Below, one piece after another: positions 1 to 64,000 of a stretch of 64,000 nt of DNA. Location: positions 3,686 to 67,685 of IMG/VR virus record IMGVR_UViG_3300045988_136686; one strand, given 5' to 3'. The DNA comes from a virus. The position numbers and the translations under genes are program-made. Positions within the stretch are counted from its first letter, which is position 1, and the number at the start of each line of letters is the position of its first letter. The notes under the pieces were generated by a model. That model had not been told where the DNA came from. It did not search any database and saw only the letters and a list, made by a program, of their open reading frames with translations.

Positions 1-227
1 TTTTCAATAAAATATTGATCGAGTTTTATTTTTTTTAAGAAAAGAGGATAATAAAAATAAGACAAAGTAATACAAAAACAAGATGGCTGGGAATGAGTGA
101 TTTATCATCAAGTAACCAAAGGCGAGTGGAAGTGAATTTGCGTTATTATCCAGTTATTCTATTGAGAATGGCAAAGATTGCTTCGTCAGTGAATCTGAAA
201 ATTGCGTGTGAGGTTGCAGATTAGATA

Positions 228-665
228 CTATATAAGGCATTCATCACTCATTGAAAGATAATCATTTTCAGTTAAAATAATACTGTCTAATAATTTTATA
301 TCGAACAATTTCAATATATTTTTAAGGGAGTTAGTCATTTTTATATCCTCATTACTAGGGTTTTTGTTACCGCTTGGGTGATTATGAACGAATATGACAC
401 CAGCAGAGAGAGTCTCAATAGCATATTTGGCAATCAATCTTTTGTCAACTGGTGTTCCGCATATTCCTCCTTGAGAGATTTTAGCATACCCGGTTATATT
501 GTAGGCTTTGTTCATCAATATAATGAATGCACTTTCGTAAATAAGAATATCTTCATGATAGAACTTTCTTGCGAAATTAGCAGAGTCTATAGAAGAATAA
601 ACTTTGACAACCTCAAAATCTTGTTTTTTTGCTGTTATGCTGTATTCTACTGCTTTCTTTTTCAT
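228..665 (-). CDS. radC: RadC-like JAB/MPN domain protein
   Basis: 145 aa ORF. C-terminal motif VFVHNHPSGNKNPSNEDI is typical of RadC/JAB proteins. Confidence 0.8.
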   Translation of the reverse strand: MKKKAVEYSITAKKQDFEVVKVYSSIDSANFARKFYHEDILIYESAFIILMNKAYNITGYAKISQGGICGTPVDKRLIAKYAIETLSAGVIFVHNHPSGNKNPSNEDIKMTNSLKNILKLFDIKLLDSIILTENDYLSMSDECLI

Positions 666-737
666 TGTTCTTATATATAAATAGTTATGCTATTTCGAAT
701 TTGTAGTTAGGATTGTTTGCTTTCATCGATTTTATGT

Positions 738-1094
738 TTAAAGATGAGTATATAAGCCTGTCACTTGTGTAAACACTTCTTGCAACTGTTCAGCATAAAT
801 ATCACTCGAAAAGAAGACCTCTTTGGCCTCGGAAAAAGAAAAAGTCTTTTTGTTTAATTTCGGGGATTTGATGAATCTCATAGAATAAGTATCCTTACCT
901 TCTTCATAAGTAATAATTAATTTATCTGCGCCAGATTTATTTTTGCTCAATTTAATAACCTGCTGCAGGTCACCAGATTCATTCTCCATGTAACCGGTAA
1001 ATTTTGATCCTGTCATAACTACAAATCTATGTCTGCCAAGTTGTTCGTATAAGGCTAACATTATTTCTTTTATTTGTTCTTCTGAATGTTTCAT
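738..1094 (-). CDS. hypothetical protein
   Basis: 118 aa ORF co-oriented with its neighbours. No motif recognised. Confidence 0.5.
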   Translation of the reverse strand: MKHSEEQIKEIMLALYEQLGRHRFVVMTGSKFTGYMENESGDLQQVIKLSKNKSGADKLIITYEEGKDTYSMRFIKSPKLNKKTFSFSEAKEVFFSSDIYAEQLQEVFTQVTGLYTHL

Positions 1095-1111
1095 TACTCT
1101 TATTTTACTTG

Positions 1112-1387
1112 TTAATCAGGATAATAAGATTCAAATTGTTTAGTAAGTAAAGCGAATTGCATACCCTCTGAATAATCTTTAAGATCATTAAAATCATCTT
1201 TATTATAGGCTCTTGGCTCCATATCGAAAGATATGTTATCATAGAGCTTACCATTCTTTACGGTGTAAATACACCAGCTTTGAAGTTCCATATTATCATC
1301 TACTAAAATGTAATCGCCATTTACCGTAAGCATTTTTTCGATGTCAGAGAAAAATGCTTTAATTTTTGATTTGTCTACAGTACTCAT
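1112..1387 (-). CDS. hypothetical protein
   Basis: 91 aa ORF immediately downstream of repeat element copy A. Confidence 0.5.
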   Translation of the reverse strand: MSTVDKSKIKAFFSDIEKMLTVNGDYILVDDNMELQSWCIYTVKNGKLYDNISFDMEPRAYNKDDFNDLKDYSEGMQFALLTKQFESYYPD

Positions 1388-1424
1388 TGCTCTTTGTCTT
1401 TTAATTGTTAGTAATATTGATTTG

Positions 1425-1518
1425 TTTTAGTATTGTAAAGACACTCATTATCAGTGAGTTAACAAAATATTTACAACCTTATTTTGCTCATAATCAATAG
1501 TTTAACTTTTGGTAACTT
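1425..1518. repeat. 94-nt intergenic repeat element, copy A
   Basis: 92 of 94 nt identical to 21190..21283. Contains the hairpin ACTCA-TTATCAG-TGAGT. Lies between a terminator and the next minus-strand gene start. Confidence 0.85.
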
Positions 1519-1533
1519 GGATATTGTAATATC

Positions 1534-1561
1534 AAAAACGCCGACTTTCACAAGCCGGCGT
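1534..1561 (-). terminator. intrinsic terminator after terL
   Basis: Minus strand reads ACGCCG-12 nt loop-CGGCGT followed by TTTTGAT, 78 nt downstream of the terL stop. Confidence 0.55.
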
Positions 1562-1638
1562 ACATAAGAGCAATGAAAACTGCAATTATTAATAAATAAT
1601 AAGACAGTCTTCGATGCAAAGATAGAGGTTTATAGCGA

Positions 1639-3150
1639 TCATAAAAAGTCTTTTAGTAATTCTTCGTCACTAATAAAATCATAGTCAAATGGATAAAATG
1701 TATTAGCAAGTGCATCCATATAGTCTGGCGAACGTTTGATACGTTTCTTGATTTCTTCTTTCGGTTCAATTATAATCCGTCCATCGCTTTGGAACTTCCA
1801 GTGTGTTTCGGTTGCTTCCTCCATGAGTTTGTCACAAGGGGGAATAGCCGCCCCAAAACCGTTCTTAGGGTTAAGCCAATCACGTAAAGACCAATAGCAG
1901 TAAGCTCGCATATTGGCAAATTCATATTGTCCGGTAAGGTCATGCAAGCCTTTTGCACTCTCGGAATACTTACAAGAATAAACATTCCTATATCCGAGTT
2001 CTTCCAATCGGGAATATACTCCAGCTCCTTCACCTATTGTATCGATGTACGCTTTGGATTTTTTGTCAGAAAGATATATGATGTGCATTCCTGCGACATG
2101 CATGTGGTCCGCTTTTCCAGCAGATTGGTGAACTTCAAATTTAGGGACATAGTTTCCGTATCGAGGGCAAAGTACACTTTCATCTCGACCCATACCAGCA
2201 ACATCAGAACCAATCTTACATGATTTAGACGGTGTAAAACCTTCTTCTTGTAAACGATTCCAATTATCATTTGCAATCTCTATCCATTCATACGGAATAA
2301 GTACATCTTCGGAGACTTTTGGAAACATACCAAGTACCTTGACACGAAAAAGGTCATTAGGTCGGTATAGACCATCTTCCCACTTAAAATCACCTTCTCC
2401 TTCATTAAAATCTGCCTTCTGAATGGGAGAACACCAATTTATCACTTTATCTTTTACCCATTCATAATCTACTTGACCGGGAATGACTAATTTCCTTTTG
2501 ACTACATTCTCTGCATTGAGTGAGTTTAACCGGAATTTCGCAAATCGATTGGATTTCATGGCTCGTGCGGCATAACCCGTAGTTATGTTAGGATTAAACA
2601 CGATGAGTAAACGGGAATTTCCCTGTAAGTTACCTTCAATAGCATTATATGTTGCTTCTGAAATACCCGATGCTTCAGTAACGACGAACATTGTATTCAC
2701 AGCGTGGAACCCAGACCATGCTTCAGTATTGTCATCACCAGCCTTAAACCCCGTCAGGAACCATTCTTCATAATTAGTCCTTATTCCGGCAGATAGAAGT
2801 CGACCGGGTAAAAATTCTGCATTTCTAAATAGTCGTGAGATTTCAGGCATCATGATGTTATATACCTGCCTTGCTGTTGGTGCAGTCATGGCAATTTTTG
2901 TATTCTTGGATAATTTGCCATCTTTCCAACGTGGAGTGAGGTACATAAAACACATAGCAGCACATGCTGCAACGAAGTCCTTACCACGAGCTGTACCTGA
3001 TGCAACAGCTGTCATAGGATTGTGCTGGACAGAGGATATGATAGATTGCTGCTCGCTGTCTAAACGAACCTTCAAAACATCACGGCAAAACCTATTCCAG
3101 TCTTCTATCCATGACTTTAAGTAGCGTATGTCCTTGCGTACATGGCTCAT
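1639..3150 (-). CDS. terL: terminase large subunit
   Basis: 503 aa. Walker A-like ASGTARGKD, Walker B-like MFVVTEASG, and nuclease-domain acidic motifs IGSDVAGMGRDES, IDTIGEGAG and SPDYMDAL. Confidence 0.85.
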   Translation of the reverse strand: MSHVRKDIRYLKSWIEDWNRFCRDVLKVRLDSEQQSIISSVQHNPMTAVASGTARGKDFVAACAAMCFMYLTPRWKDGKLSKNTKIAMTAPTARQVYNIMMPEISRLFRNAEFLPGRLLSAGIRTNYEEWFLTGFKAGDDNTEAWSGFHAVNTMFVVTEASGISEATYNAIEGNLQGNSRLLIVFNPNITTGYAARAMKSNRFAKFRLNSLNAENVVKRKLVIPGQVDYEWVKDKVINWCSPIQKADFNEGEGDFKWEDGLYRPNDLFRVKVLGMFPKVSEDVLIPYEWIEIANDNWNRLQEEGFTPSKSCKIGSDVAGMGRDESVLCPRYGNYVPKFEVHQSAGKADHMHVAGMHIIYLSDKKSKAYIDTIGEGAGVYSRLEELGYRNVYSCKYSESAKGLHDLTGQYEFANMRAYCYWSLRDWLNPKNGFGAAIPPCDKLMEEATETHWKFQSDGRIIIEPKEEIKKRIKRSPDYMDALANTFYPFDYDFISDEELLKDFL

Positions 3151-3497
3151 TCCTCATCATCAGGCAATTCTTGCATCAGTTTCTCAAATGGATTGACATT
3201 CACGTTTTGCTCAACGCTTTCCACATAGCCACGTTTTTTGCCTTTTGTCTTGAGATGGAATATGATGGCTGTAAGGTTGCCTGCGTTAATCTGTTCAAGC
3301 AATTTGCTTTCAGAAAAATCGATTAAACTCTCATCAACATCTGACAGTAGTTGATTCAATTTAGGGTACTTTTTACGCCATGCGGTAAATGTATTTCGGT
3401 CTATGCCGAGAGAAGTACACGTAGATGATATATTACCAGCTTTCTTAGTATAAACCTCAGCGACCTTTTCATACGGGATTTTCTTGTATCGTGCCAT
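3147..3497 (-). CDS. putative terminase small subunit (HTH)
   Basis: 116 aa. Overlaps the terL start by 4 nt. HTH-like segment ISSTCTSLGIDRNTFTAWRKKYP. Confidence 0.6.
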   Translation of the reverse strand: MARYKKIPYEKVAEVYTKKAGNISSTCTSLGIDRNTFTAWRKKYPKLNQLLSDVDESLIDFSESKLLEQINAGNLTAIIFHLKTKGKKRGYVESVEQNVNVNPFEKLMQELPDDEE

Positions 3498-3551
3498 ATC
3501 ACAGTTTTTAAATGTTGAATTTGCTTATTTCTATTTGTTTTTAATTATCAG

Positions 3552-4406
3552 TTAGAACGCACTGTTTACGACCATTCGTATAAAATCATTGTACTCTATG
3601 CCATGCTCTTTCATGCACTTAGCCATATATCCATTGGGAGAAAGTCCGGGAATCATATTAATATCTATCACATATGGTACTTGGTTGGACATTCTGAAAT
3701 CTATCCTAAGGTAATGTTTAGCACCTACCGCTTCAAACACTTTCTTCGCAATTCTGTCAAGTAATTCATCTTTGCAGGCAGATGCACTGAAGCTGTAATT
3801 TCGCTTTGTTTCATCCGTTTGTATGCCATCCGTGTTATTGGCATTCGTAAAAGCAGAGTATGTCTTTAAAGAGCTATCTTTCTTTGAGTATATTACAGAA
3901 GTGGTTATATCACTCCCGTCAATGTAACGTTCTATCATCGGTTCTATGCCTTGTTTGTGAAGAAATAGACATTTATTTATGACCTGCGACTTAGTAAAGC
4001 ATATACTGTTTGAATCTATTCCGACGCTATTCTCGCCAAACTTTGGTTTAACGAAATATGCGAAACCTCTTTCCACATCATTGGGACCAACTGTCAGAGG
4101 AAACGGAATGCCACATTTGTACAATTCGGATTTAACAGCTTCCTTATCATGAGTAAGATAGTTAGTCTGCGAAGATTCAAGCGTGGACGCAAATCCGATT
4201 CTTTCCTGAGCTTTTCTAACATGTTGATTGATGTTCTCGTCTCTTGCCCGAATAAAAGCAATATCCTCTTTCGTGAGAAAAGAGAAATCATCATCCTTAT
4301 CCGCACAAAATATGTCTATTTTACCATCGGCAAAGGCTTTCTTATAATACTTATACGTGGGAAAGCTGCCGTCTTCCTCTTTACGATTCGCTATTACCCA
4401 AATCAT
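3552..4406 (-). CDS. ATP-grasp ligase (D-Ala-D-Ala ligase-like)
   Basis: 284 aa. Segments FVKPKFGENSVGI, ERYIDGSDITTSVI and YLRIDFRM...YVIDINMIPGLSP resemble the ATP-grasp C-terminal domain. Confidence 0.7.
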   Translation of the reverse strand: MIWVIANRKEEDGSFPTYKYYKKAFADGKIDIFCADKDDDFSFLTKEDIAFIRARDENINQHVRKAQERIGFASTLESSQTNYLTHDKEAVKSELYKCGIPFPLTVGPNDVERGFAYFVKPKFGENSVGIDSNSICFTKSQVINKCLFLHKQGIEPMIERYIDGSDITTSVIYSKKDSSLKTYSAFTNANNTDGIQTDETKRNYSFSASACKDELLDRIAKKVFEAVGAKHYLRIDFRMSNQVPYVIDINMIPGLSPNGYMAKCMKEHGIEYNDFIRMVVNSAF

Positions 4407-5103
4407 TGTCTTTCTGTATTTCGGTTAAACGTTCCTTTGCTAGATCAAGCAGCTTAGAAAAGCATATTGCAGGAGACTTGATGTTGAATTGGTCTCCTAT
4501 TTCTTTCTGCAACTTAAGCAGCATCTCCTCATTAGGTTCATGGTCTGCAATCAATACGATGTCGCTTTTCTTCGCCTGCTCCCTTATGTCCCCAAACAGA
4601 CTGTCTAGTGCATCAAACGAGTTTGGGTAAAGGATAATGGAGAAAGTGAAAGTCTCCTTCATCACGGATATATCTATACCGTTCGTATCAACCGGTGTAA
4701 TTTCGTCAATGTTGATGTGGGCGAACTTCTTGAACTCGATGGTCTGAATTTGTTCAAATAATTTCTTCAAGATATTCCTGTTATCTTCTCCATGTAAGGA
4801 GTTATGGGAAAGCTGGATTGCTATAATCTCATCTTTCGTAAGCTCATCTTCATCGCAATAAAGAATGCCTATCTTGGAGTAACGCAGTTTCTTACAAGCC
4901 CTCAATCTGTGATGCCCGCTTATCATCACAAATCTTCCGTCTTGTTTTTTGTAACAACACGGGACGCTACTCAATCCGGATTTGCCAATATTATCGCATA
5001 GGGCGGCAAAATCCTCTCCAGTCATTTCGTTGGCGTTCATTTCCGCCTCATCTATAAGGCTGATGGCCACCTGATCGTATTTCCATCTATTTTCGTTGCC
5101 CAT
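4381..5103 (-). CDS. ParB/Srx-like N-terminal domain protein
   Basis: 240 aa. Motif VMISGHHRLRACKKL (DGxHR-type ParB nuclease/NTPase fold). Overlaps both neighbouring genes. Confidence 0.6.
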   Translation of the reverse strand: MGNENRWKYDQVAISLIDEAEMNANEMTGEDFAALCDNIGKSGLSSVPCCYKKQDGRFVMISGHHRLRACKKLRYSKIGILYCDEDELTKDEIIAIQLSHNSLHGEDNRNILKKLFEQIQTIEFKKFAHINIDEITPVDTNGIDISVMKETFTFSIILYPNSFDALDSLFGDIREQAKKSDIVLIADHEPNEEMLLKLQKEIGDQFNIKSPAICFSKLLDLAKERLTEIQKDNDLGNSES

Positions 5104-7165
5104 TTTCTAATAGCTTATGGTATTTTTCTATTACTTCCTTATAGCTTGAATACACACCAAGTTGCCCGCTATAAGCAAGATATGATGATGTGCAATGCTC
5201 TTTCACTTTTGTATAAACACCCCGATATTTCATACTTACCGGTTTGTGGGTATAAGCACAGCTGATAACCTTCTCCACTAACTTGTGCATAGAGCGGCTC
5301 AATATTCTTTGTACTTCTTTTGTTTGTATGCAGTACAAAATAAACTTACTAAGTTTAGGAATTGCATTATTCGTGCAAAAATCAGTAAGTTGAAACAGAT
5401 CATACCCATTGTGTTGTGGTAACGTGAATCCAAAACCACCCAGCGTGTACTTGCCGTACATGACTACAAAAGGATATGTGGATGAACTTACAGAATCCAC
5501 TTTCTTGACATACTTCTTCTGCAATCCTTTCAAGTAACCCGGTTTTACCTTCAATATCCTTAGAGCATCCGGGTTATCTATACCCAAATCATCAGGCGGA
5601 ACTATCTCATCAACGGTATCAATACTGGATGAGTATGAAGTGTTTGACTGACTGTTTATGCAAGGTTTGTTGCAATAAAGATAACGACCAGCCGACCACC
5701 TTTCGCCTCCTGAAGAATTGAAGATAGCAACTTTGTGCATATTACTAAGGTATGGACTATTGCTGATGAAGTAAAACCAAGTGTCTTTTGGCAACCTTTC
5801 CACCAATTCGTAATAGTCATTCCTTATAACGGGAATGTCCGATTCCATATCACTGTTTTCCCGTATCAGCTTGAACGCCCTCTTTAAGAACTTATCCTTA
5901 CCATAGTTAAAATAGATGACTTTCTTTCCATCAATTGCTTCTTGAAGAGAGCCTCGATGGTATTCACAGGTAGTAAGCAGCGACATAAGCCTCTCACTTG
6001 ACTTCTCCGTGTATTCAATGGACTCTTTTGCCTTATACTTTATCGCATCGAGAATAGCATCGTTCCTTGCAGACTGGCTCATACAGAACTTCTGCAAGCC
6101 ATTTGCATACAGAGCCAACGCAAGCTGCCTTGATGGTGTCTTGTTGTTGAACTGCTCCAGCCATTCCAGACTGTTGTTATACGTCAGCGACATTTTTCCA
6201 TTGGATAGCAAATACAGCAAATGGCAATATGGGTCTTGACTAAAAATAGACACATCCATTTTATCCATGAAAAACAACTCATAGTTATATAAAAAGCTGT
6301 TTACTATGCATACCTCTTTGTGCCCATGTTCTTTCATTGCCTCATATAGAGCCGAAGCCTGTTTGGAATTGAATGCTATCGGTCTTGTTTGAAACGTTTC
6401 TATAGCATTGTATGGGTTGCCTTGATAGAGTAGCGGAATAAGCTCCTTAGGTGTTTCGTATTTCAGTCCGGTAACTTTTTTGAACTCCTCATAGGTATGT
6501 AGTAATTGAAAGTCATTCAACGTATGATTTATGGCATAATAAAACATTCTATACGTAGAGTAAACGCAATTCATCGCCATATAAAAATCTGTTGTAGCAT
6601 GATAGGTGCGAAACTCTATAGTCTTAGTCTTAAAATATGATGATATGTTAATTGCGTGACGGATAAAACCTTTCTTTGAATTGTTAGTAAATAATTCTCT
6701 TATGTCGTCAAATGTTTTGGATTGCAAAACACCATTATAATATTTTTCAGTAGGAATCGGCATGAGATTGAAAACCATTTCGTCCCATTCTGAGATATTC
6801 GCATACTTTTTGATGAACGGATAGCATACATAAAAGAAAAGAAAGATATTTTTTAATTGCTCCACCGACAAATCCCCAGCATAGATATGGACATGTGTAT
6901 AGACGCTCCATTTGATTACACCTCCTGCATTTACCATAGATTCATATACACTTTTCAATTCGTGCAAATCTTTCAAGCAAAGTCTTAGCGGTGGAGTATT
7001 AATTTCGCCACCAAATCTCTTATTACACGTCCCGTCTGTGTTAACAATATCCTCATCCTTACTCCATGAATATCCTGTTGGCAATGACACTTTACTACGG
7101 TCAAGATTACACATCTCAATCTCGACACCAAATGTACGTGTTTTTATGTCTGTGCTAATATCCAT
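5087..7165 (-). CDS. putative amidoligase (GS-like) with large uncharacterised C-terminal region
   Basis: 692 aa. N-terminal RTFGVEIEMC motif of the putative-amidoligase family. I recognise nothing in residues ~270-692. Confidence 0.5.
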   Translation of the reverse strand: MDISTDIKTRTFGVEIEMCNLDRSKVSLPTGYSWSKDEDIVNTDGTCNKRFGGEINTPPLRLCLKDLHELKSVYESMVNAGGVIKWSVYTHVHIYAGDLSVEQLKNIFLFFYVCYPFIKKYANISEWDEMVFNLMPIPTEKYYNGVLQSKTFDDIRELFTNNSKKGFIRHAINISSYFKTKTIEFRTYHATTDFYMAMNCVYSTYRMFYYAINHTLNDFQLLHTYEEFKKVTGLKYETPKELIPLLYQGNPYNAIETFQTRPIAFNSKQASALYEAMKEHGHKEVCIVNSFLYNYELFFMDKMDVSIFSQDPYCHLLYLLSNGKMSLTYNNSLEWLEQFNNKTPSRQLALALYANGLQKFCMSQSARNDAILDAIKYKAKESIEYTEKSSERLMSLLTTCEYHRGSLQEAIDGKKVIYFNYGKDKFLKRAFKLIRENSDMESDIPVIRNDYYELVERLPKDTWFYFISNSPYLSNMHKVAIFNSSGGERWSAGRYLYCNKPCINSQSNTSYSSSIDTVDEIVPPDDLGIDNPDALRILKVKPGYLKGLQKKYVKKVDSVSSSTYPFVVMYGKYTLGGFGFTLPQHNGYDLFQLTDFCTNNAIPKLSKFILYCIQTKEVQRILSRSMHKLVEKVISCAYTHKPVSMKYRGVYTKVKEHCTSSYLAYSGQLGVYSSYKEVIEKYHKLLENGQRK

Positions 7166-8294
7166 ATCTTGTTTCGCAAAGTTCTTCTATATACTTTTCG
7201 CAACCTAATCTCTGGATAGTTCTTCCGTTTTCTCTAAAATCTTCTCCTAAAGCTACACTTGAAATATTGATGAGAGATGTTGTAATGGGAACGTCTACGC
7301 CTATTCTTTTGGCAATGCTTTCCAACAGGATAAGACCTTGTGAAACATCTTCCGTGATGTATCTTGAACGCACTGAAGTAGGACTTATCGCCCTATCTTT
7401 GGATTCAGAGTATTCGTAAAAACTCTTTATAGGGTCACCGAGAAAACCTCCTGCGACAAAAATATCGATAGGATTACAACCTAATCGTTCTAAAACCTTG
7501 CGTTTCTCTTTATCCAAATCCAGCATAACCTTAAAGGTCGCATCATTACCACGGGCGTATGCTTCCCTATACATACAGAAGTTTCCCTTGCTGTATTCTA
7601 TTCTTGGAATGCTCATTATGGATCCAACGGTATGCAAAACCATATTAGGGTTGAGTAATGCGGATTCCAATACTGAGTATTCGTTGCTGAAACCTTTATA
7701 TAGTTGACGGATTCTATCCATACACTCCCCTGCTATTTCTTTTTGGAAGATAGACAATGGGCTTCTTGTAAGCCTGCACCCAACCCGGAATACGACTTCT
7801 CCGGGGACATCATCTTCTTCTATTCGTCCTTCAAGATATGGGCCAGCAGTTTCCACTATGACTGGCATTGAAGAACAGTGCTTTTTGAAGTAGAAAGATG
7901 ACATATAACTGCAAATGCAAATTACAATCTGGCTCCCGTTGAGAAACTTGCTTATTCTCTCGATAAGATTTTCGTGATAGGTACTTTGAATTGTCACAAT
8001 GACGACATCAGCTTTTGTTACTTTGCTAATGTCATGAGATACTTCATTGATTACAGCAGTTCTATAACTACAGTTCTCTTTCAGCAATACACGGTTATTG
8101 TTCTGACGGATTTTGTAAAAAACTGATTCTTTCGAGTGGGAGGTTTTAATCAAAGAAACGTCGTGTCCGCCAATAGATAAATCTGCTGCTATGGCTACAC
8201 CTACATTACCACACCCTAACACTGTAATTTTGATAGGATCATTAGAGTTCTCTTGTCCTTGATTTAAAGGATTTGTTATCGTTTTTTCGTCCAT
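7155..8294 (-). CDS. NAD(P)-dependent opine (octopine/nopaline-type) dehydrogenase-like protein
   Basis: 379 aa. Rossmann motif KITVLGCGNVGVAIAADL. C-terminal RYITEDVSQGLILLESIAKRIGVDVPIT resembles the opine dehydrogenase helical domain. Confidence 0.6.
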   Translation of the reverse strand: MDEKTITNPLNQGQENSNDPIKITVLGCGNVGVAIAADLSIGGHDVSLIKTSHSKESVFYKIRQNNNRVLLKENCSYRTAVINEVSHDISKVTKADVVIVTIQSTYHENLIERISKFLNGSQIVICICSYMSSFYFKKHCSSMPVIVETAGPYLEGRIEEDDVPGEVVFRVGCRLTRSPLSIFQKEIAGECMDRIRQLYKGFSNEYSVLESALLNPNMVLHTVGSIMSIPRIEYSKGNFCMYREAYARGNDATFKVMLDLDKEKRKVLERLGCNPIDIFVAGGFLGDPIKSFYEYSESKDRAISPTSVRSRYITEDVSQGLILLESIAKRIGVDVPITTSLINISSVALGEDFRENGRTIQRLGCEKYIEELCETRYGY

Positions 8295-8515
8295 ATATTT
8301 AAGTTGTATATAACTTCATATACATTTTGTGCTAAGTCTGCCAAGCGTATTCCCGACAGGACTAAACACAAATCCATCATTTTTCAAGCTACTTGCAAGA
8401 ACACTTATGCAATTCTTCGGCTTCTTTCAGTCGTGTCAGATAGCAATTACTATCACCCCGTAAACTGCACAAGCTTTAATGTTCTTGCTTTTGCTTATCG
8501 CTACTATAAGGGTTG

Positions 8516-8585
8516 AGCGGAAACAGGGAATCGAACCCCACTCTTTGGCTGGAATGCCAACGCTCTGCCGATGAGCTATTTCCGC
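8516..8585 (-). tRNA. tRNA, Gly(UCC)-like, with short anticodon loop
   Basis: Reverse complement is GCGGAAATAGCTCATCGGCAGAGCGTTGGCATTCCAGCCAAAGAGTGGGGTTCGATTCCCTGTTTCCGC plus T. It forms a cloverleaf with T-loop TTCGATT. The GCG acceptor start and U73 fit Gly identity. The anticodon stem TTGGC/GCCAA encloses only 6 nt (ATTCCA). Confidence 0.7.
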
Positions 8586-8663
8586 AATATGGGCAGCCTG
8601 CAAACCGTTTATCAGAATTTTCACTGCCCTTCTTTGTACTTTGGTCGTTATTTCTTATCTCTG

Positions 8664-8736
8664 AGGTTGAAGTGGGATTCAAACCCACGAATAACGGTTT
8701 TGCAGACCGTTGCGTTAATCACTTCGCCATTCAACC
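8664..8736 (-). tRNA. tRNA-Cys(GCA)
   Basis: Reverse complement is GGTTGAATGGCGAAGTGATTAACGCAACGGTCTGCAAAACCGTTATTCGTGGGTTTGAATCCCACTTCAACC. Anticodon loop is CTGCAAA between stems ACGGT/ACCGT. Confidence 0.85.
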
Positions 8737-8816
8737 AAACCAATGCTGTCAAACCACCGCTTGCTTGGCAAATCTGACAGCATCCCATCAAACGCTATTG
8801 ATGGTTGGCATTATTT

Positions 8817-9221
8817 TCAAAACAAACTCGCTTGTTCATAATTGGGCTCTTTCTTCTCAACAACTCCAAATTCTGTGATTTCAATACCAGTATTTTCTGT
8901 GATCCATTTTGCCAAAATATGGCGATGGCAGAAATCACCCGGTTTTTCGTAGCAACAAAGAGCAACGTCTTTTCCTCCGCTTAACATTTCAATTTGTTTC
9001 ACGACTTGGTTCGCATCTTGGCTTGCCAATATTCTGTCGTAAAGCTTAAGATACTCTTCTCGAGAACAAGGTCCACTTACCATATAGCGGGTGGGACAAA
9101 CATTCAACATTTGCGGAATACCAGCTATAAATCTGGGTTTTCCGATTGCTACGCAAATCATATTAACTCCCGCCTCTTTCAGTTTTCGACTATTACCGAA
9201 ATACGATGTAAAAATCTTCAT
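8817..9221 (-). CDS. DUF488-like protein
   Basis: 134 aa. MKIFTSYFGN start and the ALCCYEKPGDFCHRHILAKWI motif resemble the DUF488 family. Confidence 0.55.
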   Translation of the reverse strand: MKIFTSYFGNSRKLKEAGVNMICVAIGKPRFIAGIPQMLNVCPTRYMVSGPCSREEYLKLYDRILASQDANQVVKQIEMLSGGKDVALCCYEKPGDFCHRHILAKWITENTGIEITEFGVVEKKEPNYEQASLF

Positions 9222-9298
9222 TTTTTGTTCTTTTTACGATGTAAATATATAAAAAAGTATATAAAATTCATGCACTTTTAGTGCTAAAATTGTCTAAA

Positions 9299-9550
9299 CT
9301 ACCACGTTTTTATTATTTCTATGACTTTTTCATATTCTCCAGCGTGTAACAATGACGCTTCGGTGTGGAAATTTATATCAGTTAATCGATATTCTATAAG
9401 TAAACAGGTATATTCATCACCAATTTTGCGATGGTTTTGATGTTTCTTGGCAAGTGATTCCAATTCTGTACAAGATAGACAGTAGTGATTCTTGCGATTA
9501 AGATTCCGCATCTTATTAACATCTTCTTCTTTCAAATCTTCGTATGTCAT
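9299..9550 (-). CDS. hypothetical protein
   Basis: 83 aa ORF in a co-oriented gene string. Confidence 0.5.
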   Translation of the reverse strand: MTYEDLKEEDVNKMRNLNRKNHYCLSCTELESLAKKHQNHRKIGDEYTCLLIEYRLTDINFHTEASLLHAGEYEKVIEIIKTW

Positions 9551-9553
9551 GGC

Positions 9554-9703
9554 TTAATCCTCCTCAAATTCGTCTTCATATACAAAAACATGTTTACCAC
9601 TTCCACAAATCTCGACTTCCCATTTATGCATGTTCGGCCAATATTCGATTAGAATTATGTTTCTATAGCCTTTATATGGCTCTTTCAATGTTGCTGTTCT
9701 CAT
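9554..9703 (-). CDS. hypothetical small protein (start trimmed to internal ATG)
   Basis: The track ORF 9554..9799 overlaps the upstream gene by 85 nt. The ATG at 9703 follows the upstream stop at 9715. Confidence 0.4.
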   Translation of the reverse strand: MRTATLKEPYKGYRNIILIEYWPNMHKWEVEICGSGKHVFVYEDEFEED

Positions 9704-9714
9704 TGCTCTTAATT

Positions 9715-10143
9715 TTAAAATGTCGGATCTATATAGTGATTTTGATAATGCAACATAAGCAGAACTCCATCTTTGTAATGATGCCCTTCTGCTACCCAAT
9801 ATCCATTCCTTCTTTTGGTGAACACTTTGGGTGCTCCTTCCAATTCTGGTAGGACTTCATATTCGCTGGCATAATAGTCTATACATTTGGTTTGATTGAA
9901 AGTAACCTCAATCTTGCATGGAGAAATAATTTTAGTAACTGTTGCCGCTCGTTTATCCGAGTAATAGCAGACCGTACAGCCAAGTCCAACTTCGGGTACG
10001 AGATTTTTGATTGCGTCCAACTTCGCTTTTTCCTTTTGCTCTTGCCAATCTGAGAATTTTATACCGCCGGGATATTTGCGACTTTCTATTTCGTGTAGAA
10101 TAGCAAAACTCTCCTTGCTTGTTAATTTCTTTGATATTTCCAT
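9715..10143 (-). CDS. hypothetical protein
   Basis: 142 aa ORF. Confidence 0.55.
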   Translation of the reverse strand: MEISKKLTSKESFAILHEIESRKYPGGIKFSDWQEQKEKAKLDAIKNLVPEVGLGCTVCYYSDKRAATVTKIISPCKIEVTFNQTKCIDYYASEYEVLPELEGAPKVFTKRRNGYWVAEGHHYKDGVLLMLHYQNHYIDPTF

Positions 10144-10154
10144 TGCTATGTATT

Positions 10155-10439
10155 TTATCCGTTATACGTTGATGTTATTTCTTCTGCACGGAGTTCTTTT
10201 CTTAACTCACCGTTCCTATATATTCTCACGGCTACTATTCTAACTGTATCGGATAGGAAACGCCCGCAGTCATTAGCTAGCTTAACTTGTAATTGAATAG
10301 CTTTTGCTAAATTTTTAGTACGCTTTCTTATGGTTTTCTTGAATCCGAAAACATAATCTTCGGTATCGATTTCGAACTGGTAGGTGTCAGAGTGTAATAT
10401 CTGGTTAAGTTCGGATGTCATTTGTTCTATCTTTTCCAT
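10155..10439 (-). CDS. hypothetical protein
   Basis: 94 aa ORF. Confidence 0.5.
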   Translation of the reverse strand: MEKIEQMTSELNQILHSDTYQFEIDTEDYVFGFKKTIRKRTKNLAKAIQLQVKLANDCGRFLSDTVRIVAVRIYRNGELRKELRAEEITSTYNG

Positions 10440-10455
10440 TGCTATTTTGTTATTA

Positions 10456-10698
10456 TTAGAAAAACAAATTAATTATCTCTTCTTTTGTATGGTAATTAAG
10501 CCAGTTATTTGCATTCTCTGTTGCTTTCTCAACACTTCTATACTTTAATCCAGATGATGCAATATATAAGCAAATCGTACGTTTGTGCATTTTCAACACT
10601 TGTTCCTTTTTAGGCTTAGTTATAGTTACTTGATTAGTACGTTTATTAAACTTACAAAACCGATTATTTAAAGTTTCTTCTTTTGTAATAGCCTTCAT
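10456..10698 (-). CDS. hypothetical protein
   Basis: 80 aa ORF. Confidence 0.5.
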   Translation of the reverse strand: MKAITKEETLNNRFCKFNKRTNQVTITKPKKEQVLKMHKRTICLYIASSGLKYRSVEKATENANNWLNYHTKEEIINLFF

Positions 10699-10788
10699 TG
10701 CTCTTATTGTTTAAGTGGTTATTTTGGATATATAAAGATACAAATAATATATTGAATACCAATGAGTTATGTCTTTTATTTCATGCGC

Positions 10789-11022
10789 TTAAACTTTGTT
10801 TAACTTTTTGTCTCTCAGCGACTTTCGGTCAAGTATCTGTGCAAACAAACCAGTTGCAAACACTATTTCACGTCCATACTTATCCTTGCATCGAATGTAT
10901 ATATCTGCATCTTCACCAGACATATAAAGCTCATACAGATTATTGTATGGACGAATGCAATCACGGAACATTTCCGATGCCGTCTTTGACTTACGATAAC
11001 CACTTCTGCCCATACTTTTCAA
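10789..11022 (-). CDS. hypothetical protein
   Basis: 77 aa ORF. Confidence 0.45.
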   Translation of the reverse strand: MKSMGRSGYRKSKTASEMFRDCIRPYNNLYELYMSGEDADIYIRCKDKYGREIVFATGLFAQILDRKSLRDKKLNKV

Positions 11023-11266
11023 ATAATAATGATTTACTTTTCTCTATCTCCTTGTCTGTGTCGATTCCGAGTTGTCGATAGAAAACAGAATTACCGGATA
11101 GGCATTCATGTGCTATCTTCAATGTTCTACGTTCTTCTTTGGAGAAACCAACTCGAAAAGTAGAGAATATAGCTAATGCTTCTTTCAAATAGCCGGAGTG
11201 GAGTAGGGATATAGCTTTACTTGTTTTGGTTTCCATAAGGGTAAATTTCGATGTCTTCAAAATCAT
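10991..11266 (-). CDS. hypothetical protein
   Basis: 91 aa ORF. An internal ATG at 11236 (METKTSK) is an alternative start. Confidence 0.45.
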   Translation of the reverse strand: MILKTSKFTLMETKTSKAISLLHSGYLKEALAIFSTFRVGFSKEERRTLKIAHECLSGNSVFYRQLGIDTDKEIEKSKSLLFEKYGQKWLS

Positions 11267-11393
11267 CGTCAGTAAGGGCGATTTCTTCTGTGTTTATCAT
11301 TTCTTCTACTTTCTCATGAGCGGAATCCATGTTTTCTGCTTCTACCTCCACTACCTTCGAGTAGGTTTCGATTATTCTGAATTTGCATTTCAT
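11217..11393 (-). CDS. hypothetical acidic small protein (below track threshold)
   Basis: My translation gives MKCKFRIIETYSKVVEVEAENMDSAHEKVEEMINTEEIALTDDDFEDIEIYPYGNQNK. The ATG overlaps the upstream TGA (ATGA). Confidence 0.4.
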   Translation of the reverse strand: MKCKFRIIETYSKVVEVEAENMDSAHEKVEEMINTEEIALTDDDFEDIEIYPYGNQNK

Positions 11394-11650
11394 TCTATAT
11401 TCCCTTTATTTAGTTTTGAATTTTGCAATCCTGCATGATACCCATCAATCCATATCAACAATTCTGTGGGTTTCAGATACCCGCTTATCCTGTGACATGG
11501 AATGCCCCCTTCTATTACTCTATCCCCGGCAAATGATTCGTCGTGTATTACGAACGCATAATACCCATAAGAGAATGACGAAGCGGTTAGATGCATTCGA
11601 TTAGCATGACAGTACTTTTCTAATTGTTTTAATGCTTCTTTTTGTGTCAT
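11390..11650 (-). CDS. hypothetical protein
   Basis: 86 aa ORF. Confidence 0.5.
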   Translation of the reverse strand: MTQKEALKQLEKYCHANRMHLTASSFSYGYYAFVIHDESFAGDRVIEGGIPCHRISGYLKPTELLIWIDGYHAGLQNSKLNKGNIE

Positions 11651-11838
11651 AACTGATGATTTATAGATTTTCGTTGATTTTCTTTTCTGTCCGTTTAATG
11701 AATCGTTTAATCATATCTTCTAACTCATTCCTTAAATCGTCCTTGTCAAGATATGAGCGGAAAGTTTTCGATTGTAAAATATCGATGATAGCATACGATT
11801 TTTATCCGTTAGATTTAACAATGATTATTCGTCACTTA

Positions 11839-12480
11839 TTACCCCCATAATTTTACTGCAAGATCATAATTCTTTTGAGCTTCATTTACTGCTTTTTTGG
11901 CATAAGTAAGAGTGTAGGAGTGTTCACGTGGATATTTGCCTGACTTTACACCTTCATGATATTCTTTGGCTTCTTCCAGCTTGTGCGCATAAAAGTCAAT
12001 ACTTTCCGGCATAGATAGGTTGATGGTTGTAGCACGCTTGTCCCAGTATTCGGCTTCTCTTTCATGTTCTGTTGCTTTGTCGCTAAATTCAACGCTTTTA
12101 CCCATGTTTCTCCAAGCATCCGCTATTGCTTTTCTGTGTCGTCTTTCGCTATGATGTCCTATTTTAATAGGTTCTCCAAGTGAAAGAAAATCTCTGTCCT
12201 TATTTGACTTTTCGAAATATACATGACTTTTTTTATTTGCTGATACAGACCATTCACGTCTACGTTCGGCTCTACGTTTTGCCCATTCTTGTACGTTGAA
12301 TCCGTCAGCTCTTACGATGGAGTAATAATAGAATCCGTCACGCTCAAATATCAGATTAAAAACGATACTTTCATTCTCTTTTCCATACTTGGTTGTAACT
12401 AGAATTTCCTCACCTCTTTCGTGCTTTTCTTCGCACTTTGCCAAAAATACGTTTGGCGCAAACTTGTAATATGTGTTCAT
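11839..12480 (-). CDS. DUF3560-like protein
   Basis: 213 aa. Motif GEPIKIGHHSERRHRKAIADAWRNMGKS resembles the conserved GHHSE core of DUF3560. Confidence 0.55.
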   Translation of the reverse strand: MNTYYKFAPNVFLAKCEEKHERGEEILVTTKYGKENESIVFNLIFERDGFYYYSIVRADGFNVQEWAKRRAERRREWSVSANKKSHVYFEKSNKDRDFLSLGEPIKIGHHSERRHRKAIADAWRNMGKSVEFSDKATEHEREAEYWDKRATTINLSMPESIDFYAHKLEEAKEYHEGVKSGKYPREHSYTLTYAKKAVNEAQKNYDLAVKLWG

Positions 12481-12516
12481 TGCTCTTATGTATTTGCAGG
12501 GAAAAAGTCCTGCTGG

Positions 12517-13269
12517 TTATAAATTAAATATGCCAATAGCTTTCGCTATAGTTAATACTTCTTTTTTAGTCTTTACTGTATTTGGGATAATTGTCCCATT
12601 AGAAGACTTAGAATAAAGATTGCCACAAACTAATTCGTAATCGTACCCTATCACTTGCTTTTTACGAGCAAATCCTACACAGCCATATCTTATAGTCCAT
12701 TCAGAACCACCACCAAATGGCATATAATTACCCTTTTCGTCTTGCCATGAACTTTGATGCCGTCTGGCAGATAAGAATCGAGTACCTTCTTGATTATACA
12801 ATAAAACTTCATACGCATTATTAATTATCTTCACACTCAATTTTGCACGTTCTTCTCTTTTGGCAAGAGTGGCTTGTGCAATGGTTAGCGCACGTGCCAT
12901 GATTTCTTCTGGTGTGTCTTCTTGCTTGGTGGAGATGTAGCCGCCTGTGGTACGTACTTCGTGAAGGATTTGTTTGACCCCTTTCTTGAATTGTTTGGCT
13001 ATTGGCTTGCGGCTTTGCATAAGGACTTCGTATAAACCACCTTCGGTTAGGAACCAAACTTGTTGGTTTCCACCGGGGGTCGGAATAATGTTCCGACCCT
13101 TTTCATCATCATCTACAGATGCAACCAATTTGTTAAGGCTTGTTTTGTCGTAATCGATGCATTCTGCAATCTCTCTTGCAAGGAACATGGGATTTTCTGC
13201 TGTTCCGTAAACTGTGAATTGGTGTCCAAGCAATTCTGTTTGTTTTAGGACTTGAATTTGGGCTGCCAT
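12517..13269 (-). CDS. Bro-N domain antirepressor-like protein
   Basis: 250 aa. N-terminal FTVYGTAENPMFLAREIAECIDY...QQVWFLTEGGLYEVLMQSRKPIAKQFKKGVKQILHEVRTTGGY matches the Bro-N pattern. Confidence 0.75.
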   Translation of the reverse strand: MAAQIQVLKQTELLGHQFTVYGTAENPMFLAREIAECIDYDKTSLNKLVASVDDDEKGRNIIPTPGGNQQVWFLTEGGLYEVLMQSRKPIAKQFKKGVKQILHEVRTTGGYISTKQEDTPEEIMARALTIAQATLAKREERAKLSVKIINNAYEVLLYNQEGTRFLSARRHQSSWQDEKGNYMPFGGGSEWTIRYGCVGFARKKQVIGYDYELVCGNLYSKSSNGTIIPNTVKTKKEVLTIAKAIGIFNL

Positions 13270-13813
13270 AAACTTGTAGCATTAAGTTGTATGATAGGTA
13301 GCAAAAAGCGGCCGCCATATACGCTGCTACAAGTTAATGGACTTCACCTCGAAAGGCTAATCTTTACTTACGTATAGGAGGCCGCCAATATATAAAAGTA
13401 TAGGCATAAAAAAAGCCCAACTTTCTATTGAGCAAATTAACCGCTTGCCCTGCGAGATGATTAAGTTCATCAACTTGTAGCATTACAAAAGTATTGAATT
13501 TTACGAGGTAATGCTAATTATTGGGCACAAAATTAGAGCATGGAATCTTGAAAGTGTATGAATTTCATACATAATTCAATATTATTAACCTTTGAGGGCT
13601 ATTATACGATTTCCTAAATCAGTGAATCCTAAGGCGAAATTCCGTTTAATGCAAAATTACAATATTCACAAATAATGAAGTGCACCACCAGAAAACGTAA
13701 AAAGAAAGCGATGAAAAATTAATCTCACCGCTTTTTATATGCCTCAAAATAGACGTGTGTAAACAAATGCCAAATTAGAGTTGTACAAACATCAATTCTT
13801 TAAATCAAAGGAA

Positions 13814-14152
13814 TTATCCGTATTTTATCGAGCAAGCCACAAACAAGGCCATAGCGCCGAATATGGCACTTGCTACTGCGATTATGGTAGTTATAATCCA
13901 TTTCCAGTCTATGGGATTGCGTAAGTTAGGATTGGTGGCAAAATAAATTTTTCCATATTTCGTTATGCGGACATCTTCAAGTTCATGCCCCTCGTTCCAT
14001 AGACCTTTGACAAGACCTAATCTTTCCAGCGAGTCTACGCACGAAATGAATATATGGTGCGGATAAGTGTTTGGGCAGACAATCCCGCTGCTGATTAAAC
14101 GCAACACTTGCTTCTCCTGTTTTGATAGCTTGATTTGCTTCATGGTTGCCAC
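13814..14152 (-). CDS. hypothetical protein with C-terminal transmembrane helix
   Basis: 112 aa. Hydrophobic WIITTIIAVASAIFGAMALFVAC tail. Confidence 0.5.
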   Translation of the reverse strand: MATMKQIKLSKQEKQVLRLISSGIVCPNTYPHHIFISCVDSLERLGLVKGLWNEGHELEDVRITKYGKIYFATNPNLRNPIDWKWIITTIIAVASAIFGAMALFVACSIKYG

Positions 14153-14487
14153 TATTTATCGTCTTTCCTGAATGGATTGAAATCCGGGTCTTCATCTTCA
14201 TAAATAATGCCGTCAAGGTACATATTGGTATTGGCTTCATCTTGCCAACGCTCAAACACGGCACGGTCGGCCTCGTCCCAGCCGGTGCGTTCTTCGAGTG
14301 TCATAGTAGCACGCTGGGCTTCGATATGCTTGATTACTTCTTTTTCTTGTTTCCTTTCCTCATCAATCTCTTTAATTACTTCCTCGATAGAAGAATAACA
14401 GGATTTGGCATAGCAGCATTCTGTACCGCCATAGATAAAAGTAACGGTTTTTTCCGTTTCGCCGATTATTTTATATTTCTTCTTCAT
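14152..14487 (-). CDS. hypothetical protein
   Basis: 111 aa. Its start overlaps the stop of the upstream gene. Confidence 0.55.
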   Translation of the reverse strand: MKKKYKIIGETEKTVTFIYGGTECCYAKSCYSSIEEVIKEIDEERKQEKEVIKHIEAQRATMTLEERTGWDEADRAVFERWQDEANTNMYLDGIIYEDEDPDFNPFRKDDK

Positions 14488-17165
14488 TGCTCTACAAGTA
14501 TTATTCTATAAGTGCCATCTCCTTCTATCCTACGTTTCTTAACCAAGAACTTAGTTCCTTTGTCAAACAGAATTTCATGTTGATTTTCAAGTGTAAATAT
14601 ACCATTAAATTCTGATATTTTGCTGATATTGCGTCCGTTTTTGCTTTGTATCTCAAAGATTACACGCTTGTGACTCTTGGGTATTCCGGCATGTGATATG
14701 AACTTCATAGGTGTATCCATGTAAAGGCTGGACGAAATGAAACCCTTATCGGACACTACATCGCCGATATGGTCAAGGAACCGTTCTTGAAGTTTCTTTA
14801 TGCTCATGGTCTCTCCACGATAAACAACACCTTCATATTTGGGGAGCCTTGATAAGGCTTGACTTATCAGACGGCTTGCCACGTCCACATATTCATCTTC
14901 CGTTCCATTGCGTAAACGGCGGTTAATTTCACGACTAGTAGCCCTCTTGTTGCCAGAGGAGATGGCTTGGGTATAGGCATTGACCGCAGCTTGCTGCACT
15001 TCGGGAATATGCGGATAGATCTTGTTGTAATACTCTACACGGCTCATAGCAAGATTTGTCCTGCGCTTTCGAACAAAGGTTTTCTCTGTCTTGTTATAAA
15101 CATTTACCTTAAAGTCCTCACGAATATATTTATCATTATCACGAATAAAATAAGGTGCGCTGTCCCAACTCTTTGCTCGCTGTATATTTTCGGTTATCCA
15201 CTTTTTGAAAGCGTCCGGTACGTCTTTAACTTCGTTCACGCTTGCTGTCGTGGCTTCACTCCGACCGTCCCATTCCCAAAATTCTTCTTCGGTTTTTAGA
15301 ATGGGTATCTTGTAACATCGACAATTGCTACCCCAAAAGCATTTTCCGTTCCTGCGGATATACATGATATGGTTGCGTTCCAGTGTCAAATCATAAACAA
15401 GACCATCATAATGCTGTATCTCTTTATTGAATACCGAAGACGTGACAGAATAGCATTCACGTATAGAGTAACAATCATAGTTTGACTTTATAATTGGACC
15501 ATTCGCTTTGTGTGATACTCCTGCTTTATTTATAGAAAAAGAAGGCCTATGTCCTGATTTCAGTATTAGTTCGGATAAGTCTCCTGCCATGCGTTCAGAT
15601 GTGGTGAAGTATATGATTTCATCTTTATCTGACTTGAATTCATTACCGTGATTCCCTATGAATGATCTGCAAGGACGCTTATAACCGTCGCAAAGGACAA
15701 AGGCATCAAGAAAAATCCTTATCTGCCTCTTTGAAGCATTCTTTATAACATACGGGACAAATTTGTTTATACACCGTCCAAAAATCTTCAAATAGTTGCG
15801 TATGGTAGTGTTATAAAATACGACCTTTTGTTTTTCAAGATGTGGTTCAAATCCCATACGCTTGATACAATCAACTATTTTATCTCTTGCCGTTTCTCCC
15901 TCTTGCTGGGATATTACGACGCCCGAATTGCTCATTGTACTACCGTCAGAAAGCCAATACCCCATAAATTCGCAGAACAAATCAAATTGGATTATCAAAT
16001 CATCAATTTGGTAAAATTCGACATCGCCTGATTCATACTCGCAACCTCTATAAAATCTGCCTTTACCTTTCGTGTATTCTTTCGCTTGGCAATTCTTAAT
16101 TTTTCCGTCATTCTTATTCAAATACACCATATTGTGTTCTGGGGTTACGAGACAATCAAGAGAGCGATTGTAGAAATGTATCATTTCTCCATAATATGAG
16201 AAACATTGTCTATCGATAAATTCAACCCATTCTATATTACGTGTATTTGGATTTAACGATAATATCAAATCATCATCTAAAACGTCTTTGAATAACTTCC
16301 AACCTCTATTCGTCAGAACTTCGCTATCATCTGAATAACAAAGGGGATGCCAACCGGTCCATTGGAAGTCTTTCGGGTACTTCCCAGCTAGTATATCGCA
16401 AATGTCTTGGAAAGGCTTTCCGTTGCAAGTATGGTTGTTGCTCAACTTGATTTCATATCCCACCACGAAGTCCATCTGCTGCCAGCGTAGGTTTTCAGCT
16501 TGACGGTATGCCATATTGATTTCGGAAGCAGCCAAACGGATAGAACGATACTCGCAATCCATTGCCCGTGATGCTTTTCCGAACCTTTCCTTGTAATCTT
16601 TTTGTAGTTGCGGGAAATCGAGCAGATATTTGGAGATTTGCTTGCTTAATGTAATTGCACTCGTACCTTTTTGAATGGCACATGATATGGCTTCTTCAAG
16701 TTCCTGTTTATACAGAGTCGATTGATTCCACAACTTATCTGATATGGTAAATCCTTTATCCTTACGTCGCTGAAACGCTTTCAATGCATCATTATTGGGC
16801 TGGTATAGGATTTCGTATTTCTCCTTTCCTATGGTTGCGCCATAAGTTTGCAATACTTTGTTGGCAAGAAGATCTTGAACTTCGTTGCTGTTTTTCCATT
16901 CTTCAGAAGTTCCACTATATATTACAGATCCGATGTCCTCAACGAACCGTTCTTGTAAGTCTCTTATCCGTTTCCTTGTTTGGGGATAATCCGACCACAT
17001 AAACGTCCTATCACTATCAATGGTAAAATCGGTAATTCCGACTATTTTAGCCGCCTCTAAATTCAAATCCTCGTATATGGATTCCACAAGCATGACGTAC
17101 TTGGCGAGCCGTTTATTCAGCTCGCCGTACTTGCGTTTCTGATTTGGAGTTTTTGGCTTTGCCAT
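14484..17165 (-). CDS. head morphogenesis protein (SPP1 gp7 / Mu F-like) containing an intein and a C-terminal ADP-ribosyltransferase domain
   Basis: 893 aa, three genes downstream of portal. The family motif ...WHPL/CRCY (HPxCRC) is split by an intein. The C-terminus has an R-S-E triad: VVYRGE, FISSSLY, ENQHE. Confidence 0.85.
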   Translation of the reverse strand: MAKPKTPNQKRKYGELNKRLAKYVMLVESIYEDLNLEAAKIVGITDFTIDSDRTFMWSDYPQTRKRIRDLQERFVEDIGSVIYSGTSEEWKNSNEVQDLLANKVLQTYGATIGKEKYEILYQPNNDALKAFQRRKDKGFTISDKLWNQSTLYKQELEEAISCAIQKGTSAITLSKQISKYLLDFPQLQKDYKERFGKASRAMDCEYRSIRLAASEINMAYRQAENLRWQQMDFVVGYEIKLSNNHTCNGKPFQDICDILAGKYPKDFQWTGWHPLCYSDDSEVLTNRGWKLFKDVLDDDLILSLNPNTRNIEWVEFIDRQCFSYYGEMIHFYNRSLDCLVTPEHNMVYLNKNDGKIKNCQAKEYTKGKGRFYRGCEYESGDVEFYQIDDLIIQFDLFCEFMGYWLSDGSTMSNSGVVISQQEGETARDKIVDCIKRMGFEPHLEKQKVVFYNTTIRNYLKIFGRCINKFVPYVIKNASKRQIRIFLDAFVLCDGYKRPCRSFIGNHGNEFKSDKDEIIYFTTSERMAGDLSELILKSGHRPSFSINKAGVSHKANGPIIKSNYDCYSIRECYSVTSSVFNKEIQHYDGLVYDLTLERNHIMYIRRNGKCFWGSNCRCYKIPILKTEEEFWEWDGRSEATTASVNEVKDVPDAFKKWITENIQRAKSWDSAPYFIRDNDKYIREDFKVNVYNKTEKTFVRKRRTNLAMSRVEYYNKIYPHIPEVQQAAVNAYTQAISSGNKRATSREINRRLRNGTEDEYVDVASRLISQALSRLPKYEGVVYRGETMSIKKLQERFLDHIGDVVSDKGFISSSLYMDTPMKFISHAGIPKSHKRVIFEIQSKNGRNISKISEFNGIFTLENQHEILFDKGTKFLVKKRRIEGDGTYRIILVEQ
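15324..16340 (-). mobile_element. intein with LAGLIDADG homing-endonuclease domain (residues 276-614 of host protein)
   Basis: Starts at Cys1 (CYSDDSEVLT). Block B is TPEH. Two LAGLIDADG-type motifs: FMGYWLSDGS and FLDAFVLCDGY. Block F is LVYDLTLERNHIMYI. Ends GSN followed by +1 Cys. Removing it restores the HPLCRC motif. Confidence 0.85.
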
Positions 17166-17171
17166 TGCGTA

Positions 17172-17534
17172 TTATTTATTTTCAACCCTGTCAGGTGCTG
17201 GCATTTCCAATAAACGAATAGCTTTAATTGTTTCTTTACCCTCTAGTATTGCTTTACATAAGCGGTGGTATCCATCGGCGATTTGTCCTACATCATCAAG
17301 AATAATAGGATATTCAAGAGAACATTGATTCACTCGTTTGCACTGAAATATAAAACTATGAAGTTGATTACACTCAAACGGCTCTGCTGTCAAGTCAATA
17401 TTCCATAAGGGCATATCAAGTATAGGGTATTCTTTTACTTTTGCAAAGTCATAGAGTGTTTGAGCTTTCCAGATCTTGTCTCCACGATGATATTCACTTT
17501 CGCTAAAAGTTATGTTATCTATAGGAACCTGCAT
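17172..17534 (-). CDS. ParB/Srx-like domain protein
   Basis: 120 aa. Motif PIILDDVGQIADGYHRLCKAILEG. Confidence 0.55.
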   Translation of the reverse strand: MQVPIDNITFSESEYHRGDKIWKAQTLYDFAKVKEYPILDMPLWNIDLTAEPFECNQLHSFIFQCKRVNQCSLEYPIILDDVGQIADGYHRLCKAILEGKETIKAIRLLEMPAPDRVENK

Positions 17535-17535
17535 A

Positions 17536-17820
17536 TTATTCTTTTTTTATATATACTTTGATTTCACCGGTAACATGGAGTTCATCACCAACTTTTTCAA
17601 CGGAGTATTCTATTAGCCCCCTCTGGTTGATTGAGCTTACAATTGATTGGAGAACTTCATCCTTTACTTCTTTGATGAACATTTCATCTGATTTTCGATT
17701 AGACCAACCTTCATCAAGTTTCTTCTTTTTTCGGTAATCCTTGATTTCTTTTTTAGTTCGGGCAAGGCAGATACCAAGCTTCTTTGCTTCGTAGTTATCA
17801 ACTCGTTCAATACTACTCAA
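17536..17820 (-). CDS. hypothetical protein (TTG start in track)
   Basis: 94 aa ORF. The first codon is TTG. Confidence 0.45.
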   Translation of the reverse strand: MSSIERVDNYEAKKLGICLARTKKEIKDYRKKKKLDEGWSNRKSDEMFIKEVKDEVLQSIVSSINQRGLIEYSVEKVGDELHVTGEIKVYIKKE

Positions 17821-17958
17821 TCTTTCTTATGGATTGATTTTTTCTGCTAATCTAATAAGCCAGTTTGATATTTTTGTCTTCATGATTTTAAGTTTTAAGC
17901 CAGCAGCGTAAACATCTGCTTACGCTGCTTTAACCTTTTTTACAGCTTGGCAGATAGG

Positions 17959-18459
17959 CTATTGTACAATTTCCCAGTCTTCTGCAAACACATCACTGAT
18001 GGATGGTACCCACGAATCAGCACGTCCCGTATTTTCGTTATAGATAAGGCATTGGCTTGTATAGTCAATAAAACCTTTTCCTTTCAGAATAAGGTCTTTT
18101 GCTGATTGAGGAAGCGATTGCATCTTGGGAATGGTATCGCTTTCAATATGTGCAGGCACTTGCTTGAATACCGTCAGGCCTTTGCCGTTCCAGCCGTTTC
18201 TACGGATAGCCCCACCTTGCTTCAAAACTTCGATAGCATCACCGAAACACATAGGAGTTTCTTTCTTGACTTCTCGATATGATTCTTCAAACAATTCTTT
18301 GGGGGACCAACTTTCATAGCCATATTCAGCACGAGTGTGATATCCAAGCTTGCAAGATTCATGCTCTCCTATTTCACTTTTTACCAAACCTTTACGGCAA
18401 GCTTCGCCTAATGTCATAGGTTCTGCTTCAATCTGTTTTGTGCTAATGTACTTTTTCAT
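17959..18459 (-). CDS. DUF2829 (Tad2-like) domain protein
   Basis: 166 aa. C-terminal FGDAIEVLKQGGAIRRNGWNGKGL...SWVPSISDVFAEDWEIV fits the DUF2829 pattern. Confidence 0.65.
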   Translation of the reverse strand: MKKYISTKQIEAEPMTLGEACRKGLVKSEIGEHESCKLGYHTRAEYGYESWSPKELFEESYREVKKETPMCFGDAIEVLKQGGAIRRNGWNGKGLTVFKQVPAHIESDTIPKMQSLPQSAKDLILKGKGFIDYTSQCLIYNENTGRADSWVPSISDVFAEDWEIVQ

Positions 18460-18480
18460 GATAGTATATTTATTTACAAA

Positions 18481-18771
18481 TTAAACATCTTCCTCTTCAT
18501 AAGCCATCTTTGCACTCATGACACCAACCGAACTTAGCATCCTGATAGAAAGCCCCTTTTGTACGTCAAGCTCAAAAATCATATTGTCATTGAATTGAGC
18601 GGCAGGGTATTGATACAATAGCGCATAATCCATTCCTTCCAGCTTTGCGTATATACTAAGTGTGCCACTCTTCTCTCTGTCTATCTGCATTACACATTTT
18701 CCAACAGAAGTAAACTCACAGGAATAGCCCTGTTTTTCTTTACTAAATTCTAGTACATCAGTTTTTGCCAT
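18481..18771 (-). CDS. hypothetical protein
   Basis: 96 aa ORF directly after portal. Confidence 0.55.
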   Translation of the reverse strand: MAKTDVLEFSKEKQGYSCEFTSVGKCVMQIDREKSGTLSIYAKLEGMDYALLYQYPAAQFNDNMIFELDVQKGLSIRMLSSVGVMSAKMAYEEEDV

Positions 18772-18791
18772 AATATTTATATTTTAGATTA

Positions 18792-20192
18792 TTATTCCGG
18801 TTCTTCGAATATATTGCTTATCCTGCTTCTGGAAGCATCTGCATCTTCTTTTTGGATTTGGGCAAGAGTTTCTTGTGGATCAGTAGAGATACCTAAGTTC
18901 TTGATGGCCTCTAATTGGCTGACAACTGCTTTTCCACCACTTGCTGTAACCCATTTTTCTATTTCTGACTTTTCATCATTTTGGATAAACGGAGTTATGA
19001 TGTGCTCAACCTCAACATTATCTACTTCATTTTTCCAAGAAACATTCATCATTTTTAGAAAGGCTTTGATTACGCTACATTCACGTTCAAATGCTTCTAT
19101 CCATGCACCACTTTCATCTCCAACCTTTAAATGAGCGTCAGTAAGTAAAGTCTGCCTTGCATCAAATCCGATATTGCCAAGAGACTTCATGTTTTCGAAG
19201 GAAATATCCGGCATTTGTGATTGTGACCAGAACAACTCAACAAGGGTATCGACATGATATTTTAATGCCTCGATAGATTGTGCCCATGAAACATAGGACA
19301 CGTCCCCGTTTTGTTCTACTCGGTAAACTCTACGGCTTTCTCCTTTATCTTCTCCTCCTTTTATGCCACCTGCTATTTTTAGGATAGGAGCGGAGTTATA
19401 TGCTATGACATCGCTATTGCGTGAGAGGGTATATTCGATTTCTTTTCTGATATAGGAAAGACCGTGATAAATGGGAACAGGACGATAAACGTATACTCCA
19501 GGTATTTTCAGAATAACGACCGGTTCTGATTTTACTAATTCCCAGCCGTTTCCCTGTTGTTTCCATTTATAATGAATGTTTGCCGTGTATGTCTCGAAAT
19601 AGGTAACTTCTTCATTTTTGGCCTTTTTTGTGTATTCAAAAGACATTGCGATCATATCGCCAAGCTCATCAAGTAGAGGGTATAAGCTAACACCGTCCAT
19701 TGGTGAGTAGGTTTTGCATTTTAGCTTATATTTACTTTTAAAGCCGTATAGAGTGTTGGGATTCTCAACTGTGTACCAAATGGTGAACACTTCGCATGAA
19801 GCAAAGTAAGCATTGCCTCGCTTAATATTCTCACTGTAAATACGGGCATACTTATATATCGCTTCAATCGCTTTCGCAATACTTTGGCGGGTTTCATTGT
19901 CTTCTATATTGTGATATACACGTTTAACCGGGATAGCGAACATGAATTCAGTCATTCGCTTGGTGAGGAGTTTTTCAAGTCCGATGTAGATACGGGAAGC
20001 TTTTTCTGTATCTCCATTAGAGCGGATCTTATCTTTACGGGTAACTGTGTCAGATACTATATCATGTTCTGTTGGTTCGTAGTCTTTGAGAAGTTTATCC
20101 CATGAGGGGACTGTTACAGACTTTTCTTTCAAATCGTTGATTATGTTATCAACGGGCCGCGTACTGTCTAAGATAGAGGTGATTTCGTCCAT
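18792..20192 (-). CDS. portal protein (SPP1 gp6-like)
   Basis: 466 aa. Its size, its position upstream of the gp7-like gene, and segments such as MPDISFENMKSLGNIGFDARQTLLTDAHLK fit SPP1-type portals. Confidence 0.75.
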   Translation of the reverse strand: MDEITSILDSTRPVDNIINDLKEKSVTVPSWDKLLKDYEPTEHDIVSDTVTRKDKIRSNGDTEKASRIYIGLEKLLTKRMTEFMFAIPVKRVYHNIEDNETRQSIAKAIEAIYKYARIYSENIKRGNAYFASCEVFTIWYTVENPNTLYGFKSKYKLKCKTYSPMDGVSLYPLLDELGDMIAMSFEYTKKAKNEEVTYFETYTANIHYKWKQQGNGWELVKSEPVVILKIPGVYVYRPVPIYHGLSYIRKEIEYTLSRNSDVIAYNSAPILKIAGGIKGGEDKGESRRVYRVEQNGDVSYVSWAQSIEALKYHVDTLVELFWSQSQMPDISFENMKSLGNIGFDARQTLLTDAHLKVGDESGAWIEAFERECSVIKAFLKMMNVSWKNEVDNVEVEHIITPFIQNDEKSEIEKWVTASGGKAVVSQLEAIKNLGISTDPQETLAQIQKEDADASRSRISNIFEEPE

Positions 20193-20270
20193 TTGAGTAG
20201 AATATTACTTAATATTCGTTTTTACTTGGTGCAAATATAATAAAAGTCGCGTAATTTATATCACTTTTAT

Positions 20271-20543
20271 TTATAAATATCCAACTAATTTGATAGCTTC
20301 ATGCATGTAATAAGGGAAATTAATGACAGCAATCTCACCAGAATATCCACAACGCCATAATTCAGCCTGCCAATCTTGTATATCATCACGTTCATCAATA
20401 TTGTACTTCTTCATTAAATCTCTCATGATAGCGCAATCCTCATATCTTTCCGTAACTTTAGCAGAAGAATAAAGATTGAGTAAGACGTATTCTCCATAAA
20501 GGAGGAGTACTTTTTCAAATATATCAAGTCGATCTTGTGTCAT
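20271..20543 (-). CDS. hypothetical protein
   Basis: 90 aa ORF. Confidence 0.5.
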   Translation of the reverse strand: MTQDRLDIFEKVLLLYGEYVLLNLYSSAKVTERYEDCAIMRDLMKKYNIDERDDIQDWQAELWRCGYSGEIAVINFPYYMHEAIKLVGYL

Positions 20544-20551
20544 ATCTATTT

Positions 20552-20869
20552 TTAAAAGTCACACATTATAGTATATTTAGTTTGCAAAATCTTTAGAACC
20601 TTCTCTGTTACATGAATTATATTTTCATTATACCTTCTTACGTTTCTACCATATCCCTGTATGTCTTTGTTTATCTCCTGGCGAAGTGTAGTACTTTTAG
20701 GCAAACTGATTTCATAGAAATTGCCATCAATTGAAGTTATCAACATATCAGCTTGCTTCTTTTGACAATCAAGTTCTGTTTCTTTGTATTCACCTTTGGG
20801 AATGAAATTAGGATTGGGTACTAAGTAGCCTTCTGCTACTACATTTCCATTTATATCATATACTTTCAT
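20552..20869 (-). CDS. hypothetical protein
   Basis: 105 aa ORF. Confidence 0.5.
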   Translation of the reverse strand: MKVYDINGNVVAEGYLVPNPNFIPKGEYKETELDCQKKQADMLITSIDGNFYEISLPKSTTLRQEINKDIQGYGRNVRRYNENIIHVTEKVLKILQTKYTIMCDF

Positions 20870-21156
20870 AATCGTGTTTTCATGACATTATCAGTAATTT
20901 TGTTCCCTGTACTATCAAATACTTCTATGGTTGGTCTACCTCCGTTATCAATAGGAGAAATAGCCTCTGATGTTTCATATAAAGTTTCTCCGTCTGTAAC
21001 CATTATCTGCTTGTCATCTTCAAAACAAAGTACATCTTCACCTTCCCATGATTTTATTATTTCTAACGCTTCTTTATAACTTTCTGCTTCGATAGAAAAC
21101 TGAGTACGCTCCCAACATGTTACTTTGCGGTCCTGATAAAAATCAAATGTTTTCAT
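20866..21156 (-). CDS. hypothetical protein
   Basis: 96 aa ORF downstream of repeat element copy B. Confidence 0.5.
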   Translation of the reverse strand: MKTFDFYQDRKVTCWERTQFSIEAESYKEALEIIKSWEGEDVLCFEDDKQIMVTDGETLYETSEAISPIDNGGRPTIEVFDSTGNKITDNVMKTRL

Positions 21157-21189
21157 TGCTATACTATTTTAGTAAATAATATTGGTTTC

Positions 21190-21283
21190 TTTTAGTATTG
21201 TAAAGATACTCATTATCAGTGAGTTAACCAAATATTTACAACCTTATTTTGCTCATAATCAATAGTTTAACTTTTGGTAACTT
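21190..21283. repeat. 94-nt intergenic repeat element, copy B
   Basis: 92 of 94 nt identical to 1425..1518, in the same orientation and the same position relative to the next gene start. Confidence 0.85.
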
Positions 21284-21476
21284 TACAATTTCCGTTTATA
21301 TCCTGCTTTGTCCCATTATAAAATCTCATCATGTTTATTCTTGTATTAATTTTTTGCTTAATATTTTTCTTTTTGAGTTGTTCACCCCACTGATAGGCTT
21401 CCTCAATGACACTCTTGCAATGTTTCTTCTCCCAATTCTCGCAGAAAGGATATGACTTGTATATACTCTCAATCAT
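21267..21476 (-). CDS. hypothetical protein
   Basis: 69 aa ORF. Its last 17 nt lie inside repeat copy B. Confidence 0.4.
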   Translation of the reverse strand: MIESIYKSYPFCENWEKKHCKSVIEEAYQWGEQLKKKNIKQKINTRINMMRFYNGTKQDINGNCKVTKS

Positions 21477-21511
21477 GTTTCAAATAATTTTTTATAACTC
21501 ATATTTTACTC

Positions 21512-21946
21512 CTAATTTTCATCAAATATGCTTTCGATTTTTTTGTTCACCCTGTCACATGTATCTCCAAAGGAAATGGCAAAAGATTCGTCGCCTACAC
21601 GGTCTATGATGGATCGCAGGTCACGGGCGATGTGGTTGAACGCCCGCAGTTCTTCCAGCATAGGGAGGGTAACAGTGCCGTCATATTTTTTCAGTAGCGA
21701 AAGTAAATCGACAGCGGAGGATTCTGCAATGTCCGCCAACACTGGGATTTTTCTCAGGAGGCGATTACATTTATCTTTGTCCTCTTTGCTCATGGTGTCG
21801 GTGATTGTTTTTGCCGTGACTTGCTCACGGGTTTGTAGTAGCCGGTCGTATTGCCTTCGTAAGTTGTCAAACAGAGCGAAGTCACCCCTTCTCAGAGCCT
21901 TCTCCATCTTCCGGCTGTACTCCTCTTTCAATATTTCAATGTCCAT
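21512..21946 (-). CDS. hypothetical protein
   Basis: 144 aa ORF. Confidence 0.55.
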   Translation of the reverse strand: MDIEILKEEYSRKMEKALRRGDFALFDNLRRQYDRLLQTREQVTAKTITDTMSKEDKDKCNRLLRKIPVLADIAESSAVDLLSLLKKYDGTVTLPMLEELRAFNHIARDLRSIIDRVGDESFAISFGDTCDRVNKKIESIFDEN

Positions 21947-22190
21947 GATTATTCCAAAGTTTAACTAATTGTTTTTCTGTATATGGTTCTTTTACACCCA
22001 TATTTGCATTCACATACCATATTCCTATGGAATCAACAAGTATGAACTCATTTATCTTTATCTGGTATATCTCACTATCGGGGTGTGCTTCTTTTACAGC
22101 AATTAATGTATCTCCATTTGTATAGCAGCTTGTTAGTATAAGCGATACTAATAAAAGCAATAAAAATTTCTTCATAGTTACTCCTCCCAC
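21936..22190 (-). CDS. small lipoprotein
   Basis: Signal peptide plus lipobox KKFLLLLLVSLILTSC. Confidence 0.6.
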   Translation of the reverse strand: MGGVTMKKFLLLLLVSLILTSCYTNGDTLIAVKEAHPDSEIYQIKINEFILVDSIGIWYVNANMGVKEPYTEKQLVKLWNNHGH

Positions 22191-22672
22191 TCGATTTTAA
22201 TGGTTGTAATATAGCCATATTCTATACTTCTATTTTTCAAGGCATCTTCCTTAGTTAAATAAGCACAACAAACTGTATCCTCGAAATCTTTATAGATATT
22301 AATCCACCCCTCTTTCTTTTCGGGGAGCATCATGAGGTCTCTTTCAGTTCCAACATTACATTTTCCATCTTTGTTGTAATAGAATATAGCTTCACATCCT
22401 TTATCTTCCAATAATGCTATAATTGGATAATTACCTTTGTTAATAGTATCAAAGCAAATAATCCTTGCCTTTCTACCATCACGAGTACATACAGGTTTAC
22501 CGGCTTTGGCTGCTTCGAAGTCAAAGGGTTTTAGATTCAATTTCTTTTCTTCCATATTTTCTAATTTTAATTCGGTTTCTACTAAAAATGAGTCTTTATC
22601 ACAGGAGTCAAAATTACATGCTTGCTCTTTAAACAAACAGTGCACACATGAGTATCCATCAATAGACCTCAA
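22178..22672 (-). CDS. cysteine-rich protein; N-terminus probably extends upstream
   Basis: 164 aa from a TTG start. The same frame stays open for 79 more codons (to 22909) with coding-like, Cys-rich sequence and no ATG, GTG or TTG. Confidence 0.55.
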   Translation of the reverse strand: MRSIDGYSCVHCLFKEQACNFDSCDKDSFLVETELKLENMEEKKLNLKPFDFEAAKAGKPVCTRDGRKARIICFDTINKGNYPIIALLEDKGCEAIFYYNKDGKCNVGTERDLMMLPEKKEGWINIYKDFEDTVCCAYLTKEDALKNRSIEYGYITTIKIEWEE

Positions 22673-22899
22673 TCTTTGAAGTACTTTACCCTCATAAACA
22701 AAAGGCTCTCCGACCTTTTCAAGTTTCTTGAAGATTACAGATTTACCATCTTTTCTATTGCTTGATAAACATTCTCCTCTTATCTTAAATGCATCAATAC
22801 AATGAATATTATTCTGGACAGTTAAATTACAATTCTCACATCCAAAAGATTTTGTATGAATACACTGATACCATTCTCCGTTGTACTCAAATATTTCTC

Positions 22900-23238
22900 C
22901 TACTTTTCTTTACATATCTTACTGTATTTTAATCGTTCAAATTCTATTATCTCCTTATCCCATAGTTGGGCCACGAAATGTTCTAACTGGCATCCCTTGG
23001 ATTTTTCCCAACCGGGGCAAAGGCATATCGCATCGCATTCCATTAGTGCCTTTATATCGTTTCCCAGAAGTTCATGATAGGGTTTGTCCAAATCGGGGTT
23101 TACATCGAAGTCTATCGGTGTGACGACACGGTAACCTTCCCCTTCGAGGACTCCCGAAACGTATAGTATTTCACTTTCCACTTCATCGAAGTCCCTGCCG
23201 GTGATGGGTAGGGAGATGTAGATTTTCTTTTTATTCAT
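22900..23238 (-). CDS. DUF4406 / nucleoside 2-deoxyribosyltransferase-like protein
   Basis: Start trimmed to MNKKKIYISLPITG. Motif ECDAICLCPGWEKSKGCQLE resembles DUF4406. Confidence 0.6.
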   Translation of the reverse strand: MNKKKIYISLPITGRDFDEVESEILYVSGVLEGEGYRVVTPIDFDVNPDLDKPYHELLGNDIKALMECDAICLCPGWEKSKGCQLEHFVAQLWDKEIIEFERLKYSKICKEK

Positions 23239-23260
23239 TTTCAATGATTGCTTTATAATA

Positions 23261-23587
23261 TTATCTGTTATCTCCATTTCCGCCAATCACACCCCTTTGT
23301 TTCCGGGAAGCTAATTTGGTATAGTTCATTTCTCCGATTTTTTCAAGCGTATATCCTAAGTCATGTGAGAGGGTAGCGATATACCAAAGCACATCGCCGA
23401 GTTCCTTTGCCAATTCGCATTTTATGCTTTCTGAGAAATCTCCGTTGTGGTCTCGTAGTACCTTTTTTACTTTATCCGATACTTCGCCGGCTTCTCCAGT
23501 CAGTCCGAGTGTCGGGTAAATTATGTTATATTCTCTCCGGTATTGAGCTGTTTCAAGTGCCTTTTTCTGATATTCATTCAGTGTCAT
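23261..23587 (-). CDS. mazG: MazG-like nucleotide pyrophosphohydrolase
   Basis: 108 aa. LNEYQKKALETA...GLTGEAGEVSDKVKK...ELGDVLWY is the typical MazG EXXE/EXXD pattern. Confidence 0.8.
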   Translation of the reverse strand: MTLNEYQKKALETAQYRREYNIIYPTLGLTGEAGEVSDKVKKVLRDHNGDFSESIKCELAKELGDVLWYIATLSHDLGYTLEKIGEMNYTKLASRKQRGVIGGNGDNR

Positions 23588-23887
23588 TTTTATTCTCCTT
23601 TTTAGTTATAATATTGATTATCTCATTATGTTTGGTATTAAATCTTTGATGTATGCCCTGCGAACTATATTTACATCACGTAAAAAGAGGAAAAGACCTT
23701 GTTCGTCCGTAATCATATTTCATTTTAAATCGAATATCTTGCTTGAATCCCTAATAGAATCAATAGACATCTTGGCACTCATTTGCCCCATAAATTCAGC
23801 GAAATCCATCGCCCGATCCCAACTAGACCATCTATGAGTAATCTCTACTAGTTCAAAGGCATTTAGTAATACCAATTTTTCATTTTT

Positions 23888-24256
23888 CTATCTCAGGTCA
23901 TTTACCGCATTTCTTACTCTGTGATAAAATTTGTCATTATATCTTTTTGCGTTATATGGTTCCGCACCTTCTCTTGGTTCAATACTACGATATTTAACCG
24001 AAAACGAAGGAAGTTTATCTTCGCACATTGCATTATATACATCACTCTCCACCGGGCCATATGGCACAGCATAGAAATTATCGAATATGTCTAAAAGGTC
24101 ATCGCCTCCATCTTTCTTAGGAGCAGCAGCCAAAAACAGCAGCTTCATGGCTGTAAGTTTAGGAAACGGCTTGCCCTTAATCGTTTCATGATTATCCCGC
24201 CACTCTTCAAAAAGGTGGAGCATATAATCAAATGCCTCTATTTTATCTACTTCCAT
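23888..24256 (-). CDS. Panacea (DUF4065)-like protein, interrupted by in-frame TAG
   Basis: 122 aa with MKLLFLAAAP...FYAVPYGPVESDVY. After the TAG the same frame continues for 55 codons (to 23720) and encodes the missing domain half, ELVEITHRWSSWDRA. Confidence 0.6.
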   Translation of the reverse strand: MEVDKIEAFDYMLHLFEEWRDNHETIKGKPFPKLTAMKLLFLAAAPKKDGGDDLLDIFDNFYAVPYGPVESDVYNAMCEDKLPSFSVKYRSIEPREGAEPYNAKRYNDKFYHRVRNAVNDLR

Positions 24257-24260
24257 AATT

Positions 24261-24989
24261 TCACTTTACCAATTCAAAATCATACACAAATACATAGGGG
24301 TTTCTCTCCCATGTGCCTTTACCGCTTACTTTATCAATTAGAATTTCGTAGGCATCTTGCGGCGTACAATAAGGTTGTATATCATTTGGAACATAGTATG
24401 CGTCCATAAAATGAGTATCTGCACTACCACATTGCCCCTTTATTATTCCCTCTTTCAAACAATCTTCATCTGAAATATCTTGTAACCGTTCAACACGTAC
24501 ATTGGTTATGCGGATTTGGTGTGGCATTAGCTCCGGCTTCACATACATTTTATTTGTCCAGCCTGCACCGTTTGGGAATAAATTAGGATTGCACTCATCA
24601 TTGTAAAAGGAATTGTAGCTTTGAGCGACGGCTACGATTTCACCTACTTTATACGGGAGTCGGAATATGCTACCACCTTCCAGCTTTGCTCCATAACCAC
24701 AGAACTCACAATAAACACTACCATCTTCGTTGACAACCAAACTCATGGGTTTGTCCTTCCAATATGCTGATTTATAAAAACGATGTACCGTAGAACAGTC
24801 CTCCGGTTGTGGATTCATTATCCGCCTTGTCTGAGTTTTTATACCTTCAAGTACGGCTTGTGTGAGTCCGTTTGCGAAATCGCAACGTTGGTTGTCGATG
24901 ACTTCTCTTTTGTAATCAGACAGATAATTTTCTGTATAATTCTTTTTCATGTACTCATCGAAACTCTTTTCAATTGTTTTTTCGTTCAT
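24261..24989 (-). CDS. ASCH (PUA-like) domain protein
   Basis: 242 aa. Motifs AVLEGIKTQTRRI and VRVERLQDISDEDCLKEGI resemble ASCH domains. Confidence 0.45.
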   Translation of the reverse strand: MNEKTIEKSFDEYMKKNYTENYLSDYKREVIDNQRCDFANGLTQAVLEGIKTQTRRIMNPQPEDCSTVHRFYKSAYWKDKPMSLVVNEDGSVYCEFCGYGAKLEGGSIFRLPYKVGEIVAVAQSYNSFYNDECNPNLFPNGAGWTNKMYVKPELMPHQIRITNVRVERLQDISDEDCLKEGIIKGQCGSADTHFMDAYYVPNDIQPYCTPQDAYEILIDKVSGKGTWERNPYVFVYDFELVK

Positions 24990-25044
24990 TGCTCTCCTCC
25001 TTTCATAAGTTCGATTTCTCTCATATCTGTATGATTTTTATAAT

Positions 25045-25800
25045 TTATTGAAATAAACTGACTTGTATTCTTTTCAAGACCTTTTCATTTGCGTCGTTAT
25101 AGAACTGTTTGTTGACCTCGAAGCCATATGCCTTTCTTCCCAATGAGGCTGCCGCATACAGGGTTGTGCCGCTTCCTGCGCACGGGTCGATGACAACATC
25201 GCCCTTGTCCGTGAATATCTCTATCAACCGTTTGAGGAGCGGGACAGGTTTCTGGCAAGGGTGGCATTTGGGCGTGGTGTTGTCCCTCACCCAGTCGAAG
25301 CAGTTGAAAATCATTCTCCCGTTGTTGTTGAATTTGGGCAACTTGTCCCGATAAAGGATAAGACCGTATTCGCAGTTGCCGACGACCTTCATGTTTGCTT
25401 TCAACACTTGCGCAGAGAAGTCCTTGCGGAAAACCAGCGGTATGTAGTGATTTAACCCGTATTTGCGGCCTAACTCTATGAATTTGAACTGCTGTTCGTA
25501 CTCGCAGAACAGTATCATGCAGGGGGATTTGCCGGCTTCTTTCGGCTCTTTCACGAGCATTTTTGAACAGAAGTGCATGAACTCGGCCGGACGAAACTCG
25601 CTGTCGGACGAGAAGAATTGTTTGCCTGCCAATGCGCTCTCGCCGTTCTTGTTGTCTCCGTCGATATACCATGCGGGGTTGCTGGCGTAGGCGTTATTCG
25701 CCAAATTATACGGCACATCTGCTATAATCAGCTGCGCTTTTGGCAGACCATAGACTTTATAATTCTGGAATGAGTCGTTGTAAAGCTCTATGTCTTTCAT
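25045..25800 (-). CDS. DNA N6-adenine/N4-cytosine methyltransferase (beta class)
   Basis: 251 aa. Motif IV-like IIADVPYNL lies N-terminal to motif I VIDPCAGSGTT. Confidence 0.85.
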   Translation of the reverse strand: MKDIELYNDSFQNYKVYGLPKAQLIIADVPYNLANNAYASNPAWYIDGDNKNGESALAGKQFFSSDSEFRPAEFMHFCSKMLVKEPKEAGKSPCMILFCEYEQQFKFIELGRKYGLNHYIPLVFRKDFSAQVLKANMKVVGNCEYGLILYRDKLPKFNNNGRMIFNCFDWVRDNTTPKCHPCQKPVPLLKRLIEIFTDKGDVVIDPCAGSGTTLYAAASLGRKAYGFEVNKQFYNDANEKVLKRIQVSLFQ

Positions 25801-25923
25801 ACTTAACTTTCCTTTTTGCTGTAATTCTCAATTTGTTTTAATAATTTGGACAGTACACGGCAGTCTCGAATAGTCTTACCCGTAGCCTAATTACTGTATG
25901 ATCTACATCTAACAACCCTATCC

Positions 25924-26226
25924 TCATAAGTCACTGAGATTAAAAGTTTTTATTTCCTCCTCGGTGAACCAATATTTGACTTTGAGAGGCCTTATGCTGT
26001 AAAGCATTTCGTCGTAGCTATTCCTATTGTATATCTCGTCTAATCGGCTATATAGTTGCTTAGCTCTGTCTATGTCTTCATAGATAACTCGCTGAACTTC
26101 TTCATTGGAACAGTTGATAATATGCTTCGAGAAAACATATACTCGGTCATTCCTTATGTCAAGATAAATAAATATTACAAGCGTAATAAAAAGAATGGCT
26201 AATCCCGCTATCAATGTTATTTCCAT
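25924..26226 (-). CDS. small membrane protein
   Basis: 100 aa. N-terminal TM helix ITLIAGLAILFITLVIFIYL. Confidence 0.5.
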   Translation of the reverse strand: MEITLIAGLAILFITLVIFIYLDIRNDRVYVFSKHIINCSNEEVQRVIYEDIDRAKQLYSRLDEIYNRNSYDEMLYSIRPLKVKYWFTEEEIKTFNLSDL

Positions 26227-26241
26227 GTCATTTCTCCTTTC

Positions 26242-26886
26242 TTAATTTTGCTTCAAATCATTCATTTCATATCCCATGTTAAACAGCCATTTGAGCTCTT
26301 CCCATTCCTCGAAGGTGAGGCTGGTGGTTCTGCTTCGTTCCCATTCCCGTTCCTTTTCCTCCTGCCTTTTTTTGTCCTCATAGAACCGCAATAGTTTCTC
26401 TCTGTCGGCTCTGAACTCTCGAAGAGACCTTGTTATCACCATAGGGTCGAAAACTCCGTAGAACGTACCGTAAAGCCCCTGTTTGAACCGCTGGAAGAAT
26501 ACCATGAACTCGGTAAGTTTGAAATCGCCATAGCCGGAGATGATGATACGGGCTATCTCCTCGTATTCCTTTTCCGTCATTCCGTCCTTGCGGACTCCCG
26601 AAAATTCGGCGAGGTCGAGAAGCTGTATTTCCAGCCACGACTCGGCGATGTGACTGCCGAACGTCCTCGATACACGGGCTATGCTCGGAGCTTTGCCGAT
26701 AAAGCATCGTTCGAGGCTCTGGCAATAGCGGCCTTGATTGTCGGGGCTAAAAAGGCAGAGCAGATTCTCCCCCGTCTTGTAGGTTGCCAGTATCTCCCGT
26801 TGCCAGCTTGGTGGCGATGGCTTTTGCAAACTCTTCAACTCGCTCCTGTTTAGTCTTTCCGGTAGCAGCTCTTCTATTTTTTTCAT
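26242..26886 (-). CDS. hypothetical protein (replication module)
   Basis: 214 aa. Overlaps the 3' end of the upstream gene by 140 nt. Confidence 0.5.
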   Translation of the reverse strand: MKKIEELLPERLNRSELKSLQKPSPPSWQREILATYKTGENLLCLFSPDNQGRYCQSLERCFIGKAPSIARVSRTFGSHIAESWLEIQLLDLAEFSGVRKDGMTEKEYEEIARIIISGYGDFKLTEFMVFFQRFKQGLYGTFYGVFDPMVITRSLREFRADREKLLRFYEDKKRQEEKEREWERSRTTSLTFEEWEELKWLFNMGYEMNDLKQN

Positions 26887-27616
26887 ACTTTTTCTCGTTG
26901 TTTGCCCATGTGGCGAGCCGCTTGGAGAGCTCCCATGTGGGCTGTTTCTCGAATCTCATTTTCGTTTGGGAGGCGTTCATCTCCGACCAATAGTCGAAGA
27001 ATGCCCGAAGCATTTCTTTCCCGTACTTGTCGGCATAAGGGATAAGGGAATGATAAAAGGCTTCTTTTCTTTCGTGCGTGGCGGCGGACGCCGCTTTTTT
27101 CTTTATACTCTCGTTAGAGAGTATTTCTTTTTTTTCTTTTTCTTTTATTTTCTTTTGTGGTATTTTCTCAGAGTTTATAGGCATTTCTTCGGAAGAAATA
27201 GGCATTTCCTCGGAGGAAATATGTTTTTCCTCGGAAGAAATAAGGGAATATTCGACAAAATCGCATTTCCGATTGATCTGTTTGCAAATGTCCCTGTATC
27301 GTTCCTGTATTCCTTTCGATGACAACACATGTTCCATTTCAAATAATTCTTTGGAAAATAACCCCAGTGCCAGACAGCTCTTAATCACTTCTGATATATA
27401 TGCCTCTTCAAACCCGGTCTGTTCCGAAATAATGAAGGGCAACTCTTCGTCCCACATCATGTAGTACCCACCCTTGTAGATAAGACATAGCAGGAGAGCA
27501 TATACCGTCATAGCTTTACCGCCTTGATACTTGATTAACTTTCGTATTCTTATATCTTGAAATGTGTCTATGTCAAAAGGAAAATAGTCCAATCCCATTT
27601 TTCTATTTCGTCCCAT
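26747..27616 (-). CDS. DUF4373 / replisome-organiser-like protein
   Basis: 289 aa. N-terminal GLDYFPFDIDTFQDIRIRKLIKYQGGKAMTVYALLLCLIY resembles the DUF4373 (Lin1244-like) N-terminal domain. Contains an internal ISSEEMP repeat. Confidence 0.6.
   Translation of the reverse strand: MGRNRKMGLDYFPFDIDTFQDIRIRKLIKYQGGKAMTVYALLLCLIYKGGYYMMWDEELPFIISEQTGFEEAYISEVIKSCLALGLFSKELFEMEHVLSSKGIQERYRDICKQINRKCDFVEYSLISSEEKHISSEEMPISSEEMPINSEKIPQKKIKEKEKKEILSNESIKKKAASAATHERKEAFYHSLIPYADKYGKEMLRAFFDYWSEMNASQTKMRFEKQPTWELSKRLATWANNEKKYEKNRRAATGKTKQERVEEFAKAIATKLATGDTGNLQDGGESALPF
27180..27242. repeat. three tandem 21-bp palindrome-containing repeats (iteron-like)
   Basis: GGCATTTCTTCGGAAGAAATA / GGCATTTCCTCGGAGGAAATA / TGTTTTTCCTCGGAAGAAATA. 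Each carries an 8+1+8 palindrome. Confidence 0.8.
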
Positions 27617-27813
27617 GTATATTTAGTTCCTATTTTCTTTTTATAAACTCATGAATTTTACTCATAATATGACAATTTCCACTGACGTGAAACGGTTGGG
27701 AAACTGTAAGATTGTGCTCATAATTGTTCTTATTTATTACATGGTAAATTTAATATATTATTTACTTTTTGACAAATATAAACATCTGTAAATCAAATGA
27801 TTAAACATTTTTT

Positions 27814-28023
27814 TTAATTTGTGGTTTCAGTGATTGAAAATGCCCACCCGTTCAGGGTCTTGTGCTTGTCAATCTCACCGGTTTTGCATAGCTCGTTTAT
27901 CTCAGATTTGAGTGACCGTATAACCACCGACTGTATTTCGGTAAAGCTCGCTATGGAGGGCTCCTTGTTATTCTTTTTCTTTTCCTCGATAATGGAGGAT
28001 ATAACTTGCTTGGCTATAATCAT
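27814..28023 (-). CDS. hypothetical protein
   Basis: 69 aa ORF. Confidence 0.45.
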   Translation of the reverse strand: MIIAKQVISSIIEEKKKNNKEPSIASFTEIQSVVIRSLKSEINELCKTGEIDKHKTLNGWAFSITETTN

Positions 28024-28036
28024 GGCTATTCTTGTT

Positions 28037-28738
28037 TTAACAATTCTGGGTTATGAGAATACAGCCGGCAGGTACTTGTGCCGGTAAACGTTTTTCAGAT
28101 AGGTTATCATTTGGTCGTAGCTCTTGATAAAGCCCTCGTATAAGGTCGGCGACTTTTCTTTCCAGCTCGTACAATTCCCGCTGTTTCTTTTCTTCGCCGT
28201 ATTGGTTGCGGATATTCCTTTCATGCTCGTTGAACACAATCCAGTTCAACGCTTCGCCTACTTTCTGCATGGCTTGGGGCATGAAGTCTTTCCGAACGAT
28301 CTTTGAAACGGCAGAGCCTAGTTTGTTGTAGGCATCGCCGGCTTCGTTGCGATACTTTATCATCTCGTCATAGACGAATTTCAACACCTTAACCTTAAAC
28401 GACGGGTTAATCCACATTGCAAAATCGATGAACAGTAAGGGTGACATCCAAACAGCCCCTGCCTCTTTGCTCCCGTCTTTGTTAGTTCTCGATTTATTGA
28501 TTATAAGTATTTGATTTATAGGTTTTTCGGAATTCCGAATTTGATCGTCGTCATTTATAAGAGCTTTTATAAACTCTTTTGTCTTACTGTTTTCGAGATA
28601 GTGGTTAACATTTTTCTTGTGGTTGTTGCCTTCGTTCCACTGTTTCAACAATTCGGATGCACAGAAAAATCCGTCTTTGGTACGTTTGGTCACATCTATG
28701 TTACCCATTCGCCTTTTCATCAGTTGGTTCGTTTTCAT
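28037..28738 (-). CDS. KilA-N domain protein
   Basis: 233 aa. DGFFCASELLKQWNE...GAVWMSPLLFIDFAMWINPSFKVKVLKFV fits the KilA-N pattern. Confidence 0.65.
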   Translation of the reverse strand: MKTNQLMKRRMGNIDVTKRTKDGFFCASELLKQWNEGNNHKKNVNHYLENSKTKEFIKALINDDDQIRNSEKPINQILIINKSRTNKDGSKEAGAVWMSPLLFIDFAMWINPSFKVKVLKFVYDEMIKYRNEAGDAYNKLGSAVSKIVRKDFMPQAMQKVGEALNWIVFNEHERNIRNQYGEEKKQRELYELERKVADLIRGLYQELRPNDNLSEKRLPAQVPAGCILITQNC

Positions 28739-29181
28739 AGCGTATTTTTATTTATTGATTTTTGATTGGATAAATTGCAAATACGAAATCCGTGTAGATT
28801 TTCGTTTTCTATGCACCAGCATAACATCTCGTAGGCGGCATCGATAATATCTTCATGTTCGGCAGTGACATAAATGTCTTTATAACAAACCTGTACAAGT
28901 AAATCGAATGTGCATTTTATCATTAAATGGCTTGCATACTCATCAATCATTTGTCTGGGCAACAAATCCAAAATATCCTGCAAAGTGAATGTGGGTGCGG
29001 TTTCTGCCTCCATATTGTCAAATTTGTTTGGGACAATACCAAAAGCTAAACTCCAACAATTTTCCACCTCTTTCCCGTCAATTTTGGTAACTTTAACCCA
29101 ACATGCACTTGCATAGTTTGTATTTAATCCAAGTTCTTGCAAGTGCTTCATCTGCTCTATTGATAATACTTGTTCGCTCAT
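28735..29181 (-). CDS. hypothetical protein
   Basis: Start trimmed to the ATG at 29181 (MSEQVLSIEQ), downstream of the upstream stop. Confidence 0.5.
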   Translation of the reverse strand: MSEQVLSIEQMKHLQELGLNTNYASACWVKVTKIDGKEVENCWSLAFGIVPNKFDNMEAETAPTFTLQDILDLLPRQMIDEYASHLMIKCTFDLLVQVCYKDIYVTAEHEDIIDAAYEMLCWCIENENLHGFRICNLSNQKSINKNTL

Positions 29182-29192
29182 AATACTAAAAT

Positions 29193-29441
29193 TTACATAC
29201 CACAAGAAGGTGAATTTATGATGTTTTCGTTGTGGCAATATGTGCACATAGATGTCATTGGCGAATAAACTCTACCGCATTTAGGGCATATCCAGCCCTG
29301 CATACCGACAAATGTCTGAGCTTTTTCGAGTCTTGTCATCTCAATAGCTTTTAAGGCATCATCTTCTGAAACTCTACGGTATATATGCCCGCCTGCGCAA
29401 TCTTCTACGCTTACCGATTTTAAAAATTCTTCTGCTGTCAT
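29193..29441 (-). CDS. zinc-ribbon protein
   Basis: 82 aa. CPKCGRVYSPMTSMCTYCH. Confidence 0.5.
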   Translation of the reverse strand: MTAEEFLKSVSVEDCAGGHIYRRVSEDDALKAIEMTRLEKAQTFVGMQGWICPKCGRVYSPMTSMCTYCHNENIINSPSCGM

Positions 29442-29442
29442 A

Positions 29443-30006
29443 TCATTTGTTTATTTTAGATTCAACGACTTTGTATTTAATGGGCAATCCGGAGCAGGTG
29501 ATGGCGAGCAGGGCAGAGTCCCTTTCTTCTTGGTTGCTGCGGGGGCTGTTAAACTCTATCCCGCTCATCTGGCACAACCGCTTCAATTCTTCATGGGTGA
29601 TCTTGCCGTCTTTCCCTTGCCAGCACTTGCGCAATGGGGATTGCTCCATGACTTGTATTCCGTAATGCCTCAGCATTTCGACTATCTTGCGACCGGTCTC
29701 TTGGTTACGACCTACATGCTCGCCTTTCTTGGCTGCGCTCGCCCGTGTGTCTTTCGGTGACAAATGCCAGTTGGATTTGTTTTTCCAACCTGCCTCGACA
29801 TATACCGCCACTCGTTCATCGTTTTTATTGCAGTGCTCATGAAGTTTTTTTATGCCCTCTACCAACAAGGGGAATGGGCAAACACTCATCTCCATTTTCA
29901 TTTTCCTTGTGTCCAATACGGAGTAGCCGCTACGCTCCACGTCGGGGTCTATCCCTATCAATACATCGTATTTGAGTTTTCTGTTGTATGTGGCCTGTTC
30001 TTCCAT
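29443..30006 (-). CDS. RuvC-like Holliday junction resolvase
   Basis: Start trimmed to MEEQATY. The VLIGIDPDVERSGYSVLD motif is typical of RNase H-fold resolvases. Confidence 0.5.
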   Translation of the reverse strand: MEEQATYNRKLKYDVLIGIDPDVERSGYSVLDTRKMKMEMSVCPFPLLVEGIKKLHEHCNKNDERVAVYVEAGWKNKSNWHLSPKDTRASAAKKGEHVGRNQETGRKIVEMLRHYGIQVMEQSPLRKCWQGKDGKITHEELKRLCQMSGIEFNSPRSNQEERDSALLAITCSGLPIKYKVVESKINK

Positions 30007-30023
30007 TATATTTTGTCTTTTTA

Positions 30024-31112
30024 TCAGAAAAGTTTCTTTTGTATAGATTCGCATGATTTGTCCGTGAACAGTTTTCGGAATATGTGGAAAAGGACATCTA
30101 CGACGATACTGTTACCTGCCATCACATATTGCCTGCTGTCGCTTATTCCCGCATTTTGAATCTTGTTTATATCCGATTCGCTGACACCCATTAACCGGAA
30201 ACATTCTCTCGGTGTCAGCCTTCTTATCTTTTCCAGACACAGAAAGTTATTTTCCTGCCACGAGTTGCTTGTTATCGCAGGGCATATCGTGTATGTCCCT
30301 CCTTTGTTGAATCCTCTGCTGCGTTGTATTATCTCGGGTTCCGAATATTCCCCCACGATTATCGAATTGTCGGTCGGACTTAATGCTCCGTTAGCTCTCA
30401 GACAATTGGCTGTGCCATCACTTGTTTTAGGCAACCATAAAAAGCCTGTTCCTTTTTTTACGTGAGCGATGTTGTGTCTTATGAAACCTTTTATCATTTT
30501 CTCGCTCAAAAAATACTTTTCGTCCACGTCGCATTCGAGAATGTCCCTCAATCTCTTTTCAATGGGTAAGGGTTCCGGGAAATAATACGATTCCGAGTCT
30601 CGTATCGAAATCATGAATACTCTTTCCCTGTTATGGGGAATGCCGTAGTCTTTCGCATTCAGAACCTTCGTATGGTTCGTGTACCCTAATTGGGAAAGGT
30701 ATTGTTCCCATGCCGATAAAAAACACTTGTATTTCCTTCCGGTAAGGGACTTTACATTTTCCATGAGCAGGTATTTCGGCATCTTGGTCTCTATCGCTTT
30801 CTCGCATTCCCATAACAGGCTGCTGCGTGTCCCGCTGCCTTTCTCCAATCCCGCCTGCTTTCCGGCCGTTGAAATGTCCGTGCAGGGGAAAGAATATGTG
30901 AACAGGTCGAAGTCGGGAACTTTTGCCCAGTCTATATGGCATATATCCCCGAAGTTCCTGTCTCGGTATTGAGGATATACGGCATTATGGGCTTGTATGG
31001 CGTACTTGTCGATTTCCGACCAGCCGACCAGATCGTAACCGATTCCGAGCCGGTCGAGTGCCATGCACTGGCTGTCATATCCGCTGAATGCTGTAAAGAC
31101 TTTTAATTGCAT
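30024..31112 (-). CDS. dcm: DNA (cytosine-5)-methyltransferase
   Basis: Start trimmed to MQLKVFTAFSGYDSQ (motif I). FPCTDIS (PC motif IV), ENVKSL (VI), RRLTPRECFRLMG and GNSIVV (X). Confidence 0.9.
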   Translation of the reverse strand: MQLKVFTAFSGYDSQCMALDRLGIGYDLVGWSEIDKYAIQAHNAVYPQYRDRNFGDICHIDWAKVPDFDLFTYSFPCTDISTAGKQAGLEKGSGTRSSLLWECEKAIETKMPKYLLMENVKSLTGRKYKCFLSAWEQYLSQLGYTNHTKVLNAKDYGIPHNRERVFMISIRDSESYYFPEPLPIEKRLRDILECDVDEKYFLSEKMIKGFIRHNIAHVKKGTGFLWLPKTSDGTANCLRANGALSPTDNSIIVGEYSEPEIIQRSRGFNKGGTYTICPAITSNSWQENNFLCLEKIRRLTPRECFRLMGVSESDINKIQNAGISDSRQYVMAGNSIVVDVLFHIFRKLFTDKSCESIQKKLF

Positions 31113-31127
31113 ATCTTTCTCTTTTTG

Positions 31128-31212
31128 TTCGGCAGGCGGGACTCGAACCCGCAACTGTATATTCGCTCCTTATACTCGACTTATACCGCTCTCCCGTTTG
31201 AACCACTGCCGA
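31128..31212 (-). tRNA. tRNA-like gene, 85 nt, aberrant anticodon arm, isotype unresolved
   Basis: The reverse complement has acceptor TCGGCAG/CTGCCGA, D-arm GTTC-AAACGGGA-GAGC with G18G19, and T-arm GCGGG-TTCGAGT-CCCGC. The 34 nt between position 26 and the T-stem do not give a canonical U33 7-nt loop. Confidence 0.5.
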
Positions 31213-31319
31213 TACCACCTAAAACACTTATGGCTAATTTCTCCCCGCAGTTCCTTTCTCCGTATGGTGCTCGACCACGTACCCGGATCGGCTTGCGGGG
31301 AATGTCTCACATTATGCTC

Positions 31320-31718
31320 CTATATCAGGTCTATGATTTTGGTTTTCACAATTCCGTCCAACCGCATATCGTTAAGGCCTTGTCTCTTGTGTTCTTGCAT
31401 GAGGCGGTTGGCTTCGGTGATATCTTTGGCGCAAACGAGGTTGTAGTACTTCGTTTCCTTTTCATTGCCGTTGTCATCGATGAATATGTCTATCAACGTG
31501 GCTTTGTAGAAGGGCTTGCCTTCTTCCTTCTCGTTGACTATCTCGACGACATTCGAGCGGGTGATAGAGAATACATCGCAATTTCCGTTGTATTGTTCCA
31601 GTCCTTTGGCTTCGGCCTCGGCGAACAGTTCTACATCGGTGATGAAGTGTTCGATGACTTCTTTCATCTCTCCTTTGCTGTTCTCTTTTTCTACTTTCAG
31701 TTTGATTTCGTAAAACAT
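31320..31718 (-). CDS. hypothetical protein
   Basis: 132 aa ORF. Confidence 0.55.
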   Translation of the reverse strand: MFYEIKLKVEKENSKGEMKEVIEHFITDVELFAEAEAKGLEQYNGNCDVFSITRSNVVEIVNEKEEGKPFYKATLIDIFIDDNGNEKETKYYNLVCAKDITEANRLMQEHKRQGLNDMRLDGIVKTKIIDLI

Positions 31719-31735
31719 AATGATTCGTATTTAAT

Positions 31736-32278
31736 CTATATTGATTTTAGCATAATGATTCCGATACTATCGCTGTCTTTGCTTTTAACGAGCAAAGATT
31801 TATTGCCTTCCGAAAGCTGCATATATGCGTACTCAAAATTGAATAGAGCTTTTTCGATCTTGGAGAAGAACGAAGGATCTATCCGTAACTTTGTGATTCC
31901 TTCTGTGCTCTCTTTTAGATGTTCTGAAATTACATTCTCCATTTCAGGGTATTTATAGACTTCGGAGAATGGGTATATAAATTTTTGATTGTCACACAAT
32001 ATACATTCAAACCCCATGTCCGTAACTTGTACCATATCGTAAGAGAGGATAGACTTGTAGGCTTTTGAGCCTATAAACTTACCATCGAGCTTTTCTATTT
32101 CTTCATCGGTGAATGTGGAACATTCGGATAGATTGTTTTTTACCAAGATATGTGTATCGCATGCATAAGCGCAACCATCTTTAAAATGGATATATGAAAA
32201 TACAGGTCTGAAATAGTCGTTTCTGCTGCATGCCAAGTCCATTCTTAGGCATCTGTTGAAATTATGTCTAGTCTTCAT
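31736..32278 (-). CDS. hypothetical protein
   Basis: 180 aa ORF. Only a weak resemblance (RPVFSYIHF...ACDTHIL) to clamp-like proteins, so no function is called. Confidence 0.5.
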   Translation of the reverse strand: MKTRHNFNRCLRMDLACSRNDYFRPVFSYIHFKDGCAYACDTHILVKNNLSECSTFTDEEIEKLDGKFIGSKAYKSILSYDMVQVTDMGFECILCDNQKFIYPFSEVYKYPEMENVISEHLKESTEGITKLRIDPSFFSKIEKALFNFEYAYMQLSEGNKSLLVKSKDSDSIGIIMLKSI

Positions 32279-33158
32279 CGCTTTTATTTTTATCGGTTAA
32301 AACTTCTTTTAACTTGGGATTCCCTGCCACATTCCTGCGGACATCACAGTCACTATCCTTTGCCAGCTCTGTGAGCACATCGACGGGAGTGTTGGAATTC
32401 CCTGCCACAAGACAGCGGATATACCAGTCTCTATCCTTTGCCAACTCCATGAGCACATCGACGGGAGTACTGGGGTTTTCTGCCACACTAACGCGGACAT
32501 CATAGTCGCTATCCTTTGCCAGCTCTGTGAGCACATCGACGGGAGTGTTGGGATTCCTCGCCACAAGACAGCGGATATACCAGTCACTATCCTTTGCCAG
32601 CTCTGTGAGCACATCGACGGGAGTGTTGGAATTCCCTGCCACAAGACAGCGGATATACCAGTCTCTATCCTTTGCCAACTCCATGAGCACATCGACGGGA
32701 GTACTGGGGTTTTCTGCCACACTAACGCGGACATCATAGTCGCTATCCTTTGCCAGCTCTGTGAGCACATCGACGGGAGTGTTGGGATTCCTCGCCACAA
32801 GACAGCGGATATACCAGTCACTATCCTTTGCCAGCTCTGTGAGCACATCGACGGGAGTGTTGGAATTCCCTGCCACAAGACAGCGGATATACCAGTCTCT
32901 ATCCTTTGCCAACTCCATGAGCACATCGACGGGAGTACTGGGGTTTTCTGCCACACTAACGCGGACATCATAGTCGCTATCCTTTGCCAGCTCTGTGAGC
33001 ACATCGACGGGAGTGTTGGGATTCCTCGCCACAAGACAGCGGATATACCAGTCACTATCCTTTGCCAGCTCTGTGAGCACATCGACGGGAGTGTTGGAAT
33101 TCCCTGCCACAAGACAGCGGACAATATAGTCGCTATTTAAGATCTCATTTTTGTCCAT
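32268..33158 (-). CDS. HEAT/LRV-type repeat protein
   Basis: 296 aa built from about ten 26-aa units of the form (W/Y)x(I/V)RxxVAxNxxTPVDVLxELAKDxD. Confidence 0.8.
   Translation of the reverse strand: MDKNEILNSDYIVRCLVAGNSNTPVDVLTELAKDSDWYIRCLVARNPNTPVDVLTELAKDSDYDVRVSVAENPSTPVDVLMELAKDRDWYIRCLVAGNSNTPVDVLTELAKDSDWYIRCLVARNPNTPVDVLTELAKDSDYDVRVSVAENPSTPVDVLMELAKDRDWYIRCLVAGNSNTPVDVLTELAKDSDWYIRCLVARNPNTPVDVLTELAKDSDYDVRVSVAENPSTPVDVLMELAKDRDWYIRCLVAGNSNTPVDVLTELAKDSDCDVRRNVAGNPKLKEVLTDKNKSDED
32348..33120. repeat. tandem repeat, 234-bp unit, about 3.3 copies with no differences seen by eye
   Basis: The unit start CACTATCC recurs at 32351, 32585, 32819 and 33053. Track ORFs 32527.. and 32761.. 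are identical. Confidence 0.9.
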
Positions 33159-33293
33159 TGTATTTCTTATTTAATTGTTTGACTTTATTTCTCATCAATC
33201 TTGCCAGCTCTTTATGCCGGTAGTCGTCGGACTTTTCCAACGCTTTTGCCGATCTTTCCAGCAGGCTGACGATTGACTGTATTTCATAGTCTT

Positions 33294-34016
33294 TCATGAA
33301 TTGATTATTTCATTGACTAATTCATCGGCTTCGCATATCCTTTCGGCTATCTTCTTGAAGATGTTATCATCTGGATATATCCGTCTGATAAACATGGAGG
33401 GCTTCTCGAACGGGTTATATACGATGAAATCGCACCAATCGGCTTCAACGCACATGAGTTCGGACATGATTTGGTAATAGTACTTAGGCTCCGTGGACAG
33501 GAGGGTATCGTTATCCTTTATCTTGTGGAAGTATTTGGCATATGTGGCCGTTCCCACGCTTTTTATCTCGATTATCCCTTTCTCCCGCTTATTCTCATCG
33601 TAATAATATCCGTCGGGGCTGGCTGCGAAATGGGCAATGGTGGGGTGTTTGCATAGTCCTACCTCGACGACACGGCGACCTGTTTTAAGTTCGTATATGC
33701 GCCGGGCATCGGGCTCGTTCTCCGTTCCCCATCGCATTTGCTTGGTCGATATGTCGGTCTGGGTGATATAGTCGGAGAAAAAACCATCGTCGTTTATCAT
33801 AGCCGGGTTGAGCATGCGCTCTCCCGCTACTTGGTAAATATAGTTCATGGCGCATTCTCCGACCCCGTTGCCGCTTCGGTTCGCTTTCATCAGGTCGCCT
33901 ATGCGGCTGCCCGTGAAACAACCGAGGCGTTTCCTGTACCATTCAAGAGTCCTTTGTGCTTCCATCGTCGAACAGTGTCTGTTTAGTTCCTTCCTGATTG
34001 ATTCCCTCTTTGACAC
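33294..34016 (-). CDS. YqaJ-like viral recombinase exonuclease
   Basis: 240 aa. WYRKRLGCFTGSRIGDLM, MRWGTENEPDARRIYE, ASPDG and IIEIKS form a PD-(D/E)xK pattern. Confidence 0.8.
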   Translation of the reverse strand: MSKRESIRKELNRHCSTMEAQRTLEWYRKRLGCFTGSRIGDLMKANRSGNGVGECAMNYIYQVAGERMLNPAMINDDGFFSDYITQTDISTKQMRWGTENEPDARRIYELKTGRRVVEVGLCKHPTIAHFAASPDGYYYDENKREKGIIEIKSVGTATYAKYFHKIKDNDTLLSTEPKYYYQIMSELMCVEADWCDFIVYNPFEKPSMFIRRIYPDDNIFKKIAERICEADELVNEIINS

Positions 34017-34812
34017 CGGCTGCTTCTCCGGCTATATCTTTGAATTTGCTGCTTTTCGTGCCTCGGTATGGCTTCATAATCTCATCTACCGTCGTATCTC
34101 CATCTTTGAGGGATTGATGAATACCGGAAAGAAGGGCAATCTCATTGCTTCGTATCTGGGTGATAGTCTGCTTGCCGCACAATTTTATAATCTCCTCCTC
34201 GGTGATGTTGTACTCGTTCTTGAAGAATTCAATCCATTCTGCTTTTGCTTTTTTGAGTTTGTCGTCGTTTGACAGGTCTCCTGTTATAAAATTCTGCGCT
34301 GACCGATAGACTTTATCCGTTATGCTCTTGGGTATGACCGAAAAAACAGCATTGCGGTAGGCTATTGCGTTGGCCGCATTGCCGGTTACGGTTATCATGT
34401 CGTCGGAATACCGTTTGCCGTACTTGTCGATTATGGACCGTCGAACCTCGAATGCGCTTGCCACATTCGTTTCCAAATCCCACGCCGTACCCCGACTTAT
34501 AATTTGACGATCGGTGATTTGTACGACTTTGGCCTCTGTACGAATGTTCCCCCAATTCGATACGATTATCTTGGCTAGATGGACAGAAGGGCCGGTAATG
34601 GGTTTATTTCCCCGTGGAAGGGCATAACCGCAGGATTGAGCCGTCTCCTTGTCCATTGTCGCCATGACGATGGAGTTATCTATACTCCGCCTAATGTCTC
34701 TCGGATATTGCTTGGCCGTGGCTACTTGCGAATCTACATTTGCCCGTTCGAGGGCGTCTATTTGCATGACTTGTGGCTGTGCTTGAACCTGTAATACTTC
34801 GTACTCTGACAT
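33943..34812 (-). CDS. single-strand annealing protein (RecT/Red-beta-like)
   Basis: 289 aa immediately upstream of, and overlapping, the YqaJ exonuclease gene. The subfamily is not resolved by eye. Confidence 0.5.
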   Translation of the reverse strand: MSEYEVLQVQAQPQVMQIDALERANVDSQVATAKQYPRDIRRSIDNSIVMATMDKETAQSCGYALPRGNKPITGPSVHLAKIIVSNWGNIRTEAKVVQITDRQIISRGTAWDLETNVASAFEVRRSIIDKYGKRYSDDMITVTGNAANAIAYRNAVFSVIPKSITDKVYRSAQNFITGDLSNDDKLKKAKAEWIEFFKNEYNITEEEIIKLCGKQTITQIRSNEIALLSGIHQSLKDGDTTVDEIMKPYRGTKSSKFKDIAGEAAGVKEGINQEGTKQTLFDDGSTKDS

Positions 34813-34911
34813 ATTTTTTTGTTTAAAAGGTTATGTTTCTTTTTATACACCGCATATCCTCCCGGACGGGCGGTGAATATGCTTGATTTATATGGAATTA
34901 TAGCTACTTAT

Positions 34912-35196
34912 TTAATTCATGATTTTTAAAAGTTCATCTCTGGTAATACAGTTGCGTGTGCCGACTTTTTCAGGCTTGGCGTTAATTGCATTCAAACGCT
35001 TCAACAATTCTTTATAAGAACACCCTAATAATTCTGTTGCCTTTCTAACCGGTACATAATCAGGCAAGAACACATCTCCATAGCCTTTCTTTATACCGGA
35101 TATTGCATGGTTAATTACATCTTCCAATTTTCCGAGCAGCATATTGTTTTCATCTCTCACTACCTTGATGATTGTATCTTCTATTCCCATATCCAT
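34912..35196 (-). CDS. small HTH protein
   Basis: Start trimmed to the ATG overlapping the upstream TAA (TAATG). VRKATELLGCSYKELLKRL is HTH-like. Confidence 0.5.
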   Translation of the reverse strand: MDMGIEDTIIKVVRDENNMLLGKLEDVINHAISGIKKGYGDVFLPDYVPVRKATELLGCSYKELLKRLNAINAKPEKVGTRNCITRDELLKIMN

Positions 35197-35573
35197 TAAT
35201 CTTTTAATCGTTTTTCCACTCTCATTGACGCTCTTCCTCTCGCATTCCTCAACCTGCACATATCGCCAGTGTCTCCGAATACCTGCACAACGATGAACAA
35301 CAGGCTGAATAGGATAGAAACCCCGAATTGTCGTATCTTTTTCAAATCGAAAGCCTTTCCCAAGTACCGGCAAATGACATACAGAGTCAATTCACTGCTG
35401 GTCGATATACCTAATTTGAGGTATATGTTTTTCTTCTGCGTCTTGGTCGTCCATACAGACTTCCCCAGATTTTCGGCTACCTCTTTATCTTGAAGCCCCT
35501 TTGCATACTCCTTAGCGACTGCCCATTCTCCGGCAGTCAATATCAGCTCTTTCTCCATACCAATGTCCTCCAT
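35196..35573 (-). CDS. LuxR/GerE-type HTH protein with C-terminal hydrophobic segment
   Basis: LTAGEWAVAKEYAKGLQDKEVAENLGKSVWTTKTQKKNIYLKLGI. Confidence 0.6.
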   Translation of the reverse strand: MEDIGMEKELILTAGEWAVAKEYAKGLQDKEVAENLGKSVWTTKTQKKNIYLKLGISTSSELTLYVICRYLGKAFDLKKIRQFGVSILFSLLFIVVQVFGDTGDMCRLRNARGRASMRVEKRLKD

Positions 35574-35818
35574 TCAGGCATTCCATCGTTCTCCACCGAT
35601 ACTTTACCAACTCCATACTCATGAGAGTTTCCTAGCTGTTTCATGTAAGACTTCAACCGGCGATAAGCACTACATGTCTTAATATCATCATAGAAAGCAT
35701 CTCCAACCTCCATACGAATCATGTATTTACACTTTCCACGTACTCCTTTCGGCTTGGGTATTATCCGCTTTACATCGGCTATGCACCTGAATCCTACTTG
35801 TATTTTCATCGTTTCCAT
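35543..35818 (-). CDS. hypothetical protein
   Basis: 91 aa ORF. Confidence 0.5.
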   Translation of the reverse strand: METMKIQVGFRCIADVKRIIPKPKGVRGKCKYMIRMEVGDAFYDDIKTCSAYRRLKSYMKQLGNSHEYGVGKVSVENDGMPEWRTLVWRKS

Positions 35819-35832
35819 ATTCTTGTTTTTTA

Positions 35833-35879
35833 TATAATAAAAGGAGCCGACCCTATTGTTTTTTTTAGGCTCTGGCTCC
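35833..35879 (-). terminator. intrinsic terminator
   Basis: Minus strand reads GGAGCC...GGCTCC stem followed by TTTTATTAT. Confidence 0.5.
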
Positions 35880-35899
35880 CTCCTCGTAACATTCCCGTG

Positions 35900-36067
35900 T
35901 TAGTTCGTTTTCTCGTCCTGTACACCCGACAAGGCAAATGTCGATAATGCAAAGAAAGCCATGCTTATAATGAGCTGTCCGATACTGGCATTGATGAATG
36001 CTGCTATTACTCCGAAAAAAGAGGCGAACATGAGCAGCAGGCAGATGGCTATAAATAATCTGTACAT
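35900..36067 (-). CDS. small two-TM membrane protein (below track threshold)
   Basis: My translation gives MYRLFIAICLLLMFASFFGVIAAFINASIGQLIISMAFFALSTFALSGVQDEKTN. Confidence 0.45.
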   Translation of the reverse strand: MYRLFIAICLLLMFASFFGVIAAFINASIGQLIISMAFFALSTFALSGVQDEKTN

Positions 36068-36076
36068 ATTCTTGTT

Positions 36077-36418
36077 TTATTCAAATTCAAAGCTGTCATT
36101 AAACTTGCACATTTCTATACCGTCCTCGTCGTACACCTCGACCTCGTATTTCACTTCGATGGATCCGTCTACATAATCGGGTGTGAAATAGTCGCCGTAT
36201 GTAACCGTCGTACCATCGTATGCATCGTATGTTACGTGTACGGGTAATATCTCATCGTCAACCTCTACGTCCAAATCGAGGTCTCCATACATCGATTTGT
36301 CCTCTCCTATCCGCTCGCTCACCACATATTCGAGTTGCTTCTCTACTTCTCGGCGAATCTTGTTGATTGTATAGTCGCTTATCGACAGGCTAACCATTTC
36401 ATATTGCTCCGTTGTCAT
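36077..36418 (-). CDS. acidic hypothetical protein, first gene of leftward early operon
   Basis: 113 aa, rich in D, E and Y. Confidence 0.55.
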   Translation of the reverse strand: MTTEQYEMVSLSISDYTINKIRREVEKQLEYVVSERIGEDKSMYGDLDLDVEVDDEILPVHVTYDAYDGTTVTYGDYFTPDYVDGSIEVKYEVEVYDEDGIEMCKFNDSFEFE

Positions 36419-36488
36419 AGCTTATATTAGGTATTGGTTTAATCTCTGTTTTTATTTATCTTTGTTCTGTTGTTGTGATACAAAAGTA

Positions 36489-36523
36489 ATACTATTTAGT
36501 ATAAAATCAATACCAAATAGTAT
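36489..36523. promoter_or_regulatory. two operator-like 14-bp palindromes in the divergent control region
   Basis: ATACTATTTAGTAT (36489-36502) and ATACCAAATAGTAT (36510-36523), centres 21 bp apart, between divergent genes. Confidence 0.5.
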
Positions 36524-36555
36524 AAAAATATATAGTGTTTAGAATTATTAACAAT

Positions 36556-36870
36556 ATGACTATTAACGAAAGATTCTCAGAAATTCTCAAAACGAAAAGA
36601 ATTAGCGTCAAAGAAGCTGCCTCCATTATTGGGAAATCAGAAGTGTATATTAGGAAACTAATTCGTCCCGGAGAAAGTTTCGGTATAGAACCTGTTCTTT
36701 TAATCCTAAATAGTATCGATGGAATAAACCCAGATTGGTTATTGAGAGGTAAGGGTGAAATGTTTTTAGATAATAACACCCCAGAGAATGCAGCCCCGAT
36801 AACACAGGAACGCTTGTTTTCTGTCATCGAAAGCCAACAAAGGACAATCGAAAACCTTTCAAAAAAATAG
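36556..36870 (+). CDS. HTH transcriptional regulator (repressor/Cro-like)
   Basis: MTINERFSEILKTKRISVKEAASIIGKSEVYIRKL...PDWLLRGKGEMF. The track start at 36535 is GTG. Confidence 0.7.
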   Translation: MTINERFSEILKTKRISVKEAASIIGKSEVYIRKLIRPGESFGIEPVLLILNSIDGINPDWLLRGKGEMFLDNNTPENAAPITQERLFSVIESQQRTIENLSKK

Positions 36871-37329
36871 TTTTCTATATTATATGAGCAATCTTCCAAT
36901 AGTTCCCCTGCAACAGATGACTGTTTTCCAACCCGAATCCGACGGGCAGGGGAATATAGTATAATGGAAAGCTGTCTGAACTACTTTTGACAAAATTTGC
37001 CAATCCTTTTCTCTCTCCATTTTTTGTTCGTTTCTATTTTATTGAACTTGGTGAAGCGTGCCCGGTTGCCGAATTGCCGGATATTACTTACACGTCACGA
37101 CTTCGTTACTTCACCCCGACCGATCGCAAGTCTCGGCGTTCCCGCTATTGCGACTCTCGGTGTTCGATTCCGTTATTCATTACGCCAATAAGCTAACTTT
37201 TATTAGGTATTTGTATTTTTAATTTTATTTACTACCTTTGTTGTATTAACACAATACAAAGATACAGAATATTTCTGCAAAATATACAGATAAAACAGAA
37301 AATATTTGGATATTATATATATTTAACAC

Positions 37330-37860
37330 ATGAACGCCGCACAAAGATTAGAAGCCATTCTGAATTACTATGGTATAAATGCTAAGTCATTATCTGAGAA
37401 ATGTGGATATGGTAGGCCGCAAGGAATATACGATGTTCAAAATGGGAAAACAAAAGAAATTTCAACCACAATGGCAAACAAGATTTTATCTGTATTCCCT
37501 GAATTAAATAGAGTGTGGCTTCTCACAGGAGAGGGAAATATGATTAATGAAAGAAATAATTCAAGCATTATTGATAGCAACAATAACAATAGAGGAATTA
37601 TACAAAATAGTCATGGAAATATCAATAATGGTAATATTTCCATATCTTTGCCGGAAAGAGGTCAGCAAAAAATTATTGATCCAGACGGAAGGGTCACAAT
37701 AGAGAATACCAGTTCAGGCGCTCATGATTACCTGAACGAAATAAATAGACTTAACCAGAGGATACAAGACCTTGAAAGAATTATCAGCGGACATGAAGCT
37801 ACAATAAAGTCGAAAGACGATTTAATATGTATATTGAGGAGCGCATTAGATAAGAAATGA
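37330..37860 (+). CDS. HTH transcriptional regulator (CI-like) with coiled-coil C-terminus
   Basis: RLEAILNYYGINAKSLSEKCGY...RVWLLTGEGNMI. Same family signature as 36556..36870. Confidence 0.7.
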   Translation: MNAAQRLEAILNYYGINAKSLSEKCGYGRPQGIYDVQNGKTKEISTTMANKILSVFPELNRVWLLTGEGNMINERNNSSIIDSNNNNRGIIQNSHGNINNGNISISLPERGQQKIIDPDGRVTIENTSSGAHDYLNEINRLNQRIQDLERIISGHEATIKSKDDLICILRSALDKK

Positions 37861-37975
37861 TTTTTAAGTTTTATTGCTTCTAAATATAGCGAATATAACA
37901 ATGATTCTTTATACTAAAAACTTAGTTTTACAACATAATTTATAAGCAGATTCATACCTTAAAATATCAAATCCT

Positions 37976-39070
37976 ATGGACTTTAAAGATTCAATACAAC
38001 AACTATCTGAAAGAATAGCCAAACAACAAGATGCTATTGTAACGGAAGAGGGAACAAAAAATGCATTCATTATGCCGATGATTGCAGCACTCGGATATGA
38101 CATATTTAATCCATTTGAAGTCGTTCCAGAATTAGACTGCGACCTCATCAAGAAAAAAGGAGAAAAGATAGACTATGCCATAATGAAAGAAGAAAATCCT
38201 ATACTCCTTATAGAATGCAAGCATTGTAAACAAGACCTCAACTTACACGATACACAATTACAGAAATATTTCGTGGCTTCAAAAGCCAGATTCGGAGTAC
38301 TTACAAACGGTATAGAATATAGATTCTATACAGATCTTGACAAGCCCAATATTATGGACGAGAAACCTTTCTTGGTTGTAAATATGTTGGCGCTTACGGA
38401 TGCCGATGTGGAACAATTAAAGAAATTCAGTAAATCATATTATAATGAGGAGGAAATTTTAAGTACCGCCAACGAATTAAAATATGCTATTTCGATAAAG
38501 TCTATATTAAACAATGAGTTTAAGCAACCGTCACCCGATTTTGTTCGATTGCTTGCCAAACAGGCATACGACGGGCAAATTACACAGAAAATAATAGAGC
38601 AATTCACACCTATTATAAAACGATCTGTTCAAAGTATTATAAATGACACAATTTCAGACAGGCTGAATGTCGCCATTAAGACGAATGACGACAAAACAAA
38701 ACAGGAAGAAGATAGTACACAAAATGCAAAAGAAGAACTTCCTGATGGTGTTGTGTTCAGTGACAGAGATTCAGGAATTGTTACTACACAAGAGGAGATA
38801 GATGCTTATAATATTATAAGAAGCATATTGAGAAAAAGTATAGATGCGCAAAGAATAACTTATAAAGACAACAAGACATACTTTGTTGTAAACATAGATA
38901 ACGGCTATTGGTGGATATGCAGATTCTATTTCGGTAGTCGAAAAAAGCAAATATGTTTTCCTACGGACAATTACAAATCAAAAGAAATGTTCGAAATAGA
39001 AACGATAGATGACATCTTCAACTATGAAGATAAACTAATTGAATCATTGAAAATGGCTTTAAGAGAATAA
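37976..39070 (+). CDS. PD-(D/E)xK nuclease-fold protein (type I restriction HsdR N-terminal-like domain), paralog A
   Basis: 364 aa. EEGTKNAFIMPMIAALGY, KIDYAIM (D), LLIECKH (ExK), QLQKYF and GVLTNGIEYRFY. About three quarters identical to 60363..61523 over the first 60 aa by my manual alignment. Confidence 0.65.
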   Translation: MDFKDSIQQLSERIAKQQDAIVTEEGTKNAFIMPMIAALGYDIFNPFEVVPELDCDLIKKKGEKIDYAIMKEENPILLIECKHCKQDLNLHDTQLQKYFVASKARFGVLTNGIEYRFYTDLDKPNIMDEKPFLVVNMLALTDADVEQLKKFSKSYYNEEEILSTANELKYAISIKSILNNEFKQPSPDFVRLLAKQAYDGQITQKIIEQFTPIIKRSVQSIINDTISDRLNVAIKTNDDKTKQEEDSTQNAKEELPDGVVFSDRDSGIVTTQEEIDAYNIIRSILRKSIDAQRITYKDNKTYFVVNIDNGYWWICRFYFGSRKKQICFPTDNYKSKEMFEIETIDDIFNYEDKLIESLKMALRE

Positions 39071-39094
39071 TTAATTTATTAAAATTATCAAGTT

Positions 39095-39598
39095 ATGAAA
39101 AATCTTACATTACTCTTATTCAACATCTTACTATTAGCTTTTACCTCTTGCACACAGACAAATGAAGACAAAGCTCGCAGTTTAATAGAAGATCAACTTA
39201 AAAAAACAATGAATGATTGGAGCAGCTACGAATTTGTAGAGATGACACCCCTCGATAGCTCTTTCAGCGTACTATCAGACAACGAAGAATATTATAATCT
39301 TGGATTGAAGTTAAAAGTTTTAGACGCAAAATCAAATTACTTTATTTCAAATGTTAGTTCCGATTACCGAAACATGGACATGTGGACAGATAGTGCGAAA
39401 CAGGTAATTGCAGAGATGGAATCAGTAAACAAAAGAATGGACGAAATTCAATCATCATTTGTCCCAGAACATAATGGCTGGTGGACTAATTTCACTTGTA
39501 GAGGAAATAACAAATTAGGTCAAAAGGTTATATCAAAGACACGTTATTATTTTAACAAGGAAATTACGGAAATAACAGATACTAAAAAGGTTGAATAG
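39095..39598 (+). CDS. lipoprotein
   Basis: 167 aa. Lipobox LLLAFTSC. Confidence 0.65.
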   Translation: MKNLTLLLFNILLLAFTSCTQTNEDKARSLIEDQLKKTMNDWSSYEFVEMTPLDSSFSVLSDNEEYYNLGLKLKVLDAKSNYFISNVSSDYRNMDMWTDSAKQVIAEMESVNKRMDEIQSSFVPEHNGWWTNFTCRGNNKLGQKVISKTRYYFNKEITEITDTKKVE

Positions 39599-39722
39599 TT
39601 GTGTCCAAATTTAGATAAGTCATGAAGAAGATAGTTGAGAAATAGTGACGGAAAAGAAATAGGTATGCTTTTTAGTTGCTATGCTTTTAAATACATAAAA
39701 TAGTATTTATTCGCTATAATAC

Positions 39723-41018
39723 TCACTCTATCTCTTTCAACACATCTAACTTGATTTCATCATCTATGTCACGATAACGGGCAAATGCCTTGCTGCCCTC
39801 TACATGACCGCTCATAGACCCGATAATATTCGGGTCTTTTACTTTTTTATAAATATTCCCGATAAATGTACGACGTGCGAGGTGCGAGCTGGCAATCTCA
39901 TATATAGGCTTTTGCTCCTCTTTCTGCGTTACCGGATTTATTACGGTGACTTTTCTGTCGATGCCCGCCATTCTTAAAATCTTCTTGATGGAATCATTGT
40001 ATTTTTGCTCAGAGATAAAGGGGAAAAGTGTACGTCCTCCATATTCCTTGTACTTTTCCAATATTTCAATCGCTTTTTTAGTCAAAGGCACACGAGCATA
40101 TTCCTGATTATCCCCTTTCGTTTTTGTCGGAACATATTCAATAGCCCCGTCATTGATGTTTTCACGAGTTAACCTGTACAAATCACTTACTCTACAACCA
40201 ATCATACATTGAAAGACAAATATATCACGCTGTATGGCAAGAAAAGGATTGTTCGGCATTGGAAAATTGTACACCCTGTCACGCTCTTCTAAGGTAAGGA
40301 AATAAGGCCTCCCATATATTTGCTCCTTTATGGAATAATTTGCAAAAGGGTTGGTCGTTGTCTCCCCCATTCTCACTGCCCAAATATAGAACACCCTTAA
40401 CTTCGTCATCATGTTAGCAATAGTATTTCTACCTCTCGGCGATAACTTCTTGACTCCCTCATATAACGACGGGTATAATTCTGCTAATCTATACTCGTTT
40501 TTTAGATAATCTTCGAAATTAGACAAGTCAAATGCAGATATTTCGAGGCTCCACCTGAATTTTCCTCCATTAAAAATTTCGTAATTTTCATACCGGATCA
40601 TTATCCGCTTTAAAACATCATAATGTTCCTCTCGCTTCTCATCGTATTGTTTATAGATTAGGAATTTGTCAAATATATCGAAGAAATCATCATTAACAGG
40701 TGTTTCACCATTCACTCTACGCTGCATGGCATCACGCAACCATTCGCTCGTTGGCTGGTAGTCGTCTCCTCTTTCCTCCCATGTCCGAAGTATAAGAGAC
40801 TTTAATTCACTCACTTTTTCGTTGAAAATTCGTCTCTCTTTATCCGGGTACAATGCCCTCGATTTTATTTCTTCTCTCTTGTTGTCGAAAAGATCTACGT
40901 TTATCTGTAAATCGCTTACATAATATAATAATTTTGCCACCGGAGTAGATAGTCGGAAACGTACATTTACTATGTTATTTTTTTTGCTGGAACGAACGTA
41001 TGCTTTAACGGTTGCCAT
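39723..41018 (-). CDS. int: tyrosine recombinase / phage integrase
   Basis: Start trimmed to MATVKAYVR (the track start at 41045 is TTG). Catalytic SHLARRTF (HxxR) and FARYRD Tyr region. Confidence 0.85.
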   Translation of the reverse strand: MATVKAYVRSSKKNNIVNVRFRLSTPVAKLLYYVSDLQINVDLFDNKREEIKSRALYPDKERRIFNEKVSELKSLILRTWEERGDDYQPTSEWLRDAMQRRVNGETPVNDDFFDIFDKFLIYKQYDEKREEHYDVLKRIMIRYENYEIFNGGKFRWSLEISAFDLSNFEDYLKNEYRLAELYPSLYEGVKKLSPRGRNTIANMMTKLRVFYIWAVRMGETTTNPFANYSIKEQIYGRPYFLTLEERDRVYNFPMPNNPFLAIQRDIFVFQCMIGCRVSDLYRLTRENINDGAIEYVPTKTKGDNQEYARVPLTKKAIEILEKYKEYGGRTLFPFISEQKYNDSIKKILRMAGIDRKVTVINPVTQKEEQKPIYEIASSHLARRTFIGNIYKKVKDPNIIGSMSGHVEGSKAFARYRDIDDEIKLDVLKEIE

Positions 41019-41196
41019 AATTCCATTGCATTTTGTTTTGTGCAAAGTAAGTAATTATTTGCACAAATGAAGCACAAATTAAACTCAAAATATGTGTTAA
41101 ATCACACTATTAAACATACAACGAACCTAAATATAACAGCCAAAAGCCCGTATTTATCGGGATATAAAGCAAAATGAATGTTAAAACGCTTTTTAC

Positions 41197-41219
41197 GTTC
41201 AACTCCCCCTCCTTCCGCA
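41197..41219 (+). other. attP core candidate: 3' fragment of a tRNA gene
   Basis: GTTCAACTCCCCCTCCTTCCGCA reads as T-loop, 3' T-stem and 3' acceptor strand. No matching 5' half lies upstream. Located 179 nt from the integrase start. Confidence 0.55.
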
Positions 41220-41223
41220 AATG

Positions 41224-41262
41224 AAAAGCGTAACATTTTGTATAATACAGTGTTACGCTTTT
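41224..41262. terminator. 12-bp perfect hairpin (bidirectional terminator-like)
   Basis: AAAAGCGTAACA-15 nt-TGTTACGCTTTT. Confidence 0.6.
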
Positions 41263-41309
41263 AACATTTTAAATATGCACAATATTTGCACAAGATATTA
41301 TAATCCTAT

Positions 41310-41507
41310 TTACTCTTTCTCTTCCAAAGTTACATCAATTCCTACGATATCACAATATTTAAGGAAGTTGTTCAAGTTGACATTCTTCCCACTTTCAATG
41401 GCAATGACTGTTCCAAAGTTCATACCCTGTTTCCAGATATTATATTGGGACAGCCCCTTTTCTTCGCGAATCTTACGCACTTGTTTCGATAATTCTTCTA
41501 TTGTCAT
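41310..41507 (-). CDS. XRE-family HTH protein
   Basis: 65 aa. LSKQVRKIREEKGLSQYNIWKQGMNFGTVIAIESGK. Confidence 0.75.
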   Translation of the reverse strand: MTIEELSKQVRKIREEKGLSQYNIWKQGMNFGTVIAIESGKNVNLNNFLKYCDIVGIDVTLEEKE

Positions 41508-41803
41508 ACTCCTATTAATTCCTTCTTTATCGCCTCTAAAAATGCGATAGATGTTAATACCGTATTCCTATAATTATAATCACTACCTGCTGCAATTGCA
41601 TTCTTACGACCGTCTAAAATCAGCGTATCAATGAACAACACCATTTGCCGAACCGTAATATTGCCGATGTCTGCCGAGAATGTCGATAGCGATGTATAAT
41701 ACTTCATAGCCTGTTTTAAAAGCCCCCGTATTTTAGTCTTATCAGGATTTTTACCGGTAATACGCTTAATGCTGATCTTCGCGGAGAGATTCGACCCTGA
41801 CAA
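41504..41803 (-). CDS. hypothetical protein, 3' part of a reading frame interrupted by TAG
   Basis: The track start is TTG. The same frame is open upstream through a TAG at 41837-41839 to an ATG at 41971 (MKREFPLFIVDH...). Confidence 0.45.
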   Translation of the reverse strand: MSGSNLSAKISIKRITGKNPDKTKIRGLLKQAMKYYTSLSTFSADIGNITVRQMVLFIDTLILDGRKNAIAAGSDYNYRNTVLTSIAFLEAIKKELIGV

Positions 41804-41975
41804 TCCGGGCTCTATGCGGTAATCTTCTCCGACTTCCTAAACAATACCGTCCATATACTCGACTTTGGCGATGAATCCATTGTCTATGTCCGAACAGTAT
41901 ATGAAGTCGACTTCTCCGAACTTGTGCGCCCGGTTATGGTCTACAATGAATAATGGAAATTCCCTTTTCATAATT

Positions 41976-42425
41976 TTATAGAATGGTTACAAATTCTTCT
42001 CCGATATTGAAATTACGGTTATACTTCCATGTGCTATTGTCGTTTTTCCTTTTTGCTAATTGAATTTCAACCGTCATATCGTTGTTTATTAGAAATGTTG
42101 CCGACCATTGTGATTGGGTAGACGGATAATCGTAACCCAATATTCGCTTGTATTCGTCCTCCGTAATTTCGTTTTCAAACCAGACTGTTTTGCCAGATTC
42201 AGAAGATATACGATTTAACGACAATAAAACACCTTTAATCTCAATATTCAGCCCGTCAGGATTTTCTTCTATCACACGCCGTGCTATTTCTGTGCGTTCT
42301 TCTTTGTTTGTTCCTGCAAACCCGTTATGAGAGGTAGATTTATTGGCATTGTCATACTTGGCATTCGTTTCGTCGATTATCACATCTTTACGACCACTGA
42401 TTAAGTACTTAATTTGAGTTTTCAT
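41976..42425 (-). CDS. hypothetical protein
   Basis: 149 aa. First gene of a three-gene unit next to attP. Confidence 0.55.
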   Translation of the reverse strand: MKTQIKYLISGRKDVIIDETNAKYDNANKSTSHNGFAGTNKEERTEIARRVIEENPDGLNIEIKGVLLSLNRISSESGKTVWFENEITEDEYKRILGYDYPSTQSQWSATFLINNDMTVEIQLAKRKNDNSTWKYNRNFNIGEEFVTIL

Positions 42426-42682
42426 ATCGTTTTTTTTAATTGGTTACTGTTTGTTTTTGATTACATGGTAAAGATACTACATTTTATTGTATATACAAAA
42501 TATTATAGTATAAATGTTTTATGATTTATCAATATTTAACAAAACGAATGATGTGGAAGATTTTCCGCAAAAATGATTGACATGGAATTAAACACGAATG
42601 CCGGAGCTTCTCACCCCGGCATTTCCCTGTTCATCATTTGCATTTCCGAATATTCCTTTGAAATTTTCTGCTTATAACGCTT

Positions 42683-43129
42683 TCATTCTGCTATAAATAA
42701 TTCTTTAAGCTCAACTAAGTCTCCCGATGTAATACGAATATACCCCATATTTCCAAATACCAAATTAGTCAGGAGATTATTTGGTATTTCTATTTTCATA
42801 GCCCCGGAGCCAAGATTACCTTTAAGAATACCCAGATTAAATTCTCTTTCTTCCATAGAATTGAACATTTCAATGAAATCATCGAATAGCATATTAACAT
42901 CTATGTTCCCATTTTCGTCGCAAATAAATAAAGATAATCCATCGATAAGTTCGTTAATCTTTTTGTCTTCTTTCAACAAATAATTTTTTGCTCCACGTTT
43001 GAGGTATGTGGATACAGTTTTTAATTGGGGATTATTTCGTGTAAAATCATCGATCCTATCATCTATCCATGTATGAGCAGCCTTATTAAACTTTGTTTTT
43101 ACAGCTTCCAGTTTTTCTTTCAGTTCCAT
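42683..43129 (-). CDS. hypothetical protein
   Basis: 148 aa ORF. Confidence 0.55.
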   Translation of the reverse strand: MELKEKLEAVKTKFNKAAHTWIDDRIDDFTRNNPQLKTVSTYLKRGAKNYLLKEDKKINELIDGLSLFICDENGNIDVNMLFDDFIEMFNSMEEREFNLGILKGNLGSGAMKIEIPNNLLTNLVFGNMGYIRITSGDLVELKELFIAE

Positions 43130-43608
43130 TATTTCTTAGATTTAGACGATGTTTTTCTTTGTTTCATATCCATAAATTCATTCCAGCTCATGTCGCTGTA
43201 CTGAGTAATATATTCGTTCATCAAGGCGTCCTTTTTATCCGCTTCGTCCTTAACAGTTTTCTTCAATCGTTTGGTGAGGGTAAGGTGTTTGTCCAACGCA
43301 TCTTTCCCGTCCTTTGTCCCTTCGACTATCGGTCTCATAATCCGCATATACTCCCGGTTGAGAATACTCTGAATTTCCATGCTGCTTTGCTGAAATTCTT
43401 CATTCTCTTGCATAAACCTAAACTCCTTTTCGGTCAAGGAGTCCATAATCCTGTCTATTTCGTCCCACACGGGAGAAGAAGTCGTTTGCGCAGATTGCCG
43501 ATAGTTTCTTTTCATTTCAGCAATTTTTTGTTGCATGGCTTCCTGTTCTCTCTCCAATTCGGGGATAGAAAAGTTCCTGTCGTTTAATAAAGGGTCTGTA
43601 AAATTCAT
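43129..43608 (-). CDS. hypothetical coiled-coil protein
   Basis: 159 aa, rich in E, K and Q. Confidence 0.55.
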   Translation of the reverse strand: MNFTDPLLNDRNFSIPELEREQEAMQQKIAEMKRNYRQSAQTTSSPVWDEIDRIMDSLTEKEFRFMQENEEFQQSSMEIQSILNREYMRIMRPIVEGTKDGKDALDKHLTLTKRLKKTVKDEADKKDALMNEYITQYSDMSWNEFMDMKQRKTSSKSKK

Positions 43609-43706
43609 AATTATTCGTGTTAGTGGTTAGTAATCGGTAATGAAAGTGGTATCGCCCCCGAAGGGGCTCTACCACTAACGCTTTTTCTTGCGTTTCTTTT
43701 CGGCCT

Positions 43707-44408
43707 TTATGCCGTCGGAGTTTCCGACGCTGCTCTTTGGCAGTTGCAACCGAAAGGGTTTGCACCCTCCAAAACAGTTACGGTAGGAGTAGAAGGAAGA
43801 CCTACAACGCCATAGATAGCTCGGCAAGTCTTGCGATCCGTGTAATTGATGGAGGCTGTGAAGGCACGATCGATTTCGCACTGAATCAATCTGTCTTGAT
43901 ACGGGCGGGTGGCTTCCAAAACAGCTACCTTCTTGTCCAGTTCATTGAATTTGTTGGCGTATCGCTCGTTCAATACATCGTATAAATCTCGGCTTGTCTT
44001 GTAAAGCCCGAAATCTGCATCGATTTGCGACTTATACAACTGGAATTTTTCAGCCACATCGGTTTCACGATGTGCATACATTTGGTCTTGCGTGTTGACT
44101 TTTAATCCCCAAATGGTATTGGTGAGAGCAATTGCATCCTCGCATTCTTTTTCCCATGCTTGAAATGCGGTGGGAGCGACAGCACTTGAACCTCCCCAGC
44201 CACCAGTCGTCGTGTTGATGTTTACGTTCTCAGGCATGGAACCGCCACCGAAAATCCCGTTACGTCTTCCCCAAAGTGCACCTGCGCCAAGAGCTGTACC
44301 AACGATTCCCAATGCTAAACCGGCATTACCTACACCCTTAGAGGCATACTCTTTCTTTCCTTCTTCGTAGACTTTCTTTTCTACGATTTCTCTGTTAATT
44401 CCTTCCAT
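43707..44408 (-). CDS. hypothetical membrane protein with glycine-zipper helix
   Basis: 233 aa. GVGNAGLALGIVGTALGAGALWG followed by a Gly-rich linker. Confidence 0.55.
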   Translation of the reverse strand: MEGINREIVEKKVYEEGKKEYASKGVGNAGLALGIVGTALGAGALWGRRNGIFGGGSMPENVNINTTTGGWGGSSAVAPTAFQAWEKECEDAIALTNTIWGLKVNTQDQMYAHRETDVAEKFQLYKSQIDADFGLYKTSRDLYDVLNERYANKFNELDKKVAVLEATRPYQDRLIQCEIDRAFTASINYTDRKTCRAIYGVVGLPSTPTVTVLEGANPFGCNCQRAASETPTA

Positions 44409-44478
44409 ATGTTTTTATTTTTTTAGTTATACCGAAAGAACATCTTCCGGTGTGTCAAACATACGGTCATAACAGTTG

Positions 44479-44778
44479 CTATCTATGAATTTCAGTTGCT
44501 ATGCGTTTGCTAATTAGTTGATTGTTCTTTAATAGAATGTAACTTTGTGAAATCCTGTGTGATAACGTGTTTTTCAACTTATTCACTCCTTGTCGTGTCA
44601 TAGACAAGTAAGACGCTATATTTTCTTCCGTAAATCCGAGCGATACCAACGCACAGATGAGCAGGCAACGTGCGTCGACCGCATTTTTGTTCGCACCGTT
44701 AATCAATTCGCCGTAACACAGCTCACATTCCTCGCAAACGATTTGCAAGACGTGTTCAAAGATTTCATTGGTTTTCAT
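44479..44778 (-). CDS. putative HTH regulator
   Basis: 99 aa. ENIASYLSMTRQGVNKLKN is HTH-like. Confidence 0.45.
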   Translation of the reverse strand: MKTNEIFEHVLQIVCEECELCYGELINGANKNAVDARCLLICALVSLGFTEENIASYLSMTRQGVNKLKNTLSHRISQSYILLKNNQLISKRIATEIHR

Positions 44779-44825
44779 ATCTCTTGCATTTTTAAATATT
44801 TGTTAAATTATAGATTGTTGACACA

Positions 44826-44888
44826 ATAAAAAAACATCACGTTCCTGTTTAAAGGCTGTGAAAGCCTCGTAACATTCCCCGTGATGTT
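44826..44888 (-). terminator. terminator after lysis cassette
   Basis: Minus strand reads AACATCACG...CGTGATGTT stem with an inner AGGCT/AGCCT hairpin, followed by TTTTTTTATTG. Confidence 0.55.
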
Positions 44889-44971
44889 GTCTCTTGTTAG
44901 TTTTGGAAGAGCAGCAAGAGATTGAGGCTTTCCTTTATACTCCGAAGCCTCGGAAGGAGTCGTAAATCAAA

Positions 44972-45361
44972 TTATATCAAGAAACCCAGTCCTTTCAATT
45001 TTGTTATCCATTTCATGATGTAAGGGACAAGCAGCAAGACAATGCCACCGAGAGCCCACCAGCACCATCGGGGAGTCTTGTACTTTACTACCTCGACGGG
45101 GTATGGTACTTGTATGCTTTCCGTCTTGGATATATACAGCGTATCGGTTCTGTCCTTGAACCTATATATGTACTTGTATTGGAACTCCCGTATCGTGTCT
45201 CCCGATTTCTCGATGAAAACACTGTCCCGCATGTATATGGAATCGAGCTGCACACGATTCAGATACACCGTGTCGCTCTTTGTCGTTTCCACAGGAACAT
45301 ACACATGTCTGGTACAACTCGTCGCAGCCAAAAACAACAATAGGAATACGATATGTCTCAT
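44972..45361 (-). CDS. unimolecular spanin candidate
   Basis: Start trimmed to MRHIVFLLLFLAATSC (lipobox), which overlaps the endolysin stop (ATGA). C-terminal TM helix WCWWALGGIVLLLVPYIM. Confidence 0.6.
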   Translation of the reverse strand: MRHIVFLLLFLAATSCTRHVYVPVETTKSDTVYLNRVQLDSIYMRDSVFIEKSGDTIREFQYKYIYRFKDRTDTLYISKTESIQVPYPVEVVKYKTPRWCWWALGGIVLLLVPYIMKWITKLKGLGFLI

Positions 45362-45756
45362 AGGCTCAGTATTTGTTTCCGGTTCTTCGATGTCGACACA
45401 TAAGACACGTGCACCCAACTGTAATTGCTCTCGTCAATCAACTGGTCGAAGGGAAGGTTATCCCGAATCAACTCGAACAGCTTCTTGTTCTCCGTCTTGC
45501 TCCCTGCCGTTATATCCGCCGCCTCGCCCCTCATGTGCTGGCTCGTTTTCGCACCACCCACAGCGGCATTGAGTTTGGAACAACGATAGCCCGAATTGAC
45601 GGTTATCGCCTTCCCGTACATCTCCCGCAGTGGGTCTAAAACATGGGTGACAAGGTTCGACAACTGGGCCGACACTTCGGTCGTCGGGGTATTGTCTATA
45701 CCCAGTTTATCGGCCGTTGAACTCTTTGTGAGTTCTTTCATCGTGAAGTATTTCAT
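45358..45756 (-). CDS. endolysin, peptidase M15 (D-Ala-D-Ala carboxypeptidase-like)
   Basis: 132 aa. VNSGYRCSKLNAAVGGAKTSQHMRGEAADI and WVHVSY zinc-ligand pattern. Confidence 0.8.
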   Translation of the reverse strand: MKYFTMKELTKSSTADKLGIDNTPTTEVSAQLSNLVTHVLDPLREMYGKAITVNSGYRCSKLNAAVGGAKTSQHMRGEAADITAGSKTENKKLFELIRDNLPFDQLIDESNYSWVHVSYVSTSKNRKQILSL

Positions 45757-46037
45757 ATCTCGAAGATTAAGTTTTCCATGTTGTTAATTCTGTCCGGCTC
45801 AGATACGAGCAAATCCTCTTCCGGAAATTTTTCTTGAAATTCTTTCCATAACAGATACTCCATTTCCATGTATTCTTCACTGCCTCTTCTTATGCTTTCA
45901 GGAGAGACCTCCACGATATGGAAGTTGGTCTGTATGTCGTAGGCATACCTGATACTTATTCCCGGTATTTTCGAGGCAATCGATTGAATCGTCTCGATGA
46001 CAAAATCCTGTACATTCTTATTCATGTCTTTCTTCAT
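45753..46037 (-). CDS. hypothetical protein
   Basis: Start trimmed to MKKDMNKN, because the upstream part of the track ORF is occupied by a terminator hairpin. Confidence 0.5.
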   Translation of the reverse strand: MKKDMNKNVQDFVIETIQSIASKIPGISIRYAYDIQTNFHIVEVSPESIRRGSEEYMEMEYLLWKEFQEKFPEEDLLVSEPDRINNMENLIFEI

Positions 46038-46047
46038 TTTTGGCGAC

Positions 46048-46080
46048 AAAAAAAGCGGTGACTTTTTTAGAATCACCGCT
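46048..46080 (-). terminator. intrinsic terminator of the PanA-like cassette
   Basis: Minus strand reads AGCGGTGA-loop-TCACCGCT followed by TTTTTTT. Confidence 0.7.
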
Positions 46081-46162
46081 TGTAACGAATGTATGAGAGA
46101 GTAGCCTTAGGGTTAGGCTTATCCGTTATTGAAAATGGGACAAACGTAGGCCGAAGGCATTA

Positions 46163-46351
46163 TCAATCCTCTCTCCTCAATTCATCGAGCCATTGTACTG
46201 GGTCGACATCTTTTAGACGAGGATAAGCCTTTTCGATTAAAGAATTTAAATAACTTTCATCGAATTTTGGAGAATAATCAGCCGGTATCGGAGGTTTAGA
46301 ATCCGTATCGGACGAGTTCTGGACATAGGGGAATGAACCTTTTGTATCCAT
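46163..46351 (-). CDS. hypothetical small protein
   Basis: Start trimmed to MDTKGSFPYV, 12 nt after the upstream stop. Confidence 0.45.
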   Translation of the reverse strand: MDTKGSFPYVQNSSDTDSKPPIPADYSPKFDESYLNSLIEKAYPRLKDVDPVQWLDELRRED

Positions 46352-46362
46352 GTGAACAATGT

Positions 46363-46710
46363 TTATTTTTTTCGGTTCGGGAAAATACCCTTTAATACGA
46401 TATTGGCTAAACCTAATACATTGATAGTTGTCGTAGCCAGTAGAGATATCAATATTTCCGGTCCCAATGAAAATAATCCGATCCCGCAAAATACAAGAAT
46501 GGCAATTACTATGAATAACCATATGGGGATAATCCACATGACCCATCTGGCCAAATGTTTACGAAATTGTGTATCTTGTGAATATCGCTCCCGTATTTGT
46601 TCGGATAAATTCTTGTCGTCTATATCGCCCAAATTTGAGTCGGGAGAAATATGGACACCATTCTCACTACGTAAATCCAAGCCGCTAAAAGAATCTTTCT
46701 GTTTAGTCAT
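46363..46710 (-). CDS. membrane protein, candidate Panacea-associated toxin
   Basis: 115 aa. Hydrophobic helices WVMWIIPIWLFIVIAILVFCGIGLF and ILISLLATTTINVLGLANIVL. ATGA overlap with the upstream Panacea gene. Confidence 0.5.
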   Translation of the reverse strand: MTKQKDSFSGLDLRSENGVHISPDSNLGDIDDKNLSEQIRERYSQDTQFRKHLARWVMWIIPIWLFIVIAILVFCGIGLFSLGPEILISLLATTTINVLGLANIVLKGIFPNRKK

Positions 46711-47219
46711 GCTTTGGGAGAAATTAGTGTCTTAAAATACTCTTGGATATAACTATCCGGGATTCTATCCCCCCAGCTGAATGAAGGCTGCTTAACGGTC
46801 CTATCCCACGGAGAACCGGGCTTGTGAGACCATTCCGTCAGATAGGCGGCAGTTTTAGAACCATAGCTGCCAAAGACCAGTTTCATCAGAGATTCCATTT
46901 CGGAATCACGGGCTATTTTTTCAAGGTTTTCATCAGAAAGGGAAATTTCTGAAAAATCCTTTTTTATCAATTTATTTCGAGTGGTCGGGAAAACCGGACC
47001 ATACGGCCAAGCCTGAGGGTGCTCGTTTGTCAAGCGTTCGTTCTTTACGTAAAGATATACTCCATAAGCTATATACAACAACTTTTGAAGCTTAGTCATG
47101 TTAATGAAAAACTTATTCTGGTTAGCAAACGCAATGATATAGTTTGCAACCGTAACGCTATCGTATTTATAGGTATCGCTTATCATCTTGTTGCAAAGTA
47201 ACAAAAAATATCGTAACAT
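46707..47219 (-). CDS. Panacea (DUF4065) domain antitoxin-like protein
   Basis: 170 aa. TKLQKLLYIAYGVYL, HPQAWPYGPVFP and LTEWSHKPGSPWDRT. Confidence 0.7.
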   Translation of the reverse strand: MLRYFLLLCNKMISDTYKYDSVTVANYIIAFANQNKFFINMTKLQKLLYIAYGVYLYVKNERLTNEHPQAWPYGPVFPTTRNKLIKKDFSEISLSDENLEKIARDSEMESLMKLVFGSYGSKTAAYLTEWSHKPGSPWDRTVKQPSFSWGDRIPDSYIQEYFKTLISPKA

Positions 47220-47319
47220 GCAACCAATTCTTATACTTTTTTACGATAAATCAAACGGTGATTCCAAGAAGTCAAAGAACGCTTTCCCGTCGCCGGGTTA
47301 TAAAAATTCATTTTTTTCG

Positions 47320-47589
47320 TCAGGCAATCCAAACTTCGATTTGAATCACCAGCCCGCCCAGTATGGTCGCCAGCAAGTCGGCATACGACCAAGCCCCCGG
47401 CTTCTTCCACTCGTCGGCAGCCTCCTTGATACAGCCCGCTATGGCAGAGAACAGCACACAATATTCCGCCGTCGCACCTATCACGATGGCGAAGAAAGAG
47501 GCGATGACACCTCCTGCGATAAAATGCAGCAGCTTGTCGTGGGGAATAGACAATAACAACCCTTTGATTCTCTCCAAAATTTTCTTCAT
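47320..47589 (-). CDS. holin-like small membrane protein
   Basis: 89 aa with 2-3 hydrophobic segments, located upstream of the lysis genes. Confidence 0.4.
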   Translation of the reverse strand: MKKILERIKGLLLSIPHDKLLHFIAGGVIASFFAIVIGATAEYCVLFSAIAGCIKEAADEWKKPGAWSYADLLATILGGLVIQIEVWIA

Positions 47590-47590
47590 A

Positions 47591-48196
47591 TTATTCGTTA
47601 TTTAATCGGTGATAAAAATCGAGCTTGATACGGTCATAGACAGAAAATACATTGGTTTTAGCCCTGTCATCGTTCACCGTATGGACATATATCTCGTTCT
47701 CGACAACCTCTGCCACCCAGTCTATCCATTCAGGATTGGTATAACATGAAAGACGTTTACCCCGATAGGTAAAGTAGTCGAAACGGCTGTTCCTGTCCTC
47801 GTACTGGTTCGTGAGATTTCCGATAATTTTTTCATGCGTCCTATTCCTGTCGGATATATGGTTTTCCTTCCTAACTTGTTCGATAATTTCCAAAACCCGT
47901 CTGGCGGAAAGGTTGAAAAATTCACTCGTCATGTTCTTTATTCGAAGCTGCGTTTCCGGTCTAAGACCTTCCGATATGTCGGACAACATGTTATTCTGGT
48001 CGTTCGTTTTTTCGATAAGCTCTTTCAGGGATTCGCCGTAATCCTCCATACTCTTGGTGATAATCGATTTGAACCACTTGAAGCAGGCCACCATCATCAT
48101 GGCCGACAACACCAAGAAGAATGCTGCGGTCATCACCAAGAACCCCTGTTCGCTTATCCCTCTGGCCACCTCCGTAGCCTCGTTTATCCCTCCCAT
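47591..48196 (-). CDS. membrane-anchored hypothetical protein
   Basis: 201 aa. N-terminal TM helix FLVMTAAFFLVLSAMMMVACF. Confidence 0.5.
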   Translation of the reverse strand: MGGINEATEVARGISEQGFLVMTAAFFLVLSAMMMVACFKWFKSIITKSMEDYGESLKELIEKTNDQNNMLSDISEGLRPETQLRIKNMTSEFFNLSARRVLEIIEQVRKENHISDRNRTHEKIIGNLTNQYEDRNSRFDYFTYRGKRLSCYTNPEWIDWVAEVVENEIYVHTVNDDRAKTNVFSVYDRIKLDFYHRLNNE

Positions 48197-48197
48197 A

Positions 48198-48584
48198 TCA
48201 ATGTTTCTGTTTTTCGATTAACAATATAGCTTCCTCTTTGCAGGATTCCGCATAGGCGTTATAAGCCTCGAACTCCTCTGCTTTCGTACCTCTTTGCCGA
48301 AGTATCGCCAACTCCTCCGACAAGGTATATTTCCGACGTATTAACTCGTTTACCGTTTCTCCGTAGTCCATTGGTACGTGAGGTGTTTCCGTGCCGTCCT
48401 CCGTCGCTTCCGGTGCGTCCACATATTCATAGACTATCGCCCCGTTCCGGTAATACATCACGGGTATTTTTCCGGGTATCTCTTCGGGAGATGGGATAGA
48501 ATCTATTCGTATGAATCCTTCTATCAGGGTTTCGCCATAATATATGGATTCAACTTTATCGTCATTGAGCTTAATTTGTATCAT
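48198..48584 (-). CDS. hypothetical protein (tail fibre accessory position)
   Basis: 128 aa. Overlaps the upstream fibre gene stop. Confidence 0.5.
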   Translation of the reverse strand: MIQIKLNDDKVESIYYGETLIEGFIRIDSIPSPEEIPGKIPVMYYRNGAIVYEYVDAPEATEDGTETPHVPMDYGETVNELIRRKYTLSEELAILRQRGTKAEEFEAYNAYAESCKEEAILLIEKQKH

Positions 48585-50026
48585 ACTATCTCAATTTTAA
48601 TATAATCAGTACTCAAATAACACATGAAATTCCTATTCAAAAAGAACCCTGCTAAACAAACACCGTTGTTCGATATGGCAATGTCATCTTTATAAAGCAA
48701 GTTAACTCTTGCATTCGTTTTCAGATTGTAGGTCAATAACTGCTGGATATTCCAAGCTTCTATATTTACCTTTGTCAAGCAAATGACAGAAGTACCCCTT
48801 TCAAATTTGGTGTTCAAATAGTACTTATCTGAAAAATTAGTTCCGCTATAACTTGCCAGCCAAGTGTGATTGCTATCATGTGGCTGTATAAATGTGCAAC
48901 TCTTAGAGCATTCATGCGAGTATATAAATACATCTTTGTCTTTTAATAATGTTACTTTTTCGGAGTAATCGAAAGAACTTAATTCCTCCAATTCCGTGCT
49001 GAATTTCATCAATTTGTTTTGGGCGCAAATCGTGATGAAATCTGCATTTATATCGCACCCGGAAATCTCACCTGAATATAGTCCCGTATCTACTAATTCG
49101 AGGGTGTTTTCGTTCAATGTGTATAACGACTTTGAGATAGCAGAGAAACAATAGATAGTACCATTTACATTATATATTTTATTTTTTTGTTCGCGGTATG
49201 AAACAGAGTCGTTTTTAGTCGATAGTTCAGTTTCACCTGTATATCTGTTTATCTTATGAATTGTACCGGTATTATTCCCGAACTGGTAGAGGTAATCTCC
49301 CTTTACAGTTATACATTTACCTATTGTACACCACGACCTATGCTCCCATATCAATTCGCCGCTCCATGAAATACATAAAATTGCCTCTCCCCAAATACAT
49401 AAGTATAGATAATCCTTTTCCGCCCATATACCTATTGGCCAAATGTAATGTTGTTGCTTTCTATTATATTTTAAATAAATCCGTCCCGTTCGTTCGCCGG
49501 AAAACCTATTCTCTATACTTTCTGCCGCTTGGTTCGCTTTCTCGGCTGCCTCATTGGCGAGAGTTGCCGAGTTGTTAGCTTCTGTTGCGGCATTCTCCGC
49601 ATTTCCTGCCGCTGTGTTGGCGTTCGATGTGGCTGTGTTTGTATCGGAAATAAGTCCTTCGAGCGTAGTTTGCATTTTGGAAAAACTCGACTCTCTTTGG
49701 AATTCCGCTTCGGCTCTCTCACTCTCCGCCGAGGCACGGCTGCTTTCAGCAGATTCCCGTTTTGCTTCTTCTGCCGTCAACTTGACACCGAGAGCCTTTA
49801 TATCCGAGGTCGCTTTATTGGCATTTTCAGCCGCTTGATTGGCGACTGCCGCCGCCTCTGTCGCAGGGCGTTGAAGATCGGCGATTTGCTCCGGCGTAAA
49901 ATCGTCGTAGGTAAAAGGGTCTCCTTTATCTCCTTTTTCACCGGGCAGGGCAACCATTTCTTCCACCACGGCGGCATCGGGCACTACCACCTGCTCATGA
50001 ACAATTATGCAATCACTATCTGCCAT
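48581..50026 (-). CDS. tail fibre-like protein
   Basis: 481 aa. Collagen-like GEKGDKGDP, then an Ala/Asn/Glu-rich coiled region, then a distinct C-terminal domain. Confidence 0.6.
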   Translation of the reverse strand: MADSDCIIVHEQVVVPDAAVVEEMVALPGEKGDKGDPFTYDDFTPEQIADLQRPATEAAAVANQAAENANKATSDIKALGVKLTAEEAKRESAESSRASAESERAEAEFQRESSFSKMQTTLEGLISDTNTATSNANTAAGNAENAATEANNSATLANEAAEKANQAAESIENRFSGERTGRIYLKYNRKQQHYIWPIGIWAEKDYLYLCIWGEAILCISWSGELIWEHRSWCTIGKCITVKGDYLYQFGNNTGTIHKINRYTGETELSTKNDSVSYREQKNKIYNVNGTIYCFSAISKSLYTLNENTLELVDTGLYSGEISGCDINADFITICAQNKLMKFSTELEELSSFDYSEKVTLLKDKDVFIYSHECSKSCTFIQPHDSNHTWLASYSGTNFSDKYYLNTKFERGTSVICLTKVNIEAWNIQQLLTYNLKTNARVNLLYKDDIAISNNGVCLAGFFLNRNFMCYLSTDYIKIEIV

Positions 50027-50027
50027 A

Positions 50028-50375
50028 TCACTTGATGATTATATTGGTTTTGTAAACATCTCCATAGTCCCATTTGCCGTCATCGAAATCGGCATCCTCT
50101 ATCCAGTAATGCCTCTCGACCGTGAGCAAGCCATAGCGGAAAGTTCCGGAATTGAATATGCCGTACAGCACGCCGTCACGGAACACACAGTTCTTACGTG
50201 TCTTCCCGTCGTAGCTCACTTCGCAACAACAACCGGCCTCGTCCTTGTAGATGAACTTAAACTTCTTCGTCTCGGCATCGATCGGGCTCCCGTTCTTGTC
50301 CTCAAATCCAATGGTAAACTTAATATCCTCCCACGAGTATTTCTCTTCGTACTTTTTGTCACTCATCGCTGCCAT
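50028..50375 (-). CDS. hypothetical tail-module protein
   Basis: 115 aa ORF. Confidence 0.5.
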   Translation of the reverse strand: MAAMSDKKYEEKYSWEDIKFTIGFEDKNGSPIDAETKKFKFIYKDEAGCCCEVSYDGKTRKNCVFRDGVLYGIFNSGTFRYGLLTVERHYWIEDADFDDGKWDYGDVYKTNIIIK

Positions 50376-50598
50376 CGGATAATGCGTTGAACATTTTTTC
50401 CACCAGAGCTTTCGTTTCCTCGACCGTGGAGGTCATGGAATAGACATTCATGTTAAAACTGCCTTGCCCGACAGTGACATGGCCTTTTTCCACACCGTTT
50501 TCCACAATTCGGTAATTGACCGCTTGCAGGGTTTCCACAGTCTCTTTTCCGTTGAACGAACGGCTGATGTTTTCGCTGATTTTTACTAACTCAATCAT
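50359..50598 (-). CDS. hypothetical tail-module protein
   Basis: 79 aa ORF. Confidence 0.5.
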   Translation of the reverse strand: MIELVKISENISRSFNGKETVETLQAVNYRIVENGVEKGHVTVGQGSFNMNVYSMTSTVEETKALVEKMFNALSDGSDE

Positions 50599-50616
50599 AA
50601 TGTTTTGTATTTATGG

Positions 50617-51888
50617 TTAACTGATAATCCCGCTGTCGGGAATGTCGAATGTCACGTTTTTGGATAGTGAGTCGAGTTGGACGCCGGCCTCGCCCGACGA
50701 GGAGACCCCATACACGGAACAGGTCAGGTAATAGGTATGGGCTCCCGGTGGAAGGTCCGGATGTATCGTCCCCAAAGGGATATTCAAAATGAGAATCCCT
50801 GCTCCCTTGTATTCGTAATCATATATCGCGAGGAATCCGGACCCCGAAATGCGGAAGGTGTATTTCTCACCCACCGGAGGATTTCCGTTCGGAAAACTGA
50901 TACGCACCTGAAAGTAACTCGAAAGAAAATTGAAATACATGATTTTAATCGGGGTATATGTGCTGTTTATCTCGGCTGTCATGGCTATCGATGTGGGTAT
51001 GGGGAAATAATCCGCCACGGTGATCTGTTTGTCGACCCCTGTCCAGTATTTGAACGACTTCTTATCGATAAGGAACAATGTCACCTTCAAATTCGTCCCT
51101 ATCGAATCCTCCCCCGGAAATGTGTCGCTCTGTCCGACAGGAAGTATCGGCGGAGTAGTACCGTCACTGAAAAACTTGACCTTGAAAGCGGAGTACCACA
51201 CATTGCCCACCCGCAAGGTGGTTACGGTATTTGTCGAGGTATTTGTCAGCAATCGGGCAAAACTGCTTCCATTTCCATCGGTTGCCAAAATAGCCGGGTA
51301 ATAATCGCCGATACTCTTGTCGGAGGCCAGCGACAGCCACGACTCGACGGGTACGCCGGTAGGATTCACCGAAGTGTCGTAATAGTTAATATCGACAAAA
51401 AGATACGGCACGTCCGCACTGATTTCGTCAATTTTACTTCCGGTAAGATTAGGTTCCGCATTGTGGTCGTAGCCGTCGAAATCGCTCAGGCGGCAAAAAT
51501 CCGTCCCCGAGTGAGGATAGGCGACATAATCGAAAGAGGTATCATGGATAGCGACGATATTCGTGCCGTGCGGTATCGTAGCTTTCAAGCCATAGCGTAT
51601 GCCTTGATTCTTATCCGTTTCGCTTCCTTCCCATTGATTGATGTATGTCGTGACCCCGCCGGATTGCTGAGGATAGTTGTCGGATAGCGGTGCAGCCTGC
51701 GGATAGCGCACGGGTTTATGACGACTCCATTTGTTGATACGTCCCGGACGGCCACCCTGCAACAGGGGACGTTCGAGGGCAACGATGTCGGCCACGTCCC
51801 ATACCCCGTTTGCCGGGTATATTCCCAGCAGATTATACGGGTCGGTTATCGCTACCGGGGCTACGATCTTGTTTTTATCGATGGCCAT
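50617..51888 (-). CDS. hypothetical tail/baseplate protein
   Basis: 423 aa, directly downstream of the large fibre gene. Confidence 0.55.
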   Translation of the reverse strand: MAIDKNKIVAPVAITDPYNLLGIYPANGVWDVADIVALERPLLQGGRPGRINKWSRHKPVRYPQAAPLSDNYPQQSGGVTTYINQWEGSETDKNQGIRYGLKATIPHGTNIVAIHDTSFDYVAYPHSGTDFCRLSDFDGYDHNAEPNLTGSKIDEISADVPYLFVDINYYDTSVNPTGVPVESWLSLASDKSIGDYYPAILATDGNGSSFARLLTNTSTNTVTTLRVGNVWYSAFKVKFFSDGTTPPILPVGQSDTFPGEDSIGTNLKVTLFLIDKKSFKYWTGVDKQITVADYFPIPTSIAMTAEINSTYTPIKIMYFNFLSSYFQVRISFPNGNPPVGEKYTFRISGSGFLAIYDYEYKGAGILILNIPLGTIHPDLPPGAHTYYLTCSVYGVSSSGEAGVQLDSLSKNVTFDIPDSGIIS

Positions 51889-51892
51889 AGGC

Positions 51893-54800
51893 TCACTTTC
51901 CTCCTTTCCCTTTTAATTCGGACAATTCTTTTTTCAATCGTTCTATATCTTCCATAAGGGCTTTAACCAGACGGGCGGTCTCCTGCGTTGCCCCGGCTAT
52001 GGTGTTGATATAGTCGGGCGACAGGTAGTTCAGAGCCCCGTAACCGTCCCCCGTTTCGTAGGCCATCGATGGCAATACCTCTTTCACCTTTTGGTACAAC
52101 AGCCCCGTATGGGCTTCCCCGTCCACACCGCCCTTGTTACGCTTCCGTGCTTTTTCGGTGTATCGGAAATCGCATACCCTGCCCATCGCCAAGAGGCGGT
52201 CGGTATAACTTCGGGTATAGTCGAAATCTCGCTTCAAACGCATGTCCGAAGTCGTTAGAGCGGTGACCGAGCCTTGTGCCGAGATATTGCCTTGCGACGA
52301 TATATCCCCTCCGGCCGTGATGTTACCGTCCGATGTGACACTCTCCTTTGACCTTATGTTATTCGTCGCCACAATCCTTCCGGAGGAGATGGAGACAGAC
52401 TTACTCCCGGTCGAAAGGTTTATACCCTTAGCCCTGATTACATTCGCTCCATCGATGTCTCCCTTCATCGTTATATCCCGGACTCCCGACAGACTTCCGG
52501 ACACATCGTTCGATCCGTCAAACGGATTTCCCCAAATCGTCCGGATATTTTTAAGCCTGTCGGCGGCGATGGAATCGTTATCCGTCAAGGCGACAGACGG
52601 GGTCACCACGGTCAGCTTGCTCACGCCGACTGCCGGCATGGGAGACAACGATATACTATCCACACAGTTCTCGCAAGTCCCGTTCAAAGCCCCGTATGTG
52701 TTATAGACGAATATGGAGCAGGTCTGGTAATCGGTCTTGGCCGAAACCCAAAAGCACACGTGTCCCCCGTACAAGAACACCTTCACGTCACCCAAATCGT
52801 CACCGAAATGCGTACCGGCCGTAGCCGTAAACTCGACATCGTTCGGGGCATAATTATACGCCTGTACGATCGTATTGATAATTCGTCGGCTATAATATCC
52901 ATTTCCGATCAGATGCAACGTCAACATAGCCGCCTCGGCCTCTTCGACTTTCGTGCGAATCAACCACCCGTTTCCGGTGGCTGTCTCATACATGCCGCCC
53001 CTCTTATACAGGAAAGCCCCGTTGTCAAGTCCGTTCAACTTTTTCGCATTGTCCGATTCGACCGCACGTCCGACTGTCAGCCCCGTATATGTACCGCTCA
53101 CGTTGTTTATCTCGGCCAGCGAATAGGTAGGCTTGTTCGGCTGCTGCACCCAATCGTACAGGGTTATGCCTTTGGTGACAACGATATTACCACCCGTTTT
53201 GCTGATCGCCGTCACCACATTGCCTGTACCTATCGTAGATGCGCCGGCGTTGGCGAGTTTCCAAATCTCGTTGATGGTGTAGGCGTTGAAGGTATCGGTA
53301 AGGGTGGCGTTGTCGAATGCGCCGCCCAGATCGTCGAACCCATGAACGAGCTTGATGAGCCCTCCTTCACCACCGCCACCCCCTTCCCCACGCCATACAC
53401 CAAGAGCGGATATTCCACCCTGTGAATACACATTAAATTTCGAGTATATCGTATTTTCCAACTCTGTGTCGAATTTCCACATATCGTTAATACGGGCAAA
53501 TCCTTCCTGCATTTGTTTTACAGTCCGTTGATACGATTGTTGCAGGGAAGCCGTCATATCATTGATGGCAGAAATCAAGTCGATATTCTTATTGGCAGAT
53601 GCAACCTCTTCTTTCAGTTCTTGCGTATTCCCTTTTATTAGGTTGTTCCCGATGGTAATAGTCTGTTCGAAAGGATAGTCGAGTTTGGTTGTAAGGCTTA
53701 TAACACGAGTAACATATGAATATCCTGCGTTTATGTATTCGACTTTTCTTCCTATGGATAAATCAGGATTGTTTTCATCGAACACCACAGGATTAGATGA
53801 AAACTGGTAGTTGTTTTGGTCGGAAGAAAGCCGTTCTATTTCTTCGTTCATAGCTGTTTCCAGCCGTATGTACGCCGAATCTGTATATTCTTCCGGCATT
53901 TTGACGTTGAATAGGATAATATCGTCATTTTCCGACGGTATAAGTCCCGTAATAGCAGGGATAATATAGTTACCTTCTTCCTCTTTATATTTAATCTCGA
54001 AATCTCCTTTTTTGACTTCGAAGCTTATGCCATCATCACTCGTTATTGTTTTACTCTCATCATGGTATATAAGCTCAAATTCCATACCTTGCAAAGCCCC
54101 CGATTGGAAATGTACCGAAGGTTCCTTATTTGGTATACGCATACCATTCGGATTTTTTTCTTCGTCATAAGGGGAATTGTCGAAGTTAAATTCCGGTATT
54201 TGAAAATACCATATCGCATATTGGTCGTATATAGGGTCTCCATTTTCATCTGTGCCTATCTGTATTTTATCATTCGTTTCCGAGTCTATACGCCACATAA
54301 GGCGGAATCTGACATCTGATATGGAGAGTTCCGATGAAGGGTATATATCATCGAACAGTAGGATTTTGCTAAATATCTCTCCCTGTTGAAGGTTTGGCCT
54401 TATATCTTTATATCCGTTCGGATATTTTTTAGGGTCAAGAGTCAGCCGTTTGTTGACCAAATTGTTGACATTAGCACCTTTGTATTCCTGTACGATGTTT
54501 CGAGTTGACCCGAATGCGTAAAATCGGGTATAATACCCATCTTTTCCCTCCGTAACCGAAGGTGTATTGATGTTTTCACCAACTTCGAGAGAAACAACAG
54601 CTCCATGTTCGGATTTCGACAGATGAATAATCATGGAATCTTTCTCAACCCACCATTCTGTATCAAACGCAGATGCTATACTGTTCAAGGCAGACAATAT
54701 GTCGATTGATTGGAAAGACAAAGAAGTGGAAGCGTTAAGAGAAGAATCGACGGCGTAAGTCCATGTATCCCCGGTTTCGTTCTCGATAGCCTTACAAATA

Positions 54801-55186
54801 ACACTCATGAAATTGGCCGGGTTATCGGTAAGAGACCAATCCGGCTCCCGATTCGTTATCTCGTTATTCTCATCGTAAGAATACATGAAAAAAGGCACTT
54901 TACCCCATGATATAAATTTCGAATGAAATTGTGGTTTGTATTGAAATTCGACCTCGTTCTTTTGTTCTGGATTATATGGATCCAAAAGAGAATATTTCTC
55001 ACCATCGAGTATGATATAAGCCCCTACCGGAATCTCTTCATTTTGGTCCGAGTTCCACGACAATTCTACATAATCTGATTTCATCAATTCCTCTACATGA
55101 ACACATTCTTCTGTTATAGGAACTGATAAAATAGTCTCTCCTTGTATGTTTTTAATGTCTATCATGATGGTTTCGTATATCTTCAT
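51893..55186 (-). CDS. tail fibre/spike protein with C-terminal intramolecular chaperone (peptidase S74-like) domain
   Basis: 1097 aa. C-terminal TSDMRLKRDF...GLLYQKVKEVLP...GALNYL fits the auto-cleaving chaperone domain of tail spikes. Confidence 0.75.
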   Translation of the reverse strand: MKIYETIMIDIKNIQGETILSVPITEECVHVEELMKSDYVELSWNSDQNEEIPVGAYIILDGEKYSLLDPYNPEQKNEVEFQYKPQFHSKFISWGKVPFFMYSYDENNEITNREPDWSLTDNPANFMSVICKAIENETGDTWTYAVDSSLNASTSLSFQSIDILSALNSIASAFDTEWWVEKDSMIIHLSKSEHGAVVSLEVGENINTPSVTEGKDGYYTRFYAFGSTRNIVQEYKGANVNNLVNKRLTLDPKKYPNGYKDIRPNLQQGEIFSKILLFDDIYPSSELSISDVRFRLMWRIDSETNDKIQIGTDENGDPIYDQYAIWYFQIPEFNFDNSPYDEEKNPNGMRIPNKEPSVHFQSGALQGMEFELIYHDESKTITSDDGISFEVKKGDFEIKYKEEEGNYIIPAITGLIPSENDDIILFNVKMPEEYTDSAYIRLETAMNEEIERLSSDQNNYQFSSNPVVFDENNPDLSIGRKVEYINAGYSYVTRVISLTTKLDYPFEQTITIGNNLIKGNTQELKEEVASANKNIDLISAINDMTASLQQSYQRTVKQMQEGFARINDMWKFDTELENTIYSKFNVYSQGGISALGVWRGEGGGGGEGGLIKLVHGFDDLGGAFDNATLTDTFNAYTINEIWKLANAGASTIGTGNVVTAISKTGGNIVVTKGITLYDWVQQPNKPTYSLAEINNVSGTYTGLTVGRAVESDNAKKLNGLDNGAFLYKRGGMYETATGNGWLIRTKVEEAEAAMLTLHLIGNGYYSRRIINTIVQAYNYAPNDVEFTATAGTHFGDDLGDVKVFLYGGHVCFWVSAKTDYQTCSIFVYNTYGALNGTCENCVDSISLSPMPAVGVSKLTVVTPSVALTDNDSIAADRLKNIRTIWGNPFDGSNDVSGSLSGVRDITMKGDIDGANVIRAKGINLSTGSKSVSISSGRIVATNNIRSKESVTSDGNITAGGDISSQGNISAQGSVTALTTSDMRLKRDFDYTRSYTDRLLAMGRVCDFRYTEKARKRNKGGVDGEAHTGLLYQKVKEVLPSMAYETGDGYGALNYLSPDYINTIAGATQETARLVKALMEDIERLKKELSELKGKGGK

Positions 55187-55234
55187 ACGATTTCAGTCAA
55201 AGATAATAAAAGTGTATGAAAAACATGTACTTTT

Positions 55235-55654
55235 TTATGAATTTCTATCTGCTGGATTATATTCGACAAGTTTTAGAGAAAATCGTGCTATTCCTCTCAT
55301 GAATTGCGTAAATTGATTGCATGAAATATAGATTGTTTTGTAAGTAATATTTGGTTGATACTTTGTTTTTATATTTATTATGCCTGTTGCCAATTCTTCA
55401 CAAAAGCTGTTGTATCTTGAAAAGAATTCTTCTTCCGTTTTTGCCGTCAGGTTAAAAGTTAAAGTGATATTTCGTTCATCGATTTTAGGATTAGAGGACA
55501 GGACTCGTTTGCCATGTTCTAATCGAGACTTGTTTTCGATGAACTCTTTTAAAGGTGACGGTGTCATTAAGGAGGAAAGAGATGATGTATCCATACTTAT
55601 ACCCCAAGTTGTATAGCAGTCTTTCCCATTTATGTAAAACTCTCCCGATGCCAT
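55235..55654 (-). CDS. distal tail protein candidate
   Basis: 139 aa. The call rests on position between the tape measure and fibre genes only. Confidence 0.4.
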   Translation of the reverse strand: MASGEFYINGKDCYTTWGISMDTSSLSSLMTPSPLKEFIENKSRLEHGKRVLSSNPKIDERNITLTFNLTAKTEEEFFSRYNSFCEELATGIINIKTKYQPNITYKTIYISCNQFTQFMRGIARFSLKLVEYNPADRNS

Positions 55655-55655
55655 T

Positions 55656-56081
55656 TTATTTAAGTATAACTGAAGTTTTGTCTTTATTGATTTCTACAGG
55701 ACAATTTCGTATGTTTATAAGTCTAATAACTGCGTAATTACGGGCAACTATTATAGCTCTGGCTCCATGCATGAGTATAACTTTGTGAACTCTAGTATTA
55801 TCGTCAAATACTAGTTCCGCATTGGTATTGCCTATTAAAGCAATATTGGTATCATTACTTCTTTTTACATTTTTAGTGTCGACAAACACGCAATAATTAG
55901 CAATATCATTACTCATCTCACGGAACGTTTCAATAGGAGGGAAGTTGTTCTTTTCACAAAACTCTATGCCTTGTGGTGTAAAGAACAACCATACTAGAGT
56001 TTTCCAGTCACCAACACCATAAGACTTATTACAAGCTCCTTTTTGTAAAGCAGCCATCATTATTTCTTTTACTGTATTCAT
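55656..56081 (-). CDS. hypothetical tail-module protein
   Basis: 141 aa ORF following the tape measure gene. Confidence 0.5.
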   Translation of the reverse strand: MNTVKEIMMAALQKGACNKSYGVGDWKTLVWLFFTPQGIEFCEKNNFPPIETFREMSNDIANYCVFVDTKNVKRSNDTNIALIGNTNAELVFDDNTRVHKVILMHGARAIIVARNYAVIRLINIRNCPVEINKDKTSVILK

Positions 56082-56083
56082 AT

Positions 56084-59000
56084 CTATAAATCTTTAGTAT
56101 TCCTATTGACTTGTGCTATATCGGATTTTATATCAATTAATAATTTCGTATATTTTGCAATGTCTTCTAAGTAGCTATTCGTAATCACATGTTGATTAAG
56201 AATGTTATTTAGTATAGAATTGCTATTAGTTGATACAGATAAAAGAGAATTTAGAGAGATTACGGCTGAAATCATTTGGTTTTTGATTTCTTCACCAGAA
56301 AGCTGCAACGCTGTAAACCGGCCGTTTAATTCCGTTGCTGTATCTTGTGACATGGTTTCAAAACCTCCGGCTGTCGACTTTTGTTCGGTGGTAGAACTTT
56401 CTCCCATGAGACTATCAGCCCAACCGAATTGAGCATCTATTTCTTGTTGAAGCTGTTCAGCCATGTTGTTGATGTAATCTTGTTCCCATTGAGAAAGCAC
56501 GTTGTCGGCATAAAATTGTTGCAACTTAGTGCGTATTTCCTCCATTTTATTTGAGGATTTAATTGCTGCCTTAATGCTCTCTGTTACCATTTGTTGCATC
56601 ATCTGTTTTACAACATCTTTTGCAGATTTAGCCCTATTCTCGCCAGAAGCCCATGCATCTGCATAAGCTTCTGCAAAGTTGTCAATAGCACTTTTTAGGT
56701 CTTCACCAAATATGACATCGATAGCTTTTTCTTTGTTATCAGAAATGAGATTGTTTATTTCGTCAATTTGATTTTCCCATTCTTTTATTCTGTCGCTATC
56801 TGTATTCTTTTTATCTTTTTCTTCTTTAATTTGATTTTGAATAAGTACTTTTTGTTGTTCTAGCAATTTATTTTGGTCTTCAATCAAGCTGGAAGCACTC
56901 TTTCCGTAAGCAGTTTCAATGGACTTGCCTAACTTTTCATACGAACGGTCAAGTGTATCTACCTGATCTTGTAATTTCTGAATCCGTTTTTCATTTTTTG
57001 CGTCGTGGATTTTTGCGATAGAGGAAGCAAGAGAGGAGACAAGACCGATGGCAGCACCAGCAGCAGAACCTATCGGTCCAAATATAGCACCTGCTTCTGC
57101 CCCTTGCATAGCTGAATTGAGGCCGTCCATAGCCACATTGATACCTTCGGCAATGCCTGACAGTGTATCAGATCCGAAAGCCTCTCCGAGATTTGAAAAT
57201 GTGTCGGAAAGGAATTGGGCTACACTTAATACCTCACTTAATCCACTTCTTATTTCTTCAAGTCCATCTTGCAATTTTTTTGTGTTTGAACCGGCATCGA
57301 ATACTTTTTTAAGACCATTAGCTAGTTTGTTAAACCCCGTTTCAGATTGATCTGCGGAATTACGGACATTATCTATACCTTTTCTAATTCGTTCTAATTC
57401 TTCGGGAGATTTACGCAATGTGTCGAAGGTCTCTTTTGTCATACCAAATTCAAGACCTTTGTTTTCGTCCCATTCGCCTGATTGCAAGAATTGGAATGCT
57501 CGTTCAGCTTCATTAGCAATGAGACGCATATCTGCAACTGTGTGTTGACGCATATCGTCAAACAATTTACTTATGGCAGACGTAGATTTATTCGCCTCTA
57601 TATCCAAATCAGATAGTGCCCTTTTTGTTTCTTCGTCAATAGACTTCTGTTCCCATTCGTTTTTGCCTACCTTACGAGATTCGCCTTGCTCAATAATAGC
57701 ATTACGCTTTTCATAATAGTTCCCGTAAGCGGCAAGATAATCGTTCATTGCGTTAATTTCATCATCGAGAATTTCTTTGGTCTGTTTATTCTTATTCTTT
57801 TCATTTAACCTATTTGCGGTATCAATATTTTCCTGTTGTTCAGTTGTTAGTCCATTCTCATTAAGCTTGGAGGGTTCAATCTTAGCTACTTTGTTTAACT
57901 CGGCCAGCTCTTTCTCTTTCTTTTTAATTTCTTTTTTCTGTTCTTCATAATAGTAGTTAATTTGCTTCAATTTCTTATCTTTACCTTCTTCCCAGAGGGA
58001 GATTTCTTTCTCTTGATTTTTTTTACGAAGCTCAAGAAGTTCATCAACAAGTTTCTGCTCGGCCTCTTTTTGCTCTTTTGCTTGCTTATCTTCAGCCGCT
58101 TTATCAGATTTGGTTTTAGGCAGCTTTGCACGGAGTGCGTCAATTCGTGATTGTAACGCATTGTATTCCTTGCTTCCGCTTACGGTTTCTCCCTGCTCTT
58201 TCTCTAATTTTGAGATTTGTGTTTTGACTTCATTGATTACTCTCAAATCTTTCTCACGTTCAAGTATAGTGTCTTGAAGCGACTTGATATAAGCTTCTTG
58301 TTGATCCACTGCTTCTTTTGTTCCGCTGCCGTCTGCAAGAGCCTTTTTTAATGATGCAAGTGAGGTTTCAGCCTTCTTGATTTCTTCTTCAAGTTGGGAG
58401 ATGGATTTACCTTCGGTGGAAAATGGCTCATTTGCTGTCTGTTGAGAGGTATTTATACTTGTAACGCCAAACTTTTCACGGGCTTTTCCATCTAAATCCT
58501 CTGTTATTTTTTGCGCTTCTCGGATATTGGAGATATATGTATCAATACGTGAATCCGCAAAAATCGTACCTTTGTCTTGTATTTCATTTAGTTTGTCTTG
58601 GATCGCAGCATCCAAATCTCTTCGTTCCAATATGGCATGGTAGATTTCTGAATAGAGTTTTGCACCTTCTTTATCTCCTAACTCGCTATATAGGCGGTCT
58701 TGTATCTTTCCGAGATTATCGGACATTATGTTGTCCAACCAATCTTCCTGCTGCGACTTGAATTGCTGGTATTGTCTTGCCCCGTAAGAATCTGTGATTG
58801 CTTTTGTGAGTTTTTTATAAGCTTCTTCCGTGAGTCCAACCTTATTTATTTCTTCTTCGAGTCCATCATAATACTTGCTATATCCTGCAACAATTTTTTC
58901 TTTGACGGTATTATATTCATCTGTACCTTCTTTTAATGAAGACAATTCTCCATTGAGCTTAGCAAGTTCCCTTTGCTCAGATAAGGCTGCTTTCTCAGAT

Positions 59001-60172
59001 TCCTTTCCCGCAGCATCCAGCCTTTCCAGTGCCTTTTCTGCTTCTGTTTGATAAGTGACTAATTTATAAATGCCCAAACCTAGTGCTGCTACTGCCGCTG
59101 CTACTGCGACATATGGGTTGGCAAGTAAAGTCTTGTTCAGTGCAGCTTGCGCAACTTGCAATAATTTCGTGCGAGTAGCAGCCAAAGCTTCTGCATTTGA
59201 TAATGTTATTCCTGAAGCTGTTGCAAGACTTTGATTTAATGCGGACTGAGCTAATACGGCGGAATATACTTTTTGTAAAGCTGTTATAGTAATCAATGCA
59301 GCTTTATACGCTCCGTATGTTACGACGATTTCAAGCAAGGTTTTTCCGACAGTTTCATAGTTTTCTATCAAATAAGAAACGCTGGATAATGCATCATTGA
59401 TAATACCTTCATTCGCTTTGCCGATGTCGTTCAACATCATCGAGAAACTATCTCCTATGTTAGAAATCTGTCCGGTAATGGTTTTGCTTTGTTCTTGCAT
59501 TAAGTTAAAGAACATACCACCCTCGTTGGTAAGGTTCTGTATGACTTTCTGAACCTCTGGAAACCCTATCATACCAGCTTCTACCATTCCTTTGATTTCA
59601 CTTTCAGCTACTCCAAATTCTTTGGCAAGTTCTTTTATCATTGGAATACCTCGTCCAGTGAATTGGTTTAGGTCCTGTGTATAAAGTCGACCTTGTGTCA
59701 TAGTTGTACCATAGAGATATACTAAGTCTCCCAAAGGTTGTGAAAGTCCGGCTGCAATGTTCCCTAATCGTATAAGAGTCTCGTTAACATCTTCGGCAGA
59801 AGTACCGTAAGCCAGTAATTGACGAGCTCCATTGGCAACACCTTGTAAATCGAATGGAGTTTTGGCGGCTGTTTCTGTGAGCTGAGCCATAAGGACGTTT
59901 GCCTTTTCACTACTTCCAAGCATAGTGGTAAAGGCGACCTCTAATTGTTGAAATTCACCTCTTACTTGTATAATATTTTGGATAAGTTCTTTTGCTGTAA
60001 AGCCAGCCCCAAAAGCTGCAGCTGCTTTCGTCATTTTGTTGAACATATCTTCTATGCCCAATCCATTTTTTTCTATTTCCTTAGAAGTATTGGTTACTCC
60101 GGTTTCTACTTCTCGTAGTTTACGAAGAAAATTAGAATTGTCGCCTGTTATATCAAAATGAAGTCCGGCCAT
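56084..60172 (-). CDS. tail tape measure protein
   Basis: 1362 aa, largely coiled-coil, with a hydrophobic Gly/Ala-rich segment (GAIFGPIGSAAGAAIGLV). Canonical position. Confidence 0.85.
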   Translation of the reverse strand: MAGLHFDITGDNSNFLRKLREVETGVTNTSKEIEKNGLGIEDMFNKMTKAAAAFGAGFTAKELIQNIIQVRGEFQQLEVAFTTMLGSSEKANVLMAQLTETAAKTPFDLQGVANGARQLLAYGTSAEDVNETLIRLGNIAAGLSQPLGDLVYLYGTTMTQGRLYTQDLNQFTGRGIPMIKELAKEFGVAESEIKGMVEAGMIGFPEVQKVIQNLTNEGGMFFNLMQEQSKTITGQISNIGDSFSMMLNDIGKANEGIINDALSSVSYLIENYETVGKTLLEIVVTYGAYKAALITITALQKVYSAVLAQSALNQSLATASGITLSNAEALAATRTKLLQVAQAALNKTLLANPYVAVAAAVAALGLGIYKLVTYQTEAEKALERLDAAGKESEKAALSEQRELAKLNGELSSLKEGTDEYNTVKEKIVAGYSKYYDGLEEEINKVGLTEEAYKKLTKAITDSYGARQYQQFKSQQEDWLDNIMSDNLGKIQDRLYSELGDKEGAKLYSEIYHAILERRDLDAAIQDKLNEIQDKGTIFADSRIDTYISNIREAQKITEDLDGKAREKFGVTSINTSQQTANEPFSTEGKSISQLEEEIKKAETSLASLKKALADGSGTKEAVDQQEAYIKSLQDTILEREKDLRVINEVKTQISKLEKEQGETVSGSKEYNALQSRIDALRAKLPKTKSDKAAEDKQAKEQKEAEQKLVDELLELRKKNQEKEISLWEEGKDKKLKQINYYYEEQKKEIKKKEKELAELNKVAKIEPSKLNENGLTTEQQENIDTANRLNEKNKNKQTKEILDDEINAMNDYLAAYGNYYEKRNAIIEQGESRKVGKNEWEQKSIDEETKRALSDLDIEANKSTSAISKLFDDMRQHTVADMRLIANEAERAFQFLQSGEWDENKGLEFGMTKETFDTLRKSPEELERIRKGIDNVRNSADQSETGFNKLANGLKKVFDAGSNTKKLQDGLEEIRSGLSEVLSVAQFLSDTFSNLGEAFGSDTLSGIAEGINVAMDGLNSAMQGAEAGAIFGPIGSAAGAAIGLVSSLASSIAKIHDAKNEKRIQKLQDQVDTLDRSYEKLGKSIETAYGKSASSLIEDQNKLLEQQKVLIQNQIKEEKDKKNTDSDRIKEWENQIDEINNLISDNKEKAIDVIFGEDLKSAIDNFAEAYADAWASGENRAKSAKDVVKQMMQQMVTESIKAAIKSSNKMEEIRTKLQQFYADNVLSQWEQDYINNMAEQLQQEIDAQFGWADSLMGESSTTEQKSTAGGFETMSQDTATELNGRFTALQLSGEEIKNQMISAVISLNSLLSVSTNSNSILNNILNQHVITNSYLEDIAKYTKLLIDIKSDIAQVNRNTKDL

Positions 60173-60362
60173 GAGTCTTTTCGATTAAAGGGGGTAGATG
60201 TAACATCACATCATTTGCAAATATACAAAAGTGTATGAAATTCATATACTTTTGATAAAATAGAATAGAGTTAATAAAGTTTAACTAATGTGTGAGTATA
60301 AATATTTTAATAAATGATTATTGTATTATACTTTTGACGAAACAATCTTAACAGCATAAGAT

Positions 60363-61523
60363 ATGGATTTCAAAGATACAATTCAACAGATTGTAGAGAA
60401 AATTGCTAAACAGAAGGATAGCATAGCAACGGAAGAAGCGACAAAAAACTCTTTTGTAATGCCTGTGATAGCAGCATTGGGATATGATGTATTCAATCCC
60501 TTTGAGGTTGTACCGGAAATGGATTGTGACTTAGTTAAGAGGAAAGGCGAAAAAATAGACTATGCCATAATGAAGGACGAAAATCCTATATTACTTATAG
60601 AATGCAAGCATTGTAAACAAAACTTGAATTTACATGACACTCAGTTACAAAGATATTTTGTCGCTTCAAAGGCTAGGTTTGGGGTCTTGACGAATGGAAT
60701 AGAATATCGCTTTTATACAGATTTAGAAAAGGTGAACATAATGGACGAAAAGCCGTTCCTTGTGGTGAATATGCTCGACTTATCGGACAACGATATTGAG
60801 CAACTAAAAAAGTTTCATAAGTCTTATTATAATGAGCAAGATATATTGAGTACGGCACAAGAGTTACAAATCACGATACAAGTAAAAGAAATGCTTAATC
60901 GTAATTTCCAAATGCCAGACGATGAATTTACACGTTATTTTGTCCGTAATCTTAATGATGGGAAATATACGGCAAAACTTGTGGACCAATATAGACCTAT
61001 TGTTAAGAAATCCATTGCTTCGGTGATTAACGATATTATATCCGACCGTTTGAATGTGGCTATGAAGAATGAGAATAAGGATGAAAAACAAATGCCACAG
61101 GAGGTTGAGAATGAAAATCAACAGCCGAACGAAATGAATGAAGAAAAACTTCCTGATGGTGTAGTATTTCAAGACCGAGAAAAAGGTATAGTTACTATAC
61201 AAGAGGAGATAGATGCCTATAATATCGTGCGTAGTATATTGAGGCAGTATGTAGATGTATCTCGTATTCAATATAACGACTACAAGACTTATTTTTCCGT
61301 GAACATAGATGGTAGTACATGGTGGTGGATTTGCCGCATTTATATAGGGAAACGGAGTAAAAAAATATGCTTGCCAAAGGATAACTACAAGACGAATGAA
61401 TGGATTGACATCGAGACTATCGATGATATTTTTAATTATGCCGATGGTCTTAAAGAGGGTCTTGATTTGGCATTGAAAGAGGCGAATTATTGGCTTGCAA
61501 AGAAAAATGAATTAGAAAAATGA
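60363..61523 (+). CDS. PD-(D/E)xK nuclease-fold protein (HsdR N-terminal-like domain), paralog B
   Basis: 386 aa. Same D...ExK...Q..Y...TNG motifs as 37976..39070. Antisense to the flanking tail genes. Confidence 0.65.
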   Translation: MDFKDTIQQIVEKIAKQKDSIATEEATKNSFVMPVIAALGYDVFNPFEVVPEMDCDLVKRKGEKIDYAIMKDENPILLIECKHCKQNLNLHDTQLQRYFVASKARFGVLTNGIEYRFYTDLEKVNIMDEKPFLVVNMLDLSDNDIEQLKKFHKSYYNEQDILSTAQELQITIQVKEMLNRNFQMPDDEFTRYFVRNLNDGKYTAKLVDQYRPIVKKSIASVINDIISDRLNVAMKNENKDEKQMPQEVENENQQPNEMNEEKLPDGVVFQDREKGIVTIQEEIDAYNIVRSILRQYVDVSRIQYNDYKTYFSVNIDGSTWWWICRIYIGKRSKKICLPKDNYKTNEWIDIETIDDIFNYADGLKEGLDLALKEANYWLAKKNELEK

Positions 61524-62014
61524 CAAACGTAACTAATACAAATTTTAGAATTATGAGAAAGTTTTTGCTAATCATAGTTTGTGCTTTATCCATTACATCT
61601 TGCTCAGATAATGATCCTGAGATATTATCAGTAATGATTAATGTAAAATGTGATAATAAAATTGCATCTCCTTCTTTGGTTCGCTTATATGAATATGAAA
61701 CAGCAAGAGACTTTGATGACAGCTATATGTCTACAATGGAGTACGGCGATTCTCAAGTTTTAAGAGATAAGTTGGGTAATGAGTTGACTCCCGCATATAC
61801 ATCTGACACGTTTTCTGGAATAAATATTTTTGAGGACATAAAAACAGGGGTATATTTGGCTGTAATACTTTATAAACCTGACGGCTTTACATGGCCGATG
61901 TTTTATTTTTATGGATATAAAGTAATTAATGTTGACGAGGATAATAACGCACTTTTACATAATATATGTTTTTCTTATAGTGAATACGACCGAGGTAAAT
62001 TCATTGAGTTTTAG
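61520..62014 (+). CDS. lipoprotein
   Basis: ATGA-coupled to the upstream gene. Lipobox MRKFLLIIVCALSITSC (internal ATG at 61553). Confidence 0.6.
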   Translation: MTNVTNTNFRIMRKFLLIIVCALSITSCSDNDPEILSVMINVKCDNKIASPSLVRLYEYETARDFDDSYMSTMEYGDSQVLRDKLGNELTPAYTSDTFSGINIFEDIKTGVYLAVILYKPDGFTWPMFYFYGYKVINVDEDNNALLHNICFSYSEYDRGKFIEF

Positions 62015-62727
62015 TCCCACTTCATTCCTTTTATTTTATCCATATTTTTAGGATCGTCCCCGTTTATAAATGTTCGGTCCGTAGATATATGATATTTTTT
62101 TATCTCATCGTCAGTAAGGTATATAGATGTTATGTAATCATTAAGTAACATATGCAGGTTGGCATAACTAATACCCCATACAACATAGTCCATAGTCCAG
62201 CCATAGCGTTCGCAGGCTATATCTATCAAAGTACCATAAATACTTTTACCTCCAAAGGTTATAGTGTTACACTTCTTTTTCTTGATTCTTGATATTTTTT
62301 CTTGTTCTTTTTTCTCAATATCAATCTTAAAGTGTTGAATAAACTGGTCAATGTTATCCTTTGATAACACTATTATGAATAGTTGAGCAAGTTCTTCATT
62401 CGATAGGTTGTCTTCAAATAGCTTTCGTCTTTCATTTATTAGGTGGCTATTGAATAATTCTTCCTTTTTATCGAATGTATGGTAAGACAATATTTTGCAT
62501 ATAATATCTCTTTTGGAATCGCATAATCGTAATGCTTCCATATATGGATTTAGAGAAAGGAAGTCTTTATTTATTTCTAAATTTTCGGTAAGACGTGATA
62601 AAAGGTATATTTTACCTAATGTGGCAGGGTATAAGTAGAATTGCATTTCTCCTATATGGAACTCATAAGGTCTTTCCATGATAGTATCTGCAATATCCAT
62701 TTCTATTATTTTCCCTTCTTTGTCCAT
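62011..62727 (-). CDS. hypothetical protein in tail assembly chaperone position
   Basis: Start trimmed to MDKEGKII, because the 5' part of the track ORF overlaps a tRNA. Confidence 0.5.
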   Translation of the reverse strand: MDKEGKIIEMDIADTIMERPYEFHIGEMQFYLYPATLGKIYLLSRLTENLEINKDFLSLNPYMEALRLCDSKRDIICKILSYHTFDKKEELFNSHLINERRKLFEDNLSNEELAQLFIIVLSKDNIDQFIQHFKIDIEKKEQEKISRIKKKKCNTITFGGKSIYGTLIDIACERYGWTMDYVVWGISYANLHMLLNDYITSIYLTDDEIKKYHISTDRTFINGDDPKNMDKIKGMKWD

Positions 62728-62745
62728 GCAAAATAAATTATATTG

Positions 62746-62816
62746 AGCGCAACTGTGGGGTCGAACCACAACTTTATACATGGAGTGTATATGTGCTACC
62801 GTTACACTAGATACGC
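62746..62816 (-). tRNA. tRNA, Gly(UCC)-like, with C at position 33
   Basis: Reverse complement is GCGTATCTAGTGTAACGGTAGCACATATACACTCCATGTATAAAGTTGTGGTTCGACCCCACAGTTGCGC plus T. Anticodon stem TATAC/GTATA, loop ACTCCAT. The GCG acceptor start and U73 fit Gly identity. Confidence 0.65.
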
Positions 62817-62869
62817 AGAACACGTGGGTACGAAGCCCCCACGTTTGGCTCTATCTACAACCTATTGAA

Positions 62870-63418
62870 TTATCCACCAACACTTGGATTAGGAGCTACT
62901 TCGAATTTATCACCGTCTCCAGACTCATCTTCAGGATCGCATTCAATTTTACTGATGTTTCCACCAGATTCCGTCACGATGATTTTACCCCACTGAATTT
63001 GTTTTTTATCGGCGGCTGCTTTCAAAGCATCAAAAGTGTATGCCCAAACACCACCGTCAGCAGAAGTAAAAGTGTCTTCGACGGAAACTGTCGTTTTCTC
63101 CATGCAGAAGCCTTGAACTTCTGGGTCTTCCGGTTGAACAACAACGGCATAATTGTGTGCAACAATACCATCGCTATCACTTACAGGACGCTTACGTCCT
63201 TTTGCGGCACGAATGTTCAATGCCAAAGCATAGGTATTCTTTCCATACTTTACATCTTCATTTTCGCCTCCTTCGATTTTTGCTTCTTGTTTATCTCCTT
63301 TTGTTGTTGTCAACTGTGTAGAATCTTCCACAGGGGTAGGTAATTCCTCCCATTTAGGAGCAGAAGCATCCAAATCTTTTATAAATACACGGGGCTTACC
63401 CCATCCTATTACTGCCAT
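62870..63418 (-). CDS. putative major tail (tube) protein
   Basis: 182 aa. The call rests on position upstream of the chaperone and tape measure genes and on size. No motif recognised. Confidence 0.45.
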   Translation of the reverse strand: MAVIGWGKPRVFIKDLDASAPKWEELPTPVEDSTQLTTTKGDKQEAKIEGGENEDVKYGKNTYALALNIRAAKGRKRPVSDSDGIVAHNYAVVVQPEDPEVQGFCMEKTTVSVEDTFTSADGGVWAYTFDALKAAADKKQIQWGKIIVTESGGNISKIECDPEDESGDGDKFEVAPNPSVGG

Positions 63419-63443
63419 GATATACCTAATTTATATTAAAAAT

Positions 63444-63866
63444 TTATTCGTTATTTATCTCTATGTACAGTTTGTTATTAATGAAATGCTCTGTATGTCC
63501 GTCTTCAAATGAAACTCCTGTTGAATCAGTTTTTTGACTGCATTGTGATGGAACCGTATGATATTCGTCTTTTCGTATAGCGAATAAAAACTTCGATAGT
63601 TCGCATAATTCACAAATTCGGATTGAATCTTTTTCCCATGTTTTAGTTTCAGAGTCCCATAAGTCTTTGACATATATATTGACATTCACATAGGCTCGTT
63701 GTATTTGTCCGCAACCTTCATTTGCAAGAACAGATATGACTATATCTTCTTTATCAGATTTGTTGGGCCTTCCTCTGTCACTCAATTTACCGGAGACATT
63801 ACATTCGAGTTCTGTACCTTTAATTTTGTGATAAACGAACTTAGCTATTTCAATATCAGATTTCAT
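63444..63866 (-). CDS. hypothetical virion protein (tail completion position)
   Basis: 140 aa ORF. Confidence 0.45.
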   Translation of the reverse strand: MKSDIEIAKFVYHKIKGTELECNVSGKLSDRGRPNKSDKEDIVISVLANEGCGQIQRAYVNVNIYVKDLWDSETKTWEKDSIRICELCELSKFLFAIRKDEYHTVPSQCSQKTDSTGVSFEDGHTEHFINNKLYIEINNE

Positions 63867-64000
63867 TATTTCGCAATCTGTCTTTTAAGTTTTTCAAGCA
63901 TCAATGGAACTTGTTCTCTTGCCCAAAGTTCGGTTGATGCAAGTACGTCTTTATTATCCATCGCTTCTACAAATTCAGCATAGTTCATTCCGGCGACTAC
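63866..64000 (-). CDS. partial CDS, 3' end only (truncated by window edge)
   Basis: The frame is open to the window edge. It ends ...LMLEKLKRQIAK with a TAA overlapping the next ATG (TAATG). Confidence 0.45.
   Translation of the reverse strand, partial: VVAGMNYAEFVEAMDNKDVLASTELWAREQVPLMLEKLKRQIAK

Follow-up and report, generated by a model that had tools for sequence, protein, structure and literature searches.

A gene cassette on the minus strand, adjoining the terminase genes, most probably serves to decorate the DNA of the phage itself with a group derived from amino acids. It was analysed in the window, i.e. the whole stretch of 64,000 nucleotides of viral DNA, and in related loci. A Mom-like, Gly-tRNA-dependent base modification, an extension by ATP-dependent ligases and a capping by an opine dehydrogenase before packaging are given about an even chance as the underlying chemistry, which is predicted throughout. 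If this applies, the decoration is proposed to shield the packaged DNA from host restriction.

Gene order, conserved core and accessory genes

All features described below are located on the minus strand. The ORF list contains four successive reading frames at positions 7155-8294 (379 aa), 5087-7165 (692 aa), 4381-5103 (240 aa) and 3552-4406 (284 aa), with overlaps of 11, 17 and 26 nt between neighbours. The final frame stops 54 nt ahead of the small terminase subunit gene (terS, 3147-3497; phrog_309, 1.9e-9), which itself overlaps the gene of the large subunit (terL, 1639-3150; phrog_2, 1.2e-26). An earlier note on this DNA had described this arrangement, and its coordinates agree with the ORF list. 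The motifs it quoted are all present in the translations: GCGNVG, RYITEDVSQGL and VDVPIT in the first protein, FGVEIE in the second and ISGHHRLRA in the third. Its four family assignments were recovered by profile searches with Octopine_DH (8.7e-28), Amidoligase_2 (3.8e-17), Dala_Dala_lig_C (7.9e-14) and, for the ParB-like protein, PHROGs. The limits 3552-8294 set for the cassette were too narrow, as a core DUF488-N3a gene and the tRNA genes, the latter having been missed, fall outside.

The same gene order was found again in hundreds of metagenomic and prophage loci, and hence the arrangement is not due to chance. A census comprised 193 related loci coding for the 692-aa protein, a three-domain enzyme, in 15 clusters (clades) at 60% identity. 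These loci are dominated by two large clades, and the following counts do not represent independent events. The ParB-like gene directly follows the three-domain enzyme gene in 192 of the 193 loci, across all 15 clusters. A DUF488-N3a gene is located upstream in 181/193 loci, and a glycine-type tRNA is carried by 154/193 loci from 7 of the 15 clusters. The opine dehydrogenase (ODH) gene is present in 75/193 loci, all of them among the 95 that form the 60%-identity cluster of the window, and is absent from the relatives' loci L004-L007. The ATP-grasp gene occurs in 97/193 loci and 4/15 clusters. The conserved core thus consists of DUF488-N3a, the tRNA(s), the three-domain enzyme and the ParB-like gene. 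The four genes treated as a unit in the earlier note are not the conserved unit, and ODH and ATP-grasp are dispensable accessories. In other clades, the replacement accessory enzymes are a GNAT, a PLP enzyme, a lysine-aminomutase-like radical SAM enzyme or an AlaDH-like dehydrogenase. Every variable accessory gene falls in amino-acid-handling enzyme families. In two loci, an RtcB tRNA ligase was observed in place of the accessory genes.

The terminase linkage proved real. In Bacteroidota phages, the cassette is located directly upstream of terS-terL, with terS following the cassette in 170 of 174 loci and terL present in 153 of the 174, many of the remaining loci being cut by contig ends. Owing to this position, the cassette is regarded as a ParB-terminase locus. 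Such an adjacency to DNA-packaging genes is seen in many gut Bacteroidota phages.

A two-domain form of the enzyme, composed of the Dam-like and the GNAT-like domain without amidoligase, is encoded together with a ParB-like protein and usually with DUF488 in Gordonia phage Clawz and in prophage-like regions of Desulfovibrionaceae, Planctomycetota, Chloroflexota, Bacillales, Mesorhizobium, Methanobacterium and others. These two-domain systems are the widespread ancestral form. The earlier note knew of no described phage module of this composition, and likewise no paper on such a module or pathway was found in the literature; the protein families of the module are, however, already catalogued in Pfam and PHROGs.

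The three-domain enzyme, its partners and the accessory enzymes

The first domain of the 692-aa protein (approximately aa 1-235, positions 6461-7165) is a glutamine-synthetase-like amidoligase (Amidoligase_2, PF12224; 63.4 bits versus a cut-off of 22). E15, E17, G52, T57, P59, H93, R169, T182, E184 and R186 are invariant among 23 proteins down to 21% identity. The acidic, histidine and arginine residues of a GS-like active site are thereby conserved (E15, E17, H93, R169, E184, R186). Foldseek matches of the three-domain protein include the Pup ligase PafA. The following 400 or so residues, considered unplaceable in the earlier note, correspond to two curated Pfam families, DAM-like-phage2 and GNAT-phage-like.

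The second domain (approximately aa 236-520, positions 5606-6460; DAM-like-phage2, 2.1e-87) has a Dam-like fold. In a Foldseek search with the full model, E. coli Dam structures were the best PDB matches, though weak ones (E about 0.05, TM 0.37-0.40). The sole hhalign match to Dam, also weak, aligned CLVEPFV of Dam with CIVNSFL, and the E values for Dam range overall from 0.05 to 0.09. The SAM-binding FxGxG loop is absent from the domain, where the position of VEPFVGAG in Dam is occupied by VNSFLYNY with zero glycines, and no (D/N)PP(Y/F/W) motif is conserved among 23 sequences. While the amidoligase and GNAT domains keep invariant residues down to 21% identity, there are hardly any in the Dam-like domain. 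Judged from its sequence, the domain is probably catalytically dead, and a function as DNA-binding or base-flipping module is proposed. The resemblance to Dam, indicated by the Pfam name and by weak structural and profile matches, appears to hold at the fold level only.

The third domain (approximately aa 521-692 plus the stop codon, positions 5087-5605; GNAT-phage-like, 1.1e-37) shows a Mom-like GNAT fold. Its AF2 model reached a pLDDT of 93.5. In a Foldseek search against the PDB, Mom of phage Mu (8bv8_B) ranked third among more than 600 GNAT matches (E 4.9e-4), with the highest query TM score of the list (0.50). Ranks 1 and 2 were the CoA-dependent acetyltransferases Naa50 and Naa60; N-terminal acetyltransferases match as well as Mom does, which counts against the Mom-like reading. 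A structural search of the BFVD placed a phage Mom at rank 20, and the viral matches include Mom and likely Mom-nuclease fusions. Among 64 sequences, G576, S644, K646, Y647, R648 and Y665 are invariant, while the CoA-binding (pyrophosphate) motif Q/RxxGxG/A is absent from the domain consensus. At the sequence level, the hhalign comparison with Mom was non-significant (E 0.38), and the short local alignment placed no conserved residue of the domain on R111 or S124, which are essential for catalysis by Mom. The domain is proposed to act as an aminoacyl or acyl transferase.

The ParB/Srx-like partner protein (240 aa, 4381-5103) belongs to phrog_7405 (5e-69) and is a full-length homologue of Clawz gp30 (6e-22). 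PHROG ParB families match it at 5e-12 to 1e-7. Membership in the ParB fold is based on these families, since Pfam ParB_N (PF02195; E 0.044, 14.3 versus 26.3 bits) and TIGR00180 (21.9 versus 58.45) remained below their cut-offs. Across 173 sequences, the residues S62-G63-x-H65-R66 and S99-H100-N101 show a conservation of 97% or more. They comprise the GxxR motif (Box II or P-motif) within S62-G63-H64-H65-R66, in which G63 and R66 are 99% conserved in the same set. An identity as partition ParB (ParABS) was rejected, as the protein gave no Pfam match to an HTH domain and no ParA-like gene was present in the cassette neighbourhoods. The ParB fold also occurs in enzymes not acting on DNA, Srx and SerK, an observation counted against DNA modification. 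The first core gene (8817-9221) encodes a DUF488-N3a protein of 134 aa (Pfam DUF488-N3a, 5.3e-9). In an alignment of 150 sequences, conservation reaches 99-100% at C90, E92, C98-H99-R100 and E117. Clawz gp24 is a DUF488 homologue (7e-31 with an HMM built here), and DUF488-N3a is also present in many prophages with the two-domain form.

Two accessory enzymes of the window are proposed to perform tailoring reactions. The opine-dehydrogenase-family enzyme (379 aa, 7155-8294) reached 97.7 bits for Octopine_DH (cut-off 30) and 37.1 bits for an ApbA-type Rossmann N-terminus (cut-off 22.2), and its GxGxxG motif is GCGNVG at residues 27-32. Residues 24-365 match CENDH (PDB 1bg6) over the full length (7.9e-16). 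H221 is aligned with His202 of CENDH, and R311 and D316 with Arg324 and Asp329 of octopine dehydrogenase (OcDH); all three are 98-100% conserved in 54 sequences. The catalytic set of OcDH comprises His212, Arg324 and Asp329. Judged from these alignments, the catalytic set of ODH appears intact, and the enzyme is predicted to condense an amino acid reductively with a 2-oxo acid.

The Ddl-like ATP-grasp ligase (284 aa, 3552-4406) scored 52.1 bits for Dala_Dala_lig_C (cut-off 24). Alignments to PDB Ddl structures are limited to residues 113-282 (3r23, 1e-12). K120, E159, R234, D236, D248 and N250 are conserved, and the ATP/Mg residues (Lys; R-x-D; D/E-x-N) are present. A full-length Ddl equivalog was rejected, because the best NCBIfam Ddl model, with a cut-off of 243 bits, gave 64.5 and the protein showed no Pfam match to Dala_Dala_lig_N, the N-terminal domain of Ddl.

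Cassette tRNAs

Two tRNA genes are located between the DUF488-N3a gene and the ODH gene. The tRNA-Cys(GCA) at 8663-8736 was detected by ARAGORN and by Rfam (tRNA, 66 bits). This second tRNA is variable, being Cys in the window and Phe, Ser or canonical Gly (Gly-CCC) in relatives. Loci with this Cys tRNA show the order DUF488, Cys tRNA, odd tRNA, ODH and three-domain enzyme. The odd tRNA at 8515-8585 is of the glycine type (ARAGORN; Rfam tRNA, 50.5 bits). ARAGORN assigned no anticodon name and returned '(tc)'; in the fold, a 5-bp stem closes a 6-nt anticodon loop, AUUCCA. Glycyl-tRNA synthetase (GlyRS) recognizes G1-C72, C2-G71, G3-C70, U73, C35 and C36 as identity elements. These are retained in the window's glycine-type tRNA, which reads GCGGAAA...TTTCCGC-T and has G1-C72, C2-G71, G3-C70, U73 and CC in the loop. 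On account of its 6-nt anticodon loop, this tRNA should stay out of translation, and a role as non-decoding glycyl donor is proposed.

The DUF488-to-enzyme interval contains 264 tRNAs (0.95 per kb) versus a single one in the remaining 2.46 Mb of the loci. Among 271 cassette tRNAs, 198 are glycine-type and start with GCG, nearly all of these ending in CGC-T. The 6-nt-loop type of the window occurs in two protein clades, in 78 loci altogether. The distinct glycine-type sequences number 73, and no more than 17 of them appear canonical. The oddities include the 6-nt anticodon loop, A33 or C33, A34, a TGC T-loop and a D-loop without GG; anticodon loops vary by clade (6-nt loop, ACC, A33). With such features in about three quarters of the distinct sequences, decoding should be impaired. 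The TGC T-loop was found in about 60 cassette tRNAs of related loci. The window tRNA has neither a TGC nor a TGT T-loop; it carries GGTTCGATTCC.

Several observations on the tRNAs count against a Gly-tRNA-dependent DNA modification. The D- and T-loops of the window's glycine-type tRNA are normal, leaving the 6-nt anticodon loop as sole oddity. An adjacent glycine tRNA is missing in 8 of the 15 clusters and in nearly all two-domain systems. Phages often group ordinary tRNA genes at one site.

Proposed pathway, alternatives and related systems

The earlier, tentative suggestion that the product could decorate DNA around packaging time fits the Dam-like domain, the Mom-like GNAT domain, the dedicated ParB protein and the position in a ParB-terminase locus. 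The cassette would represent a late-expressed, packaging-linked phage DNA hypermodification system, in which DUF488-N3a belongs to the core and is given no step. Initially, the host glycyl-tRNA synthetase would charge the phage glycine-type tRNA. The probably dead Dam-like domain may bind dsDNA and present a base, most likely adenine, assisted by the ParB-like protein as for the ParB-dependent phage thymine dioxygenases. Subsequently, the GNAT-like domain would take glycine off the tRNA and place it on the exocyclic amine of the base, in the manner of Mu Mom. The amidoligase domain may join, with ATP, an amino-acid carboxylate to the free glycyl amine, yielding a longer adduct. In this phage, the Ddl-like ATP-grasp ligase would attach a further residue, and the opine dehydrogenase would condense the terminal amine reductively with a 2-oxo acid and so cap it. 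Other clades may replace the tailoring by ligases and dehydrogenase with an acetyltransferase, a PLP enzyme, a radical-SAM aminomutase or an AlaDH-like dehydrogenase.

The foremost alternative, although an unlikely one, is a tRNA-independent DNA modification. The amidoligase would activate an amino acid as acyl phosphate and attach it directly to the base amine, the GNAT domain would use an acyl-CoA, e.g. for acetylation of the adduct, and the tRNAs would be ordinary translation helpers. This agrees with the invariant catalytic residues of the amidoligase, with Naa50 and Naa60 at the head of the Foldseek list, with the lack of a nearby glycine tRNA in 8/15 clusters and most two-domain systems, and with the canonical Phe, Cys, Ser and Gly-CCC tRNAs at the same spot. 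However, the amidoligase-free two-domain systems are ancestral and widespread, so that the GNAT domain must suffice for the primary reaction, and its consensus misses the CoA pyrophosphate-binding motif. The predominance of glycine-type tRNAs (198/271), about three quarters of the distinct sequences being non-canonical with decoding likely impaired, also argues against translation helpers.

Less likely again is a target other than DNA, i.e. a free opine, metallophore or short peptide, or a peptide-like tag on a virion, terminase or host protein. The earlier note had read two ligases plus a reductase in this sense, a logic that leaves the Dam-like domain and ParB without a role and has no advantage over other readings in accounting for DUF488 and the tRNAs. 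ATP-grasp and amidoligase are indeed carboxylate-amine ligases, ODH retains an intact opine-dehydrogenase catalytic set, and the ParB/Srx fold also works on proteins or free serine; but ODH and ATP-grasp are dispensable, and the invariant core consists of Dam-like and Mom-like GNAT domains with a ParB partner inside a ParB-terminase locus. Amidoligase_2 is reportedly tied to peptide-tagging or metabolite systems, and in the Pfam family description its classical neighbour is a GAT-like thiol peptidase or an AIG2-type cyclotransferase. Neither was found among the larger gene groups from DUF488 to terS in a census of 177 loci, which covered all but the smallest groups of unidentified ORFs. The least probable reading regards the tRNA as substrate instead of donor. 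The enzyme would modify or repair the phage tRNA, either with an amino acid in the anticodon loop, as in lysidine or agmatidine, or by acylation of the charged 3' end, for a special decoding or anti-defence role. No tRNA is nearby in many loci and in nearly all two-domain systems, and both the ParB partner and the constant terminase-adjacent position are left unexplained. The tRNA genes tightly adjoin the enzyme genes, and odd anticodon loops might require a special modification, but these loops differ between clades while the conserved residues of the enzyme stay constant. Some GNATs, TmcA and TacT, work on tRNA, and the RtcB ligase at two loci would also suit this reading.

The preferred Mom-like, Gly-tRNA-dependent modification has parallels in known systems. 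Mu Mom moves glycine from Gly-tRNAGly to N6 of adenine in dsDNA (PMC13219725). Mom, a late phage function as well, ranks high among the structures that match the C-terminal domain; both share the GNAT fold and lack the CoA-binding motif, which in the cassette refers to the domain consensus, and the glycine-type tRNAs of the cassette parallel the Gly-tRNAGly used by Mom. In contrast to Mom, the cassette GNAT family has an invariant SMKYRG motif of its own without significant sequence similarity, is fused to the Dam-like domain and amidoligase, and has obligatory ParB and DUF488 partners, whereas Mom operates without dedicated tRNA and tailoring enzymes. For the ParB-terminase (ParB-Tls) loci known from phages and prophages, a modification of DNA in the course of packaging was predicted (Iyer et al. 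2013, as cited in PMC4738411). In these loci, too, a ParB-like gene immediately precedes the terminase genes and is associated with a Dam-type domain, yet they encode active N6-adenine methylases, while the cassette's Dam-like domain has neither SAM loop nor DPPY and is fused to two catalytic domains. A ParB homologue activates a phage thymine dioxygenase (5mYOX) and is needed for its activity on dsDNA (PMC13229309). Both systems encode a small cognate ParB homologue without obvious HTH beside a post-replicative DNA-modifying enzyme, a putative one in the cassette; 5mYOX is, unlike the cassette enzyme, an Fe/2OG dioxygenase.

The TGC T-loop is a hallmark of staphylococcal non-proteogenic tRNAGly serving Fem transferases, which according to that study had been found in S. 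aureus and S. epidermidis alone (PMC7826273). As in the cassette, GlyRS identity elements are kept and combined with translation-disfavouring features, although the window tRNA has a normal T-loop and a 6-nt anticodon loop instead. The users of the staphylococcal tRNAGly, FmhB, FemA and FemB, are GNAT-fold aminoacyl transferases that target peptidoglycan, not DNA. In the CmoX/CmoY pathway, 5-carboxymethylcytosine is formed and then converted to a glycine amide, CmoY being the ATP-dependent ligase that adds glycine to the DNA base (PMC12783734). As proposed for the cassette, an ATP-dependent amide ligase extends a DNA-base handle with an amino acid there, and ParB-domain proteins co-occur in many of the contigs with that pathway. 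CmoY differs as an asparagine-synthetase-type, AMP-forming ligase, and its handle is a carboxylate from a Cx-SAM-dependent C5 transferase. The C5 methylase of the window carries FPC, not the SPPC motif of CmoX, and is unlinked to the cassette. CENDH (PDB 1bg6) and octopine dehydrogenase (PDB 3c7a) share with ODH full-length homology, GxGxxG and the aligned His, Arg and Asp. Known opine dehydrogenases act on free amino acids, whereas the cassette ODH is an optional member of a DNA-linked cassette.

Gene content and conservation of the cassette

The cassette contains four overlapping minus-strand genes upstream of the terminase genes. According to the ORF list, an opine-dehydrogenase-like protein (ODH, 379 aa, 7155-8294) is followed by a three-domain enzyme (692 aa, 5087-7165), a ParB-like protein (240 aa, 4381-5103) and a Ddl-like ATP-grasp protein (284 aa, 3552-4406). 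Successive overlaps are 11, 17 and 26 nt, and 54 nt separate the end of the ATP-grasp ORF from the ORF of the small terminase subunit (terS, minus strand, 3147-3497, 116 aa; PHROGs 1.9e-9). The latter is overlapped by the ORF of the large subunit (terL, minus strand, 1639-3150, 503 aa; PHROGs 1.2e-26). ORF list and PHROGs bear out this arrangement, which an earlier note had described from the sequence alone, and its family assignments were confirmed as well. Pfam returned Octopine_DH (8.7e-28) with a Rossmann N-terminus, Amidoligase_2 (3.8e-17) and Dala_Dala_lig_C (7.9e-14). The ParB-like protein matched PHROG ParB families to 5e-12 and the dedicated phrog_7405 at 5e-69, with Pfam ParB_N (0.044) below the cut-off. 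Comparison with known opine dehydrogenases revealed intact catalytic residues in the ODH (His221, Arg311, Asp316). A true Ddl forming D-Ala-D-Ala for the cell wall was ruled out by NCBIfam cut-offs. A defence system was rejected likewise: PADLOC was empty apart from a weak match of the DUF488-N3a protein (134 aa, minus strand, 8817-9221) to a candidate family.

Neighbourhoods of relatives were taken from precomputed Pfam annotations and from our own HMMs run over 254 loci. The count base was 193 loci with a full-length three-domain gene, forming 15 clusters at 60% identity; locus counts are not independent events, because two large clades dominate. A homologous ParB-like gene follows the three-domain gene in 192 of these loci and in all 15 clusters, and a DUF488-N3a gene precedes it in 181. 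The ODH gene, in contrast, occurs in 75 loci, all in the window's own cluster, and the ATP-grasp gene in 97 loci from four clusters. The four genes are thus not the conserved unit. In Bacteroidota phages the cassette always runs up to terS-terL. In the ParB-like family, two motifs, S-G-x-H-R (Box II) and S-H-N, are each kept by at least 97% of 173 sequences, and the DUF488 protein conserves C90, E92, C98-H99-R100 and E117. Conservation within each suggests that both are working proteins.

In other clades, these positions are occupied by different genes. A GNAT acetyltransferase was found in 72 loci, and a protein of ~295 aa with fold-type-III PLP-enzyme motifs in 75 loci; database matches of the latter are weak (D-ser_dehydrat 7e-4; PDB 3llx 0.18). 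Also found is a lysine-2,3-aminomutase-like radical SAM enzyme, accompanied by an additional N-terminal GNAT. Further slot genes encode an AlaDh_PNT-type dehydrogenase, a second ATP-grasp protein, another radical SAM enzyme and RtcB. Except for RtcB and small phage proteins such as YopX, the swapped-in genes encode amino-acid-handling enzymes. The RtcB tRNA ligase gene lies directly upstream of the three-domain gene in two related loci. In Muribaculaceae prophages, the AlaDh_PNT-type dehydrogenase gene follows the ParB gene; its product may have a function analogous to that of the opine dehydrogenase. These RtcB and dehydrogenase observations refer to L161 (6920-7996) and L188 (8699-9922).

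A genome scan with a single representative for each GTDB species located the three-domain form almost exclusively in Bacteroidota (Prevotella, Alistipes, Muribaculaceae, Paludibacteraceae, Tidjanibacter, Dysgonomonas, Capnocytophaga). Cassette-bearing prophages include those of Prevotella vespertina A2879, Prevotella sp. KH2C16, Muribaculaceae MF13079 and Capnocytophaga catalasegens. Two MAG contigs, from a Clostridia bin and a Planctomycetota bin, carry other labels. In the same scan, a two-domain form without amidoligase, accompanied by ParB and usually DUF488, was present in Desulfovibrionaceae, Syntrophus, Planctomycetota, Chloroflexota, Bacillales, Mesorhizobium, Limnobaculum, Nitrospirales, a Methanobacterium and a Paceibacterota bin. 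The cassette core is ancient and widespread. The cassette occurs in hundreds of IMG/VR contigs, with single protein clusters in more than 100 assemblies. Megablast of 3000-8400 yielded zero matches among 50,697 phage records, and the sole tblastn match in phage records was the GNAT part, in Gordonia phage Clawz. Clawz gp29 combines DAM-like-phage1 (2e-87) and GNAT-phage-like (6e-56) domains. Its gene overlaps that of gp30, a full-length homologue of the ParB-like protein (6e-22), and gp24 is a DUF488 protein.

Domains of the 692-aa enzyme

About 400 aa that the earlier note could not place were resolved by Pfam into two curated domains, the 'Phage DNA Adenine Methylase-like domain 2' (residues 239-418, 2.1e-87) and the 'Phage GNAT-like domain' (residues 534-684, 1.1e-37). 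The domain order is therefore amidoligase, Dam-like, GNAT-like. Sequence searches found no PDB match for this protein or for the DUF488 protein. Conservation was derived from an alignment of 23 full-length relatives, down to 21% identity. Invariant amidoligase residues are E15, E17, H93, R169, E184 and R186. The Dam-like domain of these sequences has nearly no invariant residue, and a (D/N)PP(Y/F/W) motif was not found in it. Its profile-to-sequence comparison with E. coli Dam was not significant (E 0.09); the single alignment set CLVEPFV(GAG) opposite CIVNSFL(YNY), a pairing which indicates that the SAM-binding glycine loop is absent. The middle domain is read as a catalytically dead Dam-like module. 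The full-length AF2 model is of moderate confidence (pLDDT 76). Its top PDB matches were E. coli Dam (E ~0.05, TM ~0.4), followed in Foldseek by PafA and GNATs; with all E-values at least 0.05, the model was used as consistency evidence only.

Within the C-terminal domain, G576, D595, F596, S644-M-K-Y-R-G649 and Y665 are invariant in the 23 sequences. Modelled alone from 64 diverse sequences, the GNAT-like domain gave a confident structure (pLDDT 93.5). Foldseek returned GNATs from the PDB, with Mu Mom (8bv8_B) at rank 3 (E 4.9e-4) and with the highest query TM of the list, 0.50. Phage Mom was also among the top matches in a viral structure library. Several 'endonuclease-like' phage proteins from this library matched as well and may represent the Mom-nuclease fusions described for jumbo phages. 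Because the profile-to-sequence comparison with Mom was not significant (E 0.38), the proposed link to Mom is structural and contextual.

tRNA genes of the cassette

Two minus-strand tRNA genes lie between the DUF488 and ODH genes (ARAGORN, Rfam). The tRNA-Cys(GCA) at 8663-8736 looks non-standard: its D-loop lacks GG and its T-loop reads GTTTGAA in place of GTTCGAA; the two sequence changes may form a covarying 19-56 pair. The second, at 8515-8585, is a glycine-type tRNA for which no anticodon can be named. Its acceptor stem is GCGGAAA/TTTCCGC with discriminator U, and its anticodon arm has a 5-bp stem and a 6-nt loop, AUUCCA. Bacterial GlyRS recognizes G1-C72, C2-G71, G3-C70, U73, C35 and C36. 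Stem, discriminator and loop sequence show that these identity elements are retained. A normal 7-nt anticodon loop is possible only by breaking a Watson-Crick pair. Since MFE folding of the ACC and CCC tRNAs over-extended the anticodon stems, the canonical tRNA included, only the 6-nt loop was treated as a robust structural anomaly.

Among 161 loci with both genes, the interval from DUF488 to the enzyme contains 264 tRNAs (0.95 per kb), versus one tRNA in 2.46 Mb for the rest of these loci. Glycine-type tRNAs account for 198 of 271 near the enzyme gene, and at least one is present in 154 of the 193 three-domain loci and in 7 of 15 clusters. Simple canonical checks were passed by 17 of 73 distinct glycine-type sequences, compared with 25 of 41 other tRNAs. 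Oddities of the glycine type include 6-nt anticodon loops, A33 or C33 for U33, and A34. About 60 tRNAs combine GTGC in place of GTTC in the T-loop with a D-loop lacking GG. In an Anaerolineaceae contig, a glycine tRNA also precedes a two-domain gene by 20 nt, and in Neobacillus one lies near another such gene. The cassette tRNAs may simply assist translation in the ordinary way and be grouped at one spot; 8 of 15 clusters and most two-domain systems have no adjacent glycine tRNA.

A replacement of TTC by TGC or TGT in the T-loop is the hallmark of the non-proteogenic tRNAGly species of staphylococci, poor binders of EF-Tu and ribosomes that supply the Fem transferases (PMC7826273). The TGC form is common to them and to the ~60 cassette tRNAs of relatives. 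According to the same paper, S. aureus and S. epidermidis were the only known sources of such species.

A further glycine-type tRNA is distant from the cassette (62745-62816, minus strand; GCG...CGC-U acceptor end, anticodon UCC, C33 for U33). ARAGORN calls it, although its Rfam score is below threshold. The gene runs into the end of ORF 62011-62781; it may serve as an integration site or be a further tRNA that does not decode.

Proposed pathway, significance and further genes

Mom moves glycine from Gly-tRNAGly onto adenine N6 in double-stranded DNA (PMC13219725). A phage thymine dioxygenase is activated on dsDNA by its cognate ParB homologue (PMC13229309), and CmoY is an ATP-dependent ligase placing glycine onto a DNA base (PMC12783734). 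ParB-terminase loci were predicted to modify phage DNA during packaging (Iyer et al., as cited in PMC4738411). From these precedents, a five-step model appears most economical. The phage tRNA would be charged by host GlyRS. A base, probably adenine, would be presented by the dead Dam-like domain with ParB help, and the GNAT-like domain would transfer glycine onto it. The amidoligase domain would then join a carboxylate to the glycyl amine, and lineage-specific enzymes would extend or cap the chain. In the window, the Ddl-like ATP-grasp protein would add a residue, and the terminal amine would receive a carboxyalkyl cap from the ODH. That DNA, at adenine, is the target and Gly-tRNA the donor is our inference, as are the step order and the biological purpose; domain content, conservation patterns, gene and tRNA linkage and structural resemblance are observed. 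That the cassette serves DNA hypermodification with tRNA involvement seems to us an evenly balanced proposition, and its specific chemistry is much less certain. Tentatively, and with more doubt than confidence, a dedicated non-translating glycine tRNA is proposed as glycyl donor for the Mom-like domain. A fused or linked ATP-dependent assembly line would build a short peptide- or opine-like chain on a DNA base immediately before packaging. Swaps of tailoring enzymes (D-Ala-ligase-like, opine/AlaDH-type dehydrogenase, acetyltransferase, PLP enzyme, aminomutase) would vary the chain between lineages. This proposal covers gut Bacteroidota phages and extends, with a simpler version, to those of many further phyla.

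Other routes were considered. The GNAT-like domain may use acyl-CoA, with primary attachment by the amidoligase; the Q/RxxGxG/A CoA-binding motif is absent from the consensus of the GNAT-like domain. The phage tRNA may be substrate instead of donor. The target may also be a protein or a free metabolite, in line with the opine or peptide logic of the earlier note. Two DNA-directed routes were rejected. In the CmoX idea, the window's own C5 methylase makes the carboxylate handle for the ligases; this enzyme carries FPC instead of the SPPC of CmoX, and its gene, at a distance of 22 kb, is not a conserved neighbour of the cassette. For the thymidine pathway, no hydroxymethylase, 5-HMUDK kinase or aGPT-Pplase was detected in the larger window ORFs scanned or in the neighbourhoods.

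The cassette is best filed as kin to Mom-type modification and ParB-terminase DNA-modification loci; its tRNA aspect potentially represents a new kind. In PHROGs, the enzyme family goes solely by the name 'amidoligase enzyme' (phrog_2443); Pfam has domain models. Literature searches returned no paper naming PF22556, PF22559 or their domain names, nothing on the function of DUF488, and only passing mentions of amidoligases with phage DNA modification. They also returned none on the domain fusion, obligatory ParB/DUF488 partners, swappable amino-acid enzymes or abnormal glycine tRNAs. If the tentative proposal is true, the tRNA would be the first non-proteogenic one known outside staphylococci and the first encoded by a virus, and the modification would form a new class of DNA hypermodification. 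Should the five-step model hold, a very common human-gut phage group would possess a new kind of DNA hypermodification, with consequences for restriction evasion, phage host range and DNA behaviour in sequencing and cloning. Charged tRNA as DNA-modification donor, just established for Mu Mom, would extend to a much larger, more elaborate enzyme family, with the first viral tRNA retained for non-ribosomal chemistry. For ParB-like proteins, this would be one more role in partnership with DNA-modifying enzymes, and DUF488 would for the first time be placed in a clear functional setting. The exchangeable tailoring enzymes hint at a natural toolkit for decorating DNA with varied chemical groups. 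The model is directly testable, because the core comprises only three genes and one tRNA.

The window also encodes an N6/N4 DNA methylase (25045-25800, minus strand) and a canonical C5 cytosine methylase with FPC and ENV motifs (30024-31112, minus strand), so the phage DNA is probably methylated as well. Directly downstream of the C5 methylase gene lies an unusually long tRNA-Arg(UCG) of 86 nt (31127-31212, minus strand; Rfam modest, 43 bits).

The gene order of 1639-20192 is unusual. The portal gene (18792-20192) is ~15 kb upstream of terS-terL, separated from them by the modification cassette and by genes of early type (Bro-N, DUF3560); in some relatives (locus L001), the portal gene directly follows terL. 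About 1.6 kb downstream of the portal gene, an 893-aa protein (14484-17165, minus strand) carries a C-terminal ADP-ribosyltransferase domain (ADPrib_exo_Tox, 7e-10) and is reminiscent of the injected toxin fusions, polyvalent or of MuF type, known from phages. With its Tad2-like (Thoeris anti-defence 2) domain (3e-18), a 166-aa protein (17959-18459, minus strand) is a candidate anti-defence gene product. Two paralogues of 364 and 386 aa (37976-39070 and 60363-61523, plus strand) correspond to type I restriction R subunits in the N-terminal domain alone (HSDR_N, 1e-14). Both genes are located in low-GC islands on the strand opposite to the phage genes and may be cargo or defence genes. Downstream of terL, a RadC-like JAB protein (228-665, minus strand, 3.6e-31) is conserved in many relatives. 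A 296-aa protein (32268-33158, minus strand) consists of seven LRV/HEAT repeats (1.5e-74).

What the first reader, a model, noticed from the sequence alone, without database searches (positions are those of the whole stretch)
37976..39598. Nuclease-fold protein plus lipoprotein behind the CI-like regulator: candidate lysogen-expressed exclusion or defence pair
The only sizeable plus-strand block in the window is HTH (36556), HTH (37330), a 364-aa protein and a 167-aa lipoprotein.

The 364-aa protein has a PD-(D/E)xK core of the HsdR N-terminal type: D in KIDYAIM, ExK in LLIECKH, then QKYF and TNGIEYRFY. Its C-terminal half is uncharacterised.

Genes transcribed with the repressor in a prophage are a classical location for superinfection-exclusion or abortive-infection functions (the rexAB logic).

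A diverged second copy of the same two-gene architecture sits at 60363-62014. That implies a mobile, selectable module rather than a core phage function.
Basis: partly seen in the sequence, partly recalled or inferred. Interest (0 to 1): 0.8.

Follow-up and report, generated by a model that had tools for sequence, protein, structure and literature searches.

The report
Prophage nuclease with swappable envelope-protein gene
Two neighbouring prophages each carry an accessory module, a stand-alone restriction-type nuclease followed by an exchangeable surface or secreted protein gene, that most likely protects the lysogen from other phages, but this role is untested and the two genes are not an obligate pair.

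Summary
The ORFs are at 37976-39070 (364 aa) and 39095-39598 (167-aa lipoprotein), with a second set at 60363-61523 and 61520-62014. The nucleases are 66% identical; the lipoproteins are unrelated.

The N-terminus is an HsdR-type PD-(D/E)xK domain. D66, E80-x-K82 and QxxxY are invariant across three phyla. A helical region and an alpha/beta C-terminal domain with no significant structural match follow. There is no helicase motor and no adjacent hsdM or hsdS, so the database name "type I restriction endonuclease" is wrong.

The family (phrog_4225) sits directly after the prophage repressor in Streptococcus, Lactococcus, Enterococcus, Fusobacterium, Corynebacterium, Klebsiella, Salmonella and E. 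coli. That is the rexAB position.

The second copy belongs to an adjacent second prophage. It is an insertion between the tape-measure gene and a chaperone-like gene.

In gut Bacteroidales phages the next gene is almost always an envelope protein: 11 of 12 unrelated families, against 6 of 84 in the background. It is swapped between near-identical phages and survives deletion of the nuclease.

Best reading: a lysogen-expressed defence nuclease next to an independent exclusion or conversion cassette slot. Function is untested and no PADLOC model matches.

The parts
36556..36870 (+). First HTH regulator of the plus-strand lysogeny block (Cro/CI-type). It is divergent from the minus-strand early genes.
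   Evidence: ORF. PHROG phrog_8 'transcriptional regulator' at 8.9e-7 and phrog_4 'transcriptional repressor' at 2.6e-5. A TAnnTTTG motif lies at 36457. The segment 36484-36900 is replaced in near-identical relatives.
37233..37240 (+). Bacteroides-type -7 promoter motif (TACCTTTG) upstream of the HTH gene at 37330. It is the likely start of an HTH2-nucA-lipoA transcript.
   Evidence: There is no TAnnTTTG motif in the 115-bp gap between HTH2 and nucA. This is a motif match only; transcription was not measured.
37330..37860 (+). Second HTH regulator (176 aa) directly upstream of nucA. It fills the repressor-like position.
   Evidence: phrog_8, 3.3e-5. In the near-identical relatives L019 and L021 this segment (window 37328-37951) is replaced. 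In L019 the replacement is a 203-aa CI-type repressor with HTH and an S24-like GESMYPEY motif (read by eye, not scanned against Pfam), while nucA stays 100% identical.
37976..39070 (+). nucA: a stand-alone HsdR-N-type PD-(D/E)xK nuclease. Its parts are a nuclease domain at about residues 1-136, a helical region at 142-243, a disordered linker at 237-259 and an alpha/beta C-terminal domain at 259-363.
39095..39598 (+). lipoA: a 167-aa predicted lipoprotein in an exchangeable cassette downstream of nucA.
   Evidence: Signal peptide plus Cys19. PHROG phrog_21933 of unknown function at 5.5e-19. The segment 39089-39724 is replaced by a 192-aa secreted-protein gene in L019, L020, L023, L024 and L030.
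39723..41045 (-). Tyrosine integrase at the end of the first prophage. It converges on the nucA-lipoA block.
   Evidence: Pfam Phage_integrase at 1.3e-8 and PHROG phrog_1 at 1.6e-26. Alignment of four related IMG/VR loci (L017, L024, L025, L030) to the window stops at window 41018, where each locus also ends.
56084..60172 (-). Tape-measure protein gene of the second prophage. It is the left flank of the nucB-lipoB insertion.
   Evidence: The homologous 1398-aa neighbour in Phocaeicola dorei carries Pfam TMP_3.
60247..60336 (+). Two Bacteroides-type -7 promoter motifs (TACTTTTG at 60247 and 60329) in the 190-bp gap before nucB. This looks like the module's own promoter.
   Evidence: The window-wide frequency is 0.66 per kb per strand. 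Motif match only.
60363..61523 (+). nucB: a paralogue of nucA (66% identity) inserted, on the opposite strand, between the tape-measure gene and the chaperone-like gene.
   Evidence: The same position is found in P. dorei and B. fragilis prophages. The insertion is absent in more distant relatives, and the nuclease is truncated in L098, L101 and L131.
61520..62014 (+). lipoB: a 164-aa predicted lipoprotein (ITS-C followed by SDNDPE). It is an exchangeable cassette unrelated to lipoA.
   Evidence: It is replaced by 231-aa or 273-aa lipoprotein genes in near-identical phages.
62011..62724 (-). 237-aa protein of the tail module (phrog_11996, unknown function, called 'chaperone-like' here from its position only). 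It is the right flank of the insertion.

Best explanation
The window holds two adjacent prophage-like elements. Each carries an accessory (moron-type) module made of two independent parts.

Part 1 is a stand-alone, ATP-independent nuclease of the HsdR-N PD-(D/E)xK type. It is fused to a helical region and a small alpha/beta C-terminal domain. In the first phage it is read with the repressor-like HTH gene, which is the rexAB position. In the second phage it has its own promoter motifs and lies between the tape-measure gene and a chaperone-like gene, on the opposite strand.

The nuclease is inferred to be made in the lysogen and to cut incoming foreign DNA, as a restriction-like defence that needs no adjacent methyltransferase. 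The more variable helical and C-terminal parts are the likely determinants of what is recognised. One possibility is a DNA modification or structure that the host and prophage lack, as in Type IV enzymes.

Part 2 is a slot directly downstream that holds one of many unrelated lipoprotein or secreted-protein genes. These are inferred to act at the cell envelope, either by superinfection exclusion of the Ltp/Llp/Cor kind or by another lysogenic-conversion function. They turn over quickly by recombination at the conserved nuclease gene.

What is shown: the gene structure, the domain identity, the invariant catalytic motifs, the conserved position, dispensability and cassette exchange. What is inferred: expression in the lysogen, nuclease activity, the defence role, the basis of self/non-self discrimination and the role of the envelope proteins.
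For: Nuclease identity:
- Pfam HSDR_N and HSDR_N_2 score above their cut-offs.
- D66, E80, K82, Q94, Y98 and TNG are invariant in 45 sequences from three phyla.
- The AF2 model has pLDDT 84.5, and its best PDB matches are BpuSI and a V. vulnificus HsdR fragment.

Lysogeny-operon position:
- The gene lies directly after the repressor, or after the repressor plus ImmA, and on the same strand. This holds in Streptococcus IPP25, Fusobacterium FNU_1P, Klebsiella KpF5, Corynebacterium Juicebox, Enterococcus EG-TP1 and Lacticaseibacillus P7.1.
- It also holds in Salmonella, Lactococcus and E. coli prophages.
- In the window a promoter motif lies before HTH2 and none lies between HTH2 and nucA.

Accessory and mobile nature:
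- The tape-measure gene directly abuts the chaperone-like gene in the distant relatives whose gene order I read (L152, L166, L168), and the tblastn coordinates of L145, L146, L149-L151 and L153 place it likewise.
- The nuclease is cut down to 65 codons, just before D66, in L098, L101 and L131.
- The family occurs in 40 of 5426 E. coli genomes.
- A two-gene islet sits between housekeeping genes in L008.
- All 19 matches in the phage database cover at least 80% of the protein, and every record I examined has an integrase or a repressor annotated within the flank examined.

Independence of the second gene:
- lipoA and lipoB are unrelated.
- Phages with 97-99% DNA identity swap the cassette while the nuclease stays 100% identical.
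- The 12 distinct downstream families are 11 exported proteins plus one two-TM membrane protein. The background is 6 of 84 families, Fisher p = 1.6e-9.
- The lipoprotein gene is kept when the nuclease is deleted.
- There is no such partner in other phyla.

Specificity region:
- The nuclease domain is 85% identical between nucA and nucB, against 54% for the helical region and 66% for the C-terminal domain. Column entropy is lowest at residues 21-120.
Against: - No experiment or paper links this family to defence.
- PADLOC gives only domain-level matches to type IIG enzymes, best 1e-6 among 38 diverse members.
- The C-terminal domain has no significant structural match. The best PDB TM-scores are 0.43-0.48 at E > 0.1, and the best BFVD E-value is 1.6e-3. 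There is therefore no evidence for a DNA- or modification-binding role.
- In 72 mostly environmental Bacteroidota genomes the neighbours are heterogeneous. Pfam HTH_3, the commonest family, matches only 8 upstream genes. The other neighbours include ion channels, response regulators and tRNA synthetases, so the family is not confined to mobile elements.
- Some host prophages carry orphan DNA methylases elsewhere, so a conventional methylation-sensitive mode is not excluded.
- Promoters are motif matches only, and no terminator was found after lipoA.
- In L008 a homologue of one cassette sits next to the nuclease in convergent orientation. This hints at a linkage that simple co-transcription does not explain.
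Confidence: 0.55

Rival explanations
1. A true two-component system. The envelope protein and the nuclease work together, for example as surface sensing or blocking coupled to cytoplasmic cleavage, and the pairing itself is under selection.
For: In gut Bacteroidales phages the gene after the nuclease is an envelope protein in 12 of 12 distinct families. Gaps are about 0-39 bp or the genes overlap. The architecture recurs at two different genomic positions. A chromosomal islet keeps the nuclease next to a 51%-identical homologue of one cassette even in convergent orientation.
Against: The partners are mutually unrelated families, are swapped between near-identical phages, and are retained after deletion of the nuclease. 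Nuclease homologues in Firmicutes, Fusobacteria, Actinobacteria and Enterobacterales have no such partner. Lipoproteins and secreted proteins have no obvious route to signal to a cytoplasmic enzyme. In a wider Bacteroidota sample, exported neighbours are about as common upstream (26 of 72) as downstream (32 of 73).
Confidence: 0.12
2. A selfish homing-type nuclease. The gene spreads by cutting phage genomes that lack it and being copied in, dragging adjacent cargo along. Any protection of the lysogen is a by-product.
For: There is presence/absence polymorphism at a precise site between two otherwise adjacent genes. The nuclease gene stays 94-100% conserved while both flanks are mosaic. It appears at two unrelated insertion sites and as a chromosomal islet.
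Against: It carries promoter motifs of its own and lies on the opposite strand to the lytic genes. Across phyla it sits in the repressor operon, not inside or beside a conserved target gene. To my knowledge, HsdR-type domains are not among known homing endonuclease families. The family is stably chromosomal in some genera.
Confidence: 0.1
3. A cellular or phage DNA-metabolism nuclease (repair, recombination, or prophage excision and induction control) with no role in excluding other elements.
For: Many environmental Bacteroidota carry the gene among ordinary chromosomal genes, with some genus-level synteny. The position next to the integrase and repressor could also suit a lysogeny-control function.
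Against: It is dispensable in near-identical phages and absent from related phages. It is rare and patchy in E. coli at 0.7% of genomes. Neighbourhoods are not conserved across taxa. The second copy lies in a tail-gene cluster, far from any lysogeny control region.
Confidence: 0.13
4. The restriction half of a conventional restriction-modification system whose methyltransferase is encoded elsewhere in the prophage or host.
For: NCBI names the family 'type I restriction endonuclease'. Several carrier prophages encode orphan DNA methylases a few kb away. PADLOC's nearest models are type IIG enzymes.
Against: No helicase or ATPase motor domain and no hsdM or hsdS gene was found next to either window copy or in the flanks examined in other taxa. 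The methylases in carrier prophages differ in family and position, and none is annotated in the flanks shown for IPP25, FNU_1P, Juicebox and EG-TP1. Methyltransferases in the rest of the window were not searched for.
Confidence: 0.1

Closest known systems
N-terminal nuclease domain of Type I restriction subunit HsdR (EcoR124I; V. vulnificus HsdR fragment 3h1t) and of the type IIG enzyme BpuSI (3s1s)
   Same: The same Pfam families (HSDR_N, HSDR_N_2) match. The same motifs are present: D, ExK and the QxxxY motif that follows them. These are the best structural matches.
   Different: There is no SF2 helicase/ATPase motor and no methyltransferase or specificity domain. No hsdM or hsdS gene is nearby. 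The protein is 364 aa with a helical region and a small alpha/beta C-terminal domain that those enzymes lack.
Exclusion genes in the repressor operon of lambdoid phages (lambda rexAB, Rac sieB, BTP1 bstA). Named from established knowledge and not tested here.
   Same: The genomic logic matches: directly downstream of the prophage repressor and co-oriented with it, dispensable, and variable between related phages.
   Different: No match to any PADLOC model beyond the nuclease domain; I did not compare the protein with RexA/RexB, SieB or BstA directly or check that PADLOC models them. The predicted biochemistry is DNA cleavage. That differs from a membrane-depolarising Abi (Rex), a membrane protein (SieB) or a KilA-N protein (BstA).
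Single-chain Type IV (modification-dependent) restriction enzymes such as Mrr or SauUSI-type enzymes
   Same: It is a PD-(D/E)xK nuclease fused to a non-catalytic domain, has no adjacent methyltransferase, and is solitary and patchily distributed. One JGI record names a homologue 'predicted type IV restriction endonuclease'.
   Different: No recognised modified-base-binding domain is present. The C-terminal domain has no significant structural relative. Modification dependence is untested.
Superinfection-exclusion lipoproteins of temperate phages (Ltp of S. thermophilus TP-J34, PMC3952083; Llp of T5 and Cor of phi80/HK022, from general knowledge)
   Same: lipoA is a small lipoprotein encoded between the repressor and the integrase of a temperate phage. 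lipoB is a small lipoprotein encoded in a tail-module moron.
   Different: Neither protein matches a Pfam family, and the only PHROG match (lipoA, phrog_21933) has no known function, so no similarity to a characterised exclusion protein was seen. The host is a Gram-negative Bacteroidales, where an acidic stretch after the Cys suggests surface export (inference from general knowledge of Bacteroidota lipoprotein export). No phenotype is known.
Morons as defined in HK97/HK022-type phages (general knowledge)
   Same: nucB-lipoB sits between two genes that are adjacent in related phages. It is on the opposite strand and has promoter motifs of its own.
   Different: No terminator-like hairpin was found after the module. 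The module has an internal exchangeable slot.
DefenseFinder system 'FS_HsdR_like' from PICI satellites (Fillol-Salom et al. 2022, Cell). Recalled from memory only.
   Same: It may be the same kind of protein: a short 'HsdR-like' single-gene defence carried by a mobile element in Enterobacterales.
   Different: This could not be tested. The paper and the HMM are not available here. If its HMM matches nucA, then defence by a relative has already been shown and novelty drops.

Membership tests
PD-(D/E)xK nucleases of the HSDR_N type (Pfam PF04313/PF13588) | Profile match above the curated threshold | tested here: met
   HSDR_N scores 55 bits (cut-off 25.1) and HSDR_N_2 scores 35.9 bits (cut-off 25) for nucA. 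nucB scores similarly.
PD-(D/E)xK nucleases of the HSDR_N type (Pfam PF04313/PF13588) | Catalytic D ... E-x-K triad and the following QxxxY motif are conserved | tested here: met
   D66, E80, K82, Q94 and Y98 are invariant in 45 sequences from three phyla.
PD-(D/E)xK nucleases of the HSDR_N type (Pfam PF04313/PF13588) | Fold resembles solved HsdR-type nuclease domains | tested here: met
   The Foldseek top hits are BpuSI 3s1s (E 2.3e-3, probability 1.0) and the HsdR fragment 3h1t (E 1.3e-2). The E-values are modest.
Type I restriction enzyme, R subunit (the name NCBI gives the family) | SF2 helicase/ATPase translocase domains | tested here: not met
   The protein is 364 aa. There is no ResIII or Helicase_C match or any other Pfam match beyond the nuclease domain. 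The model shows only a helical linker and a 105-aa alpha/beta domain.
Type I restriction enzyme, R subunit (the name NCBI gives the family) | Adjacent hsdM and hsdS genes | tested here: not met
   The neighbours in the window are HTH genes, a lipoprotein gene, an integrase, a tape-measure gene and a tail gene. No hsdM or hsdS is annotated in the flanks shown for the phage and prophage loci examined.
Type IV (modification-dependent) restriction enzyme | Solitary nuclease without a cognate adjacent methyltransferase | tested here: met
   Same neighbourhood evidence.
Type IV (modification-dependent) restriction enzyme | A domain that recognises modified bases | tested here: inconclusive
   The C-terminal domain model has pLDDT 90.5. 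It has no PDB match with E < 0.1, and its best TM-scores of 0.43-0.48 are to frataxin, YjbR, YdhG and MotA-CTD folds.
Type IV (modification-dependent) restriction enzyme | Cleaves only modified DNA | not testable with these tools
   This needs enzyme assays or plating of modified versus unmodified phages.
Repressor-operon exclusion genes (rexAB logic) | Immediately downstream of the prophage repressor and co-oriented with it | tested here: met
   In the window the order is HTH2 (37330-37860), then nucA, with the only promoter motif upstream of HTH2. The same position is seen in the 10 phage or prophage loci from other phyla that I examined.
Repressor-operon exclusion genes (rexAB logic) | Protects the lysogen from other phages | not testable with these tools
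   No experiment is available, and no paper on the family's function was found.
Moron (accessory insertion in a phage genome) | The flanking genes are adjacent in related phages that lack the element | tested here: met
   In L152, L166 and L168 the tape-measure gene starts 34-68 bp after the chaperone-like gene; the tblastn coordinates of L145, L146, L149-L151 and L153 place it about 70-150 bp after.
Moron (accessory insertion in a phage genome) | Own promoter and terminator | tested here: inconclusive
   Two TAnnTTTG motifs lie before nucB. No terminator-like hairpin follows lipoB or lipoA.
Superinfection-exclusion lipoproteins (Ltp/Llp/Cor type) | Signal peptide with a lipobox cysteine, encoded by a temperate phage | tested here: met
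   lipoA has ...AFTS-C19 and lipoB has ...ITS-C. This is a motif reading only; no dedicated predictor was available.
Superinfection-exclusion lipoproteins (Ltp/Llp/Cor type) | Sequence relationship to a characterised exclusion lipoprotein | tested here: not met
   Only PHROGs of unknown function match (phrog_21933 for lipoA, none for lipoB), and there is no Pfam match.
Known or candidate defence systems in PADLOC-DB v2.0.0 | Full-length match to a system component model | tested here: not met
   The only matches cover the nuclease domain. Type IIG REase reaches at best 1e-6 among 38 diverse family members, and mad2 reaches 3.8e-5. There are no matches for either lipoprotein.
DefenseFinder FS_HsdR_like | Match to the system's HMM | not testable with these tools
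   The model and the paper are not available here.

The most novel reading that the evidence does not exclude
The conserved nuclease gene and the hypervariable envelope-protein slot form one evolving unit in gut Bacteroidales phages. The nuclease is a previously unrecognised, cross-phylum, single-gene immunity enzyme with a new sensor domain. Its conserved gene, or its own cutting activity, also serves as the recombination anchor that drives rapid exchange of surface-protein cassettes between phages. This would be a two-layer exclusion module with built-in diversification.
Probability: 0.12. Interest if true: 0.8.

Novelty: new variant of a known kind. Interest (0 to 1): 0.55.

Why it matters
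If the nuclease does protect lysogens, it would be a very widespread single-gene defence. It is carried in the repressor operon of temperate phages from Bacteroidota, Bacillota, Fusobacteriota, Actinomycetota and Pseudomonadota. It is mislabelled in databases as a Type I restriction subunit and is absent from PADLOC.

It is extremely common in human-gut Phocaeicola and Bacteroides prophages. One allele alone is indexed in 1550 blocks of the assembly collection searched. It could therefore shape which phages can infect dominant gut bacteria, which matters for phage therapy and microbiome engineering.

The adjacent slot, which cycles through at least a dozen unrelated lipoprotein or secreted-protein genes between near-identical phages, is a ready-made catalogue of candidate exclusion or surface-conversion factors in a group where almost none are characterised.

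E. coli and Salmonella homologues in the same position make the hypothesis cheap to test.

Tried and rejected
- Sequence search of the PDB gave nothing meaningful; the best hit was E 0.12 to an unrelated protein.
- Fold searches with the C-terminal domain alone, against the PDB and BFVD, gave only weak, non-significant resemblances to frataxin, YjbR, YdhG, MotA-CTD and DUF5655 folds. No function is assigned from them.
- A search of 1.84 billion cluster representatives with the C-terminal domain showed that it is almost always attached to the same nuclease. Rare fusions carry TerD or DUF4268. There is no informative alternative architecture.
- The sigma-70 promoter and terminator scan was no better than shuffled sequence and does not apply to Bacteroides. 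I used the Bacteroides TAnnTTTG motif instead.
- I looked for an RNA or tRNA remnant in the 460-bp spacer at 36871-37329, which contains a T-arm-like GGTGTTCGATTCC. There was no Rfam match at E <= 1, and the folding z-score was -0.27.
- I looked for att repeats between the left 2 kb of the window and the region beyond the integrase. No shared 12-mers were found.
- Ten literature searches on Pfam accessions, the COG number, 'Lp2 protein 6', HsdR-like and lysogeny-module terms found no functional study. The Fillol-Salom 2022 paper is not held.
- I rejected 'duplication within one phage'. The two copies sit in elements that occur separately in IMG/VR and in isolate genomes.
- I rejected 'Type I R subunit' (see the membership tests).
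- I considered that exported neighbours might be general in Bacteroidota. In a wide genome sample they are about as frequent upstream as downstream, so the strong enrichment claim is limited to the phage-borne gut Bacteroidales loci.
Full report
**What is in the window.**
- nucA is at 37976-39070 (364 aa).
- lipoA is at 39095-39598 (167 aa).
- nucB is at 60363-61523 (386 aa).
- lipoB is at 61520-62014 (164 aa) and overlaps nucB by 4 nt.

nucA and nucB are 66% identical over their whole length. The two downstream proteins share no detectable similarity. Both begin with a signal peptide that ends in a lipobox-like cysteine...AFTS-C in lipoA and ...ITS-C in lipoB.

Upstream of nucA on the same strand lie two HTH regulator genes, at 36556-36870 and 37330-37860. 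Downstream and convergent lies a tyrosine integrase at 39723-41045. nucB-lipoB lies on the strand opposite to its neighbours. Those neighbours are a 1362-aa tape-measure gene (56084-60172) and a 237-aa tail-module gene (62011-62724, phrog_11996).

**The nuclease.** Pfam HSDR_N (E 1.3e-14) and HSDR_N_2 (8.4e-9) match residues 24-125 above their curated thresholds. Nothing matches the C-terminal 230 residues.

I aligned 45 full-length homologues. Ten were Bacteroidales (66-91% identity), and the rest were streptococci and lactococci (about 40%) and Enterobacterales (about 28%). These residues are invariant in that alignment:
- E24, E25, T27 and K28;
- the catalytic D66 and E80-x-K82;
- Q94 and Y98, which form the QxxxY motif that follows the triad in HsdR enzymes (my knowledge of that family);
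- T110-N111-G112;
- in the C-terminal part, D298, Y302, W313 and R316.

An AlphaFold2 model built on this alignment has mean pLDDT 84.5. It shows an alpha/beta nuclease domain (about 1-136), a helical region (142-243), a disordered acidic linker (237-259) and a compact C-terminal domain (259-363). Foldseek against the PDB puts the type IIG enzyme BpuSI (E 2.3e-3) and a Vibrio vulnificus HsdR fragment (E 1.3e-2) first.

Modelled alone, the C-terminal domain has pLDDT 90.5. Its topology is helix, five strands, helix. It has no PDB match below E 0.1. The best TM-scores, 0.43-0.48, are to frataxin, YjbR, YdhG-like and MotA-CTD folds. The BFVD matches are also weak, 1.6e-3 at best. I therefore assign no function to it.

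A search of 1.84 billion cluster representatives with this domain alone found 1035 proteins. Those I scanned against Pfam carry it on the same nuclease, with rare TerD or DUF4268 fusions.

There is no helicase motor and no adjacent hsdM or hsdS gene. The name NCBI gives the family, 'type I restriction endonuclease', is therefore not correct for the protein as a whole.

**Where the family lives.** PHROGs contains it as phrog_4225, 'endonuclease', with a full-length match at E 2e-128. In the GenBank phage collection 19 records carry a homologue covering at least 80% of the protein at 30-55% identity. They span Porphyromonas, Fusobacterium, Streptococcus, Enterococcus, Clostridium, Lacticaseibacillus, Corynebacterium, Pseudomonas and Klebsiella phages.

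In each of the following the gene lies directly after the repressor, or after repressor plus ImmA-type metalloprotease. It is on the repressor's strand and mostly ahead of the integrase.
- Streptococcus IPP25, Fusobacterium FNU_1P, Klebsiella KpF5, Corynebacterium Juicebox, Enterococcus EG-TP1 and Lacticaseibacillus P7.1.
- Salmonella prophages, where the order is Cro, then a divergent HTH repressor, then the nuclease.
- Lactococcus prophages.
- E. coli prophages, next to racR or a CI-like gene.

This is the place lambda uses for rexAB and Rac uses for sieB (general knowledge). The one exception I examined is a Porphyromonas phage. There the gene sits beside a HicAB pair and an anti-CRISPR candidate, ahead of the neck and tape-measure genes.

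In E. coli the gene occurs in only 40 of 5426 complete genomes, so it is accessory.

The picture is less clean in a GTDB sample of 72 loci, mostly from environmental Bacteroidota such as Flavobacterium, Chitinophaga and Sphingobacterium. Pfam HTH_3, the commonest family, matches only 8 of the upstream genes there. Other neighbours include ion channels, response regulators, a staphylococcal-type nuclease and tRNA synthetases. The family is not confined to prophages.

**Two prophages, not one duplicated module.** IMG/VR holds 37-43 kb viral contigs that are 97-99% identical to window 31-41 kb and carry a 100% identical nucA. Four of them stop aligning, and end, at window 41018 in the integrase gene.

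The nucB arrangement is the standard layout of a very common Phocaeicola dorei and Bacteroides fragilis prophage family. That layout is a minus-strand tape-measure gene, then the plus-strand nuclease and small gene, then the minus-strand 237-aa gene. One allele is indexed in 1550 blocks of the assembly collection.

So the window most likely contains the integrase end of one element next to the tail end of another. I did not find att sites. I also did not establish that the first element is a complete phage, because no tape-measure-sized gene is visible in 1-41 kb.

**The module is dispensable and inserted.** I examined 80 relatives of the 237-aa flank gene.
- In the distant relatives L152, L166 and L168 the tape-measure gene starts 34-68 bp after the flank gene, and the tblastn coordinates of L145, L146, L149-L151 and L153 indicate the same. 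No nuclease match lies between the two genes in any of these.
- Near-identical relatives carry the nuclease.
- In three near-identical relatives (L098, L101, L131) the nuclease is cut down to its first 65 codons, ending just before D66, while the downstream lipoprotein gene is intact.

Two Bacteroides-type -7 promoter motifs (TAnnTTTG, general knowledge of Bacteroides promoters) lie in the 190 bp before nucB. The background is 0.66 per kb per strand. For nucA the nearest motif is upstream of HTH2, and none lies between HTH2 and nucA. That fits co-transcription with the regulator. These are motif matches only.

**The downstream gene is a cassette.** Among phages 97-99% identical to the first element, five replace the lipoA segment (39089-39724) with a 192-aa secreted-protein gene, and the nuclease stays 100% identical. 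One relative (L017) carries a 310-bp insertion just beyond lipoA that overlaps an extra 130-aa lipoprotein ORF. The two HTH genes are also swapped, once for a CI-type repressor with an S24-like motif read by eye.

In relatives of the second element, lipoB alternates with 231-aa and 273-aa lipoprotein genes.

Across the first set of 80 IMG/VR loci plus the window and the P. dorei loci, the gene immediately after the nuclease falls into 12 mutually unrelated families. Seven are lipoproteins, four have ordinary signal peptides and one is a two-TM membrane protein. Gaps are about 0-39 bp.

With the same crude predictor, 6 of 84 other gene families in the same loci are exported (Fisher p = 1.6e-9). 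The predictor is a home-made hydrophobicity and lipobox rule. Many loci are closely related, so I counted families and not loci.

None of the cassettes has a known function. Pfam finds DUF4468 and BDI_0842 in two of them, and the PHROG matches are to families of unknown function.

No such partner accompanies the nuclease in other phyla. In the wide Bacteroidota genome sample, exported neighbours are about as common upstream (26 of 72) as downstream (32 of 73).

One observation runs the other way. In a metagenomic Bacteroidales scaffold, a nuclease 86% identical to nucA sits between an aldehyde dehydrogenase gene and a UvrD-family helicase gene. Next to it, in convergent orientation, is a 51%-identical homologue of the 192-aa cassette.

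**Interpretation.** The best-supported account has two parts.

First, the nuclease is a lysogen-expressed accessory enzyme that is likely to cut incoming DNA. Its position, dispensability, patchy distribution and invariant active site support this. How it spares host and prophage DNA is unknown. No adjacent methyltransferase is present, which makes a modification- or structure-dependent (Type IV-like) mode the simplest idea, but nothing here tests it. The helical and C-terminal parts diverge faster than the nuclease domain (54% and 66% against 85% identity between nucA and nucB), as would be expected of a specificity module.

Second, the downstream slot holds independent envelope proteins. By analogy with Ltp, Llp and Cor they could block adsorption or DNA entry. 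They could equally serve some other lysogenic-conversion role.

I put about 0.55 on this overall account. The chance that the genes are accessory lysogeny cargo is much higher. Confidence is lower for the defence role itself and lower still for the lipoprotein's role. The rivals are an obligate two-component system, a homing-type selfish nuclease, a DNA-metabolism function, and a restriction enzyme with an unlinked methylase. Each keeps roughly 0.1.

**Comparison with known systems and novelty.** The protein family is already catalogued by Pfam domain, PHROG and NCBI name, but I found no functional study (ten searches). PADLOC v2 has no model for it. Thirty-eight diverse members give only domain-level hits to type IIG enzymes.

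From memory, DefenseFinder lists a single-gene 'FS_HsdR_like' system from enterobacterial PICIs (Fillol-Salom et al. 2022). I could not check whether it is this family. If it is, the defence role of a distant relative is already known.

Two findings appear to be new here. One is the cross-phylum constancy of the position after the repressor. The other is the tight association, in gut Bacteroidales phages, with a rapidly exchanged envelope-protein cassette.

I rate this a new variant of a known kind (prophage-borne restriction-like defence next to exclusion morons). Interest is about 0.55: prevalent and testable, but not conceptually surprising unless the coupling turns out to be functional.

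Noticed in passing
window 36871-37329: A 460-bp non-coding spacer between the two HTH genes looks G+C-richer than its surroundings by eye (composition not measured). It contains a T-arm-like GGTGTTCGATTCC and a TAnnTTTG motif at 36982. It is kept at 92-99% identity in relatives whose flanking HTH genes are swapped. There is no Rfam match at E <= 1, and it folds no better than shuffled sequence (z = -0.27).
   Followed up: partly
window 36484-36900 and 37328-37951; L019 4491-4865 and 5358-5969: The immunity region is mosaic. In phages otherwise 97-99% identical, both HTH genes are replaced by different regulators. In L019 one replacement is a 203-aa CI-type repressor with an S24-like GESMYPEY motif (read by eye, not scanned against Pfam). 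The nuclease between the variable segments stays 100% identical.
   Followed up: partly
window 1-41018 versus 41976-64000; L024 and L176 (IMG/VR contig 3300029552_000211): The window seems to join two prophage-like elements, the integrase end of one and the tail end of another. The same kind of adjacency recurs on a 72.8-kb IMG/VR contig. No att repeats were found. The first element shows no tape-measure-sized gene, so it may not be a complete tailed phage.
   Followed up: partly
L098 7950-8150, also L101 and L131: In three phages near-identical to the second element, the nuclease gene is truncated to 65 codons, ending just before the catalytic Asp. The 231-aa lipoprotein gene follows 20 bp later. 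This is a natural nuclease knock-out that keeps the promoter and the cassette.
   Followed up: yes
L155 7730-11252: In a more distant relative, the position right after the chaperone-like gene holds about 3.5 kb of unrelated minus-strand genes, including membrane proteins. No match to the window's tape-measure protein was found in this locus, so the tape-measure gene was not located. This suggests a general cargo hotspot.
   Followed up: no
L008 6001-7802: A chromosomal two-gene islet sits between an aldehyde dehydrogenase gene and a UvrD-family helicase gene. It holds a nuclease 86% identical to nucA and, in convergent orientation, a 51%-identical homologue of the 192-aa secreted cassette seen in phage L019.
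   Followed up: partly
window 14484-17165: An 893-aa head-morphogenesis-type protein also matches the PHROG for the Bxa ADP-ribosyltransferase (3.6e-56) and a head maturation protease PHROG.
   Followed up: no
window 5087-7165: A large amidoligase-family gene (phrog_2443, E 2e-181) lies near the terminase gene (1639-3150). An amidoligase is also annotated near the portal gene in the Porphyromonas phage that carries a nuclease homologue.
   Followed up: no
window 8515-8736, 31127-31212, 62745-62816: tRNA genes lie inside the phage regions: two at 8.5-8.7 kb (one tRNA-Cys, one with an odd anticodon loop) and a tRNA-Arg at 31.1 kb. ARAGORN also calls a tRNA-Gly at 62745-62816, between the chaperone-like gene and the next tail gene, but Rfam does not report it at its gathering score.
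   Followed up: no
window 41300-42425: Just beyond the integrase, reading the minus strand by eye suggests a small XRE-type HTH ORF (about 41310-41517). It is followed upstream by further small ORFs. These may be a toxin-antitoxin-like pair or junction cargo between the two elements.
   Followed up: no
proteins P0456 and P0509: Rare relatives fuse the nuclease and C-terminal domain to a TerD domain at the N-terminus (524 aa) or to DUF4268 at the C-terminus (494 aa).
   Followed up: no

Follow-up and report, generated by a model that had tools for sequence, protein, structure and literature searches.

The window analyzed here, a stretch of 64,000 nucleotides, belongs to a temperate siphovirus-like phage of gut Bacteroidales of about 67 kb. 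It contains a cassette of two plus-strand ORFs at 60363..61523 (386 aa) and 61520..62014 (164 aa), referred to as nuc2 and lipo2, which encode a PHROG 4225 protein with a predicted HsdR-type PD-(D/E)XK nuclease domain and a predicted lipoprotein, respectively. The preliminary description of this locus as a plus-strand two-gene unit amid minus-strand tail genes was confirmed in both coordinates and strands; between 41976 and 63866 all other family-matching ORFs of at least 100 aa are on the minus strand. The cassette is flanked on one side by the minus-strand gene for the tape measure protein (56084..60172, 1362 aa), whose homolog in related contigs has the Pfam domain TMP_3, and on the other by a minus-strand gene located upstream of the tape measure gene (62011..62823, or alternatively 62011..62727; 229 aa as called in related contigs). 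The latter had been described as a tail chaperone, which fits its position, but its sequence matches only phrog_11996, a family of unknown function, and its designation as a putative tail assembly chaperone is positional. Its stop codon overlaps the stop of lipo2 by 4 nt in convergent orientation.

The region at 60223..60362, a candidate promoter of the cassette on the plus strand, is specific to the insert. It is missing in relatives in which the site is empty, where the similarity stops about 50 nt before the ATG of the tape measure gene, and blastn searches with it yielded matches in near-identical phages only. Two identical TACTTTTG boxes of the TAnnTTTG type are present at 60247-60254 and 60329-60336, each embedded in a 16-nt direct repeat (TATACTTTTGAyrAAA), with the second box 27 nt ahead of the nuc2 ATG. 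The first of these had been reported earlier at 60245-60252, 2 nt off, and the second had been missed. Since TAnnTTTG occurs at chance frequency in the window (72 found versus 65 expected, and hence no enrichment), the boxes by themselves are weak evidence for a promoter.

The left limit of the insert is marked by native sequence, a small conserved stem-loop on the minus strand (60196..60213) that precedes the ATG of the tape measure gene by 25-40 nt. It was found at filled and empty sites alike, and a comparison of 6 phages revealed compensatory changes in 4 of its 7 predicted pairs. No terminal inverted repeats or target-site duplication were found around the insert, so that a transposon-like mechanism is unsupported. 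A search for an intrinsic terminator on the plus strand after 62014 was negative, and megablast of 56000-64000 against 50,697 phage records gave zero matches.

An ATGA at 61520-61523 is common to the nuc2 stop and the start of the lipo2 ORF, as had been pointed out, but translation of the lipoprotein probably does not begin there. All lipo2 homologs start at the internal Met12 (MRKF/MKKF), which suggests that the true start is probably at 61553; this would give a protein of 153 aa and a gap of 29 nt between the genes rather than a translational overlap.

A second locus of the same type, here called copy 1, is located on the plus strand in the lysogeny module (37330..39598). It consists of an HTH gene (37330-37860), judged to be repressor-like from its position, the first nuclease copy, nuc1 (37976-39070), and the lipoprotein gene lipo1 (39095-39598), and is convergent with a minus-strand integrase gene (39723-41045).

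Nuclease and lipoprotein families

The nuc2 protein matched phrog_4225, annotated as endonuclease, over the full length of the profile (E = 4.4e-121; residues 1-368 versus profile positions 2-352 of 357), and the same family was recovered with nuc1 (E = 2.2e-128). Two Pfam domains scored above their cut-offs in nuc2, HSDR_N (PF04313; 51.9 bits, cut-off 25.1) and HSDR_N_2 (PF13588; 36.2 bits, cut-off 25), with similar scores for nuc1. A total of 6768 homologs of nuc2 were identified at E <= 0.001, and the PHROG 4225-type family comprised 1037 clusters at 50% identity with E <= 1e-30. For lipo2 there were 7 homologous clusters with 39 invariant columns. On these grounds, both ORFs of the cassette are real genes and not chance ORFs.

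The conservation of the catalytic motifs D...E-x-K and QxxxY was examined in an alignment of 109 diverse nuc2 homologs with identities of 30-68%. Residues D66, E80 and Y98 were invariant, and K82 and Q94 were conserved in at least 90% of the sequences. The AlphaFold2 model inferred from this alignment (pLDDT 91.3) consists of a nuclease domain (residues ~1-135), a helical middle (158-242), an acidic disordered linker (249-271) and a C-terminal alpha/beta domain (280-385). The best Foldseek matches in the PDB were the type IIG enzyme BpuSI (probability 0.98), the HsdR protein of Vibrio vulnificus (0.99) and the EcoR124I HsdR subunit, with E-values of only 0.009-0.8 because a single domain of the three-part protein aligns. 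No match was obtained at E <= 0.1 when the PDB was searched by sequence, with either the single sequence or a profile. The motifs and the model together indicate that nuc2 encodes a predicted nuclease with an HsdR-type PD-(D/E)XK fold and intact catalytic motifs. An earlier model built from 37 close homologs had a pLDDT of 62.6, and the fold search with it was uninformative. For the C-terminal domain of nuc2 the highest-ranking matches were to the C-terminal domain of T4 MotA (probability 0.54) and to PUR-alpha and frataxin-like folds, none of them convincing.

The nuclease domains of HsdR from EcoR124I, of the V. vulnificus fragment and of BpuSI thus share with nuc2 the Pfam domain, the motifs and the fold (Foldseek probabilities 0.98-0.99). 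Unlike these enzymes, nuc2 is only 386 aa in size and lacks helicase/translocase, methyltransferase and specificity domains, and its nuclease domain is instead connected, through the disordered linker, with a small alpha/beta domain of unassigned fold. Pfam identified the N-terminal nuclease domain alone, with no SF2 helicase/translocase domain, and neither hsdM and hsdS nor any other methyltransferase partner is adjacent to nuc2 or to copy 1. The size, the missing helicase and the lack of adjacent hsdM/hsdS genes argue against nuc2 being the HsdR subunit of a type I restriction-modification system. Four independent N-terminal TerD fusions in the nuclease family link it to Ter-type stress and phage-inhibition systems.

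The two nucleases of the window were 66% identical over 373 aa, with marked differences among regions. Residues 1-157 had 84% identity and the C-terminal domain 64.5%, compared with 46% for the helical middle and 41% for the acidic linker. An identity of about three quarters in the first 60 residues (45/60, 75%) and a divergence in the acidic linker had both been proposed from a manual alignment and hold. The locus is a second homologous copy, as had been stated, but it is not a duplicate: every one of the 120 listed homologs was closer to nuc2 than nuc1 is, which rules out an in-genome duplication from nuc1 to nuc2. Either copy occurs alone in phages with the same integrase or with the same tail site. 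The two nuclease-lipoprotein copies were acquired independently.

Both lipoproteins have a signal peptide with a lipobox, ending in LSITSC in lipo2 and in LAFTSC in lipo1. The lipo2 lipobox sequence is MRKFLLIIVCALSITSC; its cysteine, which was invariant in 8 sequences, is Cys28 (codon at 61601-61603) and is followed by the acidic SDNDPE. In the homologs the cysteine is followed by K-(D/E)2, a surface-export signal in Bacteroidetes (PMC5080379), and lipo2 is probably surface-exposed. Searches of Pfam, PHROG, NCBIfam and PADLOC yielded no match to lipo2, and lipo1 matched only phrog_21933, a family of unknown function. There was no detectable similarity between lipo1 and lipo2 (best E = 4.7), in line with the preliminary description, in which no similarity between the two was visible.

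In Bacteroidales the position after the nuclease gene is nearly always occupied by a gene for a variable exported protein. Of 78 viral loci from Bacteroidales, 77 had an ORF on the same strand within 30 nt of the nuclease gene (gaps of -4 to 30 nt), and 76 of these 77 ORFs encode a protein with an N-terminal signal peptide or lipobox, whereas the product of the remaining one has a membrane segment in its interior. This slot is occupied by at least 11 unrelated families.

The tail-gene junction in related phages

With the phrog_11996-matching gene upstream of the tape measure gene as an anchor, we compared the site across related phages. The chaperone-to-tape-measure junction is normally uninterrupted: in 18 related loci it was empty, with 33-160 nt between the genes, so the cassette does not occur at this site in all relatives. 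Placed between genes that are adjacent in relatives, the insert appears to be of the moron type.

Among near-identical phages, in which the flanks were 98.6-99.3% identical, the site was found in four states. Three of these had an intact nuclease gene followed by one of three unrelated lipoprotein genes, encoding proteins of 164, 231 or 273 aa, while in the fourth the nuclease was internally deleted. The blastn breakpoints showed that the segment exchanged between these phages is exactly 61472-62008 of the window (plus strand), which includes the last ~17 codons of nuc2 and the entire lipoprotein gene. Variants B and C have unrelated segments of 833 bp or 902 bp in its place, and the lipoproteins of both variants have a signal peptide with a lipobox cysteine. 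That the architecture is conserved and the partner swapped, as suggested earlier from the two copies, thus holds within near-identical flanks.

Other arrangements separated the two genes. Most of the nuclease gene was lost and the lipoprotein gene retained in three loci (L005, L008 and L039), and some phages had lipo1 without nuc1, or neither gene, beside the same integrase. Homologs of lipo2 elsewhere followed a TerB_N gene or were the last gene of an HTH operon that contained no nuclease. The two genes are found together here, as the term cassette implied, but the arrangements in relatives show that they are separable modules.

Larger antisense islands were present at the same tail site in a sister clade. 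Their cargo included AbiGi (PADLOC E = 4e-55; Pfam E = 5e-35) as well as an AbiC/AbiP-like protein and PDC-S31/DUF2971 (E = 4e-45). On the basis of the empty sites, the swapped lipoproteins and the Abi cargo, the chaperone/tape-measure junction is a recurrent insertion hotspot for defense cargo. The antisense insertion, which had been considered unusual, is not so for this phage group. The hotspot is precisely defined: its boundaries are known, and both empty sites and knock-outs occur naturally.

Candidate functions of the insert

The nuclease family has a preferred position in other phages. In seven examined phages from six bacterial genera the gene adjoined that of the repressor, shared its strand and preceded the integrase. 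It immediately followed the repressor, or a pair of repressor and metalloprotease genes, in Fusobacterium FNU_1P, Streptococcus IPP25, Enterococcus EG-TP1, Corynebacterium Juicebox and Acetoanaerobium ANDSL2_ph1, and separated from the repressor by one small ORF in Klebsiella KpF5. The order in Bacteroidota genomes and viral contigs was HTH, nuclease, exported protein and integrase, as in copy 1, and in the examined phages outside Bacteroidota the nuclease had no conserved partner. Prophages of Porphyromonas and Halomonas had the nuclease gene upstream of the tape measure gene and on the strand of the tail genes, which could reflect late expression and a different role; in the Halomonas prophage a nuclease and lipoprotein pair was located ahead of the tape measure gene.

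Since related phages have either nothing or known anti-phage genes at the site, the most likely reading of the insert is anti-phage cargo of an already familiar type, made from uncharacterised parts. More specifically, we think it rather probable that the ~1.8-kb accessory, moron-type insert (~60223 to 62010) is hotspot cargo that combines a putative anti-phage nuclease with an exclusion-type lipoprotein. No PADLOC-DB 2.0 system model was matched by nuc2, lipo1 or lipo2, and the nuclease region of nuc1 yielded weak matches to mad2 (E = 1.7e-4) and to a type IIG enzyme (E = 2.9e-4); without a whole-protein PADLOC match, the assignment to defense rests on context. NCBIfam provided nothing useful for the nuclease or the lipoprotein. 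A literature search on the HsdR N-terminal domain (PF04313, DUF450) in connection with prophages or defense retrieved no functional study of the family, and in a Campylobacter comparison a solitary gene with an HsdR-N domain was present in the phage-resistant strain only.

We infer from the sequences that the cassette encodes a putative prophage-expressed defense nuclease and a superinfection-exclusion-type lipoprotein. The two genes would be independent modules that lie opposite the tail operon behind their own candidate promoter region, and both would be expressed in the prophage state, with the tail operon silent. Transcription of the cassette may, as had been proposed, collide with that of the tail operon. 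The cytoplasmic nuclease may attack incoming foreign (phage) DNA, and the lipoprotein may act at the envelope as superinfection-exclusion factors do. The lipoprotein allele would be exchanged repeatedly through diversifying selection and through recombination inside the conserved nuclease gene. Elsewhere the family is presumably part of the repressor operon, being beside the repressor, on its strand and ahead of the integrase.

Prophage defense genes located beside the repressor in the lysogeny region include lambda rexAB, P22 sieB and BTP1 bstA. The PHROG 4225 genes resemble these in being downstream of the repressor, on its strand and ahead of the integrase, also in copy 1, but the protein families are unrelated, and nuc2 itself is outside the repressor operon, in the tail module, with its own putative promoter. 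Superinfection-exclusion lipoproteins are exemplified by Llp of T5 and Cor of phi80 and N15. Lipoproteins of the Ltp type in prophage lysogeny modules exclude superinfecting phages, and the target of Ltp from the Streptococcus phage TP-J34 is the tape measure protein (PMC3952083). Like Ltp, Llp and Cor, lipo1 and lipo2 are small and prophage-encoded, differ from one related phage to another and have their genes either among those for the tail or in the lysogeny module; unlike them, lipo2 has a diderm host and a likely surface-export signal, is without sequence similarity to these proteins and shows no visible co-variation with tail genes. In 36 contigs, the tail module of which was heavily mosaic, we observed no co-variation between the lipoprotein alleles and those of the tail or receptor-binding genes, and there is thus no support for a lipoprotein that masks the phage's own receptor.

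This lack of co-variation is also compatible with the idea that the cargo serves the phage or its host outside anti-phage defense, which we consider unlikely. The nuclease could act in prophage maintenance or addiction, in recombination or in degradation of host DNA upon induction, or be delivered with the virion where it is co-oriented with the tail genes, and the lipoprotein could mediate lysogenic conversion of the host surface for nutrient capture, immune evasion or competition. The many unrelated exported proteins in the slot suit general lysogenic conversion as well as exclusion, the nuclease shares the strand of the tape measure gene in the Halomonas and Porphyromonas prophages, and there is no PADLOC membership. 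However, internal deletions and nuclease-free relatives indicate that the nuclease is dispensable to the phage, its usual place is beside the repressor and on the repressor's strand rather than in a lytic operon, recognized Abi genes occupy the same site in the sister clade, and the TerD fusions point to conflict and stress systems.

We find it improbable that the nuclease and its exported partner constitute one coupled two-gene system, in which the lipoprotein allele sets or gates the nuclease response. The linkage is tight and recurrent (77/78 loci), the breakpoint of the exchange falls within the nuclease gene, at its 3' end, so that each lipoprotein brings its own nuclease C-terminal tail, and the pair precedes the tape measure gene in the Halomonas prophage too. 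On the other hand, the nuclease lacks a signal peptide and its partners are secreted or located in the outer membrane, which makes direct contact implausible; moreover, the lipoprotein gene persists where the nuclease is deleted, the lipo1 and lipo2 families are found without the nuclease, and the partner is not conserved outside Bacteroidota.

A homing-type origin, with nuc2 as a selfish free-standing endonuclease that inserted itself along with a passenger gene and spreads by cutting empty sites in co-infecting relatives, is highly improbable: the sporadic intergenic insertion between conserved structural genes, the empty alleles in relatives, the PD-(D/E)XK fold linked to a putative DNA-binding domain and the recurrence of the family near the tape measure gene in distant phages resemble homing endonucleases, but the dominant place beside the repressor in lysogeny modules across phyla does not, and the insert lies antisense to the late operon, from which homing enzymes would usually be expressed, shares its site with unrelated Abi cargo and has no terminal repeats or target duplication.

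Defense hotspots are known from P2 and P4, a phage and a satellite genome. Morons have been described in phage genomes (PMC3594210). With these the insert shares a fixed place between conserved genes, interchangeable cargo and empty sites in relatives, and it differs in being located at the tape-measure junction, antisense to the tail operon, in temperate phages of gut Bacteroidales and without a terminator. The putative anti-phage cassette stays within the known logic of prophage morons and defense hotspots. A far bolder proposal, to which we give little credence, is that PHROG 4225 is a widespread uncatalogued single-protein anti-phage nuclease co-expressed with the repressor in prophages of many phyla, which in Bacteroidales would form a matched unit with the downstream exported protein, with exchanges at the 3' end re-tuning immunity at envelope and cytoplasm and the junction serving as a dedicated landing site.

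The family is nevertheless a concrete candidate for defense, with more than 1000 clusters, a repressor-adjacent position in the examined phages of several phyla and no entry in PADLOC. In Bacteroidales the slot after the nuclease holds hypervariable exported proteins, which may influence the host range of phages and the cell surface of abundant gut bacteria. Human gut metagenomes commonly contain this phage group: a single cluster of nuc2 homologs at 90% identity, itself 99% identical to nuc2, was present on 628 contigs.

Genome layout and the antisense cassette

As the preliminary description had it, a plus-strand two-gene unit lies between minus-strand tail genes. It consists of a nuclease gene (nuc2, 60363..61523, 386 aa) and a lipoprotein ORF (lipo2, 61520..62014, 164 aa). 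The ATGA stop/start overlap claimed for the two is present in these ORFs (61520-61523), but all lipo2 homologues start at the internal Met12 and the likely lipo2 start is therefore 61553. The unit is flanked by the tape measure gene (56084..60172, minus strand, 1362 aa; Pfam TMP_3 on homologues) and by the gene upstream of it (62011..62823, minus strand), whose stop overlaps that of lipo2 by 4 nt. The latter gene is where a tail chaperone had been placed, but its sole PHROG match is phrog_11996, of unknown function, and "tail assembly chaperone" is therefore a label by position.

A first copy of the unit, nuc1 (37976-39070) and lipo1 (39095-39598), is part of the lysogeny genes (36535..39598, plus strand); the integrase is at 41045..39723 (minus strand). 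PHROG matches on the minus strand identified replication initiation and DNA methyltransferase genes (about 31150 to 26750), portal, head morphogenesis and terminase genes (20192 down to 1639) and tail proteins (55654 down to 46707). In our reading the early region spans 36400 to 20500, and the tail module takes up the whole stretch between about 64000 and 41976, its minus-strand ORFs extending toward the integrase. Judging from gene order in related contigs, the left end of the window continues from its right end, and the window therefore represents a single phage genome, about 67 kb in size. Among contigs encoding a protein identical to nuc2, the longest is 67,685 bp, and nuc1 and nuc2 both belong to one and the same phage.

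An 893-aa head-morphogenesis protein (14484-17165, minus strand) has an extra match to a PHROG whose annotation is Bxa ADP-ribosyl transferase, and its C-terminal part matches head maturation protease; a fused effector associated with the virion is one possibility. Cargo of metabolic look is located in the head/packaging region (3552-7165, minus strand), where a 692-aa amidoligase (phrog_2443; related-contig homologues match Pfam Amidoligase_2 and GNAT-phage-like) accompanies a 284-aa protein with a related-contig homologue that matches the D-Ala-D-Ala ligase C-terminal domain. The distal tail genes (41976-55186) show extreme mosaicism among otherwise near-identical phages (loci L235-L304). 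The most variable of them (48581-50026, 481 aa; 52-92% identity, partial matches) likely encodes the receptor-binding protein.

Variable content of the tail site

We surveyed the site in 80 viral loci, anchored on the gene that precedes the tape measure gene. The nuclease and 164-aa lipoprotein were found as in the window in 22 full and 3 partial loci (variant A), while the same nuclease was paired with an unrelated 231-aa lipoprotein in 10 loci (variant B) and with an unrelated 273-aa lipoprotein containing a Pfam BDI_0842 domain in 8 loci (variant C). In 3 loci a 912-bp internal deletion left a 66-aa nuclease stub, with the B or C lipoprotein kept (variant D). Across these variants the anchor gene was 97-100% identical to that of the window and the flanks 98.6-99.3%, and the exchanged segment corresponded to 61472-62008, that is, the final ~17 nuclease codons and the lipoprotein gene. 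The pairing of one nuclease with three unrelated lipoproteins in near-identical phages directly bears out the earlier suggestion that the architecture is kept and the partner swapped. The lipoprotein alleles did not track the tail-gene alleles in 36 contigs.

The cassette was not carried by all relatives. In 18 loci with anchors 38-62% identical, the site was empty and only 33-160 nt preceded the tape measure gene, as expected if this junction is normally uninterrupted. Other antisense cargo islands, 2.3 kb to more than 5.9 kb in size, occupied the site in 11 loci. One of them (L066, 6740-10079, minus strand) encodes AbiGi (PADLOC E = 4e-55), an AbiC/AbiP-like protein and PDC-S31/DUF2971. The range of site states and the Abi genes therefore identify the site as a hotspot that takes up defence-type cargo in antisense orientation. 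The observation of the preliminary description is confirmed, and its reading supported with corrections: accessory or defence cargo at a phage hotspot is a known phenomenon, of which the cassette is one more case, and it combines a nuclease family that is uncharacterised yet very widespread with a hypervariable slot for exported proteins.

L066, L061 and L062 belong to a sister clade with multi-gene antisense islands at this site; the L061 island encodes 433-aa and 147-aa proteins with hydrophobic stretches, neither with a match above the Pfam cut-off. A small stem-loop (60196-60213, minus strand), which precedes the tape measure ATG by 25-40 nt, was kept in filled and empty sites, which therefore places the left insert edge at about 60216-60225. 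In the six phages that conserve it, 4 of its 7 pairs show compensatory changes. The stem-loop could act as a signal in translation or RNA processing of the tape measure gene. In one empty-site relative (L080:6724-10458) the tape measure gene is split into a 406-aa and an 832-aa ORF, which may reflect sequencing error, a pseudogene or programmed recoding.

Two nuclease copies and their family

The two nucleases are 66% identical over 373 aa. Identity was 75% over the first 60 aa, matching the three quarters estimated previously, 84% over residues 1-157, 46% in the helical middle and 64.5% in the C-terminal domain; the acidic linker, already singled out as divergent, had 41%. The two lipoproteins are unrelated, also as described. 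Among the homologues listed, all 120 were closer to nuc2 than nuc1 is, and a different phage with an empty tail site (L083) carried a nuc1 module 99-100% identical. We therefore consider the copies independent acquisitions from a shared pool and reject an in-genome duplication on the same two grounds. A contig with the same integrase (140509) has nuc2 and lipo2 at the tail site and neither nuc1 nor lipo1.

In six annotated temperate phages the nuclease gene shares the strand of the repressor, lies downstream of it and precedes the integrase. Its immediate upstream neighbour is the repressor, or a repressor and metalloprotease pair, in five (Fusobacterium FNU_1P, Streptococcus IPP25, Enterococcus EG-TP1, Corynebacterium Juicebox and Acetoanaerobium ANDSL2_ph1); in Klebsiella KpF5 one small ORF separates the repressor and nuclease genes. 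Bacteroidota genomes have the order HTH, nuclease, small exported protein, 84-85-aa ORF, integrase. Copy 1 is thus arranged in the usual way, and copy 2 is a unit of this kind moved to the tail hotspot. A same-strand ORF followed within 30 nt of the nuclease gene in 77 of 78 Bacteroidales viral loci; a signal peptide or lipobox was present at the N-terminus in 76 of these ORFs, and the remaining one had a membrane segment internally, with N-termini read by eye as the automatic classifier under-called lipoproteins. At least 11 unrelated families fill this slot in the Bacteroidales viral loci.

The tape-measure-proximal position recurs across phyla. In Porphyromonas phages the nuclease gene shares its strand with the tape measure gene, lies just upstream of it and has HicAB and an anti-CRISPR candidate as neighbours; in Halomonas prophages (L106:168-4798, L110:3981-9107) it is directly upstream of a long same-strand ORF. 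In L106 the nuclease is followed by a lipoprotein gene and a TMP_3 tape measure protein; in L110 it is preceded by a DUF6246 protein and followed by a 750-aa ORF with no Pfam match.

Residues 24-123 of nuc2 match Pfam HSDR_N and HSDR_N_2, and the full length corresponds to PHROG 4225 ("endonuclease", E = 4e-121). In an alignment of 109 homologues (30-68% identity), K28, D66, E80, Y98, G112 and D128 were invariant and K82 and Q94 at least 90% conserved, a pattern that corresponds to the PD-(D/E)XK triad and QxxxY motif of HsdR-type nucleases. An AlphaFold2 model from this alignment (pLDDT 91.3) predicts a nuclease domain, long helices (158-242), a disordered acidic linker (249-271) and a C-terminal domain of a helix, a five-strand sheet and a helix. 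Foldseek searches of the PDB matched the N-terminal domain to BpuSI (probability 0.98), a V. vulnificus HsdR fragment (0.99) and EcoR124I HsdR, and gave no convincing match for the C-terminal domain. Unlike type I restriction enzymes, nuc2 has no motor, methyltransferase or specificity modules, and hsdM and hsdS are absent among its neighbours, on which grounds we reject its assignment to this class.

Separability, regulation and possible role

The evidence says that the nuclease and lipoprotein genes are separable. Tail-site relatives have lost the nuclease by deletion while the lipoprotein stays, lipo1 occurs without nuc1, same-integrase phages with neither exist, and no constant partner accompanies the nuclease outside Bacteroidota. 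The lipo2 family is very small (7 clusters); one homologue, 41% identical, is encoded directly behind a TerB_N-domain protein and overlaps it by 4 nt (L131:1977-3523) and another closes an HTH operon without a nuclease. The lipobox Cys is invariant in the family and is followed by K-(D/E)2 in the homologues and by acidic SDNDPE in the window allele; K-(D/E)2 is a lipoprotein surface-export signal of Bacteroidetes (PMC5080379). A signal peptide is absent from the nuclease, which makes a physical link with an outer-membrane lipoprotein unlikely. In a same-integrase locus (L215:1514-3994), lipo1 and a 192-aa lipoprotein gene are in tandem behind a different 183-aa gene in the nuclease's place, which shows the modularity of the lysogeny-module slot.

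The repressor-side same-strand position, the Abi genes at the hotspot, TerD fusions and the dispensability of the nuclease for the phage point to a prophage-expressed anti-phage role for the nuclease, inferred from context. Four independent N-terminal TerD fusions occur in the family (P0200, P0202, P0231 and P0243) and, with the lipo2 homologue behind TerB_N, therefore connect both cargo families to Ter-type stress/phage-inhibition systems. The exported partner would best be compared with superinfection-exclusion lipoproteins such as Ltp, a lysogeny-module gene product for which the tape measure protein was identified as target (PMC3952083). None of the cassette proteins belonged to a PADLOC family, and no self-protection mechanism for the nuclease was evident.

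No terminator was found after the nuc2-lipo2 unit, and the promoter motif occurred at chance frequency across the window. On the other hand, the insert-specific region upstream of nuc2 contains a 16-nt direct repeat, TATACTTTTGAyrAAA (60245-60260 and 60327-60342), with an identical box in each copy. A copy with 2 mismatches is located in the lysogeny switch region (36980-36995), upstream of the HTH gene at 37330. With 4 matches against 1.0 expected, the element could be a shared promoter or operator.
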